Positions 1 through 64,000 of a stretch of 64,000 nt of DNA are shown here, piece after piece. The notes under the pieces were generated by a model. That model ran no database searches. It had not been told where the DNA came from and worked only from the letters and a program-made list of their open reading frames with translations. Origin of the DNA: Pseudomonadota bacterium (GTDB taxonomy: Bacteria > Pseudomonadota > Alphaproteobacteria > JACQOE01); contig JACQOE010000029.1 of NCBI GenBank assembly GCA_016202695.1, forward strand, positions 61,332 through 125,331. Reading direction: 5' to 3'. The translations under genes were made by a program, and so were the position numbers. Positions within the stretch are counted from its first letter, which is position 1, and each line of letters opens with the position of its first letter.

Positions 1-42
1 CGAGCGCGGGCCGGCGCGGGCAACGATGACGTCGTCGCGCCC

Positions 43-717
43 GTGTTTCCGGCTCCGCGGACGGCGCCCGCGGCCATCCCCGGCCAACGGCCGGCCCCCG
101 GAGCGGCGCCGGCCACCTCGGGCGCGAACCTCGCGCAGGGCGCACGGAACCTTGCCGAACTGCGTGCGGCGCTCGCCGCGTTCGACGGCTGCGCGCTCAA
201 ACGTACGGCCATGAACCTCGTCTTCGGCGACGGCAATCCGGAGGCGCGGCTCATGCTTGTCGGCGAGGCCCCGGGGGCCGATGAGGACCGCCAGGGCCGC
301 CCCTTCGTCGGCGCCAGCGGCCAGCTCCTCGACCGCATGCTCGCGACCATCGGCCTCGACCGCAGCAAAACCTACATCACCAACATTCTTCCCTGGCGCC
401 CACCCGGCAACCGCTCGCCTACGGCGGCCGAGATCTCGGCCTGCCTGCCGTTCATCGAGCGCCACATCGAGCTCGTCGATCCGCAGTTGCTGTTGCTCGT
501 CGGCGCCACCTCGGCCAAGGCCCTACTGGCGCGCAATGAGGGGATCATGCGGCTGCGGGGGCGGTGGTTCAGTTACTCCTCGCCCGGCCTCGCGCGCCCG
601 CTCCCGGCCCTGGCCATGTTCCACCCGGCCTATCTGTTGCGCTCGCCCGGCCAGAAGCGCGAGGCGTGGCGCGATCTCCTGATGGTCCGCGAGCGGCTCG
701 ACGCGCTCGGCCTTTAG
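43..717 (+). CDS. Uracil-DNA glycosylase, family 4 (5' end may lie upstream of the window or at an internal start)
   Basis: Motifs GEAPG..D...G.PFVG.SG and HPAYLLR typical of family-4 UDG; coherent ORF at the window edge. Confidence 0.8.
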
Positions 718-844
718 GCGGTAGGGCAAACCCGCGCCGCAAGTTATCCACAGGCCCGCGACGCCCTCTTTACCAGAAGGTTGTCCGGGCCGGAAGAATG
801 CCTATAGAATACCCCCGCCTTTGGGGAAGGGGTTGGGGAGAGGA

Positions 845-2710
845 ATGAAGGTCAAGGGGGCCTTGTCAGCCCTCGCCGGTTTTGTCGCCGCAACGATGGC
901 AGTCATCGGCGCGGCGTCGGCGAGCGAGCCGGTGCGGTGGTCGGCGGTCCAGGACCGAGACGCCGTCGACGGGCATTCCTTCCTCGACGGTCCGACCCAG
1001 AAGCCTCCTCACCCGCCGGCCGTCCTCTCTCCGCGCGACGCCGCGCGCTATCGCGCCATCTTCCGCCTCCAGGAGGAAGGCGAGTGGCAGCGGGCAGACC
1101 GCGAGATCGGGCGTCTGCAGAACCGTCTCCTCCTGGGCCATGTCCTCGCCCAGCGCTACCTCCATCCAACCGAATACCGATCCAAGTACGCCGAGCTCAG
1201 GGACTGGCTGGCCGAGTACGCCGATCATCCCGACGCCACCCGCATCCATCGCTTGGCGCTCCAGCGGAGGCCGAAAGGCGCCAAGGCGCCGACGCCGCCC
1301 GCCAAAGGCTACCTCAACGGCTCGGGCGACGACTTCATGACCTTCAGCGAGCCGGCCTACGTGCCTGACCGCAAGCTCAACCCCGCGGAGGAGGATCGGT
1401 CGCGCGAGGTCGAGCAGGCGGTGCGTGAACGGCTCCGGCGGGGCTGGCCGTCGGGAGCGCTGAGGGCGCTCGAGCAGCCAGAGGCGCGGCGCCTGCTTGA
1501 TTCCGTCCGTTACGACCGCCTCGCGGCCGAAGTTGCCATGGGCCTCTTCGCCACCGGCAAGGACGAGGACGCTTTTGCCATTGCCGCGGCCGCGGCCAAG
1601 CGCTCCGGCAAGTATGCCGCAATCGCCCACTGGACGGCCGGGATCGCCGCTTGGCGGCTGAACCGCCTGCCGGCCGCGCGCCGGCACTTCGAGGCGCTGG
1701 CCCAACTCTCCGGGTCCTCGCCCTGGCTCCGCGCCGCCGGCGCCTTCTGGGCCGCCCGCAGCCATCTCCTGGAGCGTCGGCCGCTCGAGTACAACCGCTG
1801 GCTGGAGAATGCCGCCCGGCATTCGCGCACCTTTTACGGGCTCCTCGCCCAGCGCCAGCTCGGCCTCGATATCCGTTTCGATTGGGATGGCCCCGGCCGT
1901 AACGTCGACTTTGCCGCGCTCCGCCGGTACCCAAACGGCGAGCGGGCGATCGCCCTCGTCCAGGCTGGCGAGACGACGCGGGCGGAGCGGGAGCTTCGCA
2001 AGCTGGTTCCGCAGCTTGCGCCCGGGGAGAGCGAGAACGTGCTCGCCTTCGCCTCGCTCTTCGGGATGCCGGCGTTGGCCATGCGGCTCGGCGGCATCCT
2101 CGCCTCGGAGAACGGCCCGAGCTACGACGGCGCCCGCTACCCGCTGCCCGACTGGGAGCCGGCCGACGGCTTCCGGCTCGACCGGGCGCTCCTTTTCGCC
2201 TTCGCTCGCCAGGAGTCGAACTTCGATCCCGACGCCAAGAGTAGCGCCGGGGCGAGGGGCCTGATGCAGTTGATGCCACGGACCGCGAGCTTCATCGCCG
2301 AAGATCGCAGCCTTCGCAGCCGCCACAACCATCGCCTCTTCGATCCCGGGTTCAACATGAGCCTTGGCCAGCGCTACCTCGAGCACCTGCTGGCGGACGG
2401 AGCGGTAAACGGCAATCTCCTGCTCCTGGCCGCCGCCTACAACGGCGGCCCTGGCAAGCTCGCGCGCTGGCAGCAAAGCGCCAACCACGGCAACGATCCG
2501 CTCCTCTTCATCGAGAGCATCCCGTCGGCGGAAACCCGCATCTTCATCGAGCGGGTCTTGGCCAACCTCTGGATCTACCGGCTTCGGCTCGGGCAGCGAA
2601 CACCCTCGCTCGATGCCATTGCGGCGGGCCGCTGGCCGGCTTACGTTTCGCTCGACGGCGACGAGGTTCGCTACGCCGAGGCCCGCAGGCCCAGCCATGG
2701 CGAGGATTGA
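845..2710 (+). CDS. Soluble lytic murein transglycosylase (SLT domain at C-terminus), signal peptide
   Basis: N-terminal MKVKGALSALAGFVAATMAVIGAASA signal; C-terminal ...FAFARQESNFDPDAKSSAGARGLMQLMP... SLT catalytic motif; start chosen at Met9 of the track ORF. Confidence 0.85.
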   Translation: MKVKGALSALAGFVAATMAVIGAASASEPVRWSAVQDRDAVDGHSFLDGPTQKPPHPPAVLSPRDAARYRAIFRLQEEGEWQRADREIGRLQNRLLLGHVLAQRYLHPTEYRSKYAELRDWLAEYADHPDATRIHRLALQRRPKGAKAPTPPAKGYLNGSGDDFMTFSEPAYVPDRKLNPAEEDRSREVEQAVRERLRRGWPSGALRALEQPEARRLLDSVRYDRLAAEVAMGLFATGKDEDAFAIAAAAAKRSGKYAAIAHWTAGIAAWRLNRLPAARRHFEALAQLSGSSPWLRAAGAFWAARSHLLERRPLEYNRWLENAARHSRTFYGLLAQRQLGLDIRFDWDGPGRNVDFAALRRYPNGERAIALVQAGETTRAERELRKLVPQLAPGESENVLAFASLFGMPALAMRLGGILASENGPSYDGARYPLPDWEPADGFRLDRALLFAFARQESNFDPDAKSSAGARGLMQLMPRTASFIAEDRSLRSRHNHRLFDPGFNMSLGQRYLEHLLADGAVNGNLLLLAAAYNGGPGKLARWQQSANHGNDPLLFIESIPSAETRIFIERVLANLWIYRLRLGQRTPSLDAIAAGRWPAYVSLDGDEVRYAEARRPSHGED

Positions 2711-3248
2711 CGAGTCGCGACCGTTCCTCCCGGTCAACATCGCGCTCCTGACCGTCTCGGACACGCGCACGCCCGAAACCGACAACTCGGGCGACGTGCT
2801 CGCCGAGCGCATCGCAAAAGCCGGCCACCGGCTGGCTGCGCGAGCGATCGTTAAGGACGAGTTGACGGCGATCACCGGCCGGCTCGCGGCCTGGATCGCG
2901 GATTCCGGCATCGACGTGGTCATCGCCACCGGCGGGACCGGCGTCACCGGCCGCGACGTAACGCCGGAGGCCTTCCGCTCGGTCTACGAGAAGGAGATCG
3001 AAGGCTTCGGCGAACTCTTCCGCTGGCTCAGCTTCCGCACCATCGGCACGTCGACCATGCAGTCGCGGGCGACCGCCGGGGTCGCCGGCGGCACCTATCT
3101 CTTCGCGCTCCCCGGCTCGCCCGGCGCCTGTCGCGATGCCTGGGACGAGATCCTGGTCCATCAGCTCGACAGCCGGCTCAGGCCGTGCAACCTAGTGGAG
3201 CTGATGCCGCGGCTCAGGGAGCACCTGGCCGAGCCCGCCCGGGGCTGA
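2697..3248 (+). CDS. moaB: Molybdenum cofactor biosynthesis protein B (MoaB/MogA family)
   Basis: Internal ATG at aa29 of track ORF; VIATGGTGVTGRDVTPEA motif; overlaps the SLT stop by 14 nt. Confidence 0.85.
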   Translation: MARIDESRPFLPVNIALLTVSDTRTPETDNSGDVLAERIAKAGHRLAARAIVKDELTAITGRLAAWIADSGIDVVIATGGTGVTGRDVTPEAFRSVYEKEIEGFGELFRWLSFRTIGTSTMQSRATAGVAGGTYLFALPGSPGACRDAWDEILVHQLDSRLRPCNLVELMPRLREHLAEPARG

Positions 3249-3846
3249 CCCGAGCGAAAGCCTCGCCGTCGTCCACGTCCTCCAGCACCTCGAGCAGCAG
3301 CACCCGGTCACGCCTCAGGTTCGCCAAGGTGTCGGAGAGCGCGTGCGGCCCCGAGAAGCGCACCCCCCGGAACGGATCGAGCCGCCGCGGCCGGCGGCGA
3401 AATCCGACCAGCCAGTAGCCGCCGTCGGCCGCCGGGCCGAGGACGGCGTCGAATCGTCCGAGCGCGGCGAAGGCCCGGGCAACGTGGCCGGGACCGAGGC
3501 CCGGCACGTCGGTGCCGACGATCACCACCGGCCCCGGCGGAAGCGTGCGCACCGGGCGGGCCATCCGCCGGCCGATATCGCCCCTGCCCTGCCCGATCCG
3601 CCGCCAGCCGCGCGGCCAGACCCGGGCGTTTGCGACCTCGGAGTCGGGGGTGAGGGCGAGCCATCGGTCCCAGCGCCGATCGCGCCCCAGCCCGCGCAGG
3701 AGGGCGAACGCCGTTCGCCTGTAGAAGATCCAGGCGCCGAGCGCACCGATGTCGCGGGCGAGCCGCCGTTTCACCCGGCCGAGGTGGGGGGCGCGGGCAA
3801 AGACGACCAGATGCCGGCGCGGGCGCAGGGCCGGGCCCTCAGCCAT
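3214..3846 (-). CDS. DUF2064 / TIGR04282-like glycosyltransferase-fold protein
   Basis: HLVVFARAP...VIVGTDVP...GPAADGGYWLVG pattern of DUF2064; start placed at MAEGPAL (aa11 of track ORF); 8-nt overlap with upstream GT2 stop. Confidence 0.7.
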   Translation of the reverse strand: MAEGPALRPRRHLVVFARAPHLGRVKRRLARDIGALGAWIFYRRTAFALLRGLGRDRRWDRWLALTPDSEVANARVWPRGWRRIGQGRGDIGRRMARPVRTLPPGPVVIVGTDVPGLGPGHVARAFAALGRFDAVLGPAADGGYWLVGFRRRPRRLDPFRGVRFSGPHALSDTLANLRRDRVLLLEVLEDVDDGEAFARVSPGRARPGAP

Positions 3847-4528
3847 AGAGCCGGGCCAACAGCCGGGGCGGCACACCCAGCAGGTAGAGCGCGAGGCAGA
3901 GGAGGTTGCGAAGCGGCCTCAGCCAGTAGCCGCCCTCGCGGTAGCGCACGCTTGAGGTCCGCGCCTCGGCGGCGAGGATCGTGAGCCGGTGCCGGCCGAC
4001 GCGGCGCACGATCGCCACGTCCTCCATGATCGGGATCGGCTCGAAGCCGCCGATCTCGCGGTAAAAGGGGGCGCGGATCAGGAGCCCCTGATCGCCGTAG
4101 ACGAGGCCAAGGACCCGGGCGCGCAACCGGGCCAAGCGCTCGATCCGCCGGGCCGCGGGCGCGGGATCGTCGAGGGCGAAACGGAAGGCAGCCGCGCGCC
4201 GGGCGTTCGCGGGGTCGGCGAGGAACTGGGCGGCGACTCCGGCCCAGCCCGAGGCGAGCCGCGTATCGGCGTGCAGGAACAGAAGCCAGTCGCCGCCCGC
4301 GGCCTCGGCCCCGGCACGAAGCTGGACGCCCCGGCCGCGCGGGGCCGAGACAACCCGCGCACCACATCGGCCGGCGAGGTCGGCGGTGGCGTCGGTCGAA
4401 CCGGAGTCGGCGACGATGACCTCGATCTCGAGGCCCGCGCCCGCGGCCTCGCCCAGAGCGCCGAGCGTGGCGCCGAGGCTCGCGCCCGCCTGCCAAGTCG
4501 GGATCACCACGCTGATGTCCACTCCCAT
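3839..4528 (-). CDS. Family 2 glycosyltransferase (TIGR04283-like), partner of DUF2064
   Basis: Real start at internal Met293 of the 521-aa track ORF (MGVDISVVIPTWQ...); GT2 DxD-type N-terminus; the N-terminal 292 codons of the track ORF are R/G-rich and rejected. Confidence 0.75.
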   Translation of the reverse strand: MGVDISVVIPTWQAGASLGATLGALGEAAGAGLEIEVIVADSGSTDATADLAGRCGARVVSAPRGRGVQLRAGAEAAGGDWLLFLHADTRLASGWAGVAAQFLADPANARRAAAFRFALDDPAPAARRIERLARLRARVLGLVYGDQGLLIRAPFYREIGGFEPIPIMEDVAIVRRVGRHRLTILAAEARTSSVRYREGGYWLRPLRNLLCLALYLLGVPPRLLARLYG

Positions 4529-4780
4529 CCACTCGGCCTTCGCCCCACGCCCCGAGCCGTTCCGCGTCCTCCATCGGCACCATAGCCGAGCGCCGGCGGA
4601 GGCGCGAGCGGGAGGGGCGAAACTTTCCCTGGAATGGGACCCAATACCGGCTTGGCATGCCCCCGGAACCCACGATATCTTGTGGGTACAATGCGGTCCG
4701 TTCGCAGCGGCTTGGGCGGCAGACGGCCAAACGGGCAATGATGGGGGCTTCGGCCCACTCGCGGACAAGGAGCTTCGCCG

Positions 4781-5011
4781 ATGACCGAGAGACGACAAGC
4801 CAGGGCGACGCCGAGCGCCCTCGACGCCCTCAGCAGGCACTTCAGCCGCCTCGCCGAAACCTCGGCCGGCGGCCCGGCGGCGAAGGTATGGAAAGAGGCG
4901 GCCGCGGTCGACTACCGGAGCGCCAACCCCTTCCGCTACGACATGGAGTGGAAGGACGTGAGCGTGCTGGTCAACGCCCTCAAAGGCAACACCGACAAGC
5001 CGAAGGGCTGA
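4781..5011 (+). CDS. Small hypothetical protein (76 aa)
   Basis: Strong AAGGAG RBS 8 nt upstream of ATG; non-biased composition (W, K, D, Y); no recognised family. Confidence 0.45.
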   Translation: MTERRQARATPSALDALSRHFSRLAETSAGGPAAKVWKEAAAVDYRSANPFRYDMEWKDVSVLVNALKGNTDKPKG

Positions 5012-5110
5012 GGCCGGGAGACGCCGTCCGCGCCCGCGGAGGCGCTGCCGCTTTATGATCTGTCGTCTTCGTTCTTGATTTGTTTCCATTGTTCCGGTTA
5101 GGCTCGGCCG

Positions 5111-6238
5111 ATGGATCGGTCCGACCCCCTCGCGCCCCGACCCGCCTGCCCGCAGAAGGCCCGCGGCGCGATCGGCAATCCTACGGGGCGCTTCGAGCGT
5201 GAGGTACGGGTCCCGGTTTCCGACGGATGGGACGAGGGCGGGGCTCCGTCCGAGGGGCCGCGCCTCGCTACGACCCTCACCCCCGATGCGAGCCGCACCA
5301 TCATCGCCCGGAACGACTCGCCGGACGTGGGCTTCGAGCAGTCGATCAATCCCTACCGCGGCTGCGAGCACGGCTGCGTCTATTGCTACGCCCGCCCGAC
5401 CCACGGCTATCTCGGGCTTTCGGCCGGACTCGACTTCGAGACCAGGCTCTTCTTCAAGCCCGATGCGGCCCGCCTATTGGAGGCCGAGCTTCGCCGGCCC
5501 GGCTATCGGGTGCGCACCATCGCGCTCGGCACCAACACCGATCCCTTTCAACCCGTCGAGCGGCGACTCCGCATCACCCGCCAGGTGCTGGAGGTGCTTG
5601 CCGCCTTCAACCATCCGGTCGGCATCGTCACCAAGTCGGCACTGGTGACGCGCGATATTGACATCCTCGCGCCGATGGCGGCCAAGGGGCTGGCGCGGGT
5701 GATGCTCTCGGTCACCACCCTGGAGGCCGCGCTCGCGCATAAGCTCGAGCCGCGCGCGGCGCTCCCCGCCAAGCGACTCGAGGCCGTTCGCGTCCTCGCC
5801 GAGGCCGGAGTGCCGGCGGGGGTGATGGTCGCGCCGGTGATCCCGGCCCTCACCGACTGGGAGATCGAGCGCATCCTCGAGGCCGCGCGCGGGGCGGGGG
5901 CGGACCGGGCCGGCTACACCCTGCTCCGGCTCCCCCACGAGGTGAAGGACCTCTTCACCGACTGGCTTTCCGCCCACGCGCCGCTCAAGGCGCGCCACGT
6001 CCTCAGCCTGGTCCGCCAGTGCCGGAACGGCCTCCTCTACGACTCCGGCTTCGGCACCCGCATGACCGGCGAGGGACCGTATGCGCGCCTCATCGCGACG
6101 CGCTTCGAGGCCGCCTGCCGCAGGCTCGGCCTCAACCGCCCGCCGGGCGCCGGAGGCGCGCACCGCGAGCAGGACACCTCGCTCTTCCGCCCGCCGCCGC
6201 AGGCCGGCGACCAGCTCGCGCTCTTCGCGCACGACTGA
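5111..6238 (+). CDS. Radical SAM protein, PA0069 / SplB-like (DNA-repair-photolyase-like) family
   Basis: CEHGCVYC CxxxCxxC cluster after NPYRGC; length and overall pattern of PA0069-family radical SAM. Confidence 0.8.
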   Translation: MDRSDPLAPRPACPQKARGAIGNPTGRFEREVRVPVSDGWDEGGAPSEGPRLATTLTPDASRTIIARNDSPDVGFEQSINPYRGCEHGCVYCYARPTHGYLGLSAGLDFETRLFFKPDAARLLEAELRRPGYRVRTIALGTNTDPFQPVERRLRITRQVLEVLAAFNHPVGIVTKSALVTRDIDILAPMAAKGLARVMLSVTTLEAALAHKLEPRAALPAKRLEAVRVLAEAGVPAGVMVAPVIPALTDWEIERILEAARGAGADRAGYTLLRLPHEVKDLFTDWLSAHAPLKARHVLSLVRQCRNGLLYDSGFGTRMTGEGPYARLIATRFEAACRRLGLNRPPGAGGAHREQDTSLFRPPPQAGDQLALFAHD

Positions 6239-6271
6239 CGGCGCCGCTGCGCCGGTCGGGCGCCGGCGAGG

Positions 6272-6883
6272 TCAGTTATGGGCTCCCATCGTCCCATGCC
6301 GGTGGGACGAGTCGCCGCCGGCTGGCGCGCCGGCGTAGCCGCGAAGGCGGACGTACTCAGCCACCTGCTCAGGCGAGAGGAGGGCCCGCGCGAGGAGGTG
6401 GTAGCGGAGATGGGTGTGGCGCAGCTCGCCCTCGAGCCGCGCGATCGCGAAGACGAGCGTACCGAGCGCCCCGTCCTCGGCCGCGCCGCCGGCGAAAAGT
6501 CGGTCGAGGGTGGCCTCCTTCTCGACGATCGCCCGGCCGAGCGCCCGCGCCTCCCCCTGCATTCGCGCCTTGAGCGCACGCATCTCGCCGGCTTGCGCCT
6601 CGGAAAGCCCGAGCGCCTCAGCCAGGTCGAGAACGTGCGTCGGGCCCGGGTAGCGGTTGAGCTCGGCCGCAAGCGCGAGCGAAAGGCCCCGCCCGGCGAG
6701 CAGGTCCTCGACCTGCTCGGCCGAGAGAGCCTTGATCTCGCGCCCCTCCCAGCCGGCATAGGGCGAGCGCCCCGCCTCCGCGAAACCGGGGCTTCGCTCC
6801 GGTGCCGGCGGATCGGCCGCGCCCGCCGCCGCCGCGAGCGCGCCCGCCCCGGCCAGCACAGCCGCGAAAAGTAATTCCTTCAT
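6272..6883 (-). CDS. Periplasmic Spy/CpxP-like (LTXXQ-type) protein with His-rich C-terminus
   Basis: Signal peptide [22 protein letters not shown]; LSAEQ / LSEAQ repeats; C-terminal [12 protein letters not shown]; GGGAGAG RBS before ATG at 6883. Confidence 0.6.
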
Positions 6884-7044
6884 TCCGCTCTCCCTCATCC
6901 CGCCCGGCCCGGCAATTCCGCCGGGCAAAGCCGCCCATCCCTATAGACCCGCGCCCGGCCGCCGCAAAGCCCCGCCGGCATGTTATAGTCGGACCAAGGG
7001 GACGGGCCGCGTGCAAGGCCCGGTCCATCGCGGCCCGGGGTGCG

Positions 7045-7680
7045 ATGCCTGATCTGTCGCTGGAGGGCTCCGTCGGCGCCGAGGTCGGCCGGCGGGTCGC
7101 GGGGGTGGACGAGGCCGGGCGCGGGCCGCTCGCCGGGCCGGTGGTCGCCGCCGCCGTCGTTCTCGGGCGCGAGGCGCTGGCCGGCGACCTCGTCTCCCGG
7201 CTCGACGACAGCAAGCGGCTCGCCCGGGCGGTGCGCGAGGCGCTCTACGCCGAGATCGCCTCCTCGGCCGACTGCGCGGTCGGTATCGCCTCGGTCGCCG
7301 AGGTCGATTCGTTGAACGTGCTCAGGGCCTCGTTCCTCGCCATGGCCCGGGCCGTCGCCGCGCTCGGCAGGCGCCCCGACGTCGCCCTCGTCGACGGCAA
7401 CCGTGCCCCGCGCCTTCCCTGCCGGGTGCGGACCGTGGTGAGGGGTGACTCGATCTCGGCCTCGATCGCCGCCGCCTCGATCGTCGCCAAGGTCACCCGC
7501 GATCGGATCATGGCCGCGCTCGCCTGCGAGTTTCCCGGCTACGGCTGGGAGCGGAACGCCGGCTACGCCACCGCCGAGCACCGCTCGGCGATCGCCCGCC
7601 TCGGGGTGACCCCGCACCATCGCAGAAGCTTCGCGCCCATCCTTGAGGCGCTTGCTCAATTGAACCTGCCACTCGATTGA
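7045..7680 (+). CDS. rnhB: Ribonuclease HII
   Basis: [15 protein letters not shown]...DDSKRL...LVDGN motifs; start at Met82 of track ORF. Confidence 0.9.
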
Positions 7681-7821
7681 ATCCACAGTAATTTTCGTTG
7701 ACTGGGTGCTCGAAGCTGCCGCACGATGGGCAGATGACAGGCTACGACCGCTTCACCCGAGCCTAGTTGACCGCCCCCGGGGTCGCGTCTCTTCGATCAG
7801 GCGCGGCGCTTCCACGCCAGG

Positions 7822-8004
7822 GTGCGGGCGGACGGGACCCTGATCGCCAACTCCTACCGCGGCTCGATCCACCGGGTGGGCGCGCTCCTCCAGGGCGTGC
7901 CTTCGTGCAACGGCTGGAAGTTCTGGCACTTCGAGGCCAAGGAAGGGCTCACCCCCATCGACCGGCTGCGCGAGAAGATTCGCTCCGACCTCGGCGACTC
8001 CTGA
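7822..8004 (+). CDS. Small hypothetical protein (60 aa, GTG start); 3' end overlaps convergent mutY by 56 nt
   Basis: Composition atypical of spurious GC-rich frames (NGWKFWHFEAKEG); in-frame stop at 7768 so GTG 7822 is the only plausible start; lower-GC upstream region. Confidence 0.35.
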   Translation: MRADGTLIANSYRGSIHRVGALLQGVPSCNGWKFWHFEAKEGLTPIDRLREKIRSDLGDS

Positions 8005-9073
8005 GCACTTGCCCCGCGGCAGCGAGGCCGGCGCGAGCGTGCGCCGCCACCTTGCGCATGAGCGAGGGAAGCGCCGCCGCGGCCAACTCCTCCGGGCGAA
8101 GCCAGGTTCCCACCACGCCGCCGCCCCGGTCGAGCCGCCCCGTGAGCACCGAAAGCTCCAGGCGGAAGTGGGTGAAGGTGTGGGTCACCTTGCCCGGAAG
8201 CGCCTGCCAAGCAAGCGCCAGGGGGGCCGCGGCGGCGGCCTCGGCCAGGCCCCAGCGGCGCGCCCGCCATTCGCTCGAGGGCACCTCCAGCATGCCGCCG
8301 AGGAGGCCGCTTTCGGGCCGGCGGCGAAGCAGCACCGCGCCGTCCGCCCGCTCGATCCAGAAGGCGACGCCGCGCCTGAGCGGGCGCTCGGGCCTCGGCG
8401 CCCGGGCCGGCAGGGCCTCGGCCAGGCCGAGCCGCCTCCCGGCGCAGGCGTCGGCCCACGGACAGGACTCGCACCTCGGCCGGCGCGGCGTGCAAACCGT
8501 GGCGCCAAGGTCCATCAGCGCCTGGGCGAAGTCGCCGGCCCGGACGGCGGGGGCGAGGGCGCCAGCCTTGGCGCGGAGAGCCGCCCGCGCCCGCGGCAGG
8601 GGCTCGGCCACGGCGAAGAGGCGGGCGACCACCCGCTCGACGTTGCCGTCCACCGGCACCACCGAACGGTCGAAGGCGATCGCCGCGATCGCCGCGGCGG
8701 TGTAGGCCCCGACCCCGGGAAGCGCGCGAAGCGCCTCGGTCTCGGCCGGGAACTGCCCGCCGTGGCGCGCGACCACCTGACGCGCGGCGCGGTGCAGGTT
8801 GCGGGCCCGCGCGTAGTAGCCGAGCCCCGCCCAGGCCGCCAGCAGCTCGTCGAGCGGCGCCGCGGCGAGCGCCGCCACGCTCGGCCAGCGGGCGAGGATG
8901 CGGCGGAAGTAGGGCGCGACCGCGGCGACCGTGGTCTGCTGCAGCATGATCTCGCTCAGCCACACCACGTAGGCGTCGGAGCGCACGCCGGGAGGGACCC
9001 GCCACGGGAGGTCGCGGCGGTGGCGGTCGTACCAGGCGAGGAGCGCCGCGGGCGGCGGTTGTTGCGCGTCCAT
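7949..9073 (-). CDS. mutY: A/G-specific adenine DNA glycosylase MutY
   Basis: HhH-GPD core (LPGVGAYTAAAIAAIAF), 4Fe-4S Cys cluster (CTPRRPRCESCPWADAC), NUDIX-like C-terminal domain; start at Met77 of track ORF (MDAQQ...). Confidence 0.9.
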   Translation of the reverse strand: MDAQQPPPAALLAWYDRHRRDLPWRVPPGVRSDAYVVWLSEIMLQQTTVAAVAPYFRRILARWPSVAALAAAPLDELLAAWAGLGYYARARNLHRAARQVVARHGGQFPAETEALRALPGVGAYTAAAIAAIAFDRSVVPVDGNVERVVARLFAVAEPLPRARAALRAKAGALAPAVRAGDFAQALMDLGATVCTPRRPRCESCPWADACAGRRLGLAEALPARAPRPERPLRRGVAFWIERADGAVLLRRRPESGLLGGMLEVPSSEWRARRWGLAEAAAAAPLALAWQALPGKVTHTFTHFRLELSVLTGRLDRGGGVVGTWLRPEELAAAALPSLMRKVAAHARAGLAAAGQVLRSRRGRSESSRAAGRWG

Positions 9074-9121
9074 TCCGGCCCTAACATAGCGACGGCGCGC
9101 CCCCGGGTCAGCGGCGCGCCG

Positions 9122-9640
9122 GTGGGGGAGGGCCGGGCCATCGATCGTGCAGCCGGGGAAAGACGTGGGAGCGGCGGGCCGAAGGCGCTGGCGGTGAGCG
9201 TCGGCAAGGTCGCCGGGCCGGCGCTCGAGCGCCGCGGCCGGGCGGCGGCGGGGCTGATCGCCGAGTGGGCGGCGATCGTCGGTGCGGACCTCGCCGCGCA
9301 CAGCCTACCCGAGGAGATCGTCTTCCCCCGCGGCAGCAAGAGCGAGGGCGTGCTCCGGCTTCGCGTCGGCGGCCCGCGGGCGGTGGAGATCCAGCACCTC
9401 GCGCCACAGATCATCGAGCGAATCAACGGCTATTTCGGCTACCGGGCGGTGGCCCGGCTGGCCTTCGTTCAGGCCCCCATCGAGGGCCGCGCCCAGCGCG
9501 CCCCGCGCGAGGAGCGCGCGCCCACGCCAGGCGAGGAGCGGGCGATCGAACGCGCCCTCTCCGGGATCGCAGATCCCGACCTCAAGGTTGCCCTCGCCCG
9601 CCTCGGTCGGGCGCTGGTCGGGCGTGCGTGCGAGCCCTGA
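9122..9640 (+). CDS. DUF721 (DciA-family) domain protein; start uncertain (GTG 9122 or GTG 9194)
   Basis: C-terminal part of track ORF 8009..9640 beyond the mutY start; ...LIAEWAAIVGADLAAHSLPEEIVFPRG...LRLRVGGPRAVEIQHL... matches DUF721; divergent from mutY as commonly seen. Confidence 0.55.
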   Translation: MGEGRAIDRAAGERRGSGGPKALAVSVGKVAGPALERRGRAAAGLIAEWAAIVGADLAAHSLPEEIVFPRGSKSEGVLRLRVGGPRAVEIQHLAPQIIERINGYFGYRAVARLAFVQAPIEGRAQRAPREERAPTPGEERAIERALSGIADPDLKVALARLGRALVGRACEP

Positions 9641-9707
9641 TAGGGTGCTTGCCGGTCGTCCGGCACCTGGGTATAGTCCTTCAAGATTTTGTGGTTCGGA
9701 GGCGAAT

Positions 9708-10322
9708 TTGCGCCGAATTTCCCTAGGTGTTGTTTGCCTTGCGCTGGTGACGGCAGTGCTGCTGGCGCCCGTGCCGACGCGCGCGCAGGTTCCTGACTGG
9801 GCCACTACCGAGCGCACGCTGGGCAAGGCGGATGCGCCGGTGGTCATGATCGAGTACTTCTCGCTCACCTGCCCGCATTGCGCCGATTTCCACGCCCAGA
9901 CGCTGCCGACCATCAAGGAGAAGTATGTCAGCACCGGCAAGGTGCGACTGATTCTGCGCGACTTTCCCCTCGACGGGGTCGCGCTGATGGCCGCCATGCT
10001 CGCCCGCTGCGTGCCGCCGGAGCGTTATTCCGGTTTCGTCGATGTCCTCTTCCGCTCCATGAACCAGTGGGCCCGCGACCGCGACCCGCGGGCCGGGCTC
10101 ATGCGCATCGGCCGCCTGGGCGGAGTCGACGAGAAGACCGCGGAAGCGTGCCTCGGAAGCGAGGCGTTGCAGCGCCACGTGGTGCAGAGCCGGATCGAGG
10201 CGAGCAGCCGTTACCGGATCGAGTCCACGCCCTCCTTCGTGATCAACGGCCGCACGGTTGCCGGCGCCCTCCCCATCGAGGAGTTCGAGCGCCTCCTCGG
10301 CCCCCTCGTCAAGACCCCGTAA
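9708..10322 (+). CDS. DsbA-family thiol:disulfide oxidoreductase (periplasmic, TTG start)
   Basis: GGAGG RBS 5 nt before TTG; signal peptide LRRISLGVVCLALVTAVLLAPVPTRA; CPHC active site; thioredoxin fold. Confidence 0.8.
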   Translation: MRRISLGVVCLALVTAVLLAPVPTRAQVPDWATTERTLGKADAPVVMIEYFSLTCPHCADFHAQTLPTIKEKYVSTGKVRLILRDFPLDGVALMAAMLARCVPPERYSGFVDVLFRSMNQWARDRDPRAGLMRIGRLGGVDEKTAEACLGSEALQRHVVQSRIEASSRYRIESTPSFVINGRTVAGALPIEEFERLLGPLVKTP

Positions 10323-10374
10323 CGACGCGCCGAGCGACCGCCGAGAACAAAGCCGCAAAGGAGGGCAGGCCCCG

Positions 10375-13300
10375 GTGCAGTTCACCAGACTTCGGCTGAC
10401 CGGATTCAAGTCGTTCGTCGATCCCACCGAGCTGCTGATCGCACCGGGGCTCACCGGCGTGGTCGGCCCCAACGGCTGCGGCAAGTCGAACCTGGTCGAG
10501 GCGCTGCGCTGGGTGATGGGCGAGACCTCGGCCAAGATGATGCGCGGCGGCGAGATGGACGACGTGATCTTCAGCGGCACCACCACCCGCCCGCCGCGGA
10601 ATCTCGCCGAGGTCATCCTCTCGCTCGACAACGCGGAGCGCGACGCGCCCGCCGGCTTCAACGACCACGAAGAGCTGGAGGTGAGTCGGCGAATCGAGCG
10701 CGGCTCGGGCTCGACCTACCGCATCAACGGGCGCGAGGTGCGCGCCCGCGACGTCCAACTCCTGTTCGCCGATTCGGCCACCGGGGCGCGCTCGCCGGCC
10801 CTTGTCAGCCAGGGCCGCGTGGGCGGCGTGATCGCGGCCAAGCCGGCCGAGCGGCGGCTCCTTCTGGAGGAGGCGGCCGGCATCATCGGGCTGCATTCCC
10901 GCCGGCACGAGGCCGAGCTCAGGCTCCGCGCGGCCGAGGCCAACCTAGCCCGCCTCGACGATGTGCTGGTCACCCTCGACGCCCAACTCCAGAACCTCAA
11001 GAAGCAGTCGCGCCAGGCGTCCCGCTACCGCAACCTTTCGGGCCACATCCGGCGCGCCGAGGCGCTGCTGCTCCTCATCCGCTGGCGCCGGGCCGAGGCC
11101 CAGCGCGAACAGGCCCGCGCCCGCCTCGACGGGGCCGAGGCGCTGGTCGCCGCGCTCACCGGCAGCGCCGCCCGGGCCGCCACCGTTCAGGCCGACACGG
11201 CGGCGCAACTGCCCGAGCTTCGCCAGGCCGAAGCCGAGGCGGCGGCCCGCCTTCACCGCCTGATCGTCGCCCGCGACGGCCTCGCCGAGGAGGAGCGGCG
11301 CGTTACCGCCGCGGCCGAGCAGGCCCGCGCCCGAATCGGCCAGATCGCCGGCGACCTCGAGCGCGAGCGGGCGCTCTCGGCCGACGCCGGTGCCGCCGCC
11401 GATCGCCTGGACGCCGAGCGCGCGGCCATGGCGCAGGCGATGGCGGGCGAAGCGGAGGCCCGCGCCCGAGCCGACGCCGCCTTCGACGACGCCCGCGCCC
11501 GCACCGACGCGCTCGACGCCGAGGCCGCCCGGCTCACCGAGCGGATTGCCGGCGAGGATGCCCGGCGCGCCACCCTCGACGAGCAGATCGCCGATCTCGA
11601 CGCCCGGCGCGAAAGGCTCGCCCGCCAAGCCGCCGAGGTCGCCGAGCCGCGCACGCGCCTCGAGGCGGAGGTGCGCGAGAGCGCGGCGCTGGAGGCGGCA
11701 ACGCGTGCGCTGCGCGAGGCCGAGGCCGCGCTCAACGACGCCCGCGCCCGCACCGACGCCGCCGAGGCCGCGCGCGCCGAGCTCCAGGCCGCCGAGGGCA
11801 CGGCCCGGCGCGAACTGCAGGAGGCGGAGGGGCAGCTCGCCCGCCTCGAAGCCGAGAGTGCCGCCCTCGAGGCCCTTCTCGCCGAGGAGAAAGCGGCCAA
11901 GGACCAGGGCGACTTCTGGCCGAAGGTGATCGACCGGGTCACCGTCGCCCCCGGCCTCGAGGCCGCCCTCGGGGCGGCGCTCGGCGAGGACCTCATCGCC
12001 TCGACCGAGCCCTCGGCCCCCGCCCACTGGCGCCTGAAACCGGCCGAGCCGACCGATCCCGCGCTCGCCGAGGGGGTGGAGCCGCTCTCCCGCTTCGTCG
12101 AGGCCCCAGCGGTGCTCGCCCGCAGGCTGGCGCAGATCGGCGTGGTCGCGACCCACGCCGACGGCGATCGCCTCTCGGGGCGCCTCATGCCGGGCCAGCG
12201 GCTGGTCAGCCGCGACGGCGGCCTCTGGCGCTGGGACGGCTTTACGGTCGGGCCGGGCGCGCCCTCGGCCGCCGAAACCCGTCTCAAACAGCGCAACCGC
12301 CTGAGCGAGCTTGCGGCCGTAATCCCCGGGGCCCGCGAGGCAGCCGACGTGGCCAGGGCCGGCCTCGCCGAGGCCGGGGCGCGGGCGGAAGACTCGGCCG
12401 AGCGCGAGCGGCTCGGGCGCGAGGCCGCCCGCGCCGCCGAGACCCGGCTTGCCGAGGTCCGCGAGACCCATGCCAGGCTTTCCCAGGCGCAGGCGGCGGC
12501 CGCCTCGCGCCTCTCCGCGCTCGCCGACCTGGCCGAACGGCTCGCCGCCGAGATCGCCGAGACCGAGGCCAGGACGGGGGCGGCGCGGGCCGAGCGCGGG
12601 CGGATCGGTCAGGTCGACTCGGTGCGCGTGCGCAGCCAGGCGCTCCGCGCCGAGCTTGCCGACGCGCGGGCGGAGCTCCTTCACCGCCAGGCCGAGCGGG
12701 ACCGGGTGGCGCGCGAGGCCGAGGCGCGGCACGCCCGCCTGGCGGAGACCTCCGCCGAGCTCGCCTCCTGGCGCGAGCGGGCCGAGGGCGCCAAGGCGCG
12801 AATCGCCGAGCTCGAGGCGCGGATCGAGGCCGCGGGGCGCGAGCTTGCGGCGATTGAGGCCCGCCCAGCCGAGCTGGCGGCCAGGCGCGGCGAACTCTTC
12901 GACCTGATCGCGCGGGCCGAGGAAGAGCGGAGCGCGGCCGCCGACCACTTGGCGGAAGGCGAGAGGACGCTCAAGGAGGCGGACGCGGCCCTGAAGGCGG
13001 AGGAGGCCCGCCTGGCAGATGCCCGCGAGGCGCGGGTGCGTGCCGAGGCCCGCACCGAGCAGGCCGAGGGCGAGTGCCGGGCACTCGTCGCCCGGGTCGC
13101 CGAGCGGCTCGACGCCGAGATCGCCGGCCTGCCTGAGATCGCCGAACTGAAGCCCGAGGTCGAAATTCCCGATCTCGAGGAGGTCGAACGCCGCCTCGAG
13201 CGCCTGATGCGCGAGCGCGAGACCATGGGCCCGGTGAATCTGCTTGCCGAGCAGGAGGCCGATGACATCTCCGCCCAGATCACGACCTTGCAGGAGGAGC

Positions 13301-13851
13301 GCGAGGACCTGATCTCGGCGATCGCGCGCCTGCGCCGGGGCATCGCCGAGCTCAATCGCGAGGCGCGCGAACGCCTCCTTGCCTCCTTCGAGAAGGTCGA
13401 TCAGCACTTCCAGGCCCTGTTCACCCGCCTCTTCGGCGGCGGGCGCGCGCACCTCTCCCTGATCGAGGCCGAGGATCCGCTCGAGGCCGGACTCGAGATC
13501 ATGGCCAGCCCGCCGGGCAAACGCCTGCAGGTGCTCTCGCTCCTCTCCGGCGGCGAGCAGGCACTCACCGCGCTCGCCCTCTTGTTCGCGGTGTTCATGA
13601 CCAGCCCGGCGCCGGTCTGCGTGCTCGACGAGGTGGATGCCCCTCTCGACGACGCCAACGTCGATCGCTTCTGCACCCTGATCGAGGAGCTGGCGGGGCA
13701 TTCCGCCACCCGGTTCCTGGTCGTTACCCACCACCGGATGACCATGGCGCGCATGGACCGCCTCTTCGGGGTGACCATGGCCGAGCGGGGAGTCTCGCAG
13801 ATCGTTTCGGTCGATCTCGGCCAGGCCGAGGGCCTGCGCGCGACCGCCTGA
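10375..13851 (+). CDS. smc: Chromosome segregation protein SMC
   Basis: GTG start after AAAGGAGGG RBS; Walker A GPNGCGKSN at N-terminus, long coiled coil, C-terminal LSGGE...signature and Walker B. Confidence 0.92.
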   Translation: MQFTRLRLTGFKSFVDPTELLIAPGLTGVVGPNGCGKSNLVEALRWVMGETSAKMMRGGEMDDVIFSGTTTRPPRNLAEVILSLDNAERDAPAGFNDHEELEVSRRIERGSGSTYRINGREVRARDVQLLFADSATGARSPALVSQGRVGGVIAAKPAERRLLLEEAAGIIGLHSRRHEAELRLRAAEANLARLDDVLVTLDAQLQNLKKQSRQASRYRNLSGHIRRAEALLLLIRWRRAEAQREQARARLDGAEALVAALTGSAARAATVQADTAAQLPELRQAEAEAAARLHRLIVARDGLAEEERRVTAAAEQARARIGQIAGDLERERALSADAGAAADRLDAERAAMAQAMAGEAEARARADAAFDDARARTDALDAEAARLTERIAGEDARRATLDEQIADLDARRERLARQAAEVAEPRTRLEAEVRESAALEAATRALREAEAALNDARARTDAAEAARAELQAAEGTARRELQEAEGQLARLEAESAALEALLAEEKAAKDQGDFWPKVIDRVTVAPGLEAALGAALGEDLIASTEPSAPAHWRLKPAEPTDPALAEGVEPLSRFVEAPAVLARRLAQIGVVATHADGDRLSGRLMPGQRLVSRDGGLWRWDGFTVGPGAPSAAETRLKQRNRLSELAAVIPGAREAADVARAGLAEAGARAEDSAERERLGREAARAAETRLAEVRETHARLSQAQAAAASRLSALADLAERLAAEIAETEARTGAARAERGRIGQVDSVRVRSQALRAELADARAELLHRQAERDRVAREAEARHARLAETSAELASWRERAEGAKARIAELEARIEAAGRELAAIEARPAELAARRGELFDLIARAEEERSAAADHLAEGERTLKEADAALKAEEARLADAREARVRAEARTEQAEGECRALVARVAERLDAEIAGLPEIAELKPEVEIPDLEEVERRLERLMRERETMGPVNLLAEQEADDISAQITTLQEEREDLISAIARLRRGIAELNREARERLLASFEKVDQHFQALFTRLFGGGRAHLSLIEAEDPLEAGLEIMASPPGKRLQVLSLLSGGEQALTALALLFAVFMTSPAPVCVLDEVDAPLDDANVDRFCTLIEELAGHSATRFLVVTHHRMTMARMDRLFGVTMAERGVSQIVSVDLGQAEGLRATA

Positions 13852-13925
13852 GGGGCCGCGCAAGGGCCCACGACACAGACCGTTTCTCGTTTAATTTCAG
13901 CGCCTTAACCGGGGGGTTTTGGGCC

Positions 13926-13954
13926 TTGACAGCCCCTGGGGGAGCCCGTATCGT
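13926..13954 (+). promoter_or_regulatory. Putative sigma70-type promoter of atp operon (TTGACA-17-TATCGT)
   Basis: TTGACA at 13926-13931, 17-nt spacer, TATCGT at 13949-13954, ~95 nt upstream of atpI. Confidence 0.4.
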
Positions 13955-14046
13955 GCCGCCGCTTTCGCGCTGGACCGAACGGGAGGGCGTGAGCCGCTCC
14001 GACCCGCGTAGCGGGTCCGGCACGGGGATGCGCCGGAGGTTGTGGC

Positions 14047-14409
14047 ATGAGCCAAGCCGAGCCGCCCCGCCCGCCGGGCTCCTTCGACGAGCGGCTCAAG
14101 TCCCTGAGGGACAGGTATGAGCGTGCGTCCGACGGCACGGGCCCCTCGGGGCGGCTGCCGATGAGTTTTCTCGGCCTCGCGTTCCGGATCGGCGTCGAGT
14201 TGGTGTCGGCCCTCATCGTCGGGGTCGGTTTCGGCTGGCTCCTCGACCGTTGGCTCGGCACCAAACCGTGGCTGATGGTGGTGTTCTTCTTCCTTGGCGG
14301 GGCCGCCGGGGTGCTGAACGTCTACCGCGCCGTGGGGCGAATGGGGCCGCCGCCAGCGGGGGGCGGAGAGGACGAAGAGGGCGGCTCCGGCCGGCGAGGA
14401 GGGGGATAA
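14047..14409 (+). CDS. atpI: ATP synthase protein I (AtpI)
   Basis: Small membrane protein with 2 TM helices immediately upstream of atpB. Confidence 0.7.
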   Translation: MSQAEPPRPPGSFDERLKSLRDRYERASDGTGPSGRLPMSFLGLAFRIGVELVSALIVGVGFGWLLDRWLGTKPWLMVVFFFLGGAAGVLNVYRAVGRMGPPPAGGGEDEEGGSGRRGGG

Positions 14410-14412
14410 GGC

Positions 14413-15150
14413 GTGGCAAACCCGCTCGAGCAGTTCCGCATCAAGCCGATCGTCGAGCTGCCCATCGGCAGCGTCGACGCCTCCTTCACCAACTCCTCGC
14501 TGTTCATGCTGCTCGCGGTGGTGTTGATCGCGCTCTTCCTCACCCTCAGCATGCGCGGCCGCGCGCTCGTCCCCGGGCGCTGGCAATCGATGGCGGAACT
14601 GGCCTACGAGTTCGTCGCCAACATGGTGCGCGAGAACGTCGGCTCCGAGGGCCGGCGCTACTTCCCGTTCATCTTCTCGTTGTTCATGTTCATCCTCTTC
14701 GGCAACCTGCTCGGGCTGGTGCCATTCGGCTTCACCTTCACCAGCCACATCATCGTCACCTTCGGGCTGGCGATCACGGTGTTCACCGGCGTGACGCTGG
14801 TCGCGCTGGTTCGCCACGGCTTCAAGTTCTTCACTTACTTCTTCCCCTCCGGCGCGCCGGTGGCGATGGCGCCGCTCCTGGTGCCGATCGAAATCCTCTC
14901 CTACTGCTCGCGCCCTGTGACGCTCGCCATCCGGCTGTTCGCCAACATGATGGCCGGCCACACCATGCTCAAGATCTTCGCCGGCTTCACCGTGGGGCTG
15001 GGTGCGATCACCTACGGGATCGGCGGGATCGGCCCGGTGGCGGTGAATGTGGCGCTTACCGCATTCGAGTTCCTGGTCGCGGTGCTGCAGGCTTACGTGT
15101 TCACCGTGCTCACCTGCCTCTACCTGCACGACGCGATCCACCTGCACTGA
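14413..15150 (+). CDS. atpB: F0F1 ATP synthase subunit a
   Basis: Conserved ...[13 protein letters not shown]... subunit a motif. Confidence 0.95.
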
Positions 15151-15214
15151 GTCGCGCGCACACCCGGCCGGGCTTGGATGACCCCTTCAAACCGCAACAC
15201 AGAGGACAAGACCC

Positions 15215-15439
15215 ATGGACGTTGAAGCTGCCAGGATGATCGGTGCCGGCCTCGCCGTCGTCGGCCTGATGGGCGTGGGAACCGGCATCGGCAACATCTT
15301 CTCGAGCATGATCAACTCGATCGCGCGCAACCCGGCGGCGCGCCCGCAGGTGTTCCCGATCGGCATCCTGGGATTCGCCCTGGTCGAGGCGGTCGCGCTG
15401 TATGCGCTTCTGATCGCCTTCCTGGTCCTGTTCGCGTAG
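15215..15439 (+). CDS. atpE: F0F1 ATP synthase subunit c
   Basis: 74-aa hairpin proteolipid; ...ARNPAARPQVF...LVEA... motif. Confidence 0.95.
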   Translation: MDVEAARMIGAGLAVVGLMGVGTGIGNIFSSMINSIARNPAARPQVFPIGILGFALVEAVALYALLIAFLVLFA

Positions 15440-15499
15440 GCGCCGTCGGTCCCTCTTCGCCCGGGCCCCGAGCGGGGTCGACGCGAGGGCCGGGGATCC

Positions 15500-15997
15500 T
15501 TGCCGATGCCGCAGCTCGATCCGAGTTGGTTCCCGCCGCAGCTGATCTGGCTCGCCATCAGCTTCGCGCTCCTCTACCTGCTGATGACGCGCCTGGCGCT
15601 GCCGCGGATCGGCGAGGTGCTGGAGACGCGCCAGCGGCGGATCGACGACAACCTCGACCGCGCGGCCGAGATCAAGCAGGAGGCCGACCGGGCGATCGCC
15701 GCTTACGAGAAGGCCCTGGCCGAGGCCCGGGCCGAGGCCCACGCGATCATGCGCGAGGCGGGCGCCCGACTCGCCGCCGAGGCCCAGCGCCGGCAGGCCG
15801 AGCTTTCGGCGCGACTGGCGAGCGAGGCCAAGGAGGCCGAGGCCCGCGTCGGCGATGCCAAGGCGGCCGCGCTCGGCGAGATCCGGGGGGTCGCGGCCGA
15901 GGTCGCGCGCGCCGCCGCCGTCCGGCTCGCCGGGATCGAGCCGGACGCCCAGACTCTTGTGCGCGCGGTCGAGGCGGTGATGAAGGGGCGCGCCTGA
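15500..15997 (+). CDS. atpF2: F0F1 ATP synthase subunit b'
   Basis: Single N-terminal TM + long Ala/Glu-rich helix; second b-type subunit typical of alphaproteobacteria. Confidence 0.85.
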   Translation: MPMPQLDPSWFPPQLIWLAISFALLYLLMTRLALPRIGEVLETRQRRIDDNLDRAAEIKQEADRAIAAYEKALAEARAEAHAIMREAGARLAAEAQRRQAELSARLASEAKEAEARVGDAKAAALGEIRGVAAEVARAAAVRLAGIEPDAQTLVRAVEAVMKGRA

Positions 15998-16497
15998 TGG
16001 AGCACGCCGAGCCCTTCTGGCAGTCGGCCGAGTTCTGGATCCTCGTCGCCTTCGTCATCTTCGTCGCGATCGCGGCGAAACCGGCGTGGCGGGCGATCAC
16101 GACGATGCTGGATGAGCGCGCCCGCACCATCCGCAACGACCTCAAGGAGGCCGAGCGGCTGCGCGAGGAGGCGCAGAAGATGCTCGCCGAAGCCCAGCGC
16201 AATCAGCGCGATTCGGTCAACCACGCCAAGGAGATCATCGAGACGGCGCGGTCCCAGACCGAGCGGCTGACCAGGGAGGCGGGTGAGCAGCTCGAGGCCG
16301 CGCTCGACCGGCGCATGCGCCATGCCCACGAGCGGATCGCCCAGGCCGAGGCGCTGGCATTGGCCGAGGTACGCGCGACCGCGGCCGAGGTCGCGATCGA
16401 GACCGCGCGACACGTCATCCGCGAGCACCTTCCCGAGGAACGCAAGCGGGCGCTGATCGCCCGCGCGATCGAGGAAGTTCCGGCCAGGCTGGGCTAA
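15997..16497 (+). CDS. atpF: F0F1 ATP synthase subunit b
   Basis: Starts at Met158 of track ORF (MEHAEPFWQ...), ATGA overlap with b' stop; TM + coiled coil. Confidence 0.85.
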   Translation: MEHAEPFWQSAEFWILVAFVIFVAIAAKPAWRAITTMLDERARTIRNDLKEAERLREEAQKMLAEAQRNQRDSVNHAKEIIETARSQTERLTREAGEQLEAALDRRMRHAHERIAQAEALALAEVRATAAEVAIETARHVIREHLPEERKRALIARAIEEVPARLG

Positions 16498-16517
16498 CTG
16501 CGCCGGCGCCCAGCCCC

Positions 16518-19414
<2,897 letters not shown>

Positions 19415-19418
<4 letters not shown>

Positions 19419-19792
19419 TGGCCGCCTCCGACGTGGGCCTTGTAGGCCGCCTCGTCCATTAGCTCCTTAAGCTCGCCGGGATTGTCGATGCTGATGCGAA
19501 AGAACCAGCCCTCGCCGGCCGGGTCCTGGTTGACCTTGGCCGGGTCGTTGGGAAGCGCCTGATTGACGGCCACGATCTTGCCGCTGACCGGGGCGTAGAC
19601 CTCGCTCGCCGCCTTCACCGACTCGACCACCGCGGCCTCGACCCCCTTGGCGAGCTTCCTGCCGACCTCGGGCAACTCGACGAACACCACGTCGCCCAGT
19701 TGCTGCTGGGCGTAGTCGGTGATGCCGACAACCCCCTCCTTGCCCTCGATCCGGATCCACTCGTGTTCCTTGGTGAACTTGAGCTCGCTCAT
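19415..19792 (-). CDS. gcvH: Glycine cleavage system H protein
   Basis: Start at Met179 of track ORF ([13 protein letters not shown]...); lipoyl-Lys motif [12 protein letters not shown]. Confidence 0.95.
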
Positions 19793-19841
19793 CGCGCTCG
19801 ACTCCCTGGCTTGTCCTGTTCGTCCGTCGGCCCCGCGCGCC

Positions 19842-20954
19842 TCAGCCGCGGTGGTAGCGGTGGGGCACGAACGGCATCGGCACCACCTTCGCCGGCATCT
19901 CCTTGCCGCGCACCACGAGCCTGAGCTCGGTGCCGGCGGCGGCGAAGTCCCGCCGCACGTAGCCCATGGCGATCGGCCGGCCGAGGGTGGGGCCGAAGCC
20001 GCCGCTGGTGACCTCGCCGATCCTCTCGCCGGCGGCGCTGAAGACTTCGGTATGGGCGCGGGCGGGCTGCCGGCCCTCGGGTAGGATCCCCACCCTGAGG
20101 CGCGGCGCACCCTCGGCGAGCTGACGACGGATGATCTCGGCGCCGGGGAAACCCCCGCCCTCTCGCCGGCGCTTGGCGATGGTCCAGGAGAGGTCGGCCT
20201 CGACCGGCGTGGTGGTGGTGTCGATGTCGCTGCCATAGAGGCAGAGCCCGGCCTCGAGGCGGAGCGAATCGCGCGCCCCCAACCCGACCGGCTTGACCCC
20301 GGGCTCGGCAAGGAGCGCTCGAGCAAGCGCCACCGCCTTCGCGGCCACGACCGAGATCTCGAAGCCGTCCTCGCCGGTGTAGCCGGAGCGGGTAGCCTCG
20401 CAGGCGATTCCGGCGACGCGGAGCGCCGACCGGCTCATGAACGCCATGCGGTCGGCGCCGGGCGATAGGCAGCCCATCACCGCCGCCGCCCTCGGCCCCT
20501 GGAGCGCAACCAGCGCCCGCTCCGGCATTTCCTCCAGGTGCACCCCGCCGGAGAGGTTGGCGCGGAGATGGGCGAAGTCTTGCTCCTTGCAGGCGGCGTT
20601 GACCACCAGGAAGAGCGCCTCGCCGAGGTTCGTGACCATGAGGTCGTCGAGGATGCCGCCCTGGGCGTTCGTGAAGACGGTGTAACGCTGGCGCCCGGGC
20701 TTGAGCTCGACGATGTTACCGGGCACCAGCCGCTCCAGCGCCTCGGCCGCACCCGCGCCCACGATCCGGGCCTGCCCCATGTGCGAGACATCGAACAGGC
20801 CGGCGCCTTGGCGGGTGGCCGCGTGCTCGGCGATAATCCCCTCATACTGCACCGGCATCTCGTAGCCGGCGAAGGGCACCAGCCGCGCGCCCAGCTCGAC
20901 GTGGAGCTCGTGCAGGGGCGTTCTCTTAAGGGAAGCGAGGGATGGCTCGCCCAT
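19842..20954 (-). CDS. gcvT: Glycine cleavage system T protein (aminomethyltransferase)
   Basis: N-terminal LKRTPLHELH..., full GcvT fold. Confidence 0.95.
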   Translation of the reverse strand: MGEPSLASLKRTPLHELHVELGARLVPFAGYEMPVQYEGIIAEHAATRQGAGLFDVSHMGQARIVGAGAAEALERLVPGNIVELKPGRQRYTVFTNAQGGILDDLMVTNLGEALFLVVNAACKEQDFAHLRANLSGGVHLEEMPERALVALQGPRAAAVMGCLSPGADRMAFMSRSALRVAGIACEATRSGYTGEDGFEISVVAAKAVALARALLAEPGVKPVGLGARDSLRLEAGLCLYGSDIDTTTTPVEADLSWTIAKRRREGGGFPGAEIIRRQLAEGAPRLRVGILPEGRQPARAHTEVFSAAGERIGEVTSGGFGPTLGRPIAMGYVRRDFAAAGTELRLVVRGKEMPAKVVPMPFVPHRYHRG

Positions 20955-21004
20955 CAGGTCCTCCGAATGTGTGTCGCCCTTCGCATCCGCCGAACCCCGG
21001 ATGC

Positions 21005-21225
21005 CGGGCGCCCCCCTCTGTCTCGGGACCTGAAAGATTCACCCGCGCGGATGCGGGTTTACATCTTCGGTGAGGCGCCTGCCTGCGCCTGCTTTCCAGA
21101 GTGTCATCGCCCTGCGGTCCTTTTGCCTGAGAGTTTCGGGGGCCCGTTGCTCCTTCGGCGCCGGCCGCGGCCGAGTCCGTCCGCAAATGGGACGCCCTCG
21201 CCCGCCGGTCTCTCCCGCAGGGGTC
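21005..21225 (-). promoter_or_regulatory. Tandem glycine riboswitch (two aptamers) in gcvT leader
   Basis: Reverse complement reads GGGAGAGACCGG...GGCGCCGAAGGAGCAACGGG...GAAACTCTCAGGCAAAAGGACCGCAG (aptamer 1) then CTCTGGAAAGCAGG...CACCGAAGATG...CTTTCAGGTCCCGAGACAGAGG (aptamer 2), matching the glycine-riboswitch consensus; boundaries approximate. Confidence 0.8.
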
Positions 21226-21340
21226 GTATGACTCCTCGCCGCCGGACCCCTCGCCCCGAGGGCGCGCGATCCGCCAGCACCACCCAGTTTAGTCCCTCTC
21301 CGGCCAACGTCAATGCCACCCCGGCGCGGACCCGGCAAGG

Positions 21341-21886
21341 CTACAGGCGGGGCTGCGTGCTCCGGTTGTACTCGAGCTCCTCGGCGGTGAGCTGGAAGCC
21401 GAGGAAGATTTCGAACGCGGTCCCCGGCTGGTTTTCCTCGATCGGGATGACGAGCTGGATTTCGTCGTCGTTGAGCCGCACCCGGTTGCGATTCGGCGGG
21501 AAGACGAAGAGGGCCTCGAAGTCGTTCTTGCTGAGGACGTTGCCCGCGCGGTCGGCGACCGCCACAAAATAGGGCACGTTGGCGCGCCGGTCGGCGTTGG
21601 CCGGGCCGCGGGTCGCCTCGATCGCGACGTTGAAGTCGACGGTCAGGCGGCCCTTGCTCGACTCGTAGGTGCAGGTCCCCTTGGCCGCCACGATCTCGGC
21701 CTCGACCATCATGTTGGTGATGTCGCGGCTCGACCCGGGGCCAAACTTCACCACGTTGGCCGCGTCGCGGAGGATGCCGACCTCCGGGCAGGGCGGCCCG
21801 GAAGGCTGAGGCTTGAAGGTGCCGCAGCCGCCGGCAAGGAGGGCCAGGGCAAACCCAATGGCCGAGGCGCTGGCGAAGCGAGGCAT
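21341..21886 (-). CDS. Hypothetical lipoprotein (181 aa)
   Basis: Start at Met63 of track ORF; lipobox ...ALALLAGGC; balanced composition. Confidence 0.6.
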   Translation of the reverse strand: MPRFASASAIGFALALLAGGCGTFKPQPSGPPCPEVGILRDAANVVKFGPGSSRDITNMMVEAEIVAAKGTCTYESSKGRLTVDFNVAIEATRGPANADRRANVPYFVAVADRAGNVLSKNDFEALFVFPPNRNRVRLNDDEIQLVIPIEENQPGTAFEIFLGFQLTAEELEYNRSTQPRL

Positions 21887-21896
21887 CGACGCCCGC

Positions 21897-22136
21897 TCAG
21901 ACCGTCTCGTGGGTGCCGTCGCAGAGGGGCCGCCCGGCGCTCCGCTTGCAGCCGCAGAGGTAGACGGCCTCGCTGGTCTCGGCGGTGAACACCACCGGGC
22001 GCAAGGCCGTGACCTTGTGCGAGCCGTCGCAAAACGGCTGCTTCTTCGAGCGCCCGCAGGCGCACCAGGCATACTTCTTGCCGGCCTCGACCGCGAAGGC
22101 GTGAGGGCCCTTCTGGGCGATGATGGCTTCCGACAT
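21897..22136 (-). CDS. CDGSH-type iron-sulfur domain protein (two CDGSH motifs)
   Basis: Start at Met94 of track ORF with GGAGGAGAAGGA RBS; [16 protein letters not shown] and [16 protein letters not shown] motifs. Confidence 0.75.
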
Positions 22137-22341
22137 GGCCTCCTTCTCCTCCGGGGCGCGCTCGGCCGCTACCGCAGCCGACGCGTCGGCGGCGTCGGCC
22201 TGTTGTAGAAAAGATCGCGGGCGAGCGCAACGCGGGGCTTCACTTTTCGTCGCCGATCGGCATGATGCCGACGCAGAGGCCGGGGCCGCAGGCCCTGCGG
22301 GGCGGCGAGGGGCCGCCCCGGCCCGGCCTCCGAGGTTGACC

Positions 22342-23289
22342 ATGGAGAGAGCGCCCCTCACCATCCTGCTTGCCGCCCCCCGCGGCTTCTGCGCCGGGGT
22401 CGATCGGGCGATCAAGATCGTCGAGGAGGCGCTCGCGCGCTACGGCCCGCCCGTCTACGTCCGGCATGAGATCGTCCACAACCGCTTCGTGGTGGAGGGG
22501 CTCGAGGCCAAGGGGGCGGTATTCGTCGACGAACTCGACGAGGTCCCCGAGGACGGCCAGCCAGTCGTCTTCTCCGCCCACGGCGTGCCGAAGCGGGTTC
22601 CGGCCGAGGCCGCCCGGCGCAAGCTGTTCTATCTCGATGCCACTTGCCCGCTGGTGAGCAAGGTCCACCACGAGGCCGAGCGCCACTTCGCCCGCGGCCG
22701 CCATGTGATTCTCGTCGGCCACGCCGGCCATCCCGAGGTGATCGGCACCATGGGCCAGCTCCCCGAGGGGGCGGTCACCCTGGTGCAGACCGTGGCCGAG
22801 GCCGAGCGCGCGCGCATTCCCGGTGCCCGGCCCCTCGCCTACATCACCCAGACCACCCTCTCGGTCGACGACACCGCCGAGATTATCGCCGTGCTCACGC
22901 GCCGCTTTCCCGAAATCGAGGGCCCGCGACGCGAGGACATCTGCTATGCCACCACCAACCGCCAGCAGGCGGTGAAGGCGATCGCGCCCCGCGCCGATGC
23001 GCTCATCGTGATCGGTTCCCCCAACTCCTCCAACTCCAACCGGCTGGTCGAGGTCGCGCGGAAGGCGGGCTGCGCGCGCTCCATGCTGATCCAGCGCGCG
23101 CAGGCGATTCCGTGGCTGGCGCTGGCCGGCGTCGGCCACCTCGGGCTCACTGCTGGCGCCTCCGCCCCGGAGGTGCTAGTCGAGGAGGTGATCGCCGCCT
23201 TCCGCGAGCGCTTCGAGGTAACGATCGAGGAGGTCACGGTCACCGAGGAGGACGTGACCTTCAAGCTCCCCCTCGCCCTCGGCGCCTGA
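22342..23289 (+). CDS. ispH: 4-hydroxy-3-methylbut-2-enyl diphosphate reductase
   Basis: Start at Met75 of track ORF; [15 protein letters not shown]..., ...SAHGV..., ...TTNRQ... IspH/LytB motifs. Confidence 0.9.
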
Positions 23290-23299
23290 CGAGTCTGGC

Positions 23300-24262
23300 A
23301 TGGCGGTCTATACCGAAGTCCCCGACGACGAACTGGCCGCCTTCCTCGCCCAGTACGACATCGGCAGGGTTGTGGCCTGCAAAGGCATCGCCGAGGGGGT
23401 TGAGAACTCCAACTATCTCCTGCAGACCGAGCGCGACACCTACATTCTCACCCTCTACGAGCGCCGGGTGGTGCCCGAGGATCTCCCTTACTTCCTCGGC
23501 CTGATGGAGTATCTGGCGGCGCGCGGCATCCCTTGCCCGACCCCGATCCGGGGCCGCGATGGCAAGGCCCTCCGCGCGCTCCGCCGCAAGCCAGCGGCCA
23601 TAGTCAGCTTCCTCGCCGGGGTCTGGCACCGGCGCCTCCTCCCCGAGCACTGCGCCAAGCTCGGCACCGCGCTCGCCAGGATGCATCTCGCTGGTCGCGA
23701 CTTTCCGATGGCCCGGGCGAACGACTACTCGCTCGGGGGCTGGCGGACGCTCTTCGAGCGCACCGCGGCGCGCGCCGGCGAGGTGTCCGCAAGCCTCGCC
23801 GAGGAGCTGGAGGCCGAGCTGCGCTTCCTCGAGGGCCACTGGCCCGAGGGCCTTCCGACCGGCAACATCCACGCCGACCTCTTCCCCGACAACGTCTTCT
23901 TCCTCGGCGAGGAGATCTCCGGCCTGATCGACTTCTACTTCGCCTGCACCGACTTCTTCGCCTACGACATCGCGGTCTGCCTGAACGCCTGGTGCTTCGA
24001 GCCCGACCTCACCTTCAACACCACCAAGGCGCTTCGCCTCCTGGCCAGCTACCGCCGCGTGCGCAAGATCGAGCCCGCCGAGGCCGAGGCGCTGCCGGTG
24101 CTGGTACGGGGAAGCGCGCTCCGCTTCCTGCTTACCCGCCTTTACGACTGGCTCAACCGCGCCGAGGGCGCGCTGGTGACGCCCAAGGACCCGCGCGAGT
24201 TCCTGCGCAAGCTCCGCTTCCACCAGCGGGCCGCGGGGCCCGCCCTCTACGGCCTGCAATGA
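23300..24262 (+). CDS. thrB: Homoserine kinase, APH-fold type (alphaproteobacterial ThrB)
   Basis: [22 protein letters not shown]...[13 protein letters not shown]... ; HADLFPDN catalytic motif. Confidence 0.85.
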
Positions 24263-24726
24263 GCCCGGCGCGGACGGCCCGCGAGGCCGTCGTCGAGGCC
24301 TTCACCGACGGCGCGTGCAGCGGCAATCCGGGACCGGGCGGCTGGGGGGTGGTGCTGCGCTATCGCGGGCACGAGAAGGAACTCTACGGGGCCGAGGCCG
24401 AAACCACCAACAACCGCATGGAGCTCACCGCGGCGATCGCCGCGCTGGAGGCGCTCAAACGCCCGGCGCGGGTGGTGCTGCACACCGACAGCCTCTACCT
24501 CAGGGACGGCATAACCCGCTGGATCCACCGGTGGAAGGCGCGCGGTTGGCGGACCTCCGATCGCAAGCCGGTCAAGAACCTCGATCTCTGGCAGCGCCTC
24601 GAATCGCTCCTCGCCCGCCACGAGGTGACGTGGCGCTGGGTCCGCGGCCACGCCGGACATGCCGAGAACGAGCGGGCCGACGCCCTCGCCCGCCGCGGTA
24701 TCGCCGAGGCCCGCACGGAGGGCTGA
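24259..24726 (+). CDS. rnhA: Ribonuclease HI
   Basis: ATGA overlap with thrB stop; [15 protein letters not shown]...TNNRMEL...HAGH..NE.AD motifs. Confidence 0.9.
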
Positions 24727-25041
24727 CCCGGAGACCGATCGGGGGCTGACGGCGAGTCCGCCGATTGCGTTTTGCCCGAACTCGGGGTATTGGTACCTCT
24801 ACGTGGGGGTGCAGGCCCCCTGCAACCCAAGATGCACCGCGTTCAAGCCCTGCTCGGGTAAGTTTATGCTCGAGGAGGACATCATGGACGCGGTTTTTCG
24901 TTCGATCCCGGTTTCCGCCCTCACCGGAGTTGTGGACAACCTATCGAAAGCTCACAGCGAGAGCACGATCTTCCCAGGCGGAAACGGAACGGGAGCCGCG
25001 GCCGGCCCCCGTGTCCTTGCCTCCTTCGGGCGGCTCTCGGG

Positions 25042-25521
25042 TCAGAGGCCCTTAAGCAGGGTCTCGGCCGAGCTCTTGTCGACCCCCGTGCCTTCCTCGA
25101 GGTTGAAGGTTTTGACCACGCCGTTGTCGACGATCATGGCGTAGCGGCGCGAGCGTACGCCGAGGCCGCGCTCGACGAGGTCGAGCTCGAGCCCGAGCGA
25201 TTTGGCGAGCTTGCCGCTGCCGTCGGCGAGCATGGTCACCTTGCCGGCCGTGTTCTGGACCTTGCCCCAGGCATCCATGACGAAGACGTCGTTCACCGCG
25301 ACGCAGGCGACCTCGCTCACCCCCTTGGCCTTGATCTTGTCCGCGTTCATCACGAATCCGGGGAGATGCTTGGCCGAGCAGCCCGGAGTGAAGGCCCCGG
25401 GAACCCCGAACAGGGCCACCTTACGGCCCTTGAAGAACTCGTCCGTCGACACGTCTTTCGGCCCGTCCGGCCCCATCACCTTGAGCGTGGCCGAAGGGAA
25501 CTTGTCGCCCACCTTGATCAT
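25042..25521 (-). CDS. Peroxiredoxin (Prx5-like, AhpC/TSA family)
   Basis: Start at Met261 of track ORF (MIKVGDKFP...); VPGAFTPGCS peroxidatic Cys motif. Confidence 0.9.
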   Translation of the reverse strand: MIKVGDKFPSATLKVMGPDGPKDVSTDEFFKGRKVALFGVPGAFTPGCSAKHLPGFVMNADKIKAKGVSEVACVAVNDVFVMDAWGKVQNTAGKVTMLADGSGKLAKSLGLELDLVERGLGVRSRRYAMIVDNGVVKTFNLEEGTGVDKSSAETLLKGL

Positions 25522-25640
25522 CGCACCCTCTCTCTTTGGAATCCGAATTGCCAGGATCGCGCCGTGCCGCCCGCGCCGCGGGCCCGATCGCGCGCCCGCT
25601 CCTAAGATAGGGTTTTTCCGATGCTGCGCCAGCCCCGGCG

Positions 25641-27866
25641 TCAGCGGCGAAGCCCGGCGGTCCGCCCGCTCCTCCCCCTCGCCCGCTCGACCGCGTCCAG
25701 CACCTCGTCGGTGGTGAGAAGCTCGGCCAACGCCAAGCCAGAGGGCGCCGCCGGCCCGTAGACGGCGGTGAACGGGATGCCGTAGCGCCCGAAGCTCGCG
25801 AGGTATGTCGAGATCGCCTCGTCGGGCGTGGTCCAGTCGGCGCGCATCGGCACCACCTCGCCGGCAGCGAGGCGGGCGCCCAGCTCGCCGCGCTCGAGCA
25901 CCAGCGCCTTGTTGACCTGGCAGGAGAGGCACCAGTCGGCGCTGACCGTGACCAGTACGACGCGGCCCTCGTCCACCAGCCGGGCGATGGCGGGGAGGTC
26001 GAACTCGCGCCACTTGACCGGGCCCACGCCCTCGGCGCCGCCGTCGCGCACCGCCGTCTTGCCGGCGAGCGGAAGCCCAAGCGCCGCCACCGCCACCACC
26101 CCGAGCGCCACGCCCAGCGCCCGGCGGAGCCCGCTTGTCCGCGCCTGGTGGCGGAGGAAGAATCCCCCGGCGAGGGCGAGGGCGAGCCCGGCGAGGGCGA
26201 ACGCGACCGCATGGCCGGCCTGGACGGCGAGAATCGTCAGCAGCCACACGGCCGTGCCGGCGAGGGCGAAGCCGAGAACCCGCTGCACCCACACCATCCA
26301 CGGCCCCGGCCTAGGCAGCACGGCGACCAGTCGCGGCCGGGCGGCAACCGCCAGGTAGGGCGCGGCGAGGCCCACCCCGAGGAGGGCGAAGACGGCGACG
26401 ATCTCGTCCGCGTCGCGGGCGAGCGCGAAGCCGACCGCGGGGCCGACGAACGGCGCCGAACAGGGGGTGGCGAGGAGCGTGGTGAGCGCGCCGGTGAGGA
26501 AATTGCCGAGGAAGCCCCGCGCCTCGCGCCCCCCATCCGCCTCGCCCGCGGCCGCGGCGGCAACGACACGGGGCAGGCGGACCTCGAACCAGCCCCACAG
26601 GTTGGCGGCGAAGGCGGTAAGCACGAGCACCATCGCCGCAAGGAAGAGCGGCTGCTGGAACTGGATGCCCCAGCCCACCCGCGCTCCGGCGAGCTTCACC
26701 GCCACCAGGGCGCCGGCGAGAGCGAAGAAGGAGGCGACGATTCCCGCCGCGACCGCGAGGAAGCTCACGCGCACCTCGGCACCCGTCCGCCCGCCCGCCC
26801 GGATCACGCCCAGGAACTTGATCGAGAGCACCGGCAGCACGCACGGCATCAGGTTGAGGATCAGCCCGCCGAGGAGGGCAAGCCCGAGCATGGCGAGGAG
26901 CCCGGCCTCGAGCGGCGCGTCGAGGTCGCCGGCCGCGACCGCTTCCACCTTCTGCTCGACCGCCCGCCCCCCCGAGACCAGCGTGAGCGTGAGGCTTTGG
27001 CCCGCCAGCGCCGCGTAGGCGTCGCGGCCCCTGACCGCGACGGTGAGGATCGCCCGCCGCTCGCGCTCGGTGAGCTCCATCTCCGGCGGCGGGAACTGGA
27101 AGCCGCGCGGACCCTCGACGATAAGGTCGGTCCGCTCGATCGGAAATGCCGAGCGCACCGCTACCCGGAGCGCCGCCCCCGAGGGAACGCGCCCGATGCG
27201 CACCCCCTCGATTCTCAGGCCGAGGTCGGCGGCGCCCCCCGGCACCCTGGCCCGGTAGCGCTCGATGAGGTGGGCGAAGGGAGTCACCCCCGCCTCGCCG
27301 GGGGGAAGCTCGAGGGCCAGCGCATGGCTGTAGGGAATACAGATCTCCTTGCAGACGAGGTAGTCGAGCGCGGCGCGAAGCGCCAGTGTCCGCGCCGGAT
27401 CGGCGACCCGCACACGCACCGGCAGGACCACCTCGCCGTCGTAGCCCATGGTCTGCAGGCCGAACGCCTCGAACCGCTCGGGCACCGGCCAAAGGATCTC
27501 GGCGGCGGCGAGGTTGGTCGAGCCCGACCAGTCAACGCGCGGCGGGATACCCGCGTCGCCGGGCGAGCGCCAGTAGATCTTCCAGCCCGGCAGCATTTGG
27601 AACTGAAGCCCAACGAGCAGGCCCTCGCGCGCCGCCGCCCCGACCCCCGCCCCGCCGGTGCCGAGCGCGCCCGCCGCCGAGACCAGCCGCACCGCGGCGT
27701 GGTCGTTCCGCGACCAGTCGGAGGCGCCGGAGGACGGCGCCGCCGCGGCGCCGGCCGCAGCCAGCCCAAGCGCGACGCAGGCGGCGAGTACCGGCCCGAT
27801 CCGCCGCGCCACCCGGGTTGTCCTCCTCCGCACGCTCACCCGTTCCTGCTCCTCGTGCCGCTCCAT
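25641..27866 (-). CDS. DsbD/ScsB-family protein-disulfide reductase (N-terminal periplasmic domain, TM core, C-terminal thioredoxin); exact start uncertain
   Basis: Central ...LMPCVLPVLSIKF... and second Cys in TM core; C-terminal thioredoxin WCLSC. Confidence 0.8.
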   Translation of the reverse strand: MERHEEQERVSVRRRTTRVARRIGPVLAACVALGLAAAGAAAAPSSGASDWSRNDHAAVRLVSAAGALGTGGAGVGAAAREGLLVGLQFQMLPGWKIYWRSPGDAGIPPRVDWSGSTNLAAAEILWPVPERFEAFGLQTMGYDGEVVLPVRVRVADPARTLALRAALDYLVCKEICIPYSHALALELPPGEAGVTPFAHLIERYRARVPGGAADLGLRIEGVRIGRVPSGAALRVAVRSAFPIERTDLIVEGPRGFQFPPPEMELTERERRAILTVAVRGRDAYAALAGQSLTLTLVSGGRAVEQKVEAVAAGDLDAPLEAGLLAMLGLALLGGLILNLMPCVLPVLSIKFLGVIRAGGRTGAEVRVSFLAVAAGIVASFFALAGALVAVKLAGARVGWGIQFQQPLFLAAMVLVLTAFAANLWGWFEVRLPRVVAAAAAGEADGGREARGFLGNFLTGALTTLLATPCSAPFVGPAVGFALARDADEIVAVFALLGVGLAAPYLAVAARPRLVAVLPRPGPWMVWVQRVLGFALAGTAVWLLTILAVQAGHAVAFALAGLALALAGGFFLRHQARTSGLRRALGVALGVVAVAALGLPLAGKTAVRDGGAEGVGPVKWREFDLPAIARLVDEGRVVLVTVSADWCLSCQVNKALVLERGELGARLAAGEVVPMRADWTTPDEAISTYLASFGRYGIPFTAVYGPAAPSGLALAELLTTDEVLDAVERARGRSGRTAGLRR

Positions 27867-28140
27867 CCGAATCGTCCGCCTTGCCCGCGTCGGCGGGCGC
27901 GGCAGGCGCCGGGACTCGAAACGGCGCGCACCCTATCACGTCTCCGGCTCACCGGACGTCACAATCCCGTGTCAGCCGGCGCGATCCGAGCCTTCCGCGC
28001 TTGTTCCGGCCTTAGCCGGCTGGCACTATATATATGCAGGCCGAACCGGAATGGAGAGTTGGGGGCGGGGTTGGAAAATCAGGCCCGGCAGCGCGGTCGG
28101 GCCGAGCTTGGAGACGAGGCCGCGGGCCTCGCGGGACGAG

Positions 28141-28716
28141 ATGAGCACTGCGCCAGACTCGACCGGTTACCTGACGGGCAAGCTGCTGCTCGCCATGCCG
28201 CAGATGCAGGATCCCCGCTTCGTCAAGACGGTGATCTACATGTGCGCGCACACCTCCGACGGGGCGATGGGGCTGGTCGTCAACCGCCCGGTCACTAACC
28301 TCTCCTTCCCCGACCTCCTCGAGCAGCTCGACATCAAGGAACCCTCGGGCAAGCGCGAAATCCGCATCCACTTCGGCGGGCCGGTCGAATCGAGCCGCGG
28401 CTTCGTGCTCCACTCGGCAGATTACGTGCAGCCCGGCACCATGGTGGTGAACAACGACGTCGCCCTCACCGCGACCGTGGAGATCCTGCGCGAGATCGCC
28501 CGCGGCGGCGGGCCCCGCGACTGCCTTCTGGTGCTCGGCTACGCCGGGTGGGGGCCGGGGCAGCTCGACAGCGAGATCCAGGCCAACGCCTGGCTTCACG
28601 TGGACGCCGATCGCGATCTCGTCTTCGGCCAGGACATCGACGACAAGTGGGAGAAGGCGATGCGGAAACTCGGCATCGATCCCCACCTCCTCTCCGGCAA
28701 CGCCGGTCACGCCTGA
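28141..28716 (+). CDS. YqgE/AlgH family protein (UPF0301)
   Basis: Start at Met162 of track ORF; GKLLLAMPQMQDPRF...GGPV... pattern. Confidence 0.85.
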   Translation: MSTAPDSTGYLTGKLLLAMPQMQDPRFVKTVIYMCAHTSDGAMGLVVNRPVTNLSFPDLLEQLDIKEPSGKREIRIHFGGPVESSRGFVLHSADYVQPGTMVVNNDVALTATVEILREIARGGGPRDCLLVLGYAGWGPGQLDSEIQANAWLHVDADRDLVFGQDIDDKWEKAMRKLGIDPHLLSGNAGHA

Positions 28717-28767
28717 ACCCGCACGGCCCGACGCCAAGCCGCCGCGGCACGAGGGCCCGAGCCGCGC

Positions 28768-30024
28768 TCAGGCGAGCCGAGCGGCGATCCGCTCAAGGGG
28801 TTCGAGGTTAGCGATCAGTCCCAGGGCGGCGAACGCGGGGGCCGTGCGGAAGAGTCGGCGGGCAACGGCGGTTACCGTGCCGGCGTCGATCGCGTCGATG
28901 TTGGCGATCGTCTCCTCGACCGGGACGGGGCGGCCGTAGACGTGAAGCTGCCGGGCGAGCTGCTCGCAGCGCGCCGACGTGCTTTCGAGCGACATCAGGA
29001 TGCTCGCCTTGAGTTGCGCTCTGGCGCGGATCACTTCCTCCTCGCCAACCTCGGCCGCCGCCTTCTGCAGCTCCTCGCAGACCACGGGGACGAGATCGCG
29101 GACCTCTTCCTCGCCGGTGCCGGCATAGAGCCCGAAGACGCCGTTGTCCATGTACGAGGACGAGAAGGTGTAGATGCTGTAGCAGAGGCCGCGCCGCTCA
29201 CGGACCTCCTGGAAGAGCCGCGACGACATGCCGCCGCCGAGCAGGGTGGAGAGTACCAGCCCGGCGTAGAAGTCGGGGTGCGCATAGGCGACCCCGGCGA
29301 AGCCGAGCACCATGTGCACCTGCTCGAGCGGACGGGCCTCGCGCACCTCGCCGCCCACATACTTGGCCGGATCGCCCGCGGTTGCGCGGTCGACGGGGAG
29401 CTGGTCGAAGGCCCGCGCCGCCAGCTCGACGAAAGGCTCGTGTGCGATCCGGCCGGCGGCCGAGATCACGAGCCGCGACGGGCCGTAGTGCTGATCTAGG
29501 TAGGCGCGCACCGCCTCGCGCGAGAGCGCGCGCACGCGCGCGGCCTCGCCCAACACCGAGCGGCCGAGCGCCTGGCCGGGGAAGGCCACCTCCTGAAAAC
29601 GGTCGAAGATCACGTCGTCAGGGGTATCGTTGACCTGGCCGATCTCCTGCAGGATCACCTGCCGCTCGCGCTCCAGCTCCTCGGCGTCGAAGACCGAGTG
29701 CTGGAGGATGTCGGCAAGGATGTCCAGCGCGAGGGGCACGTCGCCGTGCAGAACCTTGGCGTAGTAGGCGGTATGCTCGCGAGAGGTGTAGGCGTTGAGG
29801 TGCCCGCCCACCGACTCGATCTCCTCGGCGATCTGGCGGGCGGTGCGCCGGCGCGTGCCCTTGAAGGCCATGTGCTCGAGCATGTGGGCGACGCCGTTGA
29901 CCTCGGCCGGCTCGTGGCGGGTGCCCGCCCCGGCCCACACGCCGAGCGCCACCGTCTCCACCTGATCCATCGGGTCGGTGGCGACACGAAGCCCGCTCGT
30001 CAGGGTGGTGACGCGAACGCTCAT
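28768..30024 (-). CDS. M16-family zinc peptidase (pitrilysin/PqqL-like)
   Basis: HMLEHMAFKGT inverted zinc-binding motif HxxEH; two-domain M16 architecture. Confidence 0.85.
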   Translation of the reverse strand: MSVRVTTLTSGLRVATDPMDQVETVALGVWAGAGTRHEPAEVNGVAHMLEHMAFKGTRRRTARQIAEEIESVGGHLNAYTSREHTAYYAKVLHGDVPLALDILADILQHSVFDAEELERERQVILQEIGQVNDTPDDVIFDRFQEVAFPGQALGRSVLGEAARVRALSREAVRAYLDQHYGPSRLVISAAGRIAHEPFVELAARAFDQLPVDRATAGDPAKYVGGEVREARPLEQVHMVLGFAGVAYAHPDFYAGLVLSTLLGGGMSSRLFQEVRERRGLCYSIYTFSSSYMDNGVFGLYAGTGEEEVRDLVPVVCEELQKAAAEVGEEEVIRARAQLKASILMSLESTSARCEQLARQLHVYGRPVPVEETIANIDAIDAGTVTAVARRLFRTAPAFAALGLIANLEPLERIAARLA

Positions 30025-31427
30025 GCCGCCGCCCGCCGTCCCGCCTTGGCGCGGACGAACGCCTGGATCCGGGCGAGGTCGTTGGGCAGCACCACCAGCC
30101 GCTCCTCGAGCTCGAGGAGGTCGGCAAGGCGCGAGGGAAGCCGCGGACGCACGCCGGTCGCCCGCTCCACCGCCTCGGGGAACTTGGCCGCATGCGCGCA
30201 GGCAAGCGCGATCATCGGCACGGCCGCATCCCGCCGGCCCGCGCGCGCGGCGGCGAGACCGACGGCGGTATGCGGGTCGATCAGCTCGCCCGTCGCCCTA
30301 TAGGTCTCGCGGATGGCGGCAAGCGTGCCGGCGTCGTCGAGGCGCCGGCCGTCGAACAGCGCCTGCAAGGCCGCCAGACGCTCGTCGCTTGCGGCGAGCG
30401 CACCCGTCTCGCGGAATCGGCGCATGTCGGCGGCCAGCGCCTCGCCGTCGCGGCCGTAAAGATCGAACAGGAGGCGCTCGAAATTGCTCGACACCTGGAT
30501 GTCCATGCTCGGGCTCAAGGACGGCTCCACCGCCGCCATCTTCATCACCCCGGTCTCGAAGAAGCGGGTGAGGATGTCGTTGCGGTTTGAGGCGACGACG
30601 AAATGTGTCACCGGCAGCCCCATCCGGCGGGCGACGTAGGCGGCGTAGACGTTGCCGAAGTTGCCGGTGGGAACGGCGAAGGCGACGGCCCGATCGGGCG
30701 CGCCGAGGGCGACCCCCGCCCAGACGTAGTAAACGACCTGGGCCGCGATCCGCGCCCAGTTGATCGAGTTGACCGCCGAGAGGTTGAGCTCGTGGCGGAA
30801 GGCGGCGTCGTTGAACATCGCCTTCACCAGGTCCTGGCAATCGTCGAAGGTGCCCTCGATGGCGAGGTTGTGCACGTTGGCCGAGGCCACGGTCGTCATC
30901 TGCCGGCGCTGCACCTCGGAGACGCGGCCCCGGGGGTGGAGGATGAAGATGTCGACTGCGTCGCGGTCGCGGCAGGCCTCGATCGCGGCCGAGCCGGTGT
31001 CGCCCGAGGTCGCGCCGACGACCGTGATCCGCTCACCCCGGCGCCTCAGCAGGTGGTCGAACAGCCGGCCGAGGAGCTGGAGCGCGTAGTCCTTGAAGGC
31101 GAGCGTGGGGCCGTGGAAGAGCTCCATCAACCAGAGATTCGAGTCGAGTTGCTTGAGCGGCGCCTTGGCGGGATGGCCGAAGGGAGCATAGGCGGCGGCG
31201 ACGAGCGCCGCGAAGTCGGAGTCGGGAATGCTGCCGCCGAGGAAGGGCCGCATCACCCGCATCGCGACCTCGGCGTAGGAAAGCCCCCGGAGCGCGCGCA
31301 TCTCCGCGTCCTCGAGCCGCGGAAAGGTCTCGGGCACGTAGAGGCCGCCGTCGCTCGCGAGTCCCGCGAGCAGAACCTCGTCGAAGCTGAGTGCGGGGGC
31401 GCGGCCCCGCGTGCTGACGTAGCGCAC
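30021..31427 (-). CDS. thrC: Threonine synthase
   Basis: GTG start at codon 254 of track ORF (MRYVSTRG...) preceded by AAGAGG; PLP Lys motif FKD; upstream 253 codons R-rich and rejected. Confidence 0.9.
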   Translation of the reverse strand: MRYVSTRGRAPALSFDEVLLAGLASDGGLYVPETFPRLEDAEMRALRGLSYAEVAMRVMRPFLGGSIPDSDFAALVAAAYAPFGHPAKAPLKQLDSNLWLMELFHGPTLAFKDYALQLLGRLFDHLLRRRGERITVVGATSGDTGSAAIEACRDRDAVDIFILHPRGRVSEVQRRQMTTVASANVHNLAIEGTFDDCQDLVKAMFNDAAFRHELNLSAVNSINWARIAAQVVYYVWAGVALGAPDRAVAFAVPTGNFGNVYAAYVARRMGLPVTHFVVASNRNDILTRFFETGVMKMAAVEPSLSPSMDIQVSSNFERLLFDLYGRDGEALAADMRRFRETGALAASDERLAALQALFDGRRLDDAGTLAAIRETYRATGELIDPHTAVGLAAARAGRRDAAVPMIALACAHAAKFPEAVERATGVRPRLPSRLADLLELEERLVVLPNDLARIQAFVRAKAGRRAAA

Positions 31428-31528
31428 CGCCTCTTGTCCCGTGTTTGCCGTCCTCGGCCGGTCGCGGATACTAGACCGGGGCGCGCGCGAGCGACAAGCG
31501 CCCCTCGAGGCGCGGGCGGCTGCGCCCC

Positions 31529-33016
31529 TCAAGGAAGGTAGCGCCGCTCGAGGTGGGTCTTGAACGCCTCCACGTCCAGCGGCCGGCCGGTCACCTGCAG
31601 GAGGAGGTCGTCGGTGGCAAGCAGCGAGCCCTTCGCGTGCACGTGCGTGCGCAGCCATTCGACCAGCGGTGCGAAGTCGCCGCGGCCGATCGCCGGCAGG
31701 ATGTCGGGCCGCTCGCGCACCGCCGCCTGGAAGAGCTGGGCCGCCATGACGGCCCCGAGCGTGTAGCTGGGGAAGTAACCGAACGCGCCCTCGTACCAGT
31801 GGATGTCCTGGAGGCAGCCCTCGCGCTGGTCGGCCGGCTCGATGCCGAGGAGTCGCTGCATGCCCTTGCGCCAGGCGTCGGGGAGGTCGGCCACCTGCAG
31901 CCGCCCCTCGATCAACGCCTTCTCCAGCCGGTAACGCAGGATCACGTGGGCGGGATAGGTGACCTCGTCGGCCTCGACCCGGATGAGGCCGGGGCGGACA
32001 CGGGTGCAAAGGCGGATCATGTTGCCGAGCGACCACTCCTCGCCGTCGACGCCGAAGTGCTCGCGGATCAGGTTGACGGCGAAGGCGAGGAACACTCGCG
32101 AGCGCGAGACCTGCATCTCGACCAGGAGCGCCTGGCTCTCGTGCACCGCCATGCTGCGGGCCCGCCCCACCGGCTGCTCGCACCACTCCGTCGGCAGCCC
32201 CCGCTCGTAGAGGGCGTGGCCGGTCTCGTGCAGCACCGCCATCAGCGACTCGCTGAAGTCGTGCTCCTTGAAACGGGTGGTCACCCGCACGTCACCCGGC
32301 GCGCCGGCGCAGAAGGGGTGCAGGCTCACGTCCAGCCGGCCGTGCGCGAAATCGAATCCGAGTCGCTCCATGAAGCTGCGCGCGAGCCGGAGCTGGGCAT
32401 CCTCTGGGAACGGGCCGGCGGGGCTTCGCGGCGGGCTCTCCCGCGCCTGGTGATCGAGCACGCGGGGGAGGAAATCGGGCAGGAACCGCTCGAGTTCGCC
32501 AAACACCGCACTGAGGCGCGCGGCGCGCATCCCCGGCTCGAAGGCGTCGAGGAGCGCGTCGTAGGCGTCGCAGGAGAGCGCCTGCGCCTTCGCCTGAGCG
32601 GCCTCGCGCTCGAGCGTGACCACCTCGGCGAGGTGGTCCCCGACCAAGCCGAAATCCGCCGCCGCTCGCGCCCGGCGCCAAGCCATGCCGCAGGCCGCCT
32701 GGGCGCGGGCGCGGGCCTCGACGAGATCGGCGGGAAGCGCGCTCGCATGGATCCGCTGCCGCTCCATCTCGCGAACGTTCGCCCGCTGCCACTCGCCGAG
32801 GCCGTCCTCGGACATCACCTCCTCAAGGAGCTCGGCGAGGCGTGGATCGGTGATCTCGCGGTGGGCGAGCACGGCGAGCGTCGCCAACTGCTCGCCCCTT
32901 GTCTCGGCCCCGCCCGGCGGCATGACCGTCGCCATGTCCCAGTGGAGGAGCTGGCTGATGCCGGAGAGATGCGTTAGCCGCCGGAAGCGGTCTTCGAGTT
33001 CGGCATAAGCGGGCAT
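31529..33016 (-). CDS. M32 carboxypeptidase (Taq-type zinc carboxypeptidase)
   Basis: HETGHALYE HEXXH motif; N-terminal MPAYAELEDRF...LLHWD... typical of M32; ATG at 33016 preceded by AAGAGG RBS. Confidence 0.85.
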   Translation of the reverse strand: MPAYAELEDRFRRLTHLSGISQLLHWDMATVMPPGGAETRGEQLATLAVLAHREITDPRLAELLEEVMSEDGLGEWQRANVREMERQRIHASALPADLVEARARAQAACGMAWRRARAAADFGLVGDHLAEVVTLEREAAQAKAQALSCDAYDALLDAFEPGMRAARLSAVFGELERFLPDFLPRVLDHQARESPPRSPAGPFPEDAQLRLARSFMERLGFDFAHGRLDVSLHPFCAGAPGDVRVTTRFKEHDFSESLMAVLHETGHALYERGLPTEWCEQPVGRARSMAVHESQALLVEMQVSRSRVFLAFAVNLIREHFGVDGEEWSLGNMIRLCTRVRPGLIRVEADEVTYPAHVILRYRLEKALIEGRLQVADLPDAWRKGMQRLLGIEPADQREGCLQDIHWYEGAFGYFPSYTLGAVMAAQLFQAAVRERPDILPAIGRGDFAPLVEWLRTHVHAKGSLLATDDLLLQVTGRPLDVEAFKTHLERRYLP

Positions 33017-33841
33017 TCGGACCTCTTGTCTCTTGCTCTGGTGCCCCTTCCGGCCCGGCCGGCGCGACGGCCGCAGGCGGCGCGCGAGGGCGAGCACGTA
33101 CATCACCCCAAGCGCCCCGGCCAATGAAAACCATGTGAGCGCATACTGCAAATGGTCGCTGGGGAAGGCGACGTCCACCTGCCAGGGGATCGGAAGCCCG
33201 GCCGGAGCCCCCTCGCCCCTCTCGGCGCGAGTCGCGACCGCCCAGACGGTGAACGGCGCTGCTCGCCCGAGCCCGACATGGGCGGCGATGGCCGGGATGT
33301 CGGTCGAGAACCACTGTTCCTTCTCGGGCTTGTTGGCCGGCGTGAAGGGGCCGGACGGGGAGGGCAGCACGACGAGTCCCTCGACCTCCAGCCGCCCCTC
33401 GATCCGGCTCTCGGGGCGCCGGTCGGGGGCCACGCGCTCGTCGGGTACGAAGCCCCGGTTGACCAGCACCGGAAGCCCCTCGTCGCGCAGCAGCGGGGTA
33501 ATCACCTCCGCGCCCGCCTCACTGCGCCGGGTGCGGGGGCGAATCAGGATCTCGGCCGAGTGGAGGAATTGCCCGCCGAGGCGCACCCTGCGGAAGGCCC
33601 AGGCCCCCAGCTCCCCGGGGGTCGCCTCGTCGAGGGCGACGGGCAGCGCCACCGCCTCGCTCCTGGCGCGCGCCTCGAACAGCCGGACGAGCGCCGCCTT
33701 CTCCTCCCTCCGGTCGAGCTGCCACAGCCCGAGCCCGACCAGGAGGGCGACGAGGACGGCAACGATCAGGGTCGGCCACAAGCCCGGATGCGCGATCCAG
33801 CGAGAGAATCTGGCGCCCCACATGGGATTCGCCGGGCGCAC
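33017..33841 (-). CDS. SURF1 family cytochrome oxidase assembly protein; lacks its own stop codon and reads in frame into the M32 gene
   Basis: Two TM helices flanking periplasmic domain, characteristic SURF1 pattern (WQL.R...HLQYALTWFSLAGAL); same reading frame as M32 ORF with no intervening stop. Confidence 0.7.
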
Positions 33842-34261
33842 TCAGGCGCCGCCCGGCCCTCGCCTCTCCTCGTCCCGACCGCCCCCCGAGTCGGCGGCCA
33901 GCATCTCCGCGACGCGGTGCCGGTACTGGAGCGCGACCAGCACCCCCTTGAACAGCCTGAGGAGCACGACCGCGAGTGCGAGGATGGCCGGCGGCCAGAC
34001 GATGGCGTGCAGCCACAAGGGCGGCTCGAAGGCGATCTCGATGCCGAACGCCAGCCCGACCGCGGCGACGCCGAGGAAGAAGATCACGAACACCGCCGGC
34101 CCGTCGCCAGCGTCGTGGTTGCGCAAGTCCAGCCCGCAGGCGCGGCAACGCTCGGCGACCGAGAGCAGGCCCGAGAAGAGCGGCCCGGCGGCGCAGCGCG
34201 GGCACCGACCCCTAAGGCCGGTGGCGATGGGGGACTGCGGCGGGTAGTACGCGTTGCCCAC
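33842..34261 (-). CDS. DUF983 zinc-ribbon membrane protein (cox-cluster associated)
   Basis: CPRC...CRAC Zn-ribbon N-terminus + 2 TM; conserved position between ctaE and surf1. Confidence 0.7.
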   Translation of the reverse strand: MGNAYYPPQSPIATGLRGRCPRCAAGPLFSGLLSVAERCRACGLDLRNHDAGDGPAVFVIFFLGVAAVGLAFGIEIAFEPPLWLHAIVWPPAILALAVVLLRLFKGVLVALQYRHRVAEMLAADSGGGRDEERRGPGGA

Positions 34262-34276
34262 GTCCTCGGCCGATCC

Positions 34277-35101
34277 CTAAACGCGCGGCGCCCCGCTCCC
34301 GCCCCACCAGTAGACACAAACAAAGAGGAACAGCCACACCACATCGACGAAATGCCAGTACCAAGCCGCGGCCTCGAAGCCGAAATGGTGGTCCGGCTTG
34401 AAGTGGCCTGCCCAGGCCCGGTAAAGACAAACGCTCAGGAACACGGTGCCGATCATCACGTGGAAGCCGTGAAACCCGGTCGCCATGAAGAAGGTCGAGG
34501 AGTAGATGCCGTCCTTGAACGAGAACGGCGCATGGCTGTACTCATACGCCTGCACAAGGAGGAAGGTGAGGCCGAGCGCGATGGTAAGCCCGAGACCCTG
34601 AAGCATCTGCGCGCGCTTGTCCTCGATCAGCGCGTGATGCGCCCAGGTGACCGTGCAGCCCGAGCTGAGGAGGATGAGCGTGTTGAGGAACGGGAGCTCC
34701 CACGGATTGAAGACCGTCACCCTCTGGGGCGGCCACTGCCCGCCGGTCGAGGCCGCCGGGAAGAGGCTCGAGTCGAAGAAGGCCCAGAAGAAGGCGGCGA
34801 AGAACATCACCTCGGAGGCGATGAACAGCGCCATCCCGTACCTGAGCCCGATCTGCACCACCGGCGTGTGATGCCCCTCAAAGGTGGCCTCGCGCACGAC
34901 GTCGCGGAACCAAGCGAACATCACCGCCAGCACCGCGGCCACGCCCAGAAGGAACAGCCAGATCACGTCGTAATGCATGTAGACCAGGAGCCCGACGAAC
35001 ATGGTGAACGCGGCGAGTGCGCCCAGGATCGGCCAGGGACTAGGGTCGACCAGATGATAGGGATGCTTATGCGAGGCGTGGGGGGCGTGCGCATGGGCCA
35101 T
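34277..35101 (-). CDS. ctaE: Cytochrome c oxidase subunit III
   Basis: HPYHLVDPSPWP... canonical subunit III N-terminus, 7 TM. Confidence 0.95.
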   Translation of the reverse strand: MAHAHAPHASHKHPYHLVDPSPWPILGALAAFTMFVGLLVYMHYDVIWLFLLGVAAVLAVMFAWFRDVVREATFEGHHTPVVQIGLRYGMALFIASEVMFFAAFFWAFFDSSLFPAASTGGQWPPQRVTVFNPWELPFLNTLILLSSGCTVTWAHHALIEDKRAQMLQGLGLTIALGLTFLLVQAYEYSHAPFSFKDGIYSSTFFMATGFHGFHVMIGTVFLSVCLYRAWAGHFKPDHHFGFEAAAWYWHFVDVVWLFLFVCVYWWGGSGAPRV

Positions 35102-35137
35102 GGATTTCGGTTCCTCTGATCAGCCTGCGGCCGGCCA

Positions 35138-35728
35138 TCACTCTCCGACGTGGGCGACCTCGTCGGACCGTCCGCCCAGAACGGGGACGTCGTCGAGCGA
35201 GCGGAAGAAGGTGTAGGAGAGGGTGATGGTGGACACGTCTCCGGTATCGGGGTCGGCGGCGATCGCCGGATCGACGAAGAAGCTCACCGGCATCTCGACC
35301 CGCTCGCCCGGCTTGAGCGTCTGCTCGGTGAAACAGAAGCACTGGATCTTGTTGAAGTACCGGCCGGCCTTGAGGGGGGTAACGTTGAAAGTCGAGATCC
35401 CGGTCACCGCTGCGTCCGCGTGGTTGACCGCCTCGTAGTAGACGAGCGCGGTCTCGCCCACGCGCAGGCGAACCTCCTTCTGCAGCGGCCGGAACGACCA
35501 CGAAAGCCTGGGATTGACATCGGCATTGAAGCGCACCGCGACGATCTTCTCTCCCGCCTGGGCCGGCACCGAGGCCGCGACCCGGGTGGCGCCGCCGAAG
35601 CCGGTCGCCCGGCAGAAAAGGTCGTAGAGCGGCACCGAGGCGAAGGCCAGACCGACCATGCCACCGACCACGGCCAGCAGACCCGCGAGCACGACCCGGT
35701 TGCGCCGGCGCAGCCGATCCGGGCTCAT
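35138..35728 (-). CDS. ctaG: Cytochrome c oxidase assembly protein CtaG/Cox11
   Basis: TM + ...YDLFCRATGFGG... Cox11 copper-chaperone motif. Confidence 0.9.
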   Translation of the reverse strand: MSPDRLRRRNRVVLAGLLAVVGGMVGLAFASVPLYDLFCRATGFGGATRVAASVPAQAGEKIVAVRFNADVNPRLSWSFRPLQKEVRLRVGETALVYYEAVNHADAAVTGISTFNVTPLKAGRYFNKIQCFCFTEQTLKPGERVEMPVSFFVDPAIAADPDTGDVSTITLSYTFFRSLDDVPVLGGRSDEVAHVGE

Positions 35729-35877
35729 CCGCCCCCCGTGATCTTGACGATGGTGACTAGGTAGAAGAGCACCGCGAGCCCGCCGAGCACCGCGAGGAGC
35801 GCGAGGTTGCGGCCGCGCACCCGACGCGCGCGCTCGTCCGTCGCGCCCGGCTCCCTCTCGATTCGCTCGCCGGCCAC
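35725..35877 (-). CDS. Unannotated 50-aa single-TM protein in ctaB-ctaG gap (GTG start)
   Basis: Manual translation VAGERIEREPGATDERARRVRGRNLALLAVLGGLAVLFYLVTIVKITGGG*; stop TGA overlaps ctaG ATG (ATGA); below the 60-aa track cutoff. Confidence 0.4.
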   Translation of the reverse strand: MAGERIEREPGATDERARRVRGRNLALLAVLGGLAVLFYLVTIVKITGGG

Positions 35878-35890
35878 GGCGCCCGCCCCC

Positions 35891-36820
35891 CTAGGCCCAG
35901 CCCAGGAGCGCCGCGGCGCGGTCCGCGATCAGCGCGCAGAAGATGAGGAAGAGATAGACGATCGAGAAGCCGAACATGCGCTTCGCACTCGCCACGCCCC
36001 GATCGCGGAAGACCGCGAGCGCGCGATAGAGGAACGTGGCGGAGAGCAAGACCGCGGAAACCCCATAGACCGGACCCGAAAGCCCGACCGCGAGCGGCGC
36101 CAACGAAATCGCCGCCACCACCGCACTGTAGAGCAGGATCTGGCGGCGCGTCTCGCGCTCGCCCGCGACGACCGGCAGCATCGGCACCCCGGCACGGGCG
36201 TAGTCGGCGCTGCGGTAGAGGGCGAGCGACCAGAAGTGGGGCGGAGTCCAGAAGAAAATGAGGGCGAACAGGATGAGGGCCTCGATCCCCACGTCGCCGG
36301 TCGCCGCCGCCCAGCCGATCACCGGCGGGAAGGCCCCGGCGGCGCCCCCGATGACGATGTTCTGCGGGGTGCGCCGCTTGAGCCAGACCGTGTAGACGAA
36401 CACGTAGAATGCGATCGAGAGCGCAAGCAGCGCCGCCGCCGCCAGCCCTACCACCAATCCCATCAGCAGCACCGAGCCGGCGGCGAGGGCGACCCCGAAG
36501 GACAGCGCCTCCTCGGGCCGCATGCGCCCCGCCGGGATGGGGCGAGCGCAGGTTCGCGTCATCACCGCGTCGATGTCGCGGTCGTACCACATGTTGATCG
36601 CCCCGGCCGCGCCGGCGCCGAGCGCGATGGCGAGCACGGCGACCGCCCCGATCAGCGGATTCGCCCCGCCGGGCGCGAGCAGGAGCCCGGCAAGGCCGGT
36701 GAACACGACCAGCGACATCACCCGCGGCTTGAGGATCGCGACGTAGTCGCGCGCCGAGGCGAGATCGACGACCGCTTGCGCCGCCGCCCGCGAACTGAGG
36801 TCACCTGCGCTCTCGGACAC
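35891..36820 (-). CDS. ctaB: Protoheme IX farnesyltransferase (heme O synthase)
   Basis: UbiA-family polyprenyltransferase motifs, 9 TM. Confidence 0.95.
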   Translation of the reverse strand: MSESAGDLSSRAAAQAVVDLASARDYVAILKPRVMSLVVFTGLAGLLLAPGGANPLIGAVAVLAIALGAGAAGAINMWYDRDIDAVMTRTCARPIPAGRMRPEEALSFGVALAAGSVLLMGLVVGLAAAALLALSIAFYVFVYTVWLKRRTPQNIVIGGAAGAFPPVIGWAAATGDVGIEALILFALIFFWTPPHFWSLALYRSADYARAGVPMLPVVAGERETRRQILLYSAVVAAISLAPLAVGLSGPVYGVSAVLLSATFLYRALAVFRDRGVASAKRMFGFSIVYLFLIFCALIADRAAALLGWA

Positions 36821-36872
36821 TCTTGTCGCTCCCTCTGCGCTTCTCCGCCGTTCCGCCGCGATCGGCGCACCC

Positions 36873-38537
<1,665 letters not shown>

Positions 38538-39386
38538 TCACTGGGTGGCCGTCGCCACCTCGACCGGCGCGCCGTCGGCGCGCGCGAACTTCTGCTTCGC
38601 CTCCGCCACCCACTTGGCGAAGTCCTCCTTCGACACGGCGTCGATGGCAACCGGCATGAAACCGTGGTTGACTCCGCACAGCTCGGAGCACTGGCCGAAA
38701 TAGGTGCCCGGCTTGGTGATCCGCGTCCAGGTCTCGTTCACCTTGCCGGGGATGGTGTCCATCTTCACCCCGAGCGCGGGGACCGCCCAGGAATGAAGCA
38801 CATCGGTGGAGGTGAAGAGGAGGCGGACGTTGGTGTCCACCGGCAGCACCACCCGATTATCGGTCTCCAGAAGCCGCCTCTGGCCCGGCTTGATTTCGGC
38901 GTCGGAGACCAAGTTGGCGTCAAACGTAAAGCCGCCATCATCGGAATACTCGTAGCTCCAGTACCATTGATGGCCGACGACCTTGAGCGTCATCTCGGCG
39001 TCGGCGGTGCGATCCTGGAAGTAAAGGAGGCGGAAGGAGGGGATGGCGATGATCACCAGGACGATCACCGGGACCACCGTCCACAGAACCTCGACGACGG
39101 TGTTGTGGGAGGTGCGCGAGGGAACCGGGTTGCGCGAGGCCCGGAAGCGGACGATCACGTAAAGAAGGAGGCCCAGCACGAGCACGCAGATGCCGATGAT
39201 GATCACCAGCAGCATGTCGTGGAACGCGACCAGCCGCTCCATCACCGGCGAGGCGGGGGGCTGGAAGTAGAGCTGCCAGGGCTCGGGCGCGGCCGCCAGG
39301 ACGCCAGACGCATGACCAAGGCCGAACGCGATCACCGCGCCCCGGACGAGGCGTGCCCCGAGTGCTCCGAGAACCATGCTCACCAT
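38538..39386 (-). CDS. ctaC: Cytochrome c oxidase subunit II
   Basis: Start at Met60 of track ORF after GAGAGGG RBS; CuA site HSWAVPALG...CSELCGVNHGFM. Confidence 0.9.
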   Translation of the reverse strand: MVSMVLGALGARLVRGAVIAFGLGHASGVLAAAPEPWQLYFQPPASPVMERLVAFHDMLLVIIIGICVLVLGLLLYVIVRFRASRNPVPSRTSHNTVVEVLWTVVPVIVLVIIAIPSFRLLYFQDRTADAEMTLKVVGHQWYWSYEYSDDGGFTFDANLVSDAEIKPGQRRLLETDNRVVLPVDTNVRLLFTSTDVLHSWAVPALGVKMDTIPGKVNETWTRITKPGTYFGQCSELCGVNHGFMPVAIDAVSKEDFAKWVAEAKQKFARADGAPVEVATATQ

Positions 39387-39682
39387 CCCTCTCAAGAGGA
39401 CCAAGCCCCTTTGGTGGAGGCACTTATCTAGCGGCCCCTCAACCGAGATGCAAAGCAAAAATCCAGGGATCGAGCTGCCCGCCGGCGGCGCCCCGCGACC
39501 CGGCGCCGGGGAGCAAAAATGGTGCCCGACCAGGGGCCTGCCCGCCTTCCTGGATGCCCTCAAAGGACCCGGTCGAGGGCTCGCCGGCCGCTAAGACGAT
39601 CCTCGACTGCCAGCCGGATCGGCGGTCGACCGAGGACGACGCCGGCCCAATACCGGGTGGCGCCCGCTGCCCCGCCGGAGCC

Positions 39683-41590
39683 TCAGCGCCGCTCCCGGCC
39701 CGCCCGAGGCGCCTTGGCCTTGATCGCCAGGTTCGTCTCCACGTAGTCGAGCAGGACGGCAAGCGACTGGGCCACGTCCTGGCTTCCGGTGTCGACCACG
39801 AGCTCGGGGCTCCCCGGTGGTTCGTAGGGCGCGGAGATGCCTGTGAAGTCGGGGATCTCGCCCCGGCGCGCCTTCTTGTAGAGGCCCTTGGGATCGCGTG
39901 CCTCGCAGGTGGCGAGGTCGGCCCGGACGTAAATCTCGTGGAAGAGGTCGGGGGCGATCGCGCGCACCCGGTCGCGATCCGAGCGGTAGGGCGAGATGAA
40001 GGCGGTGATCACCAGCATCCCCGCGCGGGCGAAAAGCGCCGCCACCTCGCCCACGCGGCGGATGTTCTCGGCCCGGTCGTCGGGGCTGAAGCCGAGGTCG
40101 GCCGAGAGCCCGTGGCGGATGTTGTCGCCGTCGAGCACGAACACCTGGTAGCCCTTGCGGAACAACCGCTGCTCGAGCTCGAGGGCGAGCGTGGTCTTTC
40201 CCGCGCCCGAGAGCCCGGTGAGCCAGAGGATGCCGCTCTTGTGGCCGTTGACCAGCGAGCGGCTCTCCTGCCCGACGCGGTGATCGACGCTGGTGATGTT
40301 GGTCGACTTCACCGTCAGCGCGTGGCGTTGGTCGGGGTAGCCGCGCATGTTGATGATGCCGCCGCCGACGATGTCGTCGTCGTCGAGGAGCACGACGCGC
40401 CCGGTGGCGGGGTTGGCGGTGAAGGGGTCGAGGACCACGGTCGAGCGCGCGCGCAGCACGACCTCGGCCACCCCGTTGCGCTCGACGACGCCGTCGCTGC
40501 GCGCCGAGAGGTCGGCGACGTCGATGACCGTCTCGACCTCCTGCACCTGTAGCTGCAGCTCGGCGGTGTTGAGCCTGGCCTTGTAGCGGTCGCCCGCGGC
40601 AAGCGGCCGGCGGCCCAGCCAGAAAAGGCGCGCGCGGAAGACGGTGCTGAGCACGGGGGCCGCCTCGAGGTGGCTGATCACCTCGCCGCGCTCGACGAAG
40701 ATCTGCTCATCGAGCGTGATCCCGATGCTCTGGCCCGTGGCCGCGGCGAGGACGGGCTGCGCCGCCCCCCAGGCCTCGATCGAGGAGACCCTGGCGGTCT
40801 TGTTGGAGGGCGAGAGGAGTACCGTGTCCCCCACCCTGAGCCGCCCCGACTCGATCCGCCCGGCGATGATCCGGCGTTGGTCGAATTTGTAGATGTCCTG
40901 GATGGGAAGTCGGAGCGGCAGATCGGTGGGGCGCGGCGCCGGCGCGAGCTGGTCGAGGGCCTGGACCAGCGTCATACCCTCGTACCAATCCATGGCACCG
41001 CCGGCGGCCCCGCGCCGGGCGACGTTGTCGCCGGTCTGGGCCGAGAGCGGAACGATATGGGTGGGGAGGATGCCAAGCTCGGCGAGACAGGCCCGCGCGT
41101 CGGCCGCAACATCGGCGAAGGCGGTGAAGGAAAAGTCGGCCAAGTCCATCTTGTTGACCGCCACCGCGACCTGACGGATGCCGAGGAGGTGGACGAGATA
41201 GGCGTGGCGGCGCGTCTGCTCCTGCATGCCCTCGGTCACATCGACGACGAGCAGGGCGGCATCCGCGGGCGCCGCCCCGGTGATCATGTTCCTGACGAAC
41301 TCGCGGTGGCCGGGGGTGTCGATGATGACCAAGGCGCGCCGCTCGGTGCACAGCCGGGTTTGGGTGGTGTCGATGCTGAGGCCCTGCTCGCGCTCGGCCT
41401 GGAGCGCGTCCAGGAGAAACGCCCACTCGAATGGCATTCCCCGGCGCCCGCACATCGCGCGCACCGCCTCGATACGACCCTCGGCAAGACCGCCAGTCTC
41501 CGCCAGCATCCGCCCGATCAGCGTCGACTTGCCGTGCTGCGCGTGGCCGACGACGACGACCTTGACCGTCTGTGGATCGTGCTCGGCCAT
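39683..41590 (-). CDS. cysNC: Bifunctional sulfate adenylyltransferase subunit 1 / adenylylsulfate kinase (CysN-CysC fusion)
   Basis: N-terminal GTPase GHAQHGKST...DTPGH...NKMD; C-terminal APS kinase GLSGAGKTT. Confidence 0.9.
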   Translation of the reverse strand: MAEHDPQTVKVVVVGHAQHGKSTLIGRMLAETGGLAEGRIEAVRAMCGRRGMPFEWAFLLDALQAEREQGLSIDTTQTRLCTERRALVIIDTPGHREFVRNMITGAAPADAALLVVDVTEGMQEQTRRHAYLVHLLGIRQVAVAVNKMDLADFSFTAFADVAADARACLAELGILPTHIVPLSAQTGDNVARRGAAGGAMDWYEGMTLVQALDQLAPAPRPTDLPLRLPIQDIYKFDQRRIIAGRIESGRLRVGDTVLLSPSNKTARVSSIEAWGAAQPVLAAATGQSIGITLDEQIFVERGEVISHLEAAPVLSTVFRARLFWLGRRPLAAGDRYKARLNTAELQLQVQEVETVIDVADLSARSDGVVERNGVAEVVLRARSTVVLDPFTANPATGRVVLLDDDDIVGGGIINMRGYPDQRHALTVKSTNITSVDHRVGQESRSLVNGHKSGILWLTGLSGAGKTTLALELEQRLFRKGYQVFVLDGDNIRHGLSADLGFSPDDRAENIRRVGEVAALFARAGMLVITAFISPYRSDRDRVRAIAPDLFHEIYVRADLATCEARDPKGLYKKARRGEIPDFTGISAPYEPPGSPELVVDTGSQDVAQSLAVLLDYVETNLAIKAKAPRAGRERR

Positions 41591-41629
41591 CCTGCCCGCT
41601 CCGGTCCTCAGCTTTCCCCTCCCCGTCCG

Positions 41630-42424
41630 CTACATGTACCCGCCGCCGCGCAGCCGCTCGACGGCGTCCTCGGCCTCGTGGTCCATGGCGCGGCCCGCGC
41701 GCTCGGCGACACGGGTCGTCTCCAGCTCGGTGATGATCTCGTCCAGGCTCGCGGCGGTGCTGGCGATCGGGGTCGTGGCGTCGGAATCGCCGAGCGAGCG
41801 GTAGCGCCGGCCGGCGCGCGCGAAGTAGAGCTCGACCACGGGGATGCCCTCGCGCCGGATGTAGCGCCACACGTCGACCTCGCCCCAGTGCAGGAGCGGA
41901 TGGACGCGAAGGTGGGCCCCGGGCGCCACGCCGGTCTTGAACTGGTCCCAGAACTCGGGCGGCTGGTCGCGCGAGTCCCATCCGCCCCTGGCCCCGCGCG
42001 GGCTGAAGACGCGCTCCTTGGCCCGCGTCGGCTGCTCGTCGCGGCGAATTCCGGCGACGACTCCGACGAAGCCGTGGCGCTCGATCAGGCGCCTGAGACC
42101 CGCCGACTTGCGCGCCGCCAAGCGGGCGGCGGGAGGCAGCGTCGGGTCCATCTCCTCGACCGGCGGGCAGTCGCCGACGATCAGATCGAGCCCCCACTCC
42201 TTCGCATAGCGGTCGCGAAAGGGGCGCGTCTCGGGGAACTGCGTGCCGGTGTCGATGTGCAGCACCGGAAAGGGAACGTGCCCGAAGAACGCCTTGCGGG
42301 AGAGCCAGACGAGGACGGTGGAGTCCTTGCCCGACGACCACAGGAGGGCGATCGGCTTCAGCCGGCTGAAGGCCTCGCGCAGGACATAGACGCTCTGGCT
42401 CTCGAGGGCATCCAGGTGGTCCAT
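41630..42424 (-). CDS. cysD: Sulfate adenylyltransferase subunit 2
   Basis: Start at Met461 of track ORF (MDHLDALESQS...); PAPS-reductase-like SGKDS motif. Confidence 0.9.
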   Translation of the reverse strand: MDHLDALESQSVYVLREAFSRLKPIALLWSSGKDSTVLVWLSRKAFFGHVPFPVLHIDTGTQFPETRPFRDRYAKEWGLDLIVGDCPPVEEMDPTLPPAARLAARKSAGLRRLIERHGFVGVVAGIRRDEQPTRAKERVFSPRGARGGWDSRDQPPEFWDQFKTGVAPGAHLRVHPLLHWGEVDVWRYIRREGIPVVELYFARAGRRYRSLGDSDATTPIASTAASLDEIITELETTRVAERAGRAMDHEAEDAVERLRGGGYM

Positions 42425-42636
42425 GGGAATCTTCGAGACTCCTCGGGCTCGGTCCGGGCCGGAGAGGCGGCCGGGTGAGGCGCCCGGCCCTTGGGGACAG
42501 CACGAAACCACCCTGCACAAGGGATTGCAACCAAAACCGGTGTGGGAGCGGCGATCATCCTCGGCCGGGGCTGGGACGGGGTCGCGGGCGGCGGCCGCGC
42601 GACCCGCGGCGCGGGCCGGACGCCTCGCGAAACGGC

Positions 42637-43794
42637 TCAGATGGAGAGGCCAGGATCGAGCAGGCGGCCCTTCAGGCTGTCCTCGAAGGTCTGCAGCCGC
42701 ACGAACGACTTGATCTGATCGGCGATGCGGGCGTGATACTGGCGCCGTTGGTCGGGGTCGAAGAGGGTGGTCTCCGCGCTCTCGCGGTGGAAGTTGGCCG
42801 AGCGGAAGCCCACGTCGGCGGCGTGGACAAGGCGCTCGCGGGCGCCGCGCACCTTCCCCGACATCTCGGCCAACGCCAGCTCGGCGGTTGCGACGTCGGA
42901 CTCGGCGCTCGCCGCATTGGCCGCGGTGGTGAGGTCGGCGGTGCGGAGCCCGGCCGCGAGCACGCCGCTGAACGTGGGCTCGAGGTCGAGCGACACGGTG
43001 TCCTCGGCCGCCGCGTCGCGCCCGACCTGGACGTCGAAGCCGCGCGCGCTGATCGTGCCCGATACCGTGAGGTCGGCGGCATCGACCGCCGGGTCGATAT
43101 CGGTGCCGGGATCGAAGTTCTCGTTGATGGTGATGGTGAGGGCGAGGTCGCGAATGGGAACGGCGCGCGTCTGGCCCGCGGCCGGCGCCGTCGTCACCGC
43201 CTCGGAAACCGCCTGAACCCCGGTGGTGGTGTTGGTCACCGTGAACCGGTTGGTGGTGCTGCTGTAGGCCACCTCGAGCACATCGCCGTCGGCGAGGGCG
43301 CCGTTGGTGGGATTGGAGAAGGTGAAGCCGGCAAAGCCGTTCGCCGCCGAGAGGTCGGCCCCCACCGAGGTGGCGCTGAAGGAGGCGATCCCGGCAAGCA
43401 GGAACACCCTGTCTGCCTCGATGTTGGCCGCGGTTTCGTCGATCTGGGAACGGAGCGAGCGGAACTCCTGATCGAGGAGCGAGCGGTCGTAATCGGAGAG
43501 ATCGTCCTCGGCCGCCGACTGGGCCAAATCCTCGATCTGCCCGAGCAGCTCCTCGATCACGTCGAACCCTTCGATCGCCTTGGCCAGCGTGCCGTTGGCG
43601 TCGGCGCCGTTCTGCGCCCCCTGGGCGATGAGGACGCCGGCCGCGCTCAGCCGGTTGGCGAGGAGCCCGGTGACGGTGTTGAGGTCGCTGTTGCGGGCGT
43701 AGAACGGGTCGAACCGGCGCTCCGGCTCGAACGCCCGGTCGAAGGTGGCCGCGATCTGCGACTGGTTCAGCCTGAGGGATACGACATCGACCAT
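42637..43794 (-). CDS. Flagellin/FlgL-like protein (N-terminal flagellin helical domain), orphan
   Basis: ...IAQGAQNGADANGTLAKAIEGFDVIEELLGQIEDLAQSAAEDD...LLDQEFRSLRSQIDETAANIE... resembles flagellin D0/D1 N-terminal region; Thr/Ser/Asp-rich variable middle; start at Met41 (MVDVVSLRLNQ). Confidence 0.5.
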   Translation of the reverse strand: MVDVVSLRLNQSQIAATFDRAFEPERRFDPFYARNSDLNTVTGLLANRLSAAGVLIAQGAQNGADANGTLAKAIEGFDVIEELLGQIEDLAQSAAEDDLSDYDRSLLDQEFRSLRSQIDETAANIEADRVFLLAGIASFSATSVGADLSAANGFAGFTFSNPTNGALADGDVLEVAYSSTTNRFTVTNTTTGVQAVSEAVTTAPAAGQTRAVPIRDLALTITINENFDPGTDIDPAVDAADLTVSGTISARGFDVQVGRDAAAEDTVSLDLEPTFSGVLAAGLRTADLTTAANAASAESDVATAELALAEMSGKVRGARERLVHAADVGFRSANFHRESAETTLFDPDQRRQYHARIADQIKSFVRLQTFEDSLKGRLLDPGLSI

Positions 43795-43984
43795 GGTGAG
43801 CCACGTCTCACCCGGCACGTTCCCGTAAGGGCCTCGCCCCCACGGCGCATCCTGCTCGAAAGGCCGGTTCACGGCCCGCCCATCCTGGGAAGGCCGGATC
43901 GTCCTTGCGGACAATCTATCTCGCTCTCTTCACCTCTCCCACGCGAGGGGCCCCGCCCACCGGGATCCCCTGTAAAAACAGCTA

Positions 43985-44013
43985 ATATTAATAAATGGGA
44001 AGCCGCCCCGCAA
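43985..44013 (-). promoter_or_regulatory. Putative sigma70-type promoter (minus strand TTGCGG-17-TAATAT) in AT-rich spot upstream of flagellin-like gene
   Basis: Reverse complement gives TTGCGG at 44013-44008, 17-nt spacer, TAATAT at 43990-43985; only AT-rich island in this region. Confidence 0.3.
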
Positions 44014-44049
44014 CCGCCAACCCCCCTGCCCCTGCCCCGGGAGCCGCCC

Positions 44050-44670
44050 TCAGCGCCCGCCGACCGGGGGCTTGCGGGTGAGGTCGGCCAAGAAGGCGCG
44101 GAAGATTCCGCCCACCGCCTGGCCGTAGGCGGCCACCGTCGCCGGGATGCCGGACTCGGCCGCCGGCCGCTCGGCCCGGTAGACCTGGATGACCTCGAGC
44201 CCGCGCTCGCCCCCCTGGCCGACGCCGAGCTCGAGCTCGACCAGGACCGAAGCGCCGGTCGCGCCGACGAGGCGCTCGAGGCGGCGGATCTTGCCGGTCA
44301 GCACATAGGGCGCGCCGGCGCGCTGCTCGGAGGTGATCACGGCGCGGGCAATGTTCGCCTGGCGGAGGAACGCCACCAACTCTTCCTGCAGGAGCCGCGA
44401 GGGGGGCTCGACCCAGTAATGGTAGTCGTAGCGGTCGAGCTCGAAGCTCGCCTCGCGCCGTGAGAAGAGGAGGGCCCGCTCGGCCAGGAGCCCGTCGGCG
44501 AGGAAGCGGCGCACCTCCAGGGCCCCGTCGAAGAGGGGGGCGGAGAGCGCCCGCTCGGGCGGCGCCACCTCCAGCCGGTAGTAGTGATCGCGCGGCACCG
44601 GGGCCGAGCCCCCGCATCCCCCGACCGGGAGCGCCAGGGCCAGGACGACAATGAGGCGCGCCGCCCTCAT
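44050..44670 (-). CDS. ABC-transporter auxiliary lipoprotein (PqiC/YmbA-like, DUF330)
   Basis: Lipobox LALPVGGC; DHYYRLE motif typical of PF03886; 4-nt overlap with MCE gene. Confidence 0.75.
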   Translation of the reverse strand: MRAARLIVVLALALPVGGCGGSAPVPRDHYYRLEVAPPERALSAPLFDGALEVRRFLADGLLAERALLFSRREASFELDRYDYHYWVEPPSRLLQEELVAFLRQANIARAVITSEQRAGAPYVLTGKIRRLERLVGATGASVLVELELGVGQGGERGLEVIQVYRAERPAAESGIPATVAAYGQAVGGIFRAFLADLTRKPPVGGR

Positions 44671-45725
44671 GGCCCTCCTCCTCCCCCCGGTGCCGACTCC
44701 GACGCGCCCTCCAGCTTCGTTCCCTGCAGCAGCACGCTTGGGTTGCTGCGGATCTGGCGACTGAACTCGTAGACGTTGCGGCTGGCCCCTTCCAGGTTGT
44801 TGGCGATGGCGTCGATCCGGCCAGCGAGCGACTCGAGCACATGGCGCATGTCGCCCATCGAGGCGCCCACCGCTCCGGCGTTCTCGTCGGCGATCCGGTT
44901 GAGCGAGGCGATGAGCTTGCCGAGATCATCCAGGCTCGCGCGCATATCCTCGATGAGGTGGCCGAAGCCCTCGGAGGAGGTCTGCATGTTCCCGATCACC
45001 CCCTCGATCCGGGCCATGTTCTCCGCGGAGAGAAGCTCGTTGAGGCGCGCGCTCGATCGGTTGAGGGTGGAGAGGAAGCCCTTGAGGTCGCGGGAAACCG
45101 CGGGCGAGGACTCGGCGAGGTCGGAGACGATGCGCCGGAGGTTGTCGGTGACATCGACCACCGCCGGCTCGACCACGGTCCCGACCCCGTCGACCATCGC
45201 GGTGATGCGCTCGACGAGCGGCTTGATGCGGTTGCGCGAGAGGTCGGTCACCTCCTCGGCGACCGAGGTCATGAGCGCGAGCATGTCGCCGCCCGGCTCG
45301 CTGGCGATCCGCGCCCCGCGCTCGAGGTAGGTGCCGCTCCGGCCGCCGCGGATGTCGATGACCAGGGCGGAGAGGAGCCCCGGGGCCGAGATGCGGGCGA
45401 TACTGTCGGCGGGAACCTGCCAGCCCGAGATCACGCTCGCCTCGACCCGGAAGCGGAGCTTGCCATCCTCGGTGATCGGCTCGATGTGCTCGATCTGGCC
45501 GACCGGGAACCCCTCGTAGAGAACCTGCGAGCCGAACTTGAGGCCGGCGACGTTGTCGAAGACGATTGAGTAGCGGTCGGTGGTGCCGGCCCGGCCGGTC
45601 AATACGGCAAGCACCACCACGAATACCGCCAGCATGACGAGCACGACGCTGCCGACGACGATATAGTTGATGCGGCTGCTGCGCATGGCGCGGCCGAGCG
45701 CCCCCTTCCCGCCCTGCTCCTGCAC
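44667..45725 (-). CDS. MCE-family substrate-binding protein (MlaD-like) with extended C-terminal helical region
   Basis: N-terminal TM + MCE domain (YSIVFDNVAGLKFGSQVLYEGFPVGQIEHIE); GTG start sharing 1 nt with MlaF stop. Confidence 0.85.
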   Translation of the reverse strand: MQEQGGKGALGRAMRSSRINYIVVGSVVLVMLAVFVVVLAVLTGRAGTTDRYSIVFDNVAGLKFGSQVLYEGFPVGQIEHIEPITEDGKLRFRVEASVISGWQVPADSIARISAPGLLSALVIDIRGGRSGTYLERGARIASEPGGDMLALMTSVAEEVTDLSRNRIKPLVERITAMVDGVGTVVEPAVVDVTDNLRRIVSDLAESSPAVSRDLKGFLSTLNRSSARLNELLSAENMARIEGVIGNMQTSSEGFGHLIEDMRASLDDLGKLIASLNRIADENAGAVGASMGDMRHVLESLAGRIDAIANNLEGASRNVYEFSRQIRSNPSVLLQGTKLEGASESAPGGGGGP

Positions 45726-46546
45726 TACCCCTCGCCGGTCAGTCGGCGGAGGTAGGCATCGGCGTCGAGTGTAGCCTCCTCCGAGCGCCGGTTCAGCAGA
45801 TTCTGGATGCGCGGATTGGGACTCGCGCGCACCTCCTCGACGCTGCCCACCATCAGGATCTCGCCCCGGTCGAGCACGATCAGGCGATCGGCGATCTTCA
45901 AGGCGCTCTCGAGCTCGTGGGTGACCACGACGATGGTGATGCCGAGGGCGTCGCGGAGCTTGAGGATCAGGTCGTCGAGCTCGGCCGCCACTATTGGGTC
46001 GAGGCCCGCCGAGGGCTCGTCGCAGAAGAGGAGCTTGGGGTCCATGATGATCGCCCGAGCGAAAGCCGCGCGCTTGGTCATGCCGCCCGAGAGCTCGGAG
46101 GGCATCAGGCCCTCGAAGCCGGCGAGCCCGACCACCTCGAGCTTCATGCGGGCCATGATCCGCATGGTGCGCTCGTCGAGGTCGGTGTGCTCGCGCAGGG
46201 CCAGCATGATGTTCTCGCCGACGGTCATCGAGCTGAAGAGCGCACCGCCCTGGAAGGCCACCCCCATGTGTTTGCGCAGTTCCGCGAGTTCCGGTCCCTT
46301 GAGGCGGCCAAGATCGCGCCCGAGCACCTTGACCGTGCCCGCGTCCGGCGTCTCGAGGGCGATGAGCTGGCGCAGGAGCGTGCTCTTGCCCGAGCCGCTG
46401 CCGCCCATGATGACCATGATCTCGCCGTCGTAGATGTCGAAGCTCACCCCTTTCAGGATGGTGCGCTCGCCGTAGCGCACCACCACGTTCTCGACCTCGA
46501 TCACCCTCGGCCGGCCCTCGGCCACGGCGAGCGGAAGGGCACCCAT
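45725..46546 (-). CDS. ABC transporter ATP-binding protein (MlaF-like)
   Basis: Start at internal Met (MGALPLAVAEG...), Walker A GGSGSGKST, signature LSGGM, Walker B LLFCDEP. Confidence 0.9.
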   Translation of the reverse strand: MGALPLAVAEGRPRVIEVENVVVRYGERTILKGVSFDIYDGEIMVIMGGSGSGKSTLLRQLIALETPDAGTVKVLGRDLGRLKGPELAELRKHMGVAFQGGALFSSMTVGENIMLALREHTDLDERTMRIMARMKLEVVGLAGFEGLMPSELSGGMTKRAAFARAIIMDPKLLFCDEPSAGLDPIVAAELDDLILKLRDALGITIVVVTHELESALKIADRLIVLDRGEILMVGSVEEVRASPNPRIQNLLNRRSEEATLDADAYLRRLTGEG

Positions 46547-47346
46547 CAGCGGCTCACGACGAAGGCGAAGATCATGTCGGTGATGACGATCGCGCTGATC
46601 CCGTGTACGACCGAGCGGGTGGTGGCGCGGCCCACGCCTTCGGCGCCGCCGCGCACCGAGGCCCCGTTGACCGCACCGACCAGGGTGATGAGGACGGCGA
46701 AGATCAGGCTCTTGCCGAGCCCGTGGAAGAGATCGTCGGTGGTGATCGAGTCGATGCAGGCATCGGTGTACGCCGCGAGCGACATACCCAGCTCGATCGC
46801 GACGTAGAGCCCGCCGCCAAGAATGGCGACGAGGTCGGCGTAGAAGGTGAGCACCGGCAGCATCACCACCATGGCGAGGAGCGCCGGCGCGACCAGGAAG
46901 CGCACTGGGTTGACCGCCATCGTGGTGAGAGCGTCGATTTCCTGGTTGATGGTCATGGTCCCGAGCCGGGCGGCGATCGCCGACCCCGAGCGCCCCGTCA
47001 CCAGGATGCCGGTGATGAGGGGCGCGAACTCGCGGGTGACCGAGAGCGCAATGCCCAGAGTCACCCGGTCCTCGGCCCCGAAAATCCTGAGGGTGTAGAT
47101 GCCCTGGATCGCGAGCATGACGCCGATGGTGAGCGAGAGCACGGTGACGATGGGAAGCGCGAGGATGCCGATCTCCATCATCTGCACGAAGACGGAGCCG
47201 ACGCGCACCGGCTGGCGCCGGCGCCTGCCCATCAGCGTCCAATAAAGACTCTCGGCGAAGAGCGCGCCGGCGAAGCCGAGGTCGGCAAGCCCGCGCGCGG
47301 TCGCCCGCCCGACCTGCTCGGCGACATCGGCAAGCGGCCGCAGCAC
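46546..47346 (-). CDS. ABC transporter permease (MlaE-like)
   Basis: MlaE/Ttg2B family pattern (...QMMEIGILALPIV...EIDAL...). Confidence 0.9.
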   Translation of the reverse strand: MLRPLADVAEQVGRATARGLADLGFAGALFAESLYWTLMGRRRRQPVRVGSVFVQMMEIGILALPIVTVLSLTIGVMLAIQGIYTLRIFGAEDRVTLGIALSVTREFAPLITGILVTGRSGSAIAARLGTMTINQEIDALTTMAVNPVRFLVAPALLAMVVMLPVLTFYADLVAILGGGLYVAIELGMSLAAYTDACIDSITTDDLFHGLGKSLIFAVLITLVGAVNGASVRGGAEGVGRATTRSVVHGISAIVITDMIFAFVVSR

Positions 47347-47350
47347 CCGC

Positions 47351-47683
47351 TCAGCCGCCGCTGGCGAGCGCCTCGGCGACGCTCGCGTGAATCGCGAAGA
47401 CCTTGTCGAGGCGCGCCAGGCTCAGGACCCGCATGGCGGCGGGACTCACCGCCGCGAGCGCCAAGCGCCGGCCCCTGAGCCGCGCCGCCTGAAGCGCCTC
47501 GACCAGGCTGGCGATGCCGGAGGAGTCGATGTAGGTGATCCGAGCCATGTCGACGAGCACGTCGCGGCCGCGTCCGACCGCCTTCAGCAGCACCTCTCGC
47601 GCCTCGGGCGAGCTGTCGAGGTCGACGTCGCCCTCGAGCGTAACCACGAGCGTGGCGCCGTCCTCGCGGAGCTGGTGTTTCAT
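47351..47683 (-). CDS. STAS-domain protein (anti-sigma-factor antagonist fold; MlaB position) with phosphorylatable DSSG motif
   Basis: 110 aa; ...ARITYIDSSGIASLVEA... = conserved SpoIIAA/RsbV phospho-Ser loop; 4 nt upstream of MlaE start, overlaps kinase stop. Confidence 0.85.
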   Translation of the reverse strand: MKHQLREDGATLVVTLEGDVDLDSSPEAREVLLKAVGRGRDVLVDMARITYIDSSGIASLVEALQAARLRGRRLALAAVSPAAMRVLSLARLDKVFAIHASVAEALASGG

Positions 47684-48183
47684 GGCCTCTCCCCCTCGGC
47701 CTTTCCCGCCGCCGCCCCGGTCGGTGCGATCCTTTTGACCATGCGCAGCAGGTTGCCACCGCCGGCGGGGCGCGGCAGGAAGGCGACCTCGTCCATCACC
47801 TCTCGGATCAGATGCGTGCCAAGCCCTCCCGGCCTCAGCTCGTCGAGGTCGCGGGGCCTGACCCGGCGCTCGTCCACCGGCGGGGCGAAGTCGCGGAGCT
47901 CCACCGCCACCCGATCGCCCTCCCGTCGCATCGTCAGCACAATCTCGCCGTCGGGCCGCCCCGAATAGGCGTGGCGGATGACGTTCTGACAGGCCTCGTC
48001 GACCGCGAGCACGATGTCATGGACCGCGTCCTCGCTGCAACCGGTCGAGCGCACCGCCGCCGCCACCGCGGCACGGACCATCTTCAGCCGGTCGGGAAGG
48101 GAGCGGAAGCGAAGCTCGAACAGCGTCTCGGCCGCGGCGCCCTCCGCTAGCGAAGGCTCGGCCCGGGTGGGGTTGGCCGCCAC
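47680..48183 (-). CDS. RsbW/SpoIIAB-like serine protein kinase (HATPase_c anti-sigma regulatory factor fold)
   Basis: GTG start (codon 62 of track ORF) after GAGGGG RBS, 12 nt after phosphatase stop; VHDIVLAVDEACQNVIRHAY N-box; G-boxes LRDFAPP...GGLGTHLI. Confidence 0.75.
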   Translation of the reverse strand: MAANPTRAEPSLAEGAAAETLFELRFRSLPDRLKMVRAAVAAAVRSTGCSEDAVHDIVLAVDEACQNVIRHAYSGRPDGEIVLTMRREGDRVAVELRDFAPPVDERRVRPRDLDELRPGGLGTHLIREVMDEVAFLPRPAGGGNLLRMVKRIAPTGAAAGKAEGERP

Positions 48184-48194
48184 GCCCGCGCCCC

Positions 48195-49481
48195 TCAGGC
48201 TCCGTCCACGGCGACCAGGGTGAGGTCGTCGTGGATCTCGCCGCCCGCGGGGCAGAGACGGTCGACGACGATTCTGAGGAGTTCCGGAGAGGTGAAGCGC
48301 CCCGCAAGCTCGGCGATCATCGCCGTCAGCCCCTCTGCCCCCAGGCGCCCGCCGCCCGGCAGCCAAGCCTCGGTGACGCCGTCGCTGAAGACGTAGAGGG
48401 TGCCGCCTCCCAGCTCCAGCTCGCTCACCGGGGGGCCGGTCTCGGGAATCAGGTTGGCGGCGATGCCGAGCGGCGGCACGCTCGCCGGAAGGGCGGTGAA
48501 GCGGCCCCCGCGGGCGCGGAAGAGTGGCGGCTCATGGCCGGCATTGGCCAGGCGCACCCGGCGGCGCGAGGGATCGAGCACGCCGCAGACCATGGTGACG
48601 AACATCCCTCGCGTCACTGTCTCGCAGATCTCGGCGTTGACTCGGGCGATCAGTCGGCCGGGATCGTGGACCTCCTTGCCGAGGCAGCGAAAGACGCTCG
48701 CGGTCTTGGCCATGAGGAGCGCGGCGTTCATGCCCTTGCCGGAGACGTCGCCGAGGGCGAAGCAGACGCTGCCGTCGGCGAGCGGGAAGAAGTCGTAGAA
48801 GTCGCCGGAGACGCACCGCGCCGGCTGGTTGGCGCCGCAAACGGGAAAGGGAACCGGACGGGGAGCGGGAAGAAGGTTCCTCTGGATCTCGGCGGCCAGC
48901 TCCAGCTCGCGGCGCATGCGCTGCTGCTCGACCAGCTCGGCCGACATCTGCGCGTTCATCACCGCCAGCGCCGCGGCCGAGGCGAGCGCCTGAACGAGGT
49001 GGCGGTCGCGCTCGTCGAAAAGCCCGCCGCCGCGCTTGTTGATCAGCTCGATCGCGCCCAGGCAGAGGTCGCCGTGGCCCAAGGGCGCGCACAGGATCGA
49101 GCGGGTGGTGAAGCCGGTGAGCTTGTCGACCGCCTTGCCGAACTGCGGATCCTTCGACACGTCGCGGACCATCTGCGTCTCGAGCTCGCGGATCGAGCGT
49201 CCGACGATGCCGCCGTCGGCGGGGAGCCTGAGCCCGGTGATGTCGACCGGGCCGAAGCAGGCCCGGCAGACCACCGCCGTGCCGTCCTCATCGAGAAGGA
49301 AGAGCGAGGAGGCCTCGGCGCTCACCTGATCGGCGATTCGCTTCAGACCGCGCCGGAGGGTCGCCTCGACGTCGAGGGTCCGGGCGAAGTCGTGGATGAG
49401 GTCGGCGAGGAGGTGCAGACATTCGAACACCTCCTCGGCCGCCGCGGAATGCGCGCTTGCCGCCCGGTTGCTCGCCGACAT
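48195..49481 (-). CDS. GAF-domain PP2C/SpoIIE-type serine phosphatase (RsbU/RsbP-like)
   Basis: N-terminal GAF (…LFLLDEDGTAVVCRACFGP…ILCAPL…); C-terminal PP2C (…SGDFYDFF…GDVSGKG…DDLTLVAV). Confidence 0.85.
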   Translation of the reverse strand: MSASNRAASAHSAAAEEVFECLHLLADLIHDFARTLDVEATLRRGLKRIADQVSAEASSLFLLDEDGTAVVCRACFGPVDITGLRLPADGGIVGRSIRELETQMVRDVSKDPQFGKAVDKLTGFTTRSILCAPLGHGDLCLGAIELINKRGGGLFDERDRHLVQALASAAALAVMNAQMSAELVEQQRMRRELELAAEIQRNLLPAPRPVPFPVCGANQPARCVSGDFYDFFPLADGSVCFALGDVSGKGMNAALLMAKTASVFRCLGKEVHDPGRLIARVNAEICETVTRGMFVTMVCGVLDPSRRRVRLANAGHEPPLFRARGGRFTALPASVPPLGIAANLIPETGPPVSELELGGGTLYVFSDGVTEAWLPGGGRLGAEGLTAMIAELAGRFTSPELLRIVVDRLCPAGGEIHDDLTLVAVDGA

Positions 49482-49566
49482 GACGCCACTATGCCTGCTC
49501 CAGAGGCAGGCGTAAATCGGGCCGGCAGGCCCGTCGACGGTTTCCGGCCGAAAGCGCGGCCGGCCC

Positions 49567-49929
49567 CTACTCGCCTTCGATCTCGCGCTCCTCGGCGACG
49601 TGATCGACCATGTCGGTGAGCACGGCGCGGATGTGCTCGTCGGCGACCAGGTAGAACACCTGGCGCCCCTGGCGCTGCGCCTGCAGCAGCCGCGCCGCGC
49701 GCAGGAGCCGGAGGTGGTGGCTGACCAGCGACGGCGAGAGCTTGAGCTTGCTCGCCATCTCGCCCACCGAGACCTGCTGATGGAGGCAGGTGAGGATGAT
49801 GCCCAGCCGGGTGGGATCGCTCATCAGCCGGAAGACCTCGGCCAGTTCGACGACCTCGTCCTCGCCCAGCCGCGGCCCGGTCACCGTCGGCGAGGCGGGG
49901 TTCTTCAACACGGGAACGCCCTTCGGCAC
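49567..49929 (-). CDS. ArsR/SmtB-family metalloregulatory transcriptional repressor
   Basis: wHTH ...AEVFRLMSDPTRLGIILTCLHQQVSVGEMASKLKLSPSLVSHHLRLLRAARLL... Confidence 0.85.
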   Translation of the reverse strand: MPKGVPVLKNPASPTVTGPRLGEDEVVELAEVFRLMSDPTRLGIILTCLHQQVSVGEMASKLKLSPSLVSHHLRLLRAARLLQAQRQGRQVFYLVADEHIRAVLTDMVDHVAEEREIEGE

Positions 49930-50097
49930 CGCGATAGTCCTTAAAGTCCAATCCTTTGGCCGCGCATCCTAGCCCTCGCCCGGCGCCGCCGCAACCCGGG
50001 ACGCGCATGATTCGGGCCTTGAAATCGAGCCCGATTTGGATAATAAAAAGGATCGAAAAACGGGAAAATCAAAAGTAACCGGAAATACTTCTATTCC

Positions 50098-50160
50098 TGT
50101 TCATCTGTAAATTTGAACATCAATGCAAACATGTATGCTGTTCATCTGTACATATGAACA
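50098..50160. promoter_or_regulatory. Two 22-bp palindromic operators TGTTCA-N10-TGAACA (50098-50119 and 50139-50160) in ArsR/MCO divergent region
   Basis: TGTTCATCTGTAAATTTGAACA and TGTTCATCTGTACATATGAACA, centres 41 bp apart, inside an AT-rich 250-bp intergenic region. Confidence 0.5.
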
Positions 50161-50207
50161 CCCGTTTGAAAGTCGCGCGAGACGAGAGAGAGCGGGAGGG
50201 CGACGGA

Positions 50208-51377
50208 ATGGCTGAAACGGGAACCGGGGCGAGACGGGCGAGATGGGCGCCGCGGCCGGCGGCCACGCGCCCGGCGCTCGAGGTGTCGCGCCGGGGCATG
50301 CTCCTGGGCGGTTTAATCGGCTCCGCCGGGGCGCTCCTTCCGCGGCTTGCCCGGGCCGACGCCGCGGCGGCGGCCACGGCGAGCCCGGGCGCCCCCTACC
50401 CGGCGGCGGGCGCGCATGCCAGCGGCGGAGCGATGGACCACGGTGGCATGATCACGGTCGGCAACGTCGATTCGGCGCGCAACGGCTTCGACCCGCACGA
50501 CCTCCTCGCCGACTTCACCACCGGTGCAATTTCGACCCTGGCCGGCGGCCGGCGGCTTCGCCAATTCGAGGTCGTCGCCGAGGACAAGGAGATCGAGGTC
50601 GCTCCCGGGGTATTCTTCCCGGCCTGGACCTTCAACGGCCGGGTGCCAGGTCCCACCCTCCGGGTGAGCGAGGGAGACCGGGTGCGCATCCGCTTCGTCA
50701 ACCACGGCTCGCATCCCCACTCGATCCACTTCCACGGCATCCACAGCGCGCGCATGGACGGCGTGCCCGGCGCCGGCCTAGTCGAGCCGGGGGGCGAATT
50801 CGTCTACGAGTTCGACGCCTTCCCCTTCGGCTGCCACCTCTACCACTGCCACGCGGTGCCCCTGAAGCGGCACATCCACAAGGGCCTCTACGGCGCCTTC
50901 ATCGTCGACCCCGACCCGGCCCGCCACCCCGAGCACGCCGAGGCCGCCCGCTCGCGGCTCCTCGGCGCGCCCGAGAACGCGCGCTGGCAGGAGCTGGTGA
51001 TGGTGATGAACGCCTTCGACACCAACTTCGACGAGGAGAACGAGGTCTACGCGGTCAACACCGTTGCCCACGCCTACGCGAGGAGGCCGATCCCGCTCGA
51101 CCGCCAAAGGCCGGTCCGCGTCTACCTCGTCAACGTCACCGAGTTCGACCCCATCAACTCGTTCCACCTCCACGCCAACTTCTTCGACTACTACGACCAT
51201 GGCACCACGCTGACGCCGACGCTTAGGACGGTCGACACCGTGATGCAGTGCCAGGCGCAGCGGGGGATTCTCGAGTTCTCGTTCAAGGACCACGAGCCCG
51301 GACTCTACATGTTCCACGCCCACCAGTCGGAATTCGTCGAGCTCGGCTGGATGAGCTTCTTCGAGGTGCGGCCATGA
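50208..51377 (+). CDS. Tat-secreted multicopper-oxidase-type cupredoxin protein
   Basis: Start at Met19 after GGGAGGG RBS; twin-arginine SRRGMLLGG; copper sites HSIHFHGIH, LYHCHAV, HAHQSE. Confidence 0.85.
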   Translation: MAETGTGARRARWAPRPAATRPALEVSRRGMLLGGLIGSAGALLPRLARADAAAAATASPGAPYPAAGAHASGGAMDHGGMITVGNVDSARNGFDPHDLLADFTTGAISTLAGGRRLRQFEVVAEDKEIEVAPGVFFPAWTFNGRVPGPTLRVSEGDRVRIRFVNHGSHPHSIHFHGIHSARMDGVPGAGLVEPGGEFVYEFDAFPFGCHLYHCHAVPLKRHIHKGLYGAFIVDPDPARHPEHAEAARSRLLGAPENARWQELVMVMNAFDTNFDEENEVYAVNTVAHAYARRPIPLDRQRPVRVYLVNVTEFDPINSFHLHANFFDYYDHGTTLTPTLRTVDTVMQCQAQRGILEFSFKDHEPGLYMFHAHQSEFVELGWMSFFEVRP

Positions 51378-52528
51378 TCCGGGCGGCGGGCCTGGCGGCA
51401 CTGCCGCTCGTCGCCCTCGTTGCCGTGATCGGCCTCATGGCGACGCTCAACCCGCTCGCCACTGTCAGCGTCACTGCGCCGCCGATCGAGACGCTCACGG
51501 TCGAGCGCACTGTGCTCGACGAGGGCGGAATCTCTCTCCTCGTGCGCGCCAGCGGAAGCGAGCCGCTGGCGATCGCCCAGGTGCAGGTGGACGGCGCCTT
51601 CTGGCGCTTCGCCCAGGAGCCGCCGGGGCCTCTCGCCCGGCTCGCGACCGCCTGGATTCGTATTCCCTATCCCTGGGTCGGGGGCGAGCGCCACAAGCTG
51701 GTGATGATCAGCCGCACCGGCGCCACATTCGAGCACGCGATCGCGGTCGCCGTCGCCAGCCCGAAGTGGTCGCTGGCGCAGATGCGGGCCTACACCTGGA
51801 TCGGGTTCGTGGTCGGGTTCGTACCGGTCTCGCTCGGCATGCTTTTCTATCCGCTCCTGCAGCGATTGAGCCGGCGCGGCTTCGAGTTCACGCTCGCCCT
51901 CACCGTCGGGCTGCTCCTCTTCCTGTTGATCGACACCCTCGCCGAGGGTCTCGAGCTCGCCGGCGGGGCGGCGCCCGAGTTCCAGGGGGCAGCGCTCGTC
52001 TGGCTCGTCGCCGGGCTCACCTTCCTCACCCTGATGGCAATCGGCCGGCGCGGCGGGCACGCGCCCGAGGGGATCGCGCTCGCGACCTACATCGCCCTCG
52101 GGGTCGGGCTGCACAACCTCGGCGAGGGGCTCGCCGTCGGGGCCGCCTTCGCCGCCGGCGAGGCGGCGCTGGGCGCCTTCCTGGTGGTCGGATTCGTGCT
52201 CCACAACCTCACCGAGGGCGTCGGCATCGTCGCGCCGCTGACTGAGGACCGCCCGCACCTTTACGTCTTCCCCGCGCTCGCCGCGCTTGCCGGCCTGCCG
52301 GCGATCGCCGGCGCCTGGGCGGGGAGCGTGGCCTACGCGCCGCACCTCGCGGCGCTCTTCCTCGGAGTCGGCGCCGGGGCGATCCTTCAGGTCGTCGTCG
52401 AGGTTGGCTCCTACCTCGCGCGCCGCGCCGCGCGCACCGGCGCCTCGTGGCTGTCGGCGAGCACGGTGACCGGCACCTTCGCCGGGGTGGCGGTGATGTA
52501 CGCGACCGCCTTCCTGGTCAAGTTCTAG
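51374..52528 (+). CDS. ZIP-family metal cation transporter with ~150-aa N-terminal periplasmic extension
   Basis: ATGA overlap with MCO stop; two LHNLxEG ZIP signature motifs ([26 protein letters not shown]). Confidence 0.75.
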
Positions 52529-52547
52529 GGGCGGGTGGAGAAAACGC

Positions 52548-53954
52548 ATGAGTGAGCGAGCGGCCCTCGGGATCAAGCTGCCGCCGGCCGCGGCGGCGGG
52601 GACTGCGGCCCCCCTCGGCATCTGGGCGCCGCTCGCCGACTCCGCGGACGCGCGGCCGGCCGTCCCCAGCCTCGCCGAGGTCTACCGGAGCATCCCCGTC
52701 GCCCGTGACGCGCCCTTCTGGCGCCGGGCGATCGCCTTCGCCGGGCCCGGTTACCTAGTTGCCGTCGGCTACATGGACCCCGGCAACTGGGCGACCGACA
52801 TCGCCGGCGGCTCGGCCTTCGGCTATACGCTGCTTTCGGCGGTGCTGCTGGCCAGCCTGCTCGCCATCCTCTTCCAGGCGCTCGCCGCCAAGCTCGGCAT
52901 CGCCACCGGGCTCGATCTCGCCCAGGCCTGCCGGCGCCATTACAGCCGGCCAGTGGCGCATGCCCTCTGGCTCTTGGCCGAGACCGCGATCTGCGCCACC
53001 GACCTCGCCGAGGTGATCGGCACCGCGGTCGCGCTCAACCTCCTGTTCGGCATCCCGATCCTGGCCGGGGTCGTGATCACCGCGCTCGACGTGCTCCTGA
53101 TCCTCGCCCTTCAGGCCCGCGGCTTTCGCCACCTCGAGGCCTTCGTGATGACGCTCCTGGTGATCATCGCCGGCTGCTTCGCCTTCCAGGTGGCGCTCTC
53201 GCGCCCCGATCTCGCCGCCCTGTTCGGCGGCTTCCTGCCCTCGGCCGAGGTGGTGCGCAACCCGGCGATGCTTTACATCGCCATCGGCATCCTCGGCGCC
53301 ACCGTGATGCCCCACAACCTCTACCTCCACTCCGCGATCGTGCAGACGCGGGGCTTCGAGGAGAGCGAGCGCGGCCGGCGCGACGCGATCCGCCTCGCCA
53401 CCGTCGACAGCACCATCGCGCTCAGCCTCGCCCTGGTCATCAACGCCAGCATCCTGATCGTCGCCGCGGCCGCGTTCCATGCCGCCGGCCAGACCGAGGT
53501 GACCGAGATCCACCAGGCCTACGGGATGCTGGCGCCGCTCCTCGGCGTGCCGGCGGCCGCCACCGCCTTTGCCGTGGCCCTGCTCGCCGCCGGACAGAAC
53601 TCGACGGTGACCGGCACGCTCGCCGGCCAGGTGGTGATGGAGGGGTTCCTCGACATCCGCCTGCCGCCCTGGCTCAGACGCCTCGTGACCCGCGCGATTG
53701 CGATCGTCCCGGCGGTGGCGGTGACGGCGCTCTACGGCGAGAGCGGCACGGCCAAGCTCCTGATCCTGAGCCAGGTGGTGCTCAGCCTCCAGCTCCCCTT
53801 CGCGGTGGTGCCGCTGGTGCTGTTCACGAGCGACCGCGCCAAGATGGGCCGATTCGTGAACCGGCGCTGGCTCGCCCTGCTCGCCTTCGCCGCGGCGAGC
53901 GTGATAATTGCGCTCAACGTGAAGCTGGTGGCCGATTTCGCCGGCGCCCTCTGA
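52548..53954 (+). CDS. mntH: NRAMP-family divalent metal (Mn2+/Fe2+) transporter
   Basis: [17 protein letters not shown] signature, 11-12 TM. Confidence 0.9.
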
Positions 53955-53986
53955 GCGACGGCCGGGCCGCGGCCGGTGCGGGCACC

Positions 53987-54697
53987 TCAGCCCAGCCCCT
54001 TGGCCGGCTCCTTGGAAACCGGGCGCCGGGAGGGGGCCTCGCCGTAACCGGCATGGGCGGCGGCGCGCACCCCGTTCGGCTTCTCGTTCCGGCAGTGAAT
54101 GACGGTGAAGAGCCCGAACGGGTTGACGGTCCGCATCCCGCGCACATGGATCTCGTCGGGGTCGATGAAGGAATCGAGGTTGAAGTCGGGATGCCAGCCG
54201 AGGCGGCCGGAGAAGGGCGCCATCGCCTTCTCGATCGCCGCCCGGACCCCCCTCCTGGCGGCGAAGTGATTGCAGATCAGAATGTCGCCCCCGGGCACGC
54301 ACACCCGCCGCATCTCGCGCAGCAGCCGCTGCGGATTGGGAACGACCGAGGCGGTGTAGAGGGCGACGACGACGTCGAAGGCGGCGTCGCGAAAGGTCAG
54401 GTTCTCGGCGTCCATCTCAAGAAGAGCCTCGACGTGGCCGAGCTTGAGCCGCTCGACCCGCCGGCGCGCGATCGCAAGCATCTCGGCCGAGATGTCGATC
54501 CCGACCACCCGGCAGTCGGGCCGGTACTCGGGTAGCGACAGCCCCGTGCCCACCCCTACTTCAAGGATGCGCCGGCCAGCGATGCGGTTGGCCGCGGCCA
54601 GGGTGGCACGTCGACCGGGCTTCACGAGATTGCCAAAGAAGGTATCGTAGTGGCGCGCGTAACGGCCGTAGGCTGACTTGATCGCGTCTAGGTCCAT
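53987..54697 (-). CDS. Class I SAM-dependent methyltransferase (PmtA-like)
   Basis: ILEVGVGTG SAM-binding motif I; overall similarity to phospholipid N-methyltransferases. Confidence 0.75.
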   Translation of the reverse strand: MDLDAIKSAYGRYARHYDTFFGNLVKPGRRATLAAANRIAGRRILEVGVGTGLSLPEYRPDCRVVGIDISAEMLAIARRRVERLKLGHVEALLEMDAENLTFRDAAFDVVVALYTASVVPNPQRLLREMRRVCVPGGDILICNHFAARRGVRAAIEKAMAPFSGRLGWHPDFNLDSFIDPDEIHVRGMRTVNPFGLFTVIHCRNEKPNGVRAAAHAGYGEAPSRRPVSKEPAKGLG

Positions 54698-54878
54698 CTA
54701 TCATGTGAACCGCGTCGAGGCGCCCGGCCTGCCCCCCGCCCCCGGCAGGCCATATCTTGGCATCCCCCCTCAGTCCCCCTTGCTGTTGACGCAGAAACGA
54801 TTGAATCCCTAGGGTTTATATAAGATGCCCCTCGGTCGAAAAGCAACCATTATCCATGTCCCGGGGCCCCGCACCGCC

Positions 54879-55496
54879 TTAGCCAGCGACCCCGAGCGCC
54901 GCGCGCAGCCGGTTCTTGAGGAACCCGCCCTCGACCGGCGGCAGAACCAGGGGAACCCGCCGCCAGGCGACCTTGGCGCAGACGAAGGCCGGCCCGGGCG
55001 CCGCGCGCAGAAGCTGCACCGCCCGTTCGACCTCCCCCTCCCCGGCGATGGTCAACGCCTCGCGGAAGCCCGCTCCAGCGGCGATCCCGGCGAGGTCGGC
55101 GCCGTGGCCGGTGTGCGAAACCTGGCCGCCGGTCTCGCCATAGACCTGATTGTCGAGCACCAGCACCGCCAGGTTCGACGGCCGGCGGACCGAAACCGAG
55201 GCGAGCGCGCCCATTCCCATCAGCATCTCGCCGTCGCCGGTGAGCACGAGCACCCGTCGCTCCGGCCGGGCGAGGGCGAGGCCGAGCCCGATCATCACCG
55301 CCGAGCCCATCGCCCCCCAGAGATAGAAGTTGAGCGGATGATCGCCCGCCGCGGCGAGGTCCCAGGCGGGCGATCCGAGCCCGGCGACGACCACCTCGTC
55401 GCTGCGCCCAGCGACCAGCCGCGCAACGAGGGCCCGGCGATCGAGCGCCGGCTGCTTCTCAACGGTCACGGATGACCCCCCGATCTGTCGACTCAA
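54879..55496 (-). CDS. Thiamine-diphosphate-binding domain protein (sulfopyruvate/phosphonopyruvate decarboxylase beta-subunit-like)
   Basis: TPP motif LTGDGEMLMGMG...LDNQVYGETGGQ. Confidence 0.7.
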   Translation of the reverse strand: MSRQIGGSSVTVEKQPALDRRALVARLVAGRSDEVVVAGLGSPAWDLAAAGDHPLNFYLWGAMGSAVMIGLGLALARPERRVLVLTGDGEMLMGMGALASVSVRRPSNLAVLVLDNQVYGETGGQVSHTGHGADLAGIAAGAGFREALTIAGEGEVERAVQLLRAAPGPAFVCAKVAWRRVPLVLPPVEGGFLKNRLRAALGVAG

Positions 55497-55559
55497 CTGG
55501 CCGGCTTAGCAGAGATTGGCGGGCCAAGGCAACCGGCCGCCCGGGGGTCGAGGCCGCCG

Positions 55560-57344
55560 CTAAAGCGGCCAGACCCAGAGGATCATCGGCACCGCCACCG
55601 CGACGACGAGCCCATCCAGGGGAAGCCCCATCCGCCAGTAGTCCCCGAATCGGTAGCCGCCCGGCCCCATCACCAGCGTGTTGTTCTGATGGCCGATCGG
55701 GGTGAGGAACGCGCACGACGCCCCCACCGCCACCGCCATCAGGAAGGGATCGGGACTCACGCCCAGGGCGGCCGCCAAGTCGACCCCGATCGGCGCCATC
55801 ACCACCGCCGTCGCCGCATTGTTCATGACGTCGGTCAACGCCATGGTCGCGATCATCAGCCCCCCGATCATCATCGCCGGCGGCACCTCCCCGGCGCCGG
55901 CGAGGATCGTTCGCGCGATCACGGCGGTCGCGCCGGTCGACTCGAGCGCGCCGCCGAGCGGGATCATCGAGCCCAGGAGCACGATCACCGGCCAGTCGAT
56001 GGCCTGGTAGAAGACGCGCGGCGGCACCACGCGCAACAGCGCCATCAGCGCCACCGCGGCCGAGAACGCGACCGCGACCGGCAACAGCCCGAGCGCGGTG
56101 AGCGCGAGCGCGCCAGCGAACACCAGCGCCGGCACCGTCGCCCGCCGGGAGGCTCCCACCCGCACCCCGCGCTCGGCGAGCGGCAAGAGGCCGGAGCCGG
56201 AGGCGAGCTCGGCCAGCGCCTCCTCCTCGCCCTGCAGGAGAAGCACGTCACCGGCCCGGAATCGCACGTTGCGCAGCCGCGCGCCGACCCGGCGCCCCTG
56301 CCGGGCGATGGCAAGCAGGTTGACGCCGAAGCGGGTGCGAAGCCTCAGGCCCAAGGGGCTCTGTCCCTCCAGCGGCGAGTCGGGCGCGACCACCGCCTCG
56401 ATCAACTGGATCTCGTCGGAGCGGAGCGTCTCGGCGGTCACCTTCTCGTCGCCGACGAGCTCGAGGCCGGTGCGCTTGAGGAGCGCGTCCAGGTCCTCCG
56501 GGTTGGCCTCGAGGATCAACACGTCGCCGGCGCGGATCGGCTCGAAGCGGACGCGCCCGAGAAGCCGGCGCTCGCCCCGCACCAAGCCGAGCACGAACAC
56601 CTCGCCCTCCCCCACCTCGCGCTCGATCACCCGCAGGTCCTCGCCCTCGAGCTTCGAGCCCTCGGGCACGCGCACCTCGGTGACGTAGCCGCCGATGTCG
56701 AAGGCATCGGCGAGCGCGCCCTTGGCCCGTCGTCCCCGGTGCGGGATCAGCCGCCAGCCGACCAGGGTGACGAAGAGCACGCCGGCGATCGCGACCGCCA
56801 GCCCGACGGGCGCGAAGTCGAAGATGCGGAAGGGCTCGCCCGCCACGCCCGCCCGGACGCTGGCGATGATGATGTTGGGCGGCGTGCCGATCTGGGTGAT
56901 CAGCCCGCCGAGGATCGCCGCGAAGGCGAGCGGCATCAGCACCACCGCCGGCGATCGCCCCGCCTTAGCCGAGGTCCGCAACGCGACCGGCATCAGAAGG
57001 GCGAGCGCGCCGACGTTGTTCATGAAGGCCGAAAGCGCCATGGCGACGAGGCCGAGCGCGGTGACATGCAGCGCGGGACGGGCGGCCAAGGGCGCGATCC
57101 GGCGCGCGAGCGGATCGAGCGCGCCCGAGTGGGCGAGCGCCCGGCTGATCACCAGCACCATCGCCACCGTCACCACCGCGGGATGGCCGAAGCCGAGGAA
57201 GGCGTCGGCCGCGGGAACGACGCCGGCGAGCACGCCGGCGATCAGCGCCCCGAACGCGACCAGGTCGTAGCGCCAGCGCCCGACAAAGAACAGGACGAGC
57301 GCGGCGAGGAGGATCAGCAGGATGGCGGCTTGCGCGGCGCTCAT
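55560..57344 (-). CDS. SLC13/DASS-family anion permease with two central TrkA-C domains
   Basis: Start at internal Met (MSAAQAAILLILL...), ATGA overlap with upstream transporter; TM-TrkA_C-TrkA_C-TM architecture. Confidence 0.85.
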   Translation of the reverse strand: MSAAQAAILLILLAALVLFFVGRWRYDLVAFGALIAGVLAGVVPAADAFLGFGHPAVVTVAMVLVISRALAHSGALDPLARRIAPLAARPALHVTALGLVAMALSAFMNNVGALALLMPVALRTSAKAGRSPAVVLMPLAFAAILGGLITQIGTPPNIIIASVRAGVAGEPFRIFDFAPVGLAVAIAGVLFVTLVGWRLIPHRGRRAKGALADAFDIGGYVTEVRVPEGSKLEGEDLRVIEREVGEGEVFVLGLVRGERRLLGRVRFEPIRAGDVLILEANPEDLDALLKRTGLELVGDEKVTAETLRSDEIQLIEAVVAPDSPLEGQSPLGLRLRTRFGVNLLAIARQGRRVGARLRNVRFRAGDVLLLQGEEEALAELASGSGLLPLAERGVRVGASRRATVPALVFAGALALTALGLLPVAVAFSAAVALMALLRVVPPRVFYQAIDWPVIVLLGSMIPLGGALESTGATAVIARTILAGAGEVPPAMMIGGLMIATMALTDVMNNAATAVVMAPIGVDLAAALGVSPDPFLMAVAVGASCAFLTPIGHQNNTLVMGPGGYRFGDYWRMGLPLDGLVVAVAVPMILWVWPL

Positions 57345-58813
57345 GATCGCGAGGCGTCCTCCTGGCCGAGGGCGGGCACCGGCCGGGCAGCGAACCAGGT
57401 GCGGCGAAGCCGCGCCGCGCCCGCCAGGTAGCCCGTGGTGCAGAGCGCGAGCCCGAAGACGTTGACGCCGAGGTCGTCGGCGTAGGCGCCGACGCCGAGG
57501 TCGATCCAGGCGGGCATGATCTCGAGCCCGGCAGCCCCCTCCAACGTCATGATTGCGCCGAGCGCGATCCCCGGCCAGAAGGCGAGGTGGAAGCTCGCCC
57601 GTCTGGCGGTCGGGAGGAAGGAGAGGAGGAAGATGGGCGCGAGCCCCATCATCATCGTCCCCGAGATGGTGGTCGCGGCGATGATCGCCGGGCCGGCCCT
57701 GTCGCCGAGATAGATGCCGAGAAGCGGCAAGTTGCCGGCGACGGCGATGGCGATCATCACCCACCGACCGATGCGCTTCTCGCGCTCGCCCGGGTCGGCG
57801 GCGACGTTGCCCCAGTCCCGCGCCGCGAGCTTGGCCGAACTGGCGAAGGTGGAATCCAGGGTCGAGCCGGCACTGGTCAGCATGATGGCGTTGAACACGA
57901 GAAGCATCGGCAGGCCGAACGCGGTCGGCACCGCCACCGCCGCCGCGCCCGAGAGCCCGAGCGCGCGGGCATACACGCCGACCAGCGAGAAGAGGACGAT
58001 GAAGGCGCCGCCGATCAGCCCAGCGAGCACGAATCCGGCGAGCATGGTCCGGGGCCGGGTGAGGAACCCGCGATCGGTGAGCACCGGGTCGTGGAAGGGA
58101 TAGCTCAGCACCTGCACCGCGGCGAGGGCGGCGAAGGTGAGCCCGGCCAAGCCCACCTCGGGGGCCACCGCAGGAAGCCCCTGCGCCGCCAGCGGCGGCA
58201 TGACCACGATCAGGATCACGACCAGCAGCACGGCGGCCATCACCATCTGCCCGCCATCGGTGACCAGACTCGATCGCAGCCCCCCGACCCAGCTGTAATA
58301 GAGGGTGAAGCCGGTGATCGCGGCCACCGCGATCCAGTACTCGAGGCTCCCTTCCGCCCCGAAGTAGAGCGCGCCCACCTTGGTGTTCGACCACACCTCG
58401 TTGAAGAGCCGGATCGCGACCGCAACCAGGAAGAACCGCGCCGCGACGGGCCCGTACTTGGCGACCAGGAAGGCGGAGAGCGAGGCGTGGCCGCCGCGGG
58501 CGCGGATGAGGTAGATCGCCAGCCCGGCGACGAGGAAGCTCAGGTAATAGACACCGTAGCCGACGCCGCCGACCAGACCGAAAGCCTTGCCGAGGTCGGC
58601 AGCGTTGGCGATCGACTTGGCGAAGATCCAGGTGATCGCGGCGCTGAAAACCAAGAGCCAGAGGCCGGGCTCCGCGCCCGCCTCGGAGCGACCGGCGAAG
58701 AATTGCACCGGCGAGGCGCGCCGCGGGCTCATCGCCCAGACCAGAAGCCCGTAACCGACGAGCACCGCCCAGGGCGCCGCCATCACGGCAAGCGCGGGAT
58801 CAAGATGAGTCAT
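57341..58813 (-). CDS. Sodium:solute symporter (SSS) family transporter
   Basis: 13-TM profile, GGLRS..TD motif region. Confidence 0.7.
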   Translation of the reverse strand: MTHLDPALAVMAAPWAVLVGYGLLVWAMSPRRASPVQFFAGRSEAGAEPGLWLLVFSAAITWIFAKSIANAADLGKAFGLVGGVGYGVYYLSFLVAGLAIYLIRARGGHASLSAFLVAKYGPVAARFFLVAVAIRLFNEVWSNTKVGALYFGAEGSLEYWIAVAAITGFTLYYSWVGGLRSSLVTDGGQMVMAAVLLVVILIVVMPPLAAQGLPAVAPEVGLAGLTFAALAAVQVLSYPFHDPVLTDRGFLTRPRTMLAGFVLAGLIGGAFIVLFSLVGVYARALGLSGAAAVAVPTAFGLPMLLVFNAIMLTSAGSTLDSTFASSAKLAARDWGNVAADPGEREKRIGRWVMIAIAVAGNLPLLGIYLGDRAGPAIIAATTISGTMMMGLAPIFLLSFLPTARRASFHLAFWPGIALGAIMTLEGAAGLEIMPAWIDLGVGAYADDLGVNVFGLALCTTGYLAGAARLRRTWFAARPVPALGQEDASRS

Positions 58814-58947
58814 GCCGGCCCCTTACCTCCTTCGTCGACTCCGTCGCCCCGCTATTAGTCGGAAGTTCCCGCCCGCCTCAGCAACACACGAAGGTGTGAT
58901 CGGGGGCACGCTTTTCCGCCCCCGGCGACATTTGAGATACTGAGGCG

Positions 58948-59886
58948 GTGAGTGGTCAACTGCGATCTCCGCCGTCCGCGTGCCGGGCCGACTCGTCCCG
59001 CGACCTCGGTCGGATCGAGGCGCCCGTGCTCGTCTTCGGCGGCCCCTACGGCAACCGCGAGGCGACCGAGACGCTGATCGAGGAGGCGGAGAGGCGTGGC
59101 GTTCCGCCCGCGCGCATGATCTGCACCGGCGACGTCGCCGCCTACTGCGCCGATCCGCAGGCGGTGGCCGATCTCCTTCGCCGGCTCGGCGTCCCGGTGG
59201 TGAGGGGCAACTGCGACGAGGCGCTCGGCCTCGGCGCCGAGTCCTGCGACTGCGGATTCGCCGAGGGAACCGCCTGCGACCTCCTTGCCCGGCGCTGGTA
59301 CGCCTACTCGGCGGCTGCGCTCGACGCAGCGGCCAAGGCGTGGATGCGGGCCTTGCCCAACGCCATTCGCTTCGAGATGGCGGGACGGCGCCTGCACGTC
59401 GCCCACGGGACGCCCTCGCGCGCCAACGCCTTCGTCTTCGCCTCCACCCCCGCCGCCGAAAAGGAGGCCGAGGTCGCGCGCGCGGACGCCGATGCGGTGA
59501 TCGCCGGCCATGCCGGCATCCCCTTCACCCAGGTCCTCGGCTCCCGCCTCTGGCACAACGCCGGCGCGATCGGGATGCCGGCCAACGACGGCACGCCGCG
59601 GGTGTGGTTCAGCTTCTTCGTGCCCGAGGGCGGGCACATCCGGATCGAGCACCGGGCGCTCGGCTACGATCACACCGGGGCGGCCGCCAAGATGCGCGCC
59701 GCCGGCCTGTCCGAGGGCTACGCCGCCGCGCTCGAGAGCGGCCTCTGGCCGAGCCTGGACGTACTGCCGCCGGCCGAGCGCGCGGGGCAGGGCCAAGCGC
59801 TCGCCTTCGCGCCCCTCCTGTGGCCGGCCGCCCCCGAGCCGGGCCGCGCCCCGCGCCCAAACGCGCCCGCGGCGAGCGCGCCCTAG
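58948..59886 (+). CDS. Metallophosphoesterase (calcineurin-like) family protein
   Basis: GDVAAY...GNCDE...HVAHGTP...AGHAGIP motif series. Confidence 0.7.
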   Translation: MSGQLRSPPSACRADSSRDLGRIEAPVLVFGGPYGNREATETLIEEAERRGVPPARMICTGDVAAYCADPQAVADLLRRLGVPVVRGNCDEALGLGAESCDCGFAEGTACDLLARRWYAYSAAALDAAAKAWMRALPNAIRFEMAGRRLHVAHGTPSRANAFVFASTPAAEKEAEVARADADAVIAGHAGIPFTQVLGSRLWHNAGAIGMPANDGTPRVWFSFFVPEGGHIRIEHRALGYDHTGAAAKMRAAGLSEGYAAALESGLWPSLDVLPPAERAGQGQALAFAPLLWPAAPEPGRAPRPNAPAASAP

Positions 59887-59901
59887 GCGCCAGACGCGCG
59901 G

Positions 59902-60597
59902 TCAGGTCGTCTCCCGGGCCTTCGCCCGCGAGGTCGCCAGCCAGCGCCGGAGCACGAACCAGAGTGCGACTCCGCCGGCGAGGAGCCCGGCCCACGCCTC
60001 CCACGACAGATGGTCGTAGTGGTCGCCCATCAGCACCATGAGCACAGTCATGGGCAGGATGCCGATGCCGGTCGTCCAGGCAAAGGTCCACCACGAGATC
60101 GGAGTGAGGCCGGCGGCATAATTGATCAGGTTGAACGAGATGACCGGCACGAAGCGGGCGAGGAGCAGGACGTCGGCCCCGTGGCGCGCCGCCCAGGCGT
60201 CGACGACGTGCCAGTTCTTCTCCGAGACCACGATCTCGACGAACGGCCGCCCCAGCGCCCGCGACAGCGCGAAGGCCAGGAAGGCGCCGAGCATCGCGCT
60301 CCCCCAGGTGATCACGGTGCCCCAGAGGGGGCCGTAGATCATGCCGTTGGCGAGCGAGATGACCTCGGCCGGAAACGGGATGAAGGAGTGGATCACCATC
60401 AGGATAACCGAGACCGCGACCCCCCATCCGCCCCAGGAGCGGATCTCGGCCTCGACCGCCTTGGCCGAGAACTCCTCCTCGAGCCCCATATAGAGCCAGC
60501 CGAGCGCGCCGGCCGCCATGACCGCGATCACGGCCAGCAGCAGCGCCCCGATGGCGCGCGCGAACCGCCGCTTCCGGCGCGAGACAGGCTGGCTCAT
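59902..60597 (-). CDS. TVP38/TMEM64 (DedA-superfamily) membrane protein
   Basis: Conserved ...FIPFPAEVISLANGMIYG... SNARE-assoc domain. Confidence 0.85.
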   Translation of the reverse strand: MSQPVSRRKRRFARAIGALLLAVIAVMAAGALGWLYMGLEEEFSAKAVEAEIRSWGGWGVAVSVILMVIHSFIPFPAEVISLANGMIYGPLWGTVITWGSAMLGAFLAFALSRALGRPFVEIVVSEKNWHVVDAWAARHGADVLLLARFVPVISFNLINYAAGLTPISWWTFAWTTGIGILPMTVLMVLMGDHYDHLSWEAWAGLLAGGVALWFVLRRWLATSRAKARETT

Positions 60598-60911
60598 CCG
60601 CGGACCCGTTGCCGGTGGCTCCCGCGGGCGATCCTAGAGCATGATCGTCCCGGATTGAACCGTCTGCGTTGCGTCCCGGCGCGGCGATCCGCCGGGGGCG
60701 ACACGAAGGGCGATGCCCGCGCATCGGCCGAGCGCCGCAATCCGGAGGGCCGGCGCCTTGAGCCGACGGGTTCGTTGAAGGGCTCGTCCGTAGACCGCGG
60801 GCTACCCCCTTTTGCCCGCGTCGCGAAAGTCCTCCGGCGCAGCCGGTTCCACTTGATCGGAGTATGCTCCAGGCGCGACGGCCGCAGCCCAAGGCGAGCA
60901 AGGCCCCATCC

Positions 60912-61463
60912 ATGACCGCCGATCCTGGCTCCGAAGCGACGTCCGCCCCGCCCCTGGTCGAGGTGTGGGACCCGTTCGTGCGACTGTTCCACTGGACCCT
61001 GGTCGCGGCCTACGCGGTCTCGTACCTGACCGGCGACGAGCTGAAGGGCCTGCATGTCGCGGCCGGCTATCTGGTGCTCGGCCTGATCGGAGTGCGGCTG
61101 GTGTGGGGAGTCGTCGGCCCCCGCCTGGCGCGGTTTACGAGCTTCGTCCGCCCGCCGCGCGAGGTGCTCGACTATCTCGGCGCCATGCTGGCGGGACGCG
61201 CGCCCCGCTACCTCGGCCACAATCCGGCGGCGGGCACGATGATCGTGCTACTGCTCGCCCTCCTCACCCTCACCGCCCTCACCGGCATCGCCGCCGAGGG
61301 CGAAGGCATCCTCGCCAAGGCGTTCGAGGAGGTGCACGAGGCGCTGGCCGATCTCAGCCTCGGGCTCGTCGCCCTGCATGTCGCCGGAGTGGCCGCGAGC
61401 AGCCTCTATCACGGCGAGAACTTGGTCAAGGCGATGCTGACGGGGCGCAAGCGCGCCCGCTGA
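60912..61463 (+). CDS. Cytochrome b561 family protein (di-haem b-type, 4 TM)
   Basis: Start at Met17; FVRLFHWTLV...YLGHNPAAG... His ligand pattern. Confidence 0.8.
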   Translation: MTADPGSEATSAPPLVEVWDPFVRLFHWTLVAAYAVSYLTGDELKGLHVAAGYLVLGLIGVRLVWGVVGPRLARFTSFVRPPREVLDYLGAMLAGRAPRYLGHNPAAGTMIVLLLALLTLTALTGIAAEGEGILAKAFEEVHEALADLSLGLVALHVAGVAASSLYHGENLVKAMLTGRKRAR

Positions 61464-61520
61464 GCGAACCGGCAAAAGCCATTCCGTACTTGGCTCCGGC
61501 CGGACTACACTCGCGGCGCC

Positions 61521-62423
61521 ATGCTGGCCCGCCGTTCCTTCCGTGCCGACTTCCGCCCGGTCCCGGCGCCGGTCCAGGGCGCGCTGTGGATGACCGCGGC
61601 CGGCGCGTGCTTCACGGTGATGGCGGTCCTCATCCGGCCGGCGGCGGCCGAGCTGCACACCTTCGAGATCCTGTTCCTGCGCAATCTCTTCGCGCTCATG
61701 CTCATGGCCCCGCTGATGTCGCGCGCGCGCTTCGCCGCGTTACGCGGCCCGCGGCTGCGGCTCTATCTCCTCTGCGGCCTCTTCATGCTGGTATCGATGG
61801 CGACCTGGTTCTACGCCATCCCGCTGATCCCGCTGGTGCAGGCGGTCTCGCTCCACTTCACCACCCCGCTGTTCGTGACCGTGCTGGCGATCCTCGTGCT
61901 CGGCGAGACGGTGGGCGTTCGCCGCTGGAGCGCGGTCGTCCTCGGCTTCGCCGGAGTCATAGTGATCCTGAGACCGGGCATGGCCGAGGTGAGCCCGGCG
62001 AGCCTCCTCGTGCTGGTGAGCACCTTCGCCTGGGCGGTGACCATCATGGTGATCCGCATCCTCACCCGCACCGAGACGGCCCGAAGTATCGTCGGCTACA
62101 TGTTCCTGGTGCTCACCCCCTTCTCGCTGGTTCCCGCGCTCTTCGTCTGGCAGGCGCCGAGCCTGGGCGTGATCGGCGTGATCGCGGCCCTGAGCGCGGC
62201 CGGGGTGGTCGGGCATCTCTGCGCCACCCGCGCCTTCGCGGCGACCGAGACGACCATCGTCATCCCCTTCGAGTACGTGCGGATGCCGATGTTCGCGCTC
62301 ACCGGCTTCCTGTTCTTCGGCGAGGTGCCCGAGGGGTGGACCCTTCTCGGTTCGGCCGTCATCATCGCCGCCGCGATCTACATCGCCCGGCGCGAGGCGC
62401 AAGTCGCGCGCGAGCGCCGATGA
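61521..62423 (+). CDS. DMT-superfamily (EamA) transporter
   Basis: 10 TM, two EamA repeats. Confidence 0.85.
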   Translation: MLARRSFRADFRPVPAPVQGALWMTAAGACFTVMAVLIRPAAAELHTFEILFLRNLFALMLMAPLMSRARFAALRGPRLRLYLLCGLFMLVSMATWFYAIPLIPLVQAVSLHFTTPLFVTVLAILVLGETVGVRRWSAVVLGFAGVIVILRPGMAEVSPASLLVLVSTFAWAVTIMVIRILTRTETARSIVGYMFLVLTPFSLVPALFVWQAPSLGVIGVIAALSAAGVVGHLCATRAFAATETTIVIPFEYVRMPMFALTGFLFFGEVPEGWTLLGSAVIIAAAIYIARREAQVARERR

Positions 62424-62743
62424 GGAAGGCCGCCCGGTCCGCCCCGCGGGGCCGCCACCTTCCGCCGACGGTCGAGCGCGAGCGGGCCGAGGCGATCGCG
62501 CTTGGCGCCCTCGCCTTTCTCGCCGCCGACGGCCACCGGCTGGGCCGCTTCCTTGCCTGGACCGGCATGCCCCCGGCCGATCTCAAGGCGCGAGCGGCCG
62601 AGCCCGCGTTCCTCGGCGGCGTCCTCGACTATCTCCTTGCTCACGAGGCCCTGCTGCTCGCCTTCGCCAGCGAGGCGGGGCTCGCGCCCGAGGAGCCGCG
62701 CGCCGCCCGCGCCCGGCTGCCGGGGGCGCCGCCGCCCGGGTGA
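62420..62743 (+). CDS. DUF3572-like small protein (107 aa), translationally coupled to EamA gene
   Basis: ATGA overlap with EamA stop; in frame inside an otherwise spurious 592-aa track ORF; composition plausible. Confidence 0.5.
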   Translation: MRKAARSAPRGRHLPPTVERERAEAIALGALAFLAADGHRLGRFLAWTGMPPADLKARAAEPAFLGGVLDYLLAHEALLLAFASEAGLAPEEPRAARARLPGAPPPG

Positions 62744-62795
62744 GCCTCCGCTCCGACGAGACGCGCCCGCCGCCGCCAAGCCGAAGGAGGGGACG

Positions 62796-63953
62796 ATGCC
62801 GACCACCCGCCGCCATCGGGCCGCCGGAGCCCTCGCCGCAGTCGCGCTCGCCGTCCTTGCGCCGCTCGCGGCCCGCGCCGCGATCCCCGAGCGAAGCGAC
62901 GCGTTTCTGCGCGGCTACGTGACCGCCGTGCTCGAACGCGAGCTTCGGGTCGCCAGTGCCGGTGTGCGGGTGGAGGCGGGGGTGGTGACGGTGCCGGCCG
63001 CAGGGCTGGCGGAGGTTTCACCCGAAACGCTGGTGGCGGCGCTGGCCGGGATCGAGGGGGTGCGGCGGGTGGTGCTGGCGCCGAAGGCCGCGTCTGCGGC
63101 ACCGCCCGAACCGCCGGCGGCGCCGGGGCTGGGGGCGGGGGCGGCGCAGGCGGCCCCGGCCGACGAGGGTGCCGCCCGCCGGCCCGCGCCCGAGGCCGGA
63201 ATCCTGCCGCGCGGCCGGTTGTTCGCGCCCGTCCTCGCCGATCCGCGCTGGCCCCACTTCTCCGCCGCCTATCACGCCTACATGGGCGATTCCGAGCTCG
63301 ACAACGTCGCCGCCACCAGCTTCGGCGAGACCTTCGCCCTGGTCCGCGGCGCCGGCGACGGCGGCGCCTGGGAACTGGGGGTGCAGGCGGGGGTGTTCGC
63401 CATCTTCGACCTCGACGCCGCGTCCAAGGACCTGGTCAATGCCGACTACCTGGTCGGCTTTCCGCTCACCTACCGGCGGGGCCCGCTCTCGGCCCTGGTG
63501 CGGCTCTTCCACCAGAGCTCGCACCTCGGCGACGAGTACCTGCTCCGCAATCGGGTGCACCGGGTGAACCTGAGCTACGAGGCGGTCAACGCGCTCCTCT
63601 CCTACGACCTCGCCGGCGGTTGGCGGCTCTACGGCGGGGGCGGCGCGCTTCTCCACCGCGAGCCCTCGGACCTCGAGCGGCTCTCGGTCCAGTTCGGAGT
63701 CGAGTACCGAAGCCCCGAGACCCTCCTCGGCGGCAGGCTCCGGCCGATCGCCGCATTCGACCTCCAGAGCCGCCAGGAGAGCGGCTGGCGGGCCGACCTC
63801 GCGGCCCGGGCGGGGGTCCAGGTCGAGGCGCGCGAGGGCGGTACGCAGCAGGTGCAGGTCACCGCCGACTATTTCAACGGCCGCAACCCCAACGGCCAGT
63901 TCTACGAGCGGACGATCGAGTACCTGGGCCTCGGCGTGCACGTCTACTTCTGA
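62796..63953 (+). CDS. DUF1207 domain protein with signal peptide
   Basis: GAAGGAGGGG RBS 5 nt upstream of ATG; signal RRHRAAGALAAVALAVLAPLAARAA; beta-rich C-terminal region. Confidence 0.6.
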   Translation: MPTTRRHRAAGALAAVALAVLAPLAARAAIPERSDAFLRGYVTAVLERELRVASAGVRVEAGVVTVPAAGLAEVSPETLVAALAGIEGVRRVVLAPKAASAAPPEPPAAPGLGAGAAQAAPADEGAARRPAPEAGILPRGRLFAPVLADPRWPHFSAAYHAYMGDSELDNVAATSFGETFALVRGAGDGGAWELGVQAGVFAIFDLDAASKDLVNADYLVGFPLTYRRGPLSALVRLFHQSSHLGDEYLLRNRVHRVNLSYEAVNALLSYDLAGGWRLYGGGGALLHREPSDLERLSVQFGVEYRSPETLLGGRLRPIAAFDLQSRQESGWRADLAARAGVQVEAREGGTQQVQVTADYFNGRNPNGQFYERTIEYLGLGVHVYF

Positions 63954-64000
63954 CGCGGACCCGCCAGACAGTCGGCCAGGCCCCGCGCGAGCCCTTCCAT

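Follow-up and report, generated by a model that had tools for sequence, protein, structure and literature searches.

We found that in the 64,000-nt stretch of DNA analysed here (hereafter the window), surf1 and the gene of an M32 carboxypeptidase occupy a single uninterrupted frame of 770 codons, with no stop codon between the SURF1 and the M32 part (Table 1). The most probable explanation, to which we assign a probability of about 0.6 from sequence comparison, is a real lineage-specific stop-loss allele that joins the two genes. The fusion is either a one-off event or a base-calling error, and constitutes neither a new kind of protein system nor a conserved architecture. An earlier note on this DNA had reported the stopless frame at the same positions, which was confirmed, with the correction that the frame lies on the minus strand. 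Among the explanations which it offered, stop-codon loss and sequence error are both still standing; the third, genuine read-through, is inapplicable because the frame contains no stop codon to read through.

The frame opens with GTG at 33841 and holds an alternative in-frame ATG at 33823, six codons later. It is this internal ATG that the NCBI call uses (MBI4183427.1, 764 aa, 'MAG: hypothetical protein HY521_05465 [Proteobacteria bacterium]', encoded on a 149 kb contig). The frame closes with TGA at 31531..31529, and in the SURF1 frame no TGA, TAA or TAG occurs anywhere before position 31531. The predicted fusion product has a mass of 85.9 kDa. GC3 amounts to ~0.90–0.91 in both halves, similar to the neighbouring genes. 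We rejected a chance long open frame, as might arise in a genome of 71% GC, because both halves give strong full-length domain matches and their GC3 is coding-like and resembles that of the neighbours.

Table 1. Features of the surf1-M32 frame and its flanking genes, in window coordinates.
Feature	Position	Strand	Details	Basis
770-codon ORF	31529..33841	-	SURF1, basic tail, M32 carboxypeptidase	ORF list, Pfam, NCBI
SURF1 moiety	33017..33841	-	aa 1-275, 30.4 kDa, pI 11	Pfam PF02104
Predicted TM helix 1 of SURF1	33719..33781	-	aa ~21-41	Kyte-Doolittle hydropathy peak
Predicted TM helix 2 of SURF1	33083..33145	-	aa ~233-253, ...YALTWFSLAGALGVMYVLALA	hydropathy
Basic cytoplasmic tail (linker), predicted	33017..33082	-	RRLRPSRRPGRKGHQSKRQEVR, 22 aa, 10 K/R	hydropathy, alignment
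Five spacer-like codons	33017..33031	-	AGA CAA GAG GTC CGA	codon usage
Shine-Dalgarno-like AAGAGG	33022..33027	-	5 nt (TCCGA) upstream of the M32 ATG	sequence
Junction-spanning peptide stretch		-	...KRQEVRMPAYAELEDR...	
ATG of the M32 moiety	33014..33016	-		aligns with the starts of stand-alone M32 homologues (MxAY...)
M32 carboxypeptidase moiety	31532..33016	-	495 aa, 55.5 kDa	Pfam PF02074
HETGH zinc-binding motif	32216..32230	-		motif read
DUF983 gene, upstream	33842..34261	-	TGA stop abuts the SURF1 GTG	ORF list, Pfam
thrC (threonine synthase), downstream	30021..31427	-	GTG start, ~100 nt past the M32 stop	sequence

Domain content of the fused frame

Both halves of the frame are complete, as the earlier note had proposed for a SURF1 with two TM helices and for an M32 peptidase with a HETGHALYE-type zinc motif. 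The SURF1 part matches the Pfam SURF1 profile (PF02104) at aa 29-241, from position 2 to 204 of the 205 in the profile (E 4e-47, 161.6 bits vs. a cut-off of 23.4); the NCBIfam model SURF1_Mycobac scores 94.9 bits, which is under that model's cut-off. We recognized the SURF1 motifs LWQLDRREEK after the first TM helix and SDHLQYALTWF before the second (WQ..R...K and H..Y..TW, respectively), whose W, Q, R, K, H, Y, T, and W residues are invariant in an alignment of 27 sequences. The histidine-containing motif before the second TM helix of SURF1 is the proposed haem a ligand.

By hydropathy, the whole fusion contains only two hydrophobic segments, both of them SURF1 TM helices, and none was found within the M32 part. 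The second helix aligns with that of 54 relatives, while the N-terminal stretch of SURF1 and its tail are both basic. Since SURF1 consists of an extracytoplasmic domain between two TM segments (PMC9145763), its C-terminus should be cytoplasmic, and the predicted topology of the window protein places a large extracytoplasmic domain between the two TM helices. The same helices and domain characterize Surf1c of Paracoccus denitrificans and Surf1 of Rhodobacter sphaeroides, haem a chaperones of the aa3 oxidase (PMC9145763), which further resemble the window SURF1 in the histidine-containing motif before the second helix and in the position of the gene at the end of the cta cluster. Yet, these proteins end a few residues past the second helix, whereas the window frame continues into a 495-aa peptidase.

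As for the M32 half, the Pfam profile Peptidase_M32 (PF02074) is matched at aa 282-768, from position 2 to the last of its 489 positions (E 2.8e-164, 547.8 bits vs. a cut-off of 25.1). All signature motifs were found, namely HPF, DVRVT, HETGH, HESQ, IRVEAD, and GCLQDIHW (M32 residues 233, 242, 263, 292, 345, and 400), and they fall in invariant columns of the M32 alignment. With the full-length profile match and the motifs HPF, DxRxT, HExxH, HESQ, IRxxAD, and GxxQDxHW, the window protein resembles the carboxypeptidase Taq family (MEROPS M32; Thermus aquaticus, Pyrococcus furiosus, Bacillus subtilis YpwA). Stand-alone M32 enzymes work in the cytoplasm, and the known members of the Taq family are soluble cytosolic enzymes; unlike in these, the N-terminus of the window M32 would be attached to a membrane protein whenever the internal start is not used. 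The M32 moiety is 55–60% identical to M32 proteins of Rhodospirillales. With the nearest sampled one at only ~60%, phylogeny lends no support to the adjective 'recent' that the earlier note had attached to the stop loss.

Gene neighbourhood

The minus strand of the window carries, in this order, cysNC, COX2, COX1, ctaB (UbiA), Cox11, COX3, DUF983, SURF1-M32, thrC and an M16 peptidase gene, beyond which DUF179 is located on the plus strand and DsbD on the minus strand. In Limibacillus halophilus we found the same succession from ctaB to COX3, followed by DUF983, SURF1, M32, thrC and M16, with SURF1 (3708-4463) and M32 (4473-5996) as separate genes. A Rhodospirillaceae MAG possesses the ctaB-M32-ThrC-M16 organization, again followed by DUF179 and DsbD. 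Because the gene order through the junction matches that of relatives on both sides, a chimeric assembly join was rejected.

An M32 profile served to fetch 80 genome loci and the fusion protein another 80 from metagenomes, and all were scanned by tblastn. The upstream DNA was long enough in 144 loci, in 54 of which SURF1 immediately precedes M32 on the same strand; one pair included later (L166) brings the number of SURF1-M32 pairs to 55. ThrC directly follows M32 in 51 of the fetched loci, and the full SURF1-M32-ThrC order occurs in 19. As the order recurs in this way, there is nothing exceptional about an M32 gene placed between the cox/surf1 block and thrC, contrary to what had been suggested from the window alone. 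The pairing was detected in Azospirillum, Limibacillus, Pelagibius, Kiloniellaceae, Reyranellaceae, Stellaceae, Aliidongia, Dongia, and many Acetobacteraceae, and also in AT-rich marine contigs whose M32 proteins are only 30–33% identical. The SURF1-M32-ThrC gene order has already been noted for Rhodospirillales (PMC10411912).

The SURF1-M32 junction in the window and in relatives

In the window, ...ALARRLRPSRRPGRKGHQSKRQEVR is directly followed by MPAYAELEDRF, i.e., the second TM helix and the basic tail lead without interruption into the M32 N-terminus. The tail comprises 22 residues past the helix, while in relatives tails of 5–20 residues end in a stop codon. The claim of the earlier note that M32 keeps a ribosome-binding site and ATG of its own was supported, the Shine-Dalgarno-like AAGAGG-N5-ATG arrangement being placed exactly where homologues start. 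The thrC GTG at 31427 is preceded by the same ACAAGAGG motif as the M32 ATG. We found neither a promoter nor a terminator between the SURF1 and M32 domains and no Rfam element in the fusion region. Around the M32 ATG, the local RNA shows no excess of structure over shuffled sequence (z +1.27), and the M32-thrC spacer likewise folds no better than its shuffled versions.

The codons of the tail fall into two groups. The first 17 show 100% GC3, after which come five codons that carry the Shine-Dalgarno-like motif and of which three end in A and are very rare. In a reference set of 1,357 codons, AGA accounts for 1 of 112 Arg codons, CAA for 1 of 36 Gln codons and CGA for 7 of 112 Arg codons. At a background of ~10%, the binomial probability of at least three A/T-ending codons in five is ~0.009, a figure calculated post hoc. 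A single substitution would suffice to make a stop out of four of the last five codons, or out of seven of the last nine. The last five codons look like a former untranslated, Shine-Dalgarno-bearing spacer of 9–15 nt that is now translated, with the reservation that the constraint of the Shine-Dalgarno motif alone could yield rare codons. With AAGAGG and ATG kept, and three of its last five codons very rare, the linker does not have the appearance of evolved coding sequence devoid of internal translation signals.

We determined that all 55 related SURF1-M32 pairs, a count that leaves out two error-ridden contigs, possess a SURF1 stop codon and that none is fused. The two genes share a 4-nt stop/start overlap in 27 pairs (25 ATGA and 2 GTGA); the remaining layouts are a 1-nt overlap in 2, longer overlaps in 13, gaps of 0–30 nt in 8 and larger gaps in 4, while the M32 start codon of one pair defied assignment. 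By comparison, the window junction reads CGA ATG CCC, so that no ATGA-type overlap is present. The frame of SURF1 relative to M32 is +1 in 40 pairs, +2 in 14 and the same in a single one. The last is that of Limibacillus (TGA, 9 nt, ATG), which is one substitution away from such a fusion, since only in an in-frame layout does a single substitution give one. In the common ATGA layout the loss of the stop extends SURF1 out of frame, which explains why true fusions should be rare; two loci in which SURF1 runs 94 and 73 nt into M32 (L087 and L043, respectively) may be examples of such out-of-frame extension. In the closest M32 relative with a readable upstream SURF1 (L166, 60% identity), the junction is an ordinary ATGA overlap, and SURF1 ends in ...VYHRQNR*.

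The separate pairs, which close the cta/cox operon of Rhodospirillales-type alphaproteobacteria (Limibacillus halophilus L001, Azospirillum L011 and L080, Stellaceae L020; PMC10411912), are like the window in the order Cox11-COX3-DUF983-SURF1-M32-ThrC-M16B, in the full length of both domains, in an M32 start placed in or abutting the 3' end of SURF1 and in a Shine-Dalgarno motif inside the SURF1 tail. They differ in that a stop is present in each of the 55 and the frame is another one in 54, whereas in the window the stop is missing and both parts share one frame.

Search for other SURF1-M32 fusions

No clean full-length SURF1-M32 fusion was found elsewhere, either by HMMER among 1.84 billion representatives, for which the query was SURF1 extended by the first 120 aa of M32, or by a profile search among 5.8 billion clusters; since neither search returned the window's own protein, this is weak evidence of absence. 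Five proteins cross the junction, two from the HMMER search (P0063 and P0100) and three, with both Pfam domains, from the profile search (P0212, P0214, and P0252). P0063 has out-of-frame stretches in the SURF1 part and at the C-terminal end, and P0100 is a fragment of 206 aa. P0212 and P0252 begin within SURF1 and finish in long out-of-frame M32 sequence, while P0214 also begins within SURF1 and ends shortly past the HPF motif. Two contigs that could be traced (L163 and L164) have broken neighbouring genes, one of them being covered at 2.48x and the other having a split M32. The five proteins are indel artefacts. They resemble the window protein in being in frame across the same junction and in having both Pfam domains annotated, but are truncated or out of frame, in contrast to the clean and full-length window ORF. 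With no fusion among the 55 pairs and frameshift artefacts as the other junction-spanning proteins, there is no indication of a conserved multidomain architecture at the imperfect sensitivity of these searches.

By exact look-ups, no second contig with the fusion protein or with the neighbouring COX3 is on record, and the 90% cluster of the fusion protein has one member. The fusion allele is known from a single sequence in one MAG.

Genuine allele or sequence error

The strongest alternative is a sequence or consensus error in the MAG. Either surf1 would in reality have a normal stop immediately ahead of the M32 ATG, or a short overlap would be masked by an indel of 1 nt within the GC-rich tail (CGGCCGGGCCGGAAGGGGC), and the two proteins would be made separately like those of all relatives. 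We regard such an error as rather unlikely, yet as a serious competitor, for it agrees with the stop codons of all 55 related pairs, with the seven near-stop codons among the last nine and with the origin of the sequence from a lone MAG without an independent copy. In addition, the junction is prone to artefactual fusion, because the five database proteins that cross it are truncated or out of frame and the two traced contigs have broken neighbouring genes.

On the other hand, the window contains no other broken or fused genes. Its other long genes are intact (SMC of 1202 aa and GcvP of 982 aa), and COX1 and the further genes that were checked have their full length, which argues against an indel-ridden assembly. 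An indel in particular would place surf1 in one of the alternative frames, implying an overlap with M32 of 41 nt or of ~190 nt, which is less parsimonious than a substitution; in the present frame, the first 17 tail codons have perfect GC3. As for a miscalled base, substitution errors in consensus assemblies are generally rare, which also speaks against an error.

Possible functional meaning

Another explanation is a selected, functional 'Rosetta stone' fusion, in which SURF1 and M32 would cooperate at the cytoplasmic face of the membrane in the biogenesis of cytochrome oxidase and this lineage would have fixed their partnership in covalent form. Across a wide range of taxa surf1 and M32 are tightly paired, for the most part with overlapping stop and start, and the pairing persists down to 30–33% M32 identity, which suggests co-expression; the predicted topology is compatible with such cooperation, too. 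Against this, a single clean case faces 55 separate pairs and none in the two large protein searches, and the junction resembles an un-ameliorated spacer in which the Shine-Dalgarno motif and ATG are kept. Furthermore, the neighbouring thrC and M16B genes have no evident link with oxidase assembly, so that adjacency is weak evidence of joint function. On present evidence there is no sign of selection on the fusion, a single event in one MAG, and we consider a selected fusion improbable. It is similarly doubtful, if by a shade less so, that M32 is a genuine functional partner of SURF1/aa3 oxidase assembly in Rhodospirillales-type alphaproteobacteria, which could act, e.g., by trimming or clearing peptides at the cytoplasmic face. 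If M32 were such a partner, the tolerated fusion would be natural 'Rosetta stone' evidence that both proteins act at the same site. The widespread overlap of the surf1 stop with the M32 start across alphaproteobacteria has been noted only as synteny, and M32 is not known to have been assigned any function in oxidase biogenesis.

Recoding is highly improbable. Translation of surf1 would in this case end near the junction, either by a programmed frameshift or because ribosomes drop off at the rare codons AGA and CGA downstream of the Shine-Dalgarno-like motif, and would yield little or no fusion. These rare Arg codons do lie beside the internal AAGAGG, a context superficially similar to that of the prfB +1 frameshift, but a slippery site is absent, the +1 frame reaches a TAA after 41 nt of M32 while the other one extends for ~190 nt, the local RNA does not exceed shuffled sequence in structure, and the layout occurs in no relative.

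Proposed origin and products of the allele

For a real stop-loss allele, we propose that surf1 and the M32 gene were ancestrally arranged head-to-tail in the same frame, as in Limibacillus halophilus with its TGA, 9-nt spacer and ATG, and that one base substitution removed the surf1 stop. With the stop lost, ribosomes coming from the surf1 start would not terminate and would pass through the former spacer and the M32 ATG, giving rise to a protein of ~86 kDa. Provided that this protein is produced and stable, its SURF1 part would insert with both ends in the cytoplasm and the large domain outside, and M32 would be held at the cytoplasmic face of the membrane by the 22-residue basic tail. As AAGAGG and ATG are still in place, the free M32 of 55.5 kDa would probably also be made, by internal initiation. 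Overlapping stop and start codons, common in the relatives, are usually associated with coupling of termination and reinitiation; the free M32 of the window would instead rely on de novo internal initiation.

A real allele would be a clean case of a composite membrane-anchored enzyme originating in one step from a tightly packed in-frame gene pair, and the retained downstream start signals would allow for two products from one locus. For annotation, this means that most of the SURF1+M32 'fusion' proteins in public sets are frameshift artefacts.

The surf1-M32 gene pair and its junction

In 55 alphaproteobacterial loci (drawn from L001, L007-L056, L085-L130, L145-L155 and L166 of the fetched comparison loci), surf1 and the gene of an M32 carboxypeptidase form a tight pair, overlapping in most; this synteny was already mentioned in PMC10411912. 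The overlaps of 4 nt read ATGA in 25 of the 55 loci and GTGA in 2. The same pairing is found in AT-rich marine contigs, where M32 identity is only 30-33% and the overlaps measure 8 nt. M32 is not known to be functionally tied to the assembly of the oxidase.

Two loci depart towards longer overlaps. In L087 (region 5765-5856) the SURF1 frame enters M32 by 94 nt, missing the overlapping SURF1 stop that is in use in its close relative L085 (3395), and in L043 (region 5001-5071) the overlap is of 73 nt. Judged from these two sequences, the SURF1 C-terminal tail appears to be evolutionarily labile, or else their long overlaps are further sequence errors.

The two-domain SURF1+M32 "proteins" P0063, P0100, P0212, P0214 and P0252 in public sets are frameshift artefacts, a call based for the last three on their sequences only. 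On both traced contigs, L163 (5001-6717) and L164 (5001-7305), the neighbouring genes are broken, and one of the two has a coverage of 2.48x. Counts of the SURF1+M32 domain architecture would be inflated by such entries. The fusion protein of the window itself (P0001) was absent from the output of both large protein searches, though present in the collection; negative results of these searches should therefore be treated with caution.

Other features of the window

The motif ACAAGAGG lies upstream of both the thrC and the M32 start, at a spacing of only 2 nt from the start codon in thrC versus 5 nt in M32. Its presence before both suggests that it is the organism's usual ribosome-binding sequence. 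For the 493-aa ORF, a Pfam match at E <= 1e-5 was not found.

Coordinates of further features in the window
Feature	Position	Strand	Remarks
ACAAGAGG, thrC GTG start	31427-31440	-	
ACAAGAGG, M32 ATG	33017-33029	-	
Tandem glycine riboswitch aptamers	21014-21227	-	Rfam RF00504, 63.4 and 43.6 bits
gcvT	19842-21038		
gcvP	16518-19466		
Bifunctional CysN/CysC ORF	39683-41629	-	GTP_EFTU and APS kinase domains, one 648-aa product
493-aa ORF	57341-58822	-	GC3 0.91, coding-like

The CysN/CysC ORF directly adjoins COX2 on the upstream side. As a fusion, CysN/CysC is conserved and well known, whereas the SURF1-M32 fusion of the window is a singleton. The tandem glycine riboswitch is followed downstream by gcvT and, further on, by gcvP, which is the ordinary arrangement.

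Follow-up and report, generated by a model that had tools for sequence, protein, structure and literature searches.

The seven-gene cassette on the minus strand from 49481 down to 44050 lies within a 64,000-nt sequence from a Pseudomonadota bacterium (GCA_016202695.1 JACQOE010000029.1:61332-125331), the whole of which is referred to here as the window. Translation and a Pfam scan show that every ORF in the cassette is intact and closely spaced with its neighbours, and the domains given here for all seven are above the Pfam gathering thresholds. At the 5' end is a 428 aa GAF-PP2C serine phosphatase of the SpoIIE/RsbU-type PPM family (48195–49481; Pfam SpoIIE 1.2e-40, GAF 1.4e-13), followed by a 167 aa RsbW/SpoIIAB-like serine kinase with a GTG start (47680–48183; HATPase_c_2 1.2e-30) and a free STAS protein of 110 aa (47351–47683; STAS 1.2e-19). 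The remaining genes encode a 266 aa MlaE-family ABC permease of the short form (46546–47346; Pfam MlaE 1.9e-67, and above the cut-off for TIGR00056), a 273 aa MlaF-like ABC ATPase (45725–46546; ABC_tran, with MlaF as its best NCBIfam match), a 352 aa MCE protein (44667–45725; Pfam MlaD 1.5e-11 over residues 50–127), and a 206 aa PqiC/MpcA-like outer-membrane lipoprotein (44050–44670; ABC_trans_aux 7.3e-11). An alternative start for the MCE protein is present at an ATG at 45686.

Read from the sequence, the junctions from phosphatase to lipoprotein are an 11-nt gap, then -4, +4, -1, -1, and -4 nt. An earlier note on this sequence had described seven co-directional, closely packed minus-strand genes with these domains, which held when the ORFs were checked against Pfam and NCBIfam, as did its intergenic distances, except that the first gap had been given as 12 nt. 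It had also named a terminator separating STAS from mlaE as evidence that would count against it. A sequence search found no terminator-like site between the cassette genes; the only two consensus matches are both within coding sequence, and this number does not exceed that given by shuffles. The identical 167 aa kinase is recorded on four other contigs, which means that the division between phosphatase and kinase is not an error of this window. No sigma-70 family domain is present in the approximately 40 window ORFs scanned with Pfam, the scan leaving out stretches at about 2.7–5.1, 6.9–10.2, 24.3–25.6, 30.3–31.5, and 55.5–57.3 kb.

The SpoIIE match of the phosphatase covers positions 2–189 of 192 in the domain, and the criterion for the PPM/PP2C family, possession of the metal-binding Asp motifs, is met, these being present in 75 (GDxxD), 80 (GDVxGKG), and 78 (DGxxE) of 81 orthologues. 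At E-values of about 2e-20 to 3e-16, the GAF part is closest to the cyclic-nucleotide-binding GAF domains of PDE5, PDE2, and a cyanobacterial adenylate cyclase. The phosphatase is proposed to be the sensor and activator arm of the module, and a cyclic nucleotide is a possible ligand, although the ligand is inferred only. For the kinase, the top PDB match of the family profile is B. subtilis RsbW (2.3e-19). This is a minimal protein, with a core of about 140 aa, that has the N, G1, and G2 boxes of the HATPase_c_2 serine kinases; across 27 relatives there is no variation in the N-box residues E63, N67, and H71, in D98, or in G119-G120-x-G122, and the one minor deviation is a G1 box that reads D-F-A and not D-x-G. 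The possibility raised in the earlier note, that either enzyme might prove to be a frameshifted pseudogene, is not borne out by this sequence, in which both genes are intact. The catalytic motifs of both are conserved.

The predicted phospho-acceptor of the STAS protein is Ser54 (codon 47522–47524), which aligns to the phospho-Ser of SpoIIAA and TM1442. It lies within the motif D53-S54-S55-G56, which meets the D-S-x-G criterion at the start of helix alpha-2. All 78 orthologues examined have Y51, D53, S54, and S55, and at least 90% of them have G56. The STAS protein had been described as occupying the MlaB position beside mlaE, and this held; Ser54 also aligns to Thr52 of MlaB (hhalign probability 93.8%). 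Orthology to MlaB itself was considered and rejected, the sequence class being that of RsbV/SpoIIAA. The protein scores 71 bits against the NCBIfam anti-sigma-factor antagonist model (cut-off 53) and its profile matches TM1442 (2.3e-23) and RsbV (2.3e-14), whereas the MlaB equivalog NF033618 gives 21.7 bits against a cut-off of 90, PDB MlaB is matched at 7e-3 by single sequence and 1.7e-4 by profile, and the STAS domains of fused MlaE proteins score a median of 23 bits. This STAS is thus far nearer to the anti-sigma antagonists than to MlaB or to the fused domains, which would leave open the possibility that a classical partner has been retained.

The top PDB matches of the MlaF-like ATPase are the MlaF proteins of A. 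baumannii, E. coli, and P. aeruginosa (1.8e-58 to 1.9e-52), and it bears the LSGGM signature (aligned as 'lsggm' to A. baumannii MlaF). It ends in a conserved tail, D-x-D-A-Y265-L-R-R-L269-T, the motif Y-[LM]-x-x-L being found in 68 of 70 orthologues. The tail is similar to the C-terminal extension of E. coli MlaF that contacts MlaB. A Veillonella system without MlaB also has an MlaF C-terminal extension, so the tail cannot be taken as specific evidence. The MCE protein has an N-terminal membrane anchor, a single MCE domain, and a long helical C-terminal region resembling the needles of MpcD and PqiB; it reaches 52.7 bits against TIGR04430 MlaD, where the cut-off is 135, and has an actinobacterial MCE family as its best NCBIfam match, while its orthologues range from about 300 to 846 aa. 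The lipoprotein has a signal peptide and lipobox, V-G-G-C19, as read from the translation. MlaC and MlaA domains are missing from the operon, as they are from the other window ORFs that were scanned, a search that does not extend to the rest of the genome.

Relatives of the kinase were found in approximately 570 matching stretches in species-representative genomes, from which the best 80 loci were analysed. These range in GC content from 39 to 71% and are mostly from Rhodospirillales, with some from Gammaproteobacteria, Myxococcota, and Marinimicrobia. The complete transporter gene set is present, in order, at 60 of the 63 loci that have enough sequence, the GAF-PP2C phosphatase at 72 of 75, and the PqiC-like lipoprotein is the final gene in at least 58. 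The flanking gene families are variable and unrelated, and the recurrence of this order between unrelated flanks shows an arrangement that is far beyond chance. The expectation that the linkage would be kept in other genomes, which a neighbourhood survey was to decide, is therefore met. Nor is there a recurrent sigma-70 family gene among the 67 upstream and 58 downstream neighbours of these loci, and the claim that no sigma factor is nearby held both here and in the scanned window ORFs. No alternative conserved candidate for the output of the module was seen at the related loci.

There are differences between the loci in how the module is arranged. Phosphatase and kinase are a single fused protein in 53 and are separate in 26, and four loci have no phosphatase. 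Fusion on this scale fits a bifunctional protein that sets the phosphorylation state of the STAS better than it fits a diffusible anti-sigma factor. One locus (L034) retains the phosphatase-kinase fusion, the STAS, and the MlaF-like ATPase in the absence of MlaE and MCE genes, and another (L057) has the fusion and the STAS with no transporter. The first of these counts in favour of the gated-subunit reading set out below; L057, the four loci without a phosphatase, and the deviant G1 box of the kinase count against it. PAS-GGDEF genes are immediately upstream in three loci (L001, L047, L005), and GGDEF proteins make up 6 of the 67 upstream neighbours.

In the window, MlaE has no N-terminal STAS and the STAS has a gene of its own, 4 nt upstream of mlaE, while at least 75 of the 150 closest MlaE clusters (at 50% identity) are STAS-MlaE fusions. 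These sister-group fusions are Rosetta-stone evidence, and give independent support to the STAS being a subunit of the transporter. The sampling of gene contexts is restricted to two of the fused type and five distant ones of the short type. Neither fused locus (L086, L088) has a kinase or a phosphatase. The full module is present in four of the five distant short-MlaE contexts (L091–L094), where MlaE identity has fallen to 39–44%, and the fifth (L095) has, of the module, only a free STAS beside the transporter, without a kinase.

It is suggested, with rather more in favour than against, that the free STAS is an MlaB-equivalent subunit and that whether it can bind MlaF is controlled by phosphorylation at Ser54. 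The transporter would span the envelope: MlaE2F2 would form its inner-membrane part, the MCE protein a hexameric needle, and the PqiC-like lipoprotein its outer-membrane end. The cytoplasmic STAS would correspond to MlaB in E. coli and to the STAS domain at the N-terminus of Brucella MpcE, freed and placed under a dedicated phosphorylation cycle. Unphosphorylated STAS would sit on MlaF at its helical subdomain, where the C-terminal tail of the ATPase would also dock, and would support ATPase engagement such that transport is on. The RsbW-like kinase would take the same helical face of the STAS and phosphorylate Ser54, preventing the binding of MlaF and turning transport off, until a ligand, possibly a cyclic nucleotide, is sensed by the GAF domain of the phosphatase, which then strips the phosphate. 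The STAS would in this way swap between kinase and transporter instead of between kinase and sigma factor. The switching of MlaFE-MCE by STAS phosphorylation, as the earlier note proposed, is supported, and is refined by the Mpc type of the transporter, the RsbV/SpoIIAA class of the STAS, and the mostly fused phosphatase and kinase of the orthologues. There being no biochemical data for any member, it is inferred that the STAS is phosphorylated and that it binds MlaF, and so are the way the switch works, what the GAF domain senses, and which lipid is carried.

A bolder reading, which could as easily fail as stand, is that envelope-spanning lipid ABC transporters of one widespread class are gated post-translationally by a true partner switch, in which a free MlaB-like STAS would shuttle between the ATPase and a dedicated kinase. 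A GAF-sensor phosphatase, in many cases joined to the kinase and perhaps reading a cyclic nucleotide, would determine the phosphorylation state of this STAS. If true, an ABC transporter would for the first time have been shown to be what a partner-switching module controls, and the phospho-regulation that has been hypothesised for E. coli MlaB would have its natural counterpart here.

It might instead be that this is classical partner switching, in which the kinase or the STAS acts on a target whose gene is elsewhere in the genome, such as a sigma factor or a diguanylate cyclase, and the transporter genes are merely co-transcribed, perhaps within a single envelope-stress regulon. In favour of this are the typical RsbV and RsbW sequences of the STAS and kinase, the module without a transporter in L057, and the PAS-GGDEF genes upstream at three loci, given that STAS proteins controlling diguanylate cyclases or glycosyltransferases are known. 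It is nonetheless unlikely: sigma-70 family genes are lacking from the scanned window ORFs and do not recur in the flanks, the transporter is kept where no other candidate output is conserved, the sister transporters carry the STAS as one of their own domains, and a kinase tethered to a phosphatase in two thirds of loci would be an awkward sequestering factor.

A literal transfer of the RsbW/RsbV logic would have the HATPase_c_2 protein itself block MlaF, or MlaE, with unphosphorylated STAS acting not as a transporter subunit but as an antagonist that draws the kinase away. The conservation of the operon fits this equally well, and the short MlaE has no STAS of its own. It too is considered improbable, since the sister group attaches the STAS covalently to the transporter, the STAS protein is the MlaF binder in E. 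coli, the kinase is minimal and usually tethered to the phosphatase, and L095 has a free STAS and transporter with no kinase. That same locus, and the fact that phosphorylation of E. coli MlaB has never been demonstrated, could be taken to indicate that the STAS is a permanent subunit and that the enzymes read the state of the transporter or modify the STAS without gating. This is the least likely of the alternatives; the invariant acceptor motif, the conserved catalytic residues, and the GAF sensor argue for a cycle running from input to STAS, and the module contains no further output domain that could receive a signal.

The gated-subunit reading can be set against what is known of related systems. 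The Bacillus RsbU-RsbV-RsbW and SpoIIE-SpoIIAA-SpoIIAB modules share with this cassette a PPM phosphatase, a HATPase_c_2 kinase, and a STAS with the D-S-S-G acceptor, and the fused multidomain protein Rv1364c of M. tuberculosis, present among the PDB matches, parallels the phosphatase-kinase fusions of the related loci. Here, however, there is a GAF sensor, no sigma factor is found in or near the operon or recurring at related loci, and the conserved partner genes are those of an ABC lipid transporter. The partner-switching criterion of a sigma factor or other defined kinase-sequestered protein, usually co-encoded, is unfulfilled in the scanned window ORFs and among recurrent flanking families. 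Sigma-less modules of a similar kind include the Anabaena STAS/phosphatase HenR pair (acting on a glycosyltransferase), Vibrio SypE/SypA, and Rhodobacter capsulatus Rba, which have the same phospho-STAS logic with a non-sigma output. No ABC transporter or lipid-transport output was found for these in the literature, and, as the earlier note had supposed, no prior description of a kinase, phosphatase, and STAS joined to MlaFE-MCE was found in the literature searched.

With E. coli MlaFEDB there are in common the MlaE and MlaF homologues (MlaF E about 1e-52), the LSGGM signature that is an MlaF feature, a tail with a Y-x-x-x-L motif, and a co-encoded free STAS protein, which in E. coli is MlaB and binds MlaF (PMC7367683). 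The MlaB residue aligned to Ser54, Thr52, is central to the MlaF-MlaB interface, and binding is weakened by a T52E change; phospho-regulation of MlaB has been put forward as a hypothesis only, without demonstrated phosphorylation (PMC7367683), and was never tied to an enzyme. In contrast to this cassette, MlaB of E. coli lacks a kinase and a phosphatase of its own. An identity as an E. coli-type Mla system was rejected, given that the MCE protein is long where E. coli MlaD is a short 183 aa, that the operon lacks MlaC and MlaA, and that the STAS fails the MlaB model.

By gene order and architecture, the transporter belongs with the Mpc (Mla-Pqi chimeric) systems, its MCE protein being needle-like and its lipoprotein resembling PqiC. 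In Brucella abortus the system is encoded as MpcE-MpcF-MpcD-MpcA, where the STAS is fused to the N-terminus of MpcE, MpcD is 331 aa, and MpcE belongs to a stable MpcEFDA complex (PMC12436622). The two systems are compared here by their architecture and through metagenomic STAS-MlaE fusions (38–49% MlaE identity), and not directly against the Brucella sequences. The four transporter genes are in matching order, with an MlaE-type permease, an MlaF-type ATPase, an MCE protein of approximately 330–350 aa with a helical needle, and the PqiC-like lipoprotein last, and each system has a STAS element that goes with its permease and ATPase. The Mpc criterion of gene order, from permease through ATPase and long MCE needle to PqiC-like lipoprotein, is thus met (60/63 loci), while that of a STAS-permease fusion is not. 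Where the Brucella STAS is part of MpcE, with no kinase or phosphatase reported, the cassette described here has a separate 110 aa STAS encoded directly after both enzymes.

The cassette consists of seven genes on the minus strand: a GAF and SpoIIE/PP2C phosphatase (48195-49481, 428 aa; Pfam SpoIIE 1.2e-40), an HATPase_c_2 kinase with a GTG start (47680-48183, 167 aa; Pfam 1.2e-30), a STAS protein (47351-47683, 110 aa; Pfam 1.2e-19), an MlaE permease (46546-47346, 266 aa; Pfam 1.9e-67), an ABC ATPase with MlaF as its top NCBIfam match (45725-46546, 273 aa; ABC_tran 2.7e-31), an MCE protein (44667-45725, 352 aa; MlaD 1.5e-11), and an ABC_trans_aux lipoprotein (44050-44670, 206 aa; Pfam 7.3e-11). 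All seven ORFs are intact and the Pfam thresholds are exceeded for every named domain, which upholds the seven-gene operon that the earlier note had proposed from the sequence alone, although the first intergenic gap is 11 nt and not the 12 nt claimed there. The remaining junctions are, in order, -4, +4, -1, -1, and -4 nt, with an alternative ATG start for the MCE gene at 45686. There is no promoter-like site within the cassette in a consensus scan, and the only two terminator-like matches both lie within coding sequence and are no more numerous than in shuffled sequences.

Relatives of the kinase form 812 clusters (E <= 1e-5) in a metagenomic protein collection, mostly 55-67% identical, and scanning a single genome from each species gave 599 pattern matches, 570 of which were confirmed as relatives; the locus counts presented here rest on the best 80 of these 570. 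The closest genome match to the window kinase, at 64-66% identity, is in a Rhodospirillales MAG, and the best 80 loci are mainly from the Rhodospirillales. Cultured carriers include Paramagnetospirillum caucaseum SO-1, P. kuznetsovii LBB-42, Terasakiella pusilla DSM 6293, and Telmatospirillum sp. J64-1, with the cassette also present in MAGs labelled Dongia, Ferrovibrio, and Phaeospirillum and in others labelled Gammaproteobacteria, Myxococcota/Deltaproteobacteria, and Marinimicrobia.

When gene order was mapped by tblastn with all seven window proteins, the STAS, MlaE, MlaF, MCE, and lipoprotein genes were found in order in 60 of the 63 loci that have at least 4.3 kb beyond the kinase, and the GAF-PP2C was found in 72 of the 75 with sufficient upstream sequence. 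Adjacent genes are separated by a median of -4 to +9 nt, and the loci span 39% to 71% GC. Independent metagenome contigs, assessed from called genes and Pfam labels, carry the same cassette between differing flanks. The nearest upstream genes are mixed (n=67; PhaC 10, GGDEF 6, glycosyltransferases 5, EAL 4), as are those downstream (n=58; tRNA methyltransferase 8), and no sigma factor recurs among these 67 upstream and 58 downstream neighbours. No plasmid copies were found by tblastn of the kinase against a plasmid collection. The fact that the gene order is kept while the nearest flanks vary demonstrates that the cassette is an autonomous, selected unit.

By sequence, the window STAS protein is a member of the RsbV/SpoIIAA class and is not an MlaB. 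Its NCBIfam score against the anti-sigma-antagonist model is 71 bits, above the cut-off of 53, but against the MlaB equivalog it reaches only 21.7 of the 90 bits required. Its profile matches in the PDB are TM1442 (2.3e-23), RsbV (2.3e-14), and SpoIIAA (3.9e-12), against merely 1.7e-4 to 5e-3 for the MlaB proteins of E. coli, P. aeruginosa, and A. baumannii. The predicted phospho-acceptor, Ser54, lies in a D-S-S-G motif and falls opposite the serine that is phosphorylated in SpoIIAA and TM1442. Across 78 distinct orthologues Y51, D53, S54, S55, A58, L60, and E62 are invariant, with G56 conserved in at least 90%. In a profile comparison with E. coli MlaB (93.8% probability) D53-S54 is paired with D51-T52; the MlaB sequence used agrees in length and in the position of Thr52 with the PDB chain and the paper. 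In E. coli, the MlaF-MlaB interface is centred on Thr52, and T52E weakens binding (Kolich et al. 2020, PMC7367683). The same authors left open how "active" MlaB is regulated, with phosphorylation of Thr52 an intriguing but untested possibility for which there is no known kinase.

The catalytic residues of the two putative regulators are well conserved. In the kinase family the N-box (E63, N67, H71), the adenine-binding Asp98, and the G2 box G119-G120-x-G122 are all invariant, the G1 box being D-F-A as against D-x-G, which is a small deviation. The kinase profile matches B. subtilis RsbW best (2.3e-19), followed by SpoIIAB, mycobacterial RsbW, and Rv1364c. Among 81 phosphatase orthologues, GDxxD is present in 75, GDVxGKG in 80, and DGxxE in 78. 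From the conserved acceptor and catalytic motifs the phosphorylation cycle looks functional, the phosphorylation itself being inferred.

One ORF encodes both the GAF-PP2C and the kinase in 53 related loci, and the two are separate, as in the window, in 26; the fused GAF-SpoIIE-HATPase_c_2 architecture was confirmed by Pfam in two loci, L057 and L094. That the split in the window is a frameshift pseudogene is ruled out by the 26 likewise split loci and by an identical 167-aa kinase on record from four other contigs. Neither of two outcomes that the earlier note would have taken as refutation applies: the split is judged to be natural, and absence of the linkage from other genomes is clearly excluded by the order kept in 60 of 63 loci.

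Two reduced variants of the cassette were seen. Locus L034 (7690-10689) has a GAF-PP2C-kinase fusion, STAS, and an MlaF-like ATPase without MlaE, MCE, or lipoprotein, and the C-terminal tail of this ATPase is intact. In locus L057 (7699-9912) the fusion and STAS are followed directly by an APS kinase, without the transporter.

The best matches of the phosphatase's GAF domain (2.4e-20 to 3e-16) are to GAFs that bind cyclic nucleotides, those of PDE5, PDE2, and a cyanobacterial adenylate cyclase. N148, F155, and D159 are invariant in the orthologues, with the spacing of the NKFDE motif. Given this similarity and these invariant residues, a cyclic nucleotide is a reasonable candidate ligand, an inference made without binding data. 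Adenylate/guanylate cyclase domains (3/58) and CHASE2 domains (2/58) occur among the nearest downstream neighbours of loci L006-L085; these are worth noting because of the resemblance of this GAF to cyclic-nucleotide-binding GAFs, but the numbers are too small to conclude from.

The closest structural relatives of the window ATPase are the MlaF proteins of A. baumannii, E. coli, and P. aeruginosa, and its signature motif is LSGGM, as is typical for ATPases of the Mla/TGD type. The tail D-P-[DE]-x-Y-L-x-R-L-T at its C-terminus is shared by 68 of 70 orthologues (counted as Y-[LM]-x-x-L). E. coli MlaF has a C-terminal extension of about 25 aa ending in a short helix, from which Tyr261, Leu265, and Leu266 are inserted at the MlaF-MlaB interface (PMC7367683). 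In the window ATPase, Tyr265 and Leu269 match E. coli both in the spacing from Y to L and in how far they lie from the C-terminus, the E. coli sequence used for this alignment being consistent with the numbering of the paper.

The window MlaE was searched exhaustively with HMMER against 1.84 billion cluster representatives, and the closest 150 clusters were examined. Of these, 93 are long proteins of 340-418 aa in which the MlaE domain begins at about residue 100-170, and Pfam identified STAS in all 10 of the long proteins first tested and in 75 of the 93 overall, so STAS is a covalent part of the permease in this sister group of the window MlaE. In two such loci (L086, L088) the fused STAS-MlaE is followed by the ABC gene with no kinase or phosphatase nearby; an MCE protein and lipoprotein come next in L086, and the L088 contig ends one unannotated gene beyond the ABC gene. 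Loci with a short MlaE of 39-44% identity (L091, L092/L093, L094) have the full module with kinase and phosphatase, while L095 has a short MlaE and a free STAS with Thr as acceptor but neither enzyme, an MlaB-like state. The acceptor is Ser in 78/78 cassette STAS proteins, whereas in the fused domains it is Ser or Thr in 64 of the 87 that align there (94 examined). In this small sample of contexts the kinase and phosphatase were seen only where STAS is a free protein, which matches the prediction of the shuttle (partner-switch) model. A neighbour-joining tree of MlaE domains mostly segregates short and long forms (nearest-neighbour agreement 35/44 and 89/93, respectively) and leaves monophyly of the cassette clade unresolved. 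One database protein, P0129, appeared to be a STAS-MlaE fusion inside the cassette clade, but is treated as an artefact because its contig has 2x coverage and is frameshifted throughout.

The model that we favour, with moderate confidence, is that the free STAS protein acts on MlaF and is gated by phosphorylation of Ser54. STAS would be the equivalent of MlaB and of the STAS domain of MpcE, the Brucella Mpc permease. Unphosphorylated, it would sit on the helical subdomain of MlaF and support engagement of the ATPase; the kinase, binding the same helical face of STAS, would phosphorylate Ser54 and so take STAS off MlaF, and the GAF-PP2C, on binding its ligand, would undo this phosphorylation. 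It is inferred in this model that STAS is phosphorylated and that it contacts MlaF, and the direction of the switch and the identity of ligand and substrate are likewise inferences. The frequent fusion of phosphatase and kinase, and the retention in L034 of the fusion, STAS, and a tail-bearing ATPase without MlaE or MCE, fit an output in which the phosphorylation state of STAS acts on the ATPase.

It is unlikely that this is a classical switch with its target, a sigma factor or a diguanylate cyclase, encoded elsewhere. The RsbV/RsbW-like sequences of STAS and kinase, the transporter-less L057, and the PAS-GGDEF genes upstream of some cassettes would favour this, but no alternative output is conserved and STAS is fused to the permease in relatives. 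Less probable again, although it cannot be dismissed, is that the kinase inhibits the transporter with STAS as the kinase antagonist; elsewhere it is STAS and not the kinase that is attached to these transporters, and L095 has no kinase. Reverse signalling, or a STAS that is a constitutive subunit, is the most doubtful explanation, being hard to square with the conserved catalytic residues and the sensor domain. Gating of MlaF by STAS remains the preferred reading.

In the window, the cassette has chromosomal housekeeping and metal-homeostasis genes as neighbours: an ArsR/SmtB regulator immediately upstream (49567-49929), a divergent multicopper oxidase and an Nramp transporter, a flagellin-N-like ORF, cysD, and cysNC downstream, and farther off glycine cleavage, ATP synthase F0, and SMC genes. 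No sigma-70 family domain was found in the approximately 40 window ORFs scanned, a few stretches being outside the scan. Neither the ArsR regulator nor the flagellin-like ORF is a conserved extra member of the operon, as there are no cassette-adjacent counterparts in other loci. The latter, at 42637-43914 (-), separates the cassette from cysD and encodes 425 aa. Its only domain match, to Flagellin_N, is weak (2.4e-6), and none of the 85 related loci searched has a homologue; a divergent protein of flagellin-like or coiled-coil type is possible. The AT-richer intergenic region between the divergent ArsR/SmtB regulator and multicopper oxidase genes contains TACAGATGAACAG in two exact copies (50097-50109 and 50138-50150) spaced 41 nt apart, against a chance expectation of 0. 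They are possibly a metalloregulator operator and are unrelated to the cassette.

Close to the cassette, the window also has a cytochrome c oxidase operon (31529-39590 (-); COX2, COX1, CtaB, CtaG, COX3, DUF983, SURF1), with an M32 carboxypeptidase after SURF1 in the same stop-to-stop frame, and another is directly upstream of the cassette in a different Rhodospirillaceae lineage (L002-L004, 502-4452), which amounts to loose synteny. On the same strand as the cassette and about 2.4 kb downstream are cysD (~41630-42530) and a cysN/cysC fusion (39683-41590). An APS kinase (CysC-like) gene follows the last cassette gene on the same strand at 1-16 nt in four loci (L015, L019, L022, L035) and at 128 nt in L010, and lies 1.5-3.9 kb from the cassette in four more; either lineage synteny or some connection with sulfate activation might explain this. 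In the 10 of 67 loci (L006-L085) with PhaC nearest upstream, the gene is a PHB synthase (PhaC_N and Abhydrolase_1). A PAS-GGDEF gene is directly upstream of the cassette in L001 (5224-6615), L047 (4760-6175), and L005 (8-133), and takes the position of the GAF-PP2C in the gammaproteobacterial variants, which lack it; EAL or GGDEF genes are near the cassette in other loci. Beyond the first three loci, these arrangements were noted at L055 (3808-5628) and L026 (35-952). A connection to c-di-GMP is conceivable from this gene neighbourhood.

Every part of the cassette is of a known kind, including the partner-switching trio, its sigma-less variants, MlaB-type STAS subunits, and the Mpc transporter. 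It is their assembly that is well conserved and that bears directly on the stated question of MlaB regulation. The earlier note knew of no description of the architecture, and none was found within the open-access full text searched, subscription-only literature being outside its scope. No paper there pairs RsbW with MlaF, the nearest literature being papers on MlaFB, Mla structure, and Brucella Mpc and a STAS review. The review of STAS-only proteins does not mention Mla or ABC transporters, and there are no kinases in the MlaB/STAS sections of a phylogenomic Mla survey or in the STAS and Mpc sections of the Brucella paper (PMC12436622). The cassette provides a natural system in which a STAS in the MlaB position, with an invariant acceptor serine, is co-encoded with its own kinase and phosphatase, and its presence in hundreds of species, some of them cultured, makes the hypothesis directly testable. 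If true, partner switching would gain a membrane transporter as a new class of output, and rapid post-translational control would be added to the poorly understood MCE lipid-trafficking systems, a Brucella relative of which is needed for survival in macrophages (PMC12436622).

Unlike E. coli Mla, the window operon has a long MCE protein (352 aa; orthologues approximately 300-846 aa) and a PqiC-family lipoprotein as its final gene, and has no MlaC or MlaA. The Brucella Mpc is composed of MpcE, MpcF, the needle-like MpcD of 331 aa, and the PqiC-like MpcA, which form a stable complex required for deoxycholate resistance and early macrophage survival, and its MpcE permease has an N-terminal STAS domain "homologous to MlaB" (PMC12436622).

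Follow-up and report, generated by a model that had tools for sequence, protein, structure and literature searches.

What does a STAS-domain protein with a potential phosphorylation site control when its gene lies between those of a predicted serine kinase and a predicted lipid-transporter permease? This arrangement occurs in the window, by which we mean the whole 64-kb stretch of DNA that was analysed. The regulation of Mla-type lipid transporters and the purpose of MlaB, their STAS subunit, are open questions in the field. The placement of the STAS and kinase genes, together with a phosphatase gene, directly upstream of an envelope lipid-transporter operon recurs in dozens of bacterial species and suggests a transporter that is switched by phosphorylating an MlaB-like subunit. 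The genes belong to a tightly packed cassette of seven, encoding a phosphatase, a kinase, the STAS protein, MlaE, MlaF, a long MlaD and a PqiC-like lipoprotein, with the following features.

48195..49481, minus strand: GAF-PP2C (SpoIIE/RsbU-type) serine phosphatase, 428 aa (Pfam SpoIIE and GAF)
47680..48183, minus strand: RsbW/SpoIIAB-type serine kinase (HATPase_c_2), 167 aa, GTG start (Pfam, phmmer)
47680..47683, minus strand: ATGA overlap of kinase stop and STAS start, translational coupling (read in the sequence)
47351..47683, minus strand: free-standing, full-length STAS protein of the RsbV/SpoIIAA type, 110 aa, ATG start (TIGR00377, Pfam STAS)
47522..47524, minus strand: codon of Ser54, the predicted phospho-acceptor and first Ser of DSSG (alignment)
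46546..47346, minus strand: MlaE/MpcE-type ABC permease, 266 aa, GTG start (Pfam MlaE, 227 bits)
45725..46546, minus strand: MlaF-type ABC ATPase, 273 aa, ATG start (PRK11831, phmmer)
45728..45769, minus strand: C-terminal tail of MlaF, LDADAYLRRLTGEG (mafft against E. coli MlaF)
44667..45725, minus strand: long MlaD/MpcD-type MCE protein, 352 aa (Pfam MlaD)
44050..44670, minus strand: PqiC/MpcA-like outer-membrane lipoprotein (ABC_trans_aux), 206 aa (PF03886)

The kinase GTG at 48183 sits 11 nt past the phosphatase stop, 4 nt separate the STAS stop from the MlaE GTG, the MlaE stop and the MlaF ATG have one base in common, and the lipoprotein start overlaps the MlaD stop as ATGA. An overlap of this kind between the kinase stop and the STAS start had been claimed in the original prediction and is real: in ccATGAaa, the kinase stop (47682-47680) overlaps the STAS ATG (47683-47681). 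That prediction also placed the STAS protein in the "MlaB position". The gene does share an operon with MlaE, MlaF and MlaD, but the term is loose: the STAS gene is immediately 5' of mlaE, whereas in E. coli the mlaFEDCB operon ends with mlaB. Neither the GAF-PP2C phosphatase upstream of the kinase nor the seven-gene cassette figured in it.

Gene calling on identical metagenome contigs yields the same 167-aa kinase, 110-aa STAS protein and 266-aa MlaE. STAS and MlaE are encoded as two ORFs that differ in frame, and are likewise separate in ~77 related loci. A frameshifted STAS-MlaE fusion that only appears to be split is ruled out, because the split, with a STAS ORF of 106-113 aa, recurs in all related loci. 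Scans of positions 43600-50400 detected no promoter-like sites, and terminator-like sites only at chance level; both scans are uninformative for this high-GC genome. Rfam and tRNA scans produced no match in or near the operon.

The STAS protein matches Pfam STAS (PF01740; 70.5 bits against a cut-off of 22.6, E = 1.2e-19) and the NCBIfam anti-sigma-factor antagonist family TIGR00377 (71.2 bits, cut-off 53.45). Residues 47-63, ARITYIDSSGIASLVEA, contain the sequence YIDSSG. In phmmer alignments, D53-S54-S55-G56 pairs with DSSG of G. stearothermophilus SpoIIAA and DSTG of B. subtilis RsbV, Ser54 is at the phospho-acceptor position also in the alignment to TM1442, and T52 of E. coli MlaB (VDTGG) is the counterpart of S54 both with the family HMM (hmmsearch) and with mafft. 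The claim that the protein keeps the SpoIIAA/RsbV phospho-serine loop is thereby upheld, and an alignment that might have placed the serine elsewhere instead puts it exactly at the acceptor of SpoIIAA, RsbV and TM1442, and at MlaB T52. YIDSSG is unchanged in 120 of 120 database homologues and in 82 of the 82 sequences of the locus-derived alignment. This position and its invariance are observed directly; phosphorylation of Ser54 is inferred, with no biochemical evidence.

An AF2 model of the STAS protein (pLDDT 95.5) has the topology b1-b2-a1-b3-a2-b4-a3-b5-a4 (E2-8, E11-20, H25-36, E41-52, H54-69, E74-77, H81-89, E97-99, H102-107), and in this model helix alpha2 (H54-69) has Ser54 as its N-cap. 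Foldseek places RsbV (6m36), TM1442 and SpoIIAA first, with TM scores of 0.83-0.90, and MlaB ranks 36th and lower, with 0.59-0.64. The protein scores 21.7 bits with the MlaB family NF033618, below its threshold of 90, and phmmer retrieves MlaB chains from the PDB with E values of 0.007-0.04. By sequence and predicted fold it is therefore classed here as an antagonist of the RsbV/SpoIIAA type and not as an MlaB-family protein. The STAS domain of MlaB is minimal, with four strands and three helices but neither beta5 nor alpha4 (Kolich 2020, PMC7367683). Since the window protein has both elements and falls outside the MlaB family, binding to MlaF is not simply transferable by homology. Its single-sequence similarity is at most 38 bits to the STAS domains fused to MlaE in related operons, and 36.5 and 32.9 bits to SpoIIAA and RsbV; because the scores to both groups are similar, its ancestry, as an MlaB-like lineage or an RsbV-like recruit, remains undecided. 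The label "anti-sigma B factor antagonist", which these STAS proteins carry in the source annotations, is probably misleading. A tblastn search with the STAS protein against a plasmid collection found no match.

The kinase spans the whole of Pfam HATPase_c_2 (105.5 bits, model positions 1-127 of 127) and is related by phmmer to B. subtilis RsbW (5.6e-11) and SpoIIAB (2e-06); its best named NCBIfam matches are anti-sigma-B RsbW and anti-sigma-F, all below cut-offs. The N-box consists of E63, N67 and H71, and the G2 box is P118-G-G-L-G122. D98, P118, G119, G120 and G122 are present in 80 of 80 orthologues, E63, N67, A100 and L121 in 79 and H71 in 78, and on this pattern the N-box, the G1 aspartate and the intact G2 box appear to be under strong purifying selection. 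The G1 box reads D98-F-A100-P-P, in which the Asp is invariant and Ala replaces the first Gly of the canonical DxGxG. The original prediction would have failed had the kinase lacked ATP-binding boxes, and it is not refuted: the N-box, the G1 Asp and a perfect G2 box are there, but the Ala in G1 is not canonical, and some doubt about the kinase boxes remains. The accompanying statement that canonical MlaB has no kinase partner agrees with the literature (Kolich 2020, PMC7367683).

The phosphatase matches Pfam SpoIIE (139.9 bits, residues 236-425) and, toward its N terminus, Pfam GAF (52 bits, residues 37-174). The PP2C motifs GDFYD, GDVSGKG, SDGVTE and DDLT are kept in 77 phosphatase orthologues. 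The domain identities of these proteins and the conservation of their catalytic motifs are direct observations. The closest relatives of the GAF domain are the cNMP-binding GAF domains of PDE5, PDE2 and CyaB2 (E ~1e-20); the ligand itself is only inferred. We presume that the GAF-PP2C protein is both the sensor and the phosphatase of phosphorylated STAS.

The downstream genes encode a transporter of the Mla/Mpc family. No protein of the cassette is more conserved than MlaF (median 69% identity), which scores 202 bits with PRK11831, under the curated cut-off of 441 bits, and matches MlaF of A. baumannii (1.8e-58) and E. coli (1.7e-52) in phmmer searches. In E. coli, the MlaF C-terminal extension docks at the MlaF-MlaB interface, with a role for Y261, L265 and L266 (Kolich 2020, PMC7367683). 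In a mafft alignment, the Y and L of DAYLRRL in the window MlaF align with Y261 and L265 in AGDYHADLL of the E. coli protein, and the tail is kept in 75 orthologues. MlaD has a single N-terminal MCE domain (Pfam MlaD, residues 50-127), scores 87 bits with TIGR00996, under the curated cut-off of 140.5, and can be described as a TM helix, one MCE domain and ~180 aa of predicted helices; a single-sequence AF2 model of low confidence (pLDDT 54.6) predicts a helix at 9-43, strands within 51-124 and helices within 147-327. The long MlaD of Mpc transporters has a helical "needle" at its C terminus (Lannoy 2025), of which the helices within 147-327 are at best a weak indication. The lipoprotein matches PF03886 (ABC_trans_aux) with 42.4 bits against a cut-off of 26 and has a lipobox-like N terminus (...LALALPVGGC).

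The window MlaE is without the N-terminal STAS domain carried by its nearest relatives beyond the clade of the cassette. Among the 150 best cluster representatives of MlaE relatives, 93 reach a length of 340 aa or more, and an N-terminal STAS domain is present in 86 of these 93. Two examples of such fusions were checked, and both lie in MlaE-F-D-lipoprotein operons without kinase or phosphatase. The fused STAS domains are also without beta5 and alpha4, and the tail of MlaF is different in the fusion operons. At the acceptor position, the fused, kinase-less domains are variable (S in 43, T in 22, G in 12, A in 4 and D in 3). In the sequences compared, acceptor invariance thus tracks the presence of the kinase: the residue is invariant wherever there is a kinase, and variable in the fused domains that have none.

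We surveyed the conservation of the cassette in the best 80 species-level genomes of at least 596 genome matches; a set of 85 loci comprises these 80 genomes and five contigs. Gene order and fusions could be observed directly. In the best 80 species-level genomes, STAS is preceded by the kinase in all 78 assessable loci and by a PP2C protein in 75 of 76, MlaE is directly 3' of STAS in 77 of 80, and MlaF is on the same strand in 73 of 79. All six partners are colinear in 62 of the 80, and most of the others are cut by contig ends. Median intergenic gaps within the cassette are 8-9 nt, and the gap between kinase and STAS in related loci is short or negative (median 9 nt). The genes flanking the cassette vary between loci. 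Conservation across the best 80 species genomes rules out a chance adjacency of module and transporter. An ArsR regulator gene upstream is ruled out as a member of the cassette, being present in only two of 80 loci. In three of the 80 loci no Mla operon follows the module, and in one of these a transposase comes next. Phosphatase and kinase form a single in-frame ORF in 51 of the 85 loci, an architecture that leaves STAS as the only diffusible element.

Three gammaproteobacterial genomes show a variant arrangement, in which a PP2C-kinase protein and STAS precede a canonical set of MlaE, MlaD (148 aa), MlaA and MlaC. MlaE of this variant is 41% identical to E. coli MlaE versus 36% to the window MlaE. 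The variant MlaF is 61% identical to the window MlaF and 40% to that of E. coli, and carries a related tail (EEYLARLT). Judged by these identities, the module travels with a clade of MlaF across two transporter architectures.

We conclude, with a probability of roughly 0.6, that the GAF-PP2C phosphatase, the RsbW-type kinase and the RsbV-type STAS protein constitute a partner-switching phospho-module whose output is an Mla/Mpc ABC lipid transporter and not a sigma factor. The strongest argument for an MlaB-like role of the STAS protein is comparative, and consists of the conserved cassette and the STAS-fused nearest relatives of MlaE. One such relative, Brucella MpcE with its fused STAS, co-purifies in the MpcEFDA complex, described as an "Mla-Pqi chimeric" transporter (Lannoy 2025, PMC12436622), from which a STAS domain in this place is taken to be a transporter subunit. 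A more specific proposal, which we consider about as likely as not, is that a phosphorylatable STAS protein shuttles between a kinase and the transporter ATPase, and that a cytoplasmic small-molecule signal read by the GAF domain, possibly a cyclic nucleotide, gates inter-membrane lipid trafficking post-translationally. This would represent a new class of partner-switching output.

In the proposed mechanism, unphosphorylated STAS would bind the helical subdomain of MlaF and the MlaF C-terminal tail through the helical face centred on Ser54, as MlaB does in E. coli, and might thereby stabilise or activate the MlaF2E2 motor. The kinase would bind the same face and phosphorylate Ser54, so that STAS is ejected from MlaF and transport decreases. 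On a small-molecule signal, possibly a cyclic nucleotide, the GAF-regulated PP2C domain would strip the phosphate from Ser54. Both the binding of STAS to MlaF and the sign of regulation are inferred, without biochemical evidence, and the alignment and conservation of the MlaF tail are only indirect evidence for binding through it. Experiments on E. coli MlaB bear on this proposal: T52 lies in the middle of the surface that MlaB shares with MlaF, and MlaF is bound less well by the phosphomimetic T52E mutant (Kolich 2020, PMC7367683). The T52A mutant has lost function but not MlaF binding, and the role of T52 is therefore not purely steric. The same study raised phosphorylation of T52 as a possibility with no kinase in hand, there being no experimental evidence of MlaB phosphorylation in E. 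coli, and called MlaB regulation an open question.

An alternative is that the switch is centred on the kinase. Either the free RsbW-like kinase or its counterpart domain in the fused proteins might bind and inhibit MlaF, MlaE or another transporter component, with STAS merely sequestering the kinase and never touching the transporter. This is the classical logic of RsbW and SpoIIAB, in which RsbV frees SigB from RsbW; the STAS protein is of the RsbV type by sequence and fold, and the conserved linkage to Mla genes is equally compatible with it. However, homologous transporters have a permease-fused STAS or a free MlaB bound to MlaF, and no kinase, so that STAS appears to be the ancestral transporter-binding element. 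The kinase is also tethered to a GAF-PP2C portion of ~420 aa in 51 of 85 loci, which would make it an awkward stoichiometric inhibitor, and we regard a kinase acting on the transporter as unlikely. That the kinase instead has no activity, and is a pseudokinase or scaffold with a degenerate G1 box, would make STAS a constitutive MlaB-like subunit in which DSSG serves only structure or binding. The D-F-A-P-P sequence in place of DxGxG allows this, T52 of MlaB is kept without a known kinase, and some RsbW homologues leave their antagonists unphosphorylated, as is reportedly the case for UsfX of M. tuberculosis. Yet 78 to 80 of 80 orthologues keep E63, N67, H71, D98 and the entire G2 box, and the acceptor Ser is invariant only where a kinase is present. 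Moreover, a PP2C domain with all metal-binding motifs is beside or fused to the kinase in 75 of 76 assessable loci, and its retention would be pointless without a phospho-substrate. The absence of a phosphorylation cycle is accordingly very doubtful.

It is also conceivable that the module is an ordinary sigma-factor switch, with the kinase as the anti-sigma factor of a sigma factor whose gene lies elsewhere, and with the Mla/Mpc genes only sharing the transcript, for example in an envelope-stress response. The named family matches of the kinase, although below cut-offs, and the antagonist annotation of STAS point this way, and some multidomain PP2C-kinase proteins regulate sigma factors; Rv1364c of M. 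tuberculosis is said to be one. A phmmer search with FliA, RpoS and RpoE found no sigma-70-family ORF in the 64-kb window, which does not exclude a sigma factor encoded elsewhere. Sigma-like ORFs lie within ~8 kb in only three of the 85 loci, all of them ECF-like and none adjacent. The transporter genes are the only conserved neighbours, the module follows the MlaF clade across two architectures, and the STAS gene occupies the place of the MlaE-fused STAS in relatives. A sigma factor as the real target is hence quite improbable, and the preferred reading remains that of a partner-switching module acting on the transporter.

If this reading is correct, the cassette would embody, in nature, the phosphoregulation of MlaB that has been postulated, though never detected, in E. 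coli. It supplies a dedicated kinase, phosphatase and sensor domain that are hard-wired to the transporter in many species, and makes the MlaB phosphorylation hypothesis directly testable with four purified proteins. An ABC transporter would join the short list of non-sigma outputs of partner switching. In evolutionary terms, the same role would be filled by a fused STAS domain without a kinase or by a free STAS protein with a kinase and phosphatase. In the literature on Mla/MCE lipid transport together with partner switching, we found this linkage undescribed, apart from the speculation by Kolich; a review of STAS domains (PMC8256260) leaves Mla unmentioned, and a phylogenomic survey of Veillonella leaves kinases and phosphatases unmentioned.

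The RsbU-RsbV-RsbW and SpoIIE-SpoIIAA-SpoIIAB modules of B. subtilis comprise the same three families with the same acceptor serine, their kinase and STAS genes are translationally coupled, as in the window, and it is RsbV and SpoIIAA that the window STAS protein most resembles in fold. The window module differs in that no sigma gene is associated with it, the conserved partners being ABC transporter genes, and in its GAF sensor, in the Ala for Gly in G1, and in phosphatase and kinase often being one polypeptide. Partner-switching-like modules with non-sigma outputs reportedly include HsbR/HsbA of Pseudomonas and BtrU/V/W of Bordetella, and we know of no report that either targets an ABC transporter or lipid-trafficking machine. 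The sensor domain of HsbR, and of SypE in Vibrio fischeri, is a REC domain, where the window module has GAF. In the SypE/SypA system (PMC10120452) and in the HenR/STAS module of Anabaena (PMC13555669), which regulates a glycosyltransferase, a bifunctional or paired kinase and PP2C set the phospho-state of a free STAS protein, and this protein is the effector on a non-transcriptional target, as proposed here; neither is reported to target an ABC transporter or lipid-trafficking machine.

Among lipid transporters, E. coli MlaFEDB (Thong 2016; Kolich 2020) resembles the window system in that MlaE, MlaF and MlaD are encoded together with a STAS protein of one domain, a Ser or Thr (S54 or T52) starts helix alpha2, and Tyr and Leu residues occur in the C-terminal tail of MlaF. 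E. coli MlaB is a minimal STAS without a known kinase or phosphatase, whereas the window protein is full-length and has a dedicated kinase and phosphatase. MpcEFDA of Brucella abortus has the same order of permease, ATPase, long MCE protein (331 versus 352 aa) and PqiC-like lipoprotein, is likewise without MlaC or MlaA, and has a STAS module immediately N-terminal to the permease. Judging from these shared features, the window transporter is of the Brucella Mpc type, minus the fusion of STAS to the permease. Brucella and most relatives have a STAS domain that is part of MpcE, belongs to the short MlaB type, varies at the acceptor and occurs without kinase or phosphatase, whereas the window STAS protein has a gene of its own, behind those of a PP2C phosphatase and a kinase, and its DSSG is invariant.

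The STAS gene is the third of seven closely packed, co-oriented genes, all on the minus strand:

49481..48195 (-), GAF-PP2C phosphatase, the first gene (SpoIIE 139.9 bits, GAF 52 bits)
48183..47680 (-), RsbW-type kinase (HATPase_c_2 105.5 bits), GTG start, 11 nt past the phosphatase stop
47683..47351 (-), STAS protein, ATGA overlap with the kinase gene
47346..46546 (-), MlaE permease, GTG start, 4 nt past the STAS stop
46546..45725 (-), MlaF ATPase, one base common to its ATG and the MlaE stop
45725..44667 (-), MlaD/MCE protein of 352 aa, 1-nt overlap with the MlaF gene
44670..44050 (-), ABC_trans_aux (PqiC-like) lipoprotein, ATGA overlap with the MlaD gene

The original prediction of a 110-aa STAS ORF with a DSSG loop at 47683..47351 (-) is confirmed, and the ORF contains ARITYIDSSGIASLVEA. 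The ATGA overlap proposed between the kinase stop and the STAS start is also real (ATG at 47683-47681, TGA at 47682-47680, context ccATGAaa). Gene callers gave the same gene models (167, 110 and 266 aa) on identical metagenome contigs. In the window the phosphatase and kinase are split into two genes in different frames, and the only support for a "needle" in MlaD is a single-sequence model of low confidence.

An ArsR/SmtB-family metalloregulator gene is located 85 nt upstream of the phosphatase gene (49929..49567, minus strand; NF033788 78 bits, CmtR-like). It adjoins metal-related genes for a Cu oxidase and Nramp (52548..53954), and therefore probably belongs with these and not with the cassette; of the 80 species-level loci, just two (L009 and L013) have such a regulator beside the cassette. 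The strikingly AT-rich intergenic region 49930..50153 separates it from a divergent multicopper-oxidase gene (50154..51377, plus strand). Two copies of a 13-nt direct repeat, TACAGATGAACAG in the minus-strand reading, occur there (50150-50138 and 50109-50097), and are possibly the operator of this regulator. Downstream of the cassette are a flagellin-like gene (42637..43914, minus strand; Flagellin_N 28 bits) and a CysD-like PAPS_reduct gene (41630..42520, minus strand), in an order identical to that in a related complete MAG chromosome, OZ271840.1 (L001). Tandem glycine riboswitch aptamers (RF00504) at 21014..21227 (minus strand; 63.4 bits at 21105-21227 and 43.6 bits at 21014-21103) are unrelated to the cassette.

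The STAS protein matches Pfam STAS (E = 1.2e-19) and the NCBIfam anti-sigma-factor antagonist model TIGR00377 (71.2 bits, cut-off 53.45). It fails tests of MlaB membership, scoring 21.7 bits with the MlaB model NF033618, below the cut-off of 90. Its AlphaFold model, built with 27 homologues (pLDDT 95.5), has the full SpoIIAA topology b1-b2-a1-b3-a2-b4-a3-b5-a4. The top Foldseek matches of this model are RsbV (6m36), TM1442, 4hyl and SpoIIAA (TM 0.83-0.90), and MlaB chains rank 36th or lower (TM 0.59-0.64). On these family scores and this ranking, the protein is, by sequence and predicted fold, an RsbV/SpoIIAA-type antagonist and lies outside the MlaB family.

SpoIIAB and RsbW phosphorylate the first serine of a D-S-x-G motif. 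In phmmer alignments with PDB sequences, residues D53-S54-S55-G56 align to DSSG of Geobacillus stearothermophilus SpoIIAA, DSTG of Bacillus subtilis RsbV and DSAG of TM1442, and S54 is placed at the N-terminus of alpha2 in the AlphaFold model. T52 of Escherichia coli MlaB pairs with S54 (family HMM and mafft); a structurally equivalent phospho-Ser/Thr was described by Kolich et al. (PMC7367683). The observed invariance of YIDSSG extends to 120/120 database homologues and 82/82 sequences of the locus-derived alignment.

Motifs of the kinase were assigned according to the N-box, G1 and G2 definitions of the GHKL fold, and their conservation among 80 orthologues was observed directly. E63 and N67 of the N-box are present in 79 and H71 in 78. 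The G1 box, D-F-A-P-P, is atypical: D98 is invariant (80/80), and A100, at the position of the first glycine in DxGxG, is found in 79, with Gly in the remaining orthologue. In the G2 box, P118, G119, G120 and G122 are kept in all 80 and L121 in 79. This pattern makes ATP binding by the putative kinase plausible, yet not all of the boxes are canonical. The PP2C motifs GDFYD, GDVSGKG, SDGVTE and DDLT are kept across 77 phosphatase orthologues. The GAF domain of the phosphatase (48900..49420, residues ~20-190) is closest to the cyclic-nucleotide-binding GAFs of PDE5, PDE2, PDE6 and cyanobacterial CyaB2 (E ~1e-20 to 1e-16), and holds INKRGGGLFDERD, an NK...F..D stretch resembling the NKFDE motif. 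These similarities suggest that the sensed signal may be a cyclic nucleotide; the ligand is inferred, as a lead and not a demonstration.

Scanning for YIDSSG[VI]AS with one genome per species revealed at least 596 encoded relatives, of which the top 80 were retrieved. Linkage was observed among their assessable loci. The kinase is upstream of the STAS gene in 78/78 and GAF-PP2C in 75/76, MlaE is directly downstream in 77/80, and MlaF follows on the same strand in 73/79. The long MlaD (69/75) and the lipoprotein (67/72) are likewise usual, and all six partners are colinear in 62 of 80 loci, with contig ends accounting for most of the shortfall. Median intergenic gaps are 9 nt (kinase-STAS) and 8 nt (STAS-MlaE), and the genes flanking the cassette vary from locus to locus. 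Hosts among these 80 are labelled mostly as Rhodospirillales and other Alphaproteobacteria, with some MAGs labelled Deltaproteobacteria, Myxococcota or Gammaproteobacteria. GAF-PP2C and kinase form one ORF of ~580-590 aa in 51 of 85 loci (80 species genomes and five contigs), as in L002 (6226..7989) and L003, and an independent gene caller reported a 587-aa GAF-SpoIIE-HATPase_c_2 protein. One locus (L033) has kinase and STAS genes without GAF-PP2C upstream. In three loci the module lacks a downstream Mla operon: L062 (10274..11506) has a Mutator-family transposase ~2 kb downstream of the STAS gene, L078 (8346..9089) an APS kinase after it, and L055 (3991..5562) an FHA-like protein and a second PP2C on the opposite strand (recognized by eye from the translation, without a family search).

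The transporter is of the same type as Brucella abortus Mpc, in which MpcE, MpcF, the needle-bearing MpcD (331 aa) and the PqiC-like MpcA co-purify as one complex (PMC12436622). At its N-terminus MpcE bears a STAS domain, a homologue of MlaB, and the mpc operon consists of four genes only (PMC12436622). When the window's MlaE was searched against 1.84 billion cluster representatives, its relatives fell into two tiers. The closest (>=47% identity) are 255-272 aa, and the next (35-47% identity) are mostly 355-418 aa, with the MlaE match beginning near residue 105-165. Long forms make up 93 of the 150 best representatives, and in 86 of these 93 the N-terminal extension matches the window's STAS-family HMM, so most of the nearest MlaE relatives appear to be fusions of this kind. 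In two fusions checked in their contigs, STAS-MlaE is followed by MlaF, MlaD and ABC_trans_aux, and neither a kinase nor a phosphatase is upstream; the MlaD is 338 aa in L089, the only one of these contigs to reach that far. The window's free STAS gene thus occupies the exact place that the fused STAS domain takes in relatives, and its product is likely a transporter subunit.

The fused domains are short, with HMM matches ending at position <=99 of 110 (median 84), and like MlaB they lack the last strand and helix. Their acceptor position varies (S 43, T 22, G 12, A 4, D 3); it is invariant everywhere the kinase is present. Since the window's STAS protein scores <=38 bits against fused domains, no higher than against SpoIIAA or RsbV, its evolutionary origin remains undecided from sequence comparison.

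Three gammaproteobacterial loci, L064 (6242..12159), L077 and L080, carry a fused PP2C-kinase and a 110-aa STAS protein before a canonical MlaE, a 148-aa MlaD, MlaA and MlaC, with MlaF convergent and nearby. The L064 MlaE is 36% identical to that of the window and 41% to that of E. coli; for MlaF, the values are 61% and 40%. L064 MlaF also retains the C-terminal tail of the window's MlaF clade, EEYLARLT. In fusion-type operons, MlaF shares only 49-51% identity with its counterpart in the window and ends in other tails. The kinase, the phosphatase and the STAS protein therefore stay with this MlaF clade over two different periplasmic architectures, which points to MlaF as the target of the module.

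We propose that unphosphorylated STAS protein would bind MlaF in the manner of MlaB and support its ATPase. The kinase would bind the same helical face of STAS, phosphorylate S54 and free STAS, and GAF-PP2C would undo this phosphorylation upon a signal. Phosphorylation, the STAS-MlaF contact and the sign of regulation are inferred; there is no biochemical evidence, and we assign the mechanism as a whole a probability of about 0.6.

The kinase, always upstream of the STAS gene where this could be assessed, might itself contact the transporter in place of STAS; set beside the kinase-less STAS-MlaE operons, we consider this unlikely. The antagonist-type STAS protein could also belong to a conventional anti-sigma system whose sigma factor is distant. 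Against this, phmmer searches of all ORFs >=90 aa with E. coli FliA, RpoS and RpoE found no sigma factor in the window, and over the 85 loci only three ECF-like ORFs, none adjoining the module; we see only a slim chance for this explanation. Least credible to us is a pseudokinase with STAS as a constitutive subunit, a reading that the atypical G1 box favours and the invariance of the acceptor serine in the presence of the kinase opposes. The phospho-switched STAS-MlaF mechanism fits data on E. coli MlaB, in which T52 occupies the middle of the contact surface with MlaF, a T52E substitution reduces binding, and MlaF becomes less stable on the complex once MlaB is lost (PMC7367683). A caveat is that T52A is non-functional though it keeps MlaF binding (PMC7367683).

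Our full-text literature searches turned up no account of a kinase/phosphatase module in linkage with Mla or Mpc transporters, and we expect moderate surprise among specialists in Mla and partner switching. Phosphoregulation of MlaB has been proposed without evidence for it (PMC7367683), and this stated open question becomes directly testable. Both halves of the cassette, the partner-switching module and the Mla/Mpc transporter, are of known kinds, and partner-switching-like modules with outputs other than sigma factors include SypE/SypA (PMC10120452) and an Anabaena module whose target is a glycosyltransferase (PMC13555669).

Follow-up and report, generated by a model that had tools for sequence, protein, structure and literature searches.

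The GAF-PP2C phosphatase encoded at the head of a seven-gene cassette in an alphaproteobacterial genome appears reasonably likely to be the sensory arm of a partner-switching module wired directly to an ABC lipid transporter of the Mla/MCE type. The cassette lies in the 64,000-nt stretch of DNA analyzed here (the window), and its tightly packed genes encode, in order, the GAF-PP2C phosphatase, an RsbW-like kinase, a STAS protein, MlaE, MlaF, MlaD, and an auxiliary lipoprotein (Table 1). A partner-switching set (PP2C phosphatase, HATPase_c_2 kinase, and single-domain STAS protein) is therefore encoded together at this locus, and from its linkage to the mla genes we infer that the cassette controls lipid transport. 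A sequence-only reading of the window had cast the phosphatase as the input to an Mla-linked switch. The kinase, STAS, and mla genes downstream agree with that proposal, for which synteny and gene fusion provide strong support.

Table 1. Features of the cassette and of the region upstream of it, in window coordinates.
Feature	Position (nt)	Strand	Evidence
GAF-PP2C (SpoIIE-family) serine phosphatase	48195..49481	-	ORF, Pfam, AF2 model, fold matches
GAF domain (aa 37-174), PDE/cyclase-type pocket	48960..49373	-	Pfam, phmmer vs PDB, residue mapping
Single long helix (aa 157-203), GAF to PP2C	48873..49013	-	DSSP on AF2 model
PP2C catalytic domain (aa 214-426)	48204..48842	-	Alignment to SpoIIE, RssB, Rv1364c
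RsbW/SpoIIAB-like serine kinase (HATPase_c_2), GTG start	47680..48183	-	Pfam 1.2e-30
Single-domain STAS protein, 110 aa	47351..47683	-	Pfam STAS 1.2e-19
MlaE-family permease	46546..47346	-	Pfam MlaE 1.9e-67; TIGR00056 213.3 vs cut-off 212.2
MlaF-type ABC ATPase	45725..46549	-	Pfam ABC_tran
Long MlaD/MCE protein, 352 aa	44667..45725	-	Pfam MlaD 1.5e-11; NCBIfam MCE family 9.9e-25
ABC-transport auxiliary lipoprotein (PqiC-like)	44050..44670	-	Pfam ABC_trans_aux 7.3e-11
ArsR/SmtB metalloregulator, upstream of cassette	49567..49929	-	Pfam HTH_5
Two 22-23 nt operator-like palindromes	50098..50160	.	Repeat families D1, I1, I3

The phosphatase reading frame begins with ATG, encodes 428 amino acids, and carries the fusion of an N-terminal GAF domain to a SpoIIE/PP2C phosphatase that had been proposed for it, with both Pfam domains above their cut-offs. 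The GAF match (PF01590; 1.4e-13) scores 52 bits (cut-off, 22.4) over aa 37-174, and the SpoIIE match (PF07228; 1.2e-40) scores 139.9 bits (cut-off, 25) over aa 236-425, covering positions 2-189 of the 192 in the profile. The three motifs named in the sequence-only reading are all found in the translation: SGDFYD (aa 225-230, nt 48792-48809), GDVSGKG (aa 244-250, nt 48732-48752), and DDLTLV inside IHDDLTLV (aa 416-423, nt 48213-48236). A fourth catalytic motif, FSDGVT, occupies aa 365-370. No catalytic Asp is lost on alignment: the metal-binding residues D227, D245, D367, and D418/D419 fall on the SpoIIE motifs VSGDSY, SDGMGNG, MSDGI, and EDDMT, respectively, and are invariant across 51 orthologues and 14 distant homologues. 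Judged by its residue content, the PP2C domain is catalytically complete.

The AlphaFold2 (AF2) model of the phosphatase has a mean pLDDT of 87.3, and the fold matches of its PP2C part are the PP2C domains of RssB, SiaA, and Rv1364c. DSSP assigns a helix of 47 residues (H157-203) to the linker between the two domains, a segment that is highly conserved among orthologues (EQxRxRRELELAAEIQRxLLP). A linker mechanism has been published for GAF/PAS/REC-PPM phosphatases, and this helix fits that architecture (PMC12143880). Taken on its own, the phosphatase is an unremarkable example of an architecture already described; its value lies in its wiring.

The spacing of the cassette genes is close throughout, with intergenic distances of 11, -4, 4, -4, -1, and -4 nt in order. 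The kinase gene starts 11 nt past the phosphatase stop in a different frame, the start of the STAS gene overlaps the kinase stop, and the STAS gene ends 4 nt before mlaE. The best PDB match of the kinase is B. subtilis RsbW (5.6e-11), and both the N-box (EACQNVIRHAY) and the GGLG motif are conserved. Kinase activity is not guaranteed, because the G1 box reads D-F-A-P-P and departs from D-x-G-x-G, although B. subtilis RsbW is likewise non-canonical there.

The STAS protein scores above the NCBIfam cut-off for ant_ant_sig (71.2 versus 53.45) and below that for MlaB (NF033618; 21.7 bits versus 90), and the STAS of a Gammaproteobacteria variant of the cassette scores 26.4 against the MlaB model. 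In phmmer comparisons, it matches TM1442 at 3e-13, SpoIIAA at 5.5e-8, and E. coli MlaB at 7e-3. At the level of sequence, this protein is much nearer to the anti-sigma antagonists than to MlaB. The predicted phosphorylation site, S54 (codon 47522-47524), lies in a YIDSSG motif that is invariant in 51 sequences and aligns with DSSG of SpoIIAA and DSAG of TM1442. Further along the cassette, the MlaF-type ATPase finds its best PDB matches in MlaF of A. baumannii, E. coli, and P. aeruginosa (1.7e-58 to 2e-52), and the long MlaD protein has a helical C-terminal extension. The auxiliary lipoprotein gene is the last conserved gene of the cassette and is present in 30 orthologous loci.

The arrangement is conserved well beyond the window. 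All 46 related loci that are long enough to show it have the order phosphatase, kinase, STAS, MlaE, and 30 of them have the full seven-gene order; the loci span Alpha-, Beta-, and Gammaproteobacteria. Carriers include the culturable Azonexus caeni (L043) and the records CP070821.1 and OZ240674.1. Of 48 complete orthologues from genomes, 38 have the phosphatase and kinase in one polypeptide, as do 69 of the best 120 database matches. In a Verrucomicrobiota locus (L052), the order is shuffled to STAS-MlaE-MlaF-MlaD-(GAF-PP2C-kinase) and the linkage is kept. The STAS gene always directly precedes mlaE, even in this locus, where the phosphatase-kinase gene sits at the other end of the operon. The Gammaproteobacteria variant (L024) carries canonical MlaE-MlaD-MlaA-MlaC genes with a convergent MlaF gene, and this cluster shows no STAS gene apart from the cassette-type one.

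Outside the cassette, no conserved neighbor was found in the orthologous loci. Clustering of upstream ORFs yielded no conserved gene, such as a cyclase, and gave only lineage-specific IspB, PhaC, MerR, and cox3 genes, while clustering of downstream ORFs gave an APS kinase in 9 of 27 loci. In the window itself, Pfam scans detected no nucleotide cyclase among 36 of the 40 confident ORFs and no sigma factor among the genes scanned between 38.5 and 57.4 kb.

Because genes for a kinase, a phosphatase, and a STAS protein stand directly before those for a lipid transporter, phosphorylation may switch the transporter. In the mechanism we propose, the kinase would phosphorylate the STAS protein on S54, and the GAF-PP2C phosphatase would remove this phosphate upon binding, or upon release, of a small ligand in the GAF pocket. 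The linker helix would relay the ligand signal, as has been proposed for other sensor-PPM phosphatases. Unphosphorylated STAS would then act like MlaB by binding MlaF and permitting an active MlaFE(D) complex, whereas phospho-STAS could not, and the cassette would serve as a post-translational on/off switch for the transporter. In E. coli, MlaB Thr52 lies at the center of the MlaF interface and the phosphomimetic substitution T52E weakens MlaF binding; the same authors call phosphoregulation of MlaB an open question (Kolich et al. 2020, PMC7367683).

The same genes could instead constitute a classical anti-sigma switch. The kinase would then sequester a regulator, such as a sigma factor, whose gene lies elsewhere, the STAS protein would be its antagonist, and the mla genes would be co-transcribed or part of the regulon, with no contact between STAS and MlaF. 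This reading draws on the sequence affinities of the two proteins, which are closest to RsbV/SpoIIAA/TM1442 and to RsbW/SpoIIAB, and on the STAS score below the MlaB family cut-off. We nevertheless consider it unlikely, since the 38.5-57.4 kb scan contains no sigma factor, the conserved neighbors all lie within the cassette, the STAS gene stays before mlaE even where the phosphatase-kinase gene has moved, and no second STAS gene is seen beside it in the canonical Mla cluster of the Gammaproteobacteria variant. To our knowledge, SigB/SigF-type sigma factors are also not typical of the Proteobacteria that bear the cassette. In addition, proteobacterial partner switches often have non-sigma outputs, SypA/SypE being an example. 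A switch that acts on the transporter therefore remains our preferred reading.

The ligand that such a switch might sense depends on the GAF pocket; a degenerate pocket would have spoken against the sequence-only reading. The pocket is not degenerate: the positions that contact the ribose and phosphate are conserved, and the nearest solved relatives bind cyclic nucleotides. The GAF region of the AF2 model has a pLDDT mostly near 90, and Foldseek matches it to the GAF domains of PDE5A, Lcd1, and PDE2A (E values of 2e-12 to 5e-11). In phmmer searches of the PDB, the matches were PDE5 GAF-A (2.4e-20), PDE2A (3.7e-20), and CyaB2 (3e-16), with heme GAFs at about 1e-5. The solved GAF domains nearest to that of the phosphatase are nearly all cyclic nucleotide monophosphate (cNMP) binders (PDE5, PDE2, CyaB2, and Lcd1). 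A close structural relative is the GAF domain of the HD-GYP protein 4mcw, for which we know of no cNMP binding.

We then mapped individual pocket residues. The ligand contacts of PDE2A GAF-B are reportedly those listed by Martinez and colleagues in 2002; a constant offset of 206 places all ten of these numbers on the right residue types in chain 1mc0. The phmmer alignment shows that the PDE2A contacts I458, D485, T488, T492, and E512 are kept as I92, D119, T122, T126, and E145, and that A459, a backbone contact, corresponds to V93. The pocket thus comprises GIVG (91-94), D119, T122, T126, E145, N148-K149, F155, and D159. Among orthologues, D119, T126, E145, N148, and K149 are invariant and I92, T122, F155, and D159 nearly so. 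The NKFDE signature (N-K-Xn-F-X3-D-E) is represented by N148, K149, F155, and D159, all present and conserved, with its final E replaced by R160. The base-specifying residues D439 and Y481 of PDE2A are without equivalents, as F438/D439 correspond to C75/F76 and Y481 to G115. PDE2A S424 corresponds to S59, a position at which Ala is the commonest residue among 49 genome-locus orthologues, and C72, in a strand of the pocket, is invariant in orthologues.

As far as the alignment can tell, the GAF domain keeps the ribose and cyclic phosphate contacts of PDE2A GAF-B and not the base-reading ones. Pocket positions have been lost in 7 of 14 distant GAF-PP2C proteins without Mla genes, and this loss, together with the invariance in orthologues, argues for selection on the ligand site. 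Gating of the phosphatase by a cyclic nucleotide is plausible on these grounds, and only plausible because the equivalents of D439 and Y481 are absent. We put forward more tentatively a wider view, in which the cassette would represent a natural and widespread case of the phosphoregulation that Kolich et al. considered: a STAS subunit of the MlaB type, reversibly phosphorylated, would switch the transporter on and off. The cassette would bring its own kinase and a phosphatase gated by a nucleotide-type ligand in the PDE-like GAF pocket, and would act as a post-translational, second-messenger valve on envelope lipid traffic.

It is also conceivable, though somewhat unlikely in our judgment, that the GAF domain binds no ligand and serves in dimerization or protein contact only, like PDE2A GAF-A, which we take to be non-binding. 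The phosphatase would then be constitutive or controlled in another way, for example by the redox state of a cysteine or by the fused kinase. The missing base-specifying equivalents, the Ala that replaces S59 in most orthologues, the 4mcw relative, and the invariant C72 in the pocket strand all lean in this direction. They have to be weighed against the invariant or nearly invariant pocket residues and against the loss of pocket residues in half of the distant GAF-PP2C proteins. Moreover, PDE2A GAF-A, the presumably non-binding domain, differs in the alignment at the positions of D119, T126, and E145. We therefore retain a ligand-binding GAF domain as the preferred reading.

The sequence-only reading had also placed an ArsR-family gene immediately upstream and linked it to a possibly metal- or cyclic-nucleotide-responsive control of envelope lipid transport. 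The gene is present, and exactly 85 nt separate it from the start of the phosphatase gene. Its product matches the NCBIfam metalloregulator model HTH_metalloreg (NF033788) with 78.4 bits against a cut-off of 55. A D-x-H-x10-H-x2-E motif (DEHIRAVLTDMVDHVAE), read from the translation, lies in the C-terminal helix and presumably forms an alpha5 Zn/Co-type site. A public annotation of an identical protein (P0122, 85 aa) starts at Met36 of the window ORF.

Were the link real, the ArsR/SmtB protein would sense a metal and govern the cassette, and lipid transport would respond to metal stress. The two genes share a strand, consensus scans of the gap revealed no promoter or terminator, and the RNA fold predicted for the gap does not exceed shuffled sequences in stability (z = 0.21), so the two genes may be co-transcribed. 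An ArsR-centered search recovered one further genome with the same adjacency, an Acetobacterales MAG (L081) with a 52-nt gap, so the linkage is rare and not confined to the window. In four other loci, MerR genes belonging to mer operons point toward the cassette. Against this, tblastn (E ≤ 1) across 51 orthologous loci found no ArsR homologue closer than 10 kb to the cassette, and the upstream gene varies from lineage to lineage, as the clustering showed.

The putative operators also lie with other genes. The palindromes (consensus TGTTCATCTGTA(A/C)AT(T/A)TGAACA) sit in the divergent intergenic region at the end away from ArsR, approximately 170-230 nt past the start of that gene and in front of a divergent multicopper oxidase gene, part of a group of multicopper oxidase, ZIP-like, and NRAMP genes. 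The motif TGTTCANNTNTACAG has 3 matches versus 0.01 expected. The same box stands beside znuA in L081, and none was found before the phosphatase gene or in 1.19 Mb of other loci. Elsewhere, ArsR orthologues precede cox genes or DUF1192, and in Roseomonas and Roseococcus they stand directly before coxB. Since coxB follows the cassette block in the window, the adjacency of ArsR to the cassette is suggested to be positional. The proposed metal control is therefore weakly linked to the cassette, and we regard it as improbable. ArsR is probably not part of the cassette and looks like a bystander; most likely, it regulates the divergent metal genes and at most adds read-through transcription into the cassette.

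The regulation of Mla/MCE transporters is largely unknown. In the literature searched, the sole proposal is phosphorylation of MlaB at the center of the MlaF interface, for which no kinase or phosphatase is known (PMC7367683). That literature yielded no description of an Mla-linked partner switch, although absence there is not proof of absence. For phosphoregulation of the MlaB type, the cassette supplies candidate enzymes, a candidate phosphorylation site (S54), and a candidate sensory domain, which makes Mla phosphoregulation testable with a handful of purified proteins. The cassette is conserved across several bacterial classes, beside long-MlaD and canonical MlaA/MlaC-type systems alike. 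If the proposal is correct, partner switching would extend from the control of transcription to direct control of an ABC transporter, and if the GAF ligand is a cyclic nucleotide, second-messenger signaling would be tied to outer-membrane lipid homeostasis.

Among known systems, the cNMP-binding GAF domains (PDE2A GAF-B, PDE5 GAF-A, Anabaena CyaB2, and Leptospira Lcd1) are the best sequence and fold matches to the sensor. They share with it the GI(V/A)G loop, the equivalents of D485, T488, T492, and E512, and N-K...F...D of the NKFDE signature. The sensor differs in having no equivalents of D439 and Y481 of PDE2A and in the signature's final residue, which is Arg in the phosphatase. Their output is a phosphodiesterase or a cyclase, whereas here it is a protein phosphatase, and we know of no PP2C gated by a cyclic nucleotide. 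The combination of an N-terminal GAF domain, a helical linker, and a PPM domain is already known from RsbZ of C. difficile and OsaC of S. coelicolor (cited in PMC12143880). RsbZ and OsaC feed sigma-B-type stress responses, while the cassette phosphatase has a single PDE/cyclase-type GAF domain and belongs to a transporter operon.

The three families of the cassette are also encoded next to one another in the RsbU/RsbW/RsbV and SpoIIE/SpoIIAB/SpoIIAA modules of B. subtilis. There, too, the PP2C phosphatase has the four Asp motifs, the serine kinase is of the HATPase_c_2 type, and the STAS protein carries a D-S-x-G phosphorylation site. The cassette differs from them in having no associated sigma factor gene and Mla/MCE transporter genes as its conserved partners, in having a GAF domain as sensor where RsbU has its N-domain and SpoIIE its membrane domain, and in the usual fusion of phosphatase and kinase. 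Such fusions are known from M. tuberculosis Rv1364c and V. fischeri SypE, which join a phosphatase and an RsbW-like kinase in one polypeptide with a STAS target. The PP2C-kinase structure of Rv1364c (3ke6) is both a fold and a sequence match to the phosphatase; Rv1364c has a PAS sensor, a fused STAS domain, and no Mla linkage, in contrast to the GAF domain and separate STAS protein of the cassette. SypE/SypA resembles the proposed cassette in its non-sigma output and is unlike it in that SypE has a receiver domain, controls biofilm polysaccharide, and has no Mla linkage. A partner-switching-like module of Anabaena (HenR/STAS), made up of a phosphatase and a STAS protein, is described as acting on a glycosyltransferase in envelope biogenesis and not on a sigma factor (PMC13555669); the cassette differs from it in target and sensor, and the Anabaena module includes no ABC transporter.

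On the transporter side, E. coli MlaFEDB likewise encodes a small STAS protein (MlaB) together with mlaE, mlaF, and mlaD, and its MlaF and MlaE are clear homologues of those of the cassette. The E. coli system lacks a kinase or phosphatase of its own, no phosphorylation of MlaB has been observed, and the cassette STAS is not an MlaB at the sequence level. The transporter of the window has a long MlaD and a PqiC-like lipoprotein, compared with MlaC and MlaA in E. coli. The two systems nonetheless meet at one residue, as Thr52 of E. coli MlaB occupies the position of the predicted STAS phospho-serine and lies in the MlaF interface (PMC7367683).

The gene for the GAF-PP2C phosphatase heads a run of seven minus-strand genes, with successive gaps of 11, −4, 4, −4, −1 and −4 nt. 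A reading made from the sequence alone had proposed this phosphatase as the input to an Mla-linked switch, and the layout agrees: an RsbW-like HATPase_c_2 kinase and a 110-aa STAS protein follow directly, and then come MlaE, an MlaF-type ATPase, a long MlaD and an ABC_trans_aux lipoprotein. A search limited to one genome per species yielded 51 orthologous loci (48-61% identity), most of them in metagenome-assembled genomes (MAGs). Their hosts are Rhodospirillales and other Alphaproteobacteria, Gammaproteobacteria MAGs, Rhodocyclaceae (Azonexus, Dechloromonas and Propionivibrio), Rhodoferax and Thiohalobacter. When the window proteins were mapped by tblastn, the order PP2C, kinase, STAS, MlaE was found in 46 of 46 loci of sufficient length, and the complete seven-gene order in 30. 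Phosphatase and kinase form a single polypeptide of 552-612 aa in 38 of the 48 complete orthologues, which places the window, where the two are separate, in the split minority.

Two other arrangements strengthen this linkage. In a variant found in Gammaproteobacteria MAGs (loci L020, L021, L023, L024, L026, L031, L036, L037, L039, L048 and L050), the fusion protein and STAS are followed by MlaE, a stretch of ~2 kb and a convergent MlaF. In L024, a short MlaD, MlaA and MlaC are encoded there, so that the Mla set is canonical and differs from the long-MlaD/lipoprotein type, and the STAS gene linked to the fusion gene is the only one seen in the Mla cluster. In L052, from a Verrucomicrobiota MAG, the order is STAS-MlaE-MlaF-MlaD-(GAF-PP2C-kinase). 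The STAS gene thus keeps its place by mlaE while the enzyme gene relocates, as expected if STAS is the component that contacts the transporter.

Every one of 51 sequences carries the STAS motif YIDSSG unchanged; as it lines up with the motifs around the phospho-sites of SpoIIAA and TM1442, the predicted phospho-serine is S54. The kinase retains its N-box (EACQNVIRHAY) and GGLG lid; in its G1 box, Ala replaces Gly, and the G1 box of Bacillus subtilis RsbW is likewise non-canonical. STAS exceeds the NCBIfam ant_ant_sig cut-off, making it an anti-sigma-antagonist type by sequence, and scores 21.7 against the NCBIfam MlaB model, below the family threshold of 90. These scores would suit a classical anti-sigma circuit whose target is unlinked, but the position that STAS holds beside mlaE in L052 argues otherwise, and we consider such a circuit unlikely. 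In Escherichia coli MlaB, the equivalent residue, Thr52, lies at the center of the MlaF interface, the phosphomimetic T52E reduces MlaF binding, and association of MlaF with the complex depends on MlaB; the authors explicitly left open if, and in what way, phosphorylation regulates MlaB (Kolich et al., PMC7367683).

The phosphatase ORF is present exactly as the sequence-only reading described it, with an ATG start and 428 codons for amino acids, in a window of ~70% G+C. Its GAF (E = 1.4e-13) and SpoIIE/PP2C (E = 1.2e-40) domains both score far over the curated Pfam cut-offs. All three PP2C motifs named in that reading were found, together with a fourth. Alignment with the solved phosphatase domains of SpoIIE, RssB and Rv1364c identifies D227, D245, D367 and D418/D419 as the metal-binding aspartates of the family. 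None of these is lost: they are invariant across the 51 orthologues and 14 distant GAF-PP2C homologues. An AlphaFold2 model built from the 51-sequence alignment (mean pLDDT 87.3) places a single unbroken helix between the two domains. Foldseek matched the C-terminal half to Pseudomonas aeruginosa RssB and SiaA and Mycobacterium tuberculosis Rv1364c, and the N-terminal half to the GAF domains of PDE5A, cAMP-bound Lcd1, PDE2A, PDE6, PDE10A and CyaB2.

The closest solved GAF domains by sequence are also cyclic-nucleotide binders (PDE5 GAF-A, E = 2.4e-20; PDE2A, 3.7e-20; CyaB2, 3e-16), whereas heme-binding GAFs (DevS) reach only ~1e-5. We mapped the pocket by aligning the window GAF to PDE2A chain 1mc0, using the cGMP contacts reportedly described by Martinez et al. 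in 2002; a constant offset of 206 puts all ten contact numbers on the correct residue types in 1mc0. The pocket does not look degenerate, and positions of the ribose/phosphate-contacting type are conserved: I458/A459 correspond to I92/V93, D485 to D119, T488 to T122, T492 to T126 and E512 to E145, and the NK...F...D motif is kept as N148, K149, F155 and D159. F438/D439 are replaced by C75/F76, and Y481 by G115. S424 corresponds to S59, a position where Ala is most frequent among 49 genome-locus orthologues. All of the retained positions vary little or not at all across the orthologues, and 7 of the 14 distant GAF-PP2Cs, none of which adjoins Mla genes, lack equivalents of D119, T126 and E145. 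PDE2A GAF-A, which is not known to bind a ligand, also has other residues at these three positions. Judging from sequence, then, this seems to be a functional pocket of the nucleotide-binding kind, with base-reading residues that differ from those of PDE2A. Gating by a cyclic nucleotide, as proposed, is plausible from the nearest folds and the contact set, though equivalents of the base-reading D439 and Y481 are missing. A purely structural, ligand-free GAF, which would not conflict with the other parts of the model, would account for these absences and for the frequent Ala at S59, but not readily for the near-invariance of the kept positions or their loss in half of the distant homologues; we regard it as doubtful.

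The observed domain content, catalytic and phospho-site residues and gene linkage are consistent with the best-supported model, held with moderate confidence, whose enzymatic and protein-protein steps we infer. The kinase would phosphorylate STAS at S54, and GAF-PP2C would remove this phosphate, cued by a small ligand that its GAF domain detects, with the signal traveling through the linker helix. Unphosphorylated STAS would then act like MlaB on MlaF and license transporter activity.

The sequence-only reading had also raised possible metal-responsive control, from an ArsR-family regulator next to the phosphatase gene. That ORF exists on the same strand, 85 nt upstream of the phosphatase gene; the annotated start of a 100% identical public protein (P0122) corresponds to its Met36. 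The metal link itself fared poorly. Among the 51 orthologous loci, where the upstream gene varies, none has an ArsR homologue closer than 10 kb to the cassette. Two palindromes stand directly before a divergent multicopper-oxidase gene; 0.01 occurrences of their core motif are expected in the window, and 3 are found. The divergent genes, encoding the multicopper oxidase (with a twin-arginine-like signal following a probable later start), a ZIP-like protein (a weak match of 22.5 bits, under the Pfam cut-off) and an NRAMP transporter, are probably the real ArsR regulon. ArsR orthologues directly precede coxB in Roseococcus and Roseomonas (compared loci L083 and L085), and others precede DUF1192; in the window, ArsR and cox are separated by the cassette together with a flagellin-like gene and cysDN, and the adjacency thus looks positional. 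In six Rhodospirillales loci, COX3 is also found upstream of the cassette, ~0.6-2.7 kb away.

Control of the cassette by ArsR nevertheless draws on one further adjacency. In L081 (Acetobacterales MAG, JBBDQX010000007.1, 4700-10348), found by an ArsR-centered search, an ArsR with 73% identity stands 52 nt before a cassette with the full GAF-PP2C/kinase/STAS/MlaE/MlaF/MlaD/lipoprotein order; it is transcribed divergently from a ZnuA-type ABC importer, and the box TGTTCAAATGTACAG, shared with the window, adjoins znuA. The 85-nt gap of the window showed no terminator, so read-through is possible. In four other loci (L007, L017, L011 and L049), merR of mer operons, a second kind of metal regulator, lies on the same strand as the cassette and reads toward it, with 71-439 nt between merR and the phosphatase gene. 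The mer (mercury-resistance) cluster is directly upstream in these loci; L007 (6000-9800) and L017 (8400-9870) both have merT and merP, and L007 also carries merA and an alkylmercury-lyase-like gene. We consider ArsR-driven metal control quite improbable, and metal control at most a lineage-specific transcriptional overlay.

Features of the window and of the GAF-PP2C protein
Feature	Position	Strand	Remark
SURF1 + M32 carboxypeptidase	31529-33841	-	single ORF; SURF1 aa 29-241, M32 aa 282-768
coxB, coxA, ctaB, ctaG, coxC	34277-39563	-	downstream of cassette block
CysN/APS-kinase	39683-41590	-	
CysD	41630-42556	-	after cassette and one intervening ORF
Flagellin-like ORF	42637-43914	-	425 aa; 135 nt past cassette
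GAF-PP2C	48195-49481	-	
GAF domain	aa 37-174		
Linker helix	aa 157-203		AlphaFold2
SGDFYD	aa 225-230		
SpoIIE/PP2C domain	aa 236-425		
GDVSGKG	aa 244-250		
FSDGVT	aa 365-370		fourth catalytic motif
DDLTLV	aa 418-423		
ArsR-family ORF	49567-49929	-	
Two palindromes	50098-50160		22-23 nt, ArsR/SmtB style, TGTTCATCTGTA(A/C)AT(T/A)TGAACA
Metal genes	50154-53954	+	

Sulfate-activation genes recur downstream of the cassette: in 9 of 27 orthologous loci (L001, L007, L008, L011, L012, L015, L017, L018 and L035), the gene right after that for the lipoprotein encodes APS kinase, which could hint at a sulfated substrate or be mere synteny. The flagellin-like ORF, so called from a weak hit to the flagellin N-terminal part (E = 2.4e-6), lacks a counterpart among the orthologous loci. 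The SURF1/M32 ORF is either a fusion or two genes that share a frame with no stop between them.

We found no description, in the full-text literature searched, of an Mla/MCE ABC transporter with a partner-switching module of its own. Partner switches with non-sigma outputs are already known, SypA/SypE and the Anabaena HenR module being two examples. GAF-PP2C on its own is a new protein of known architecture: Clostridioides difficile RsbZ and Streptomyces coelicolor OsaC share its GAF-helix-PPM layout, for which a linker-mediated activation mechanism has been proposed (PMC12143880).
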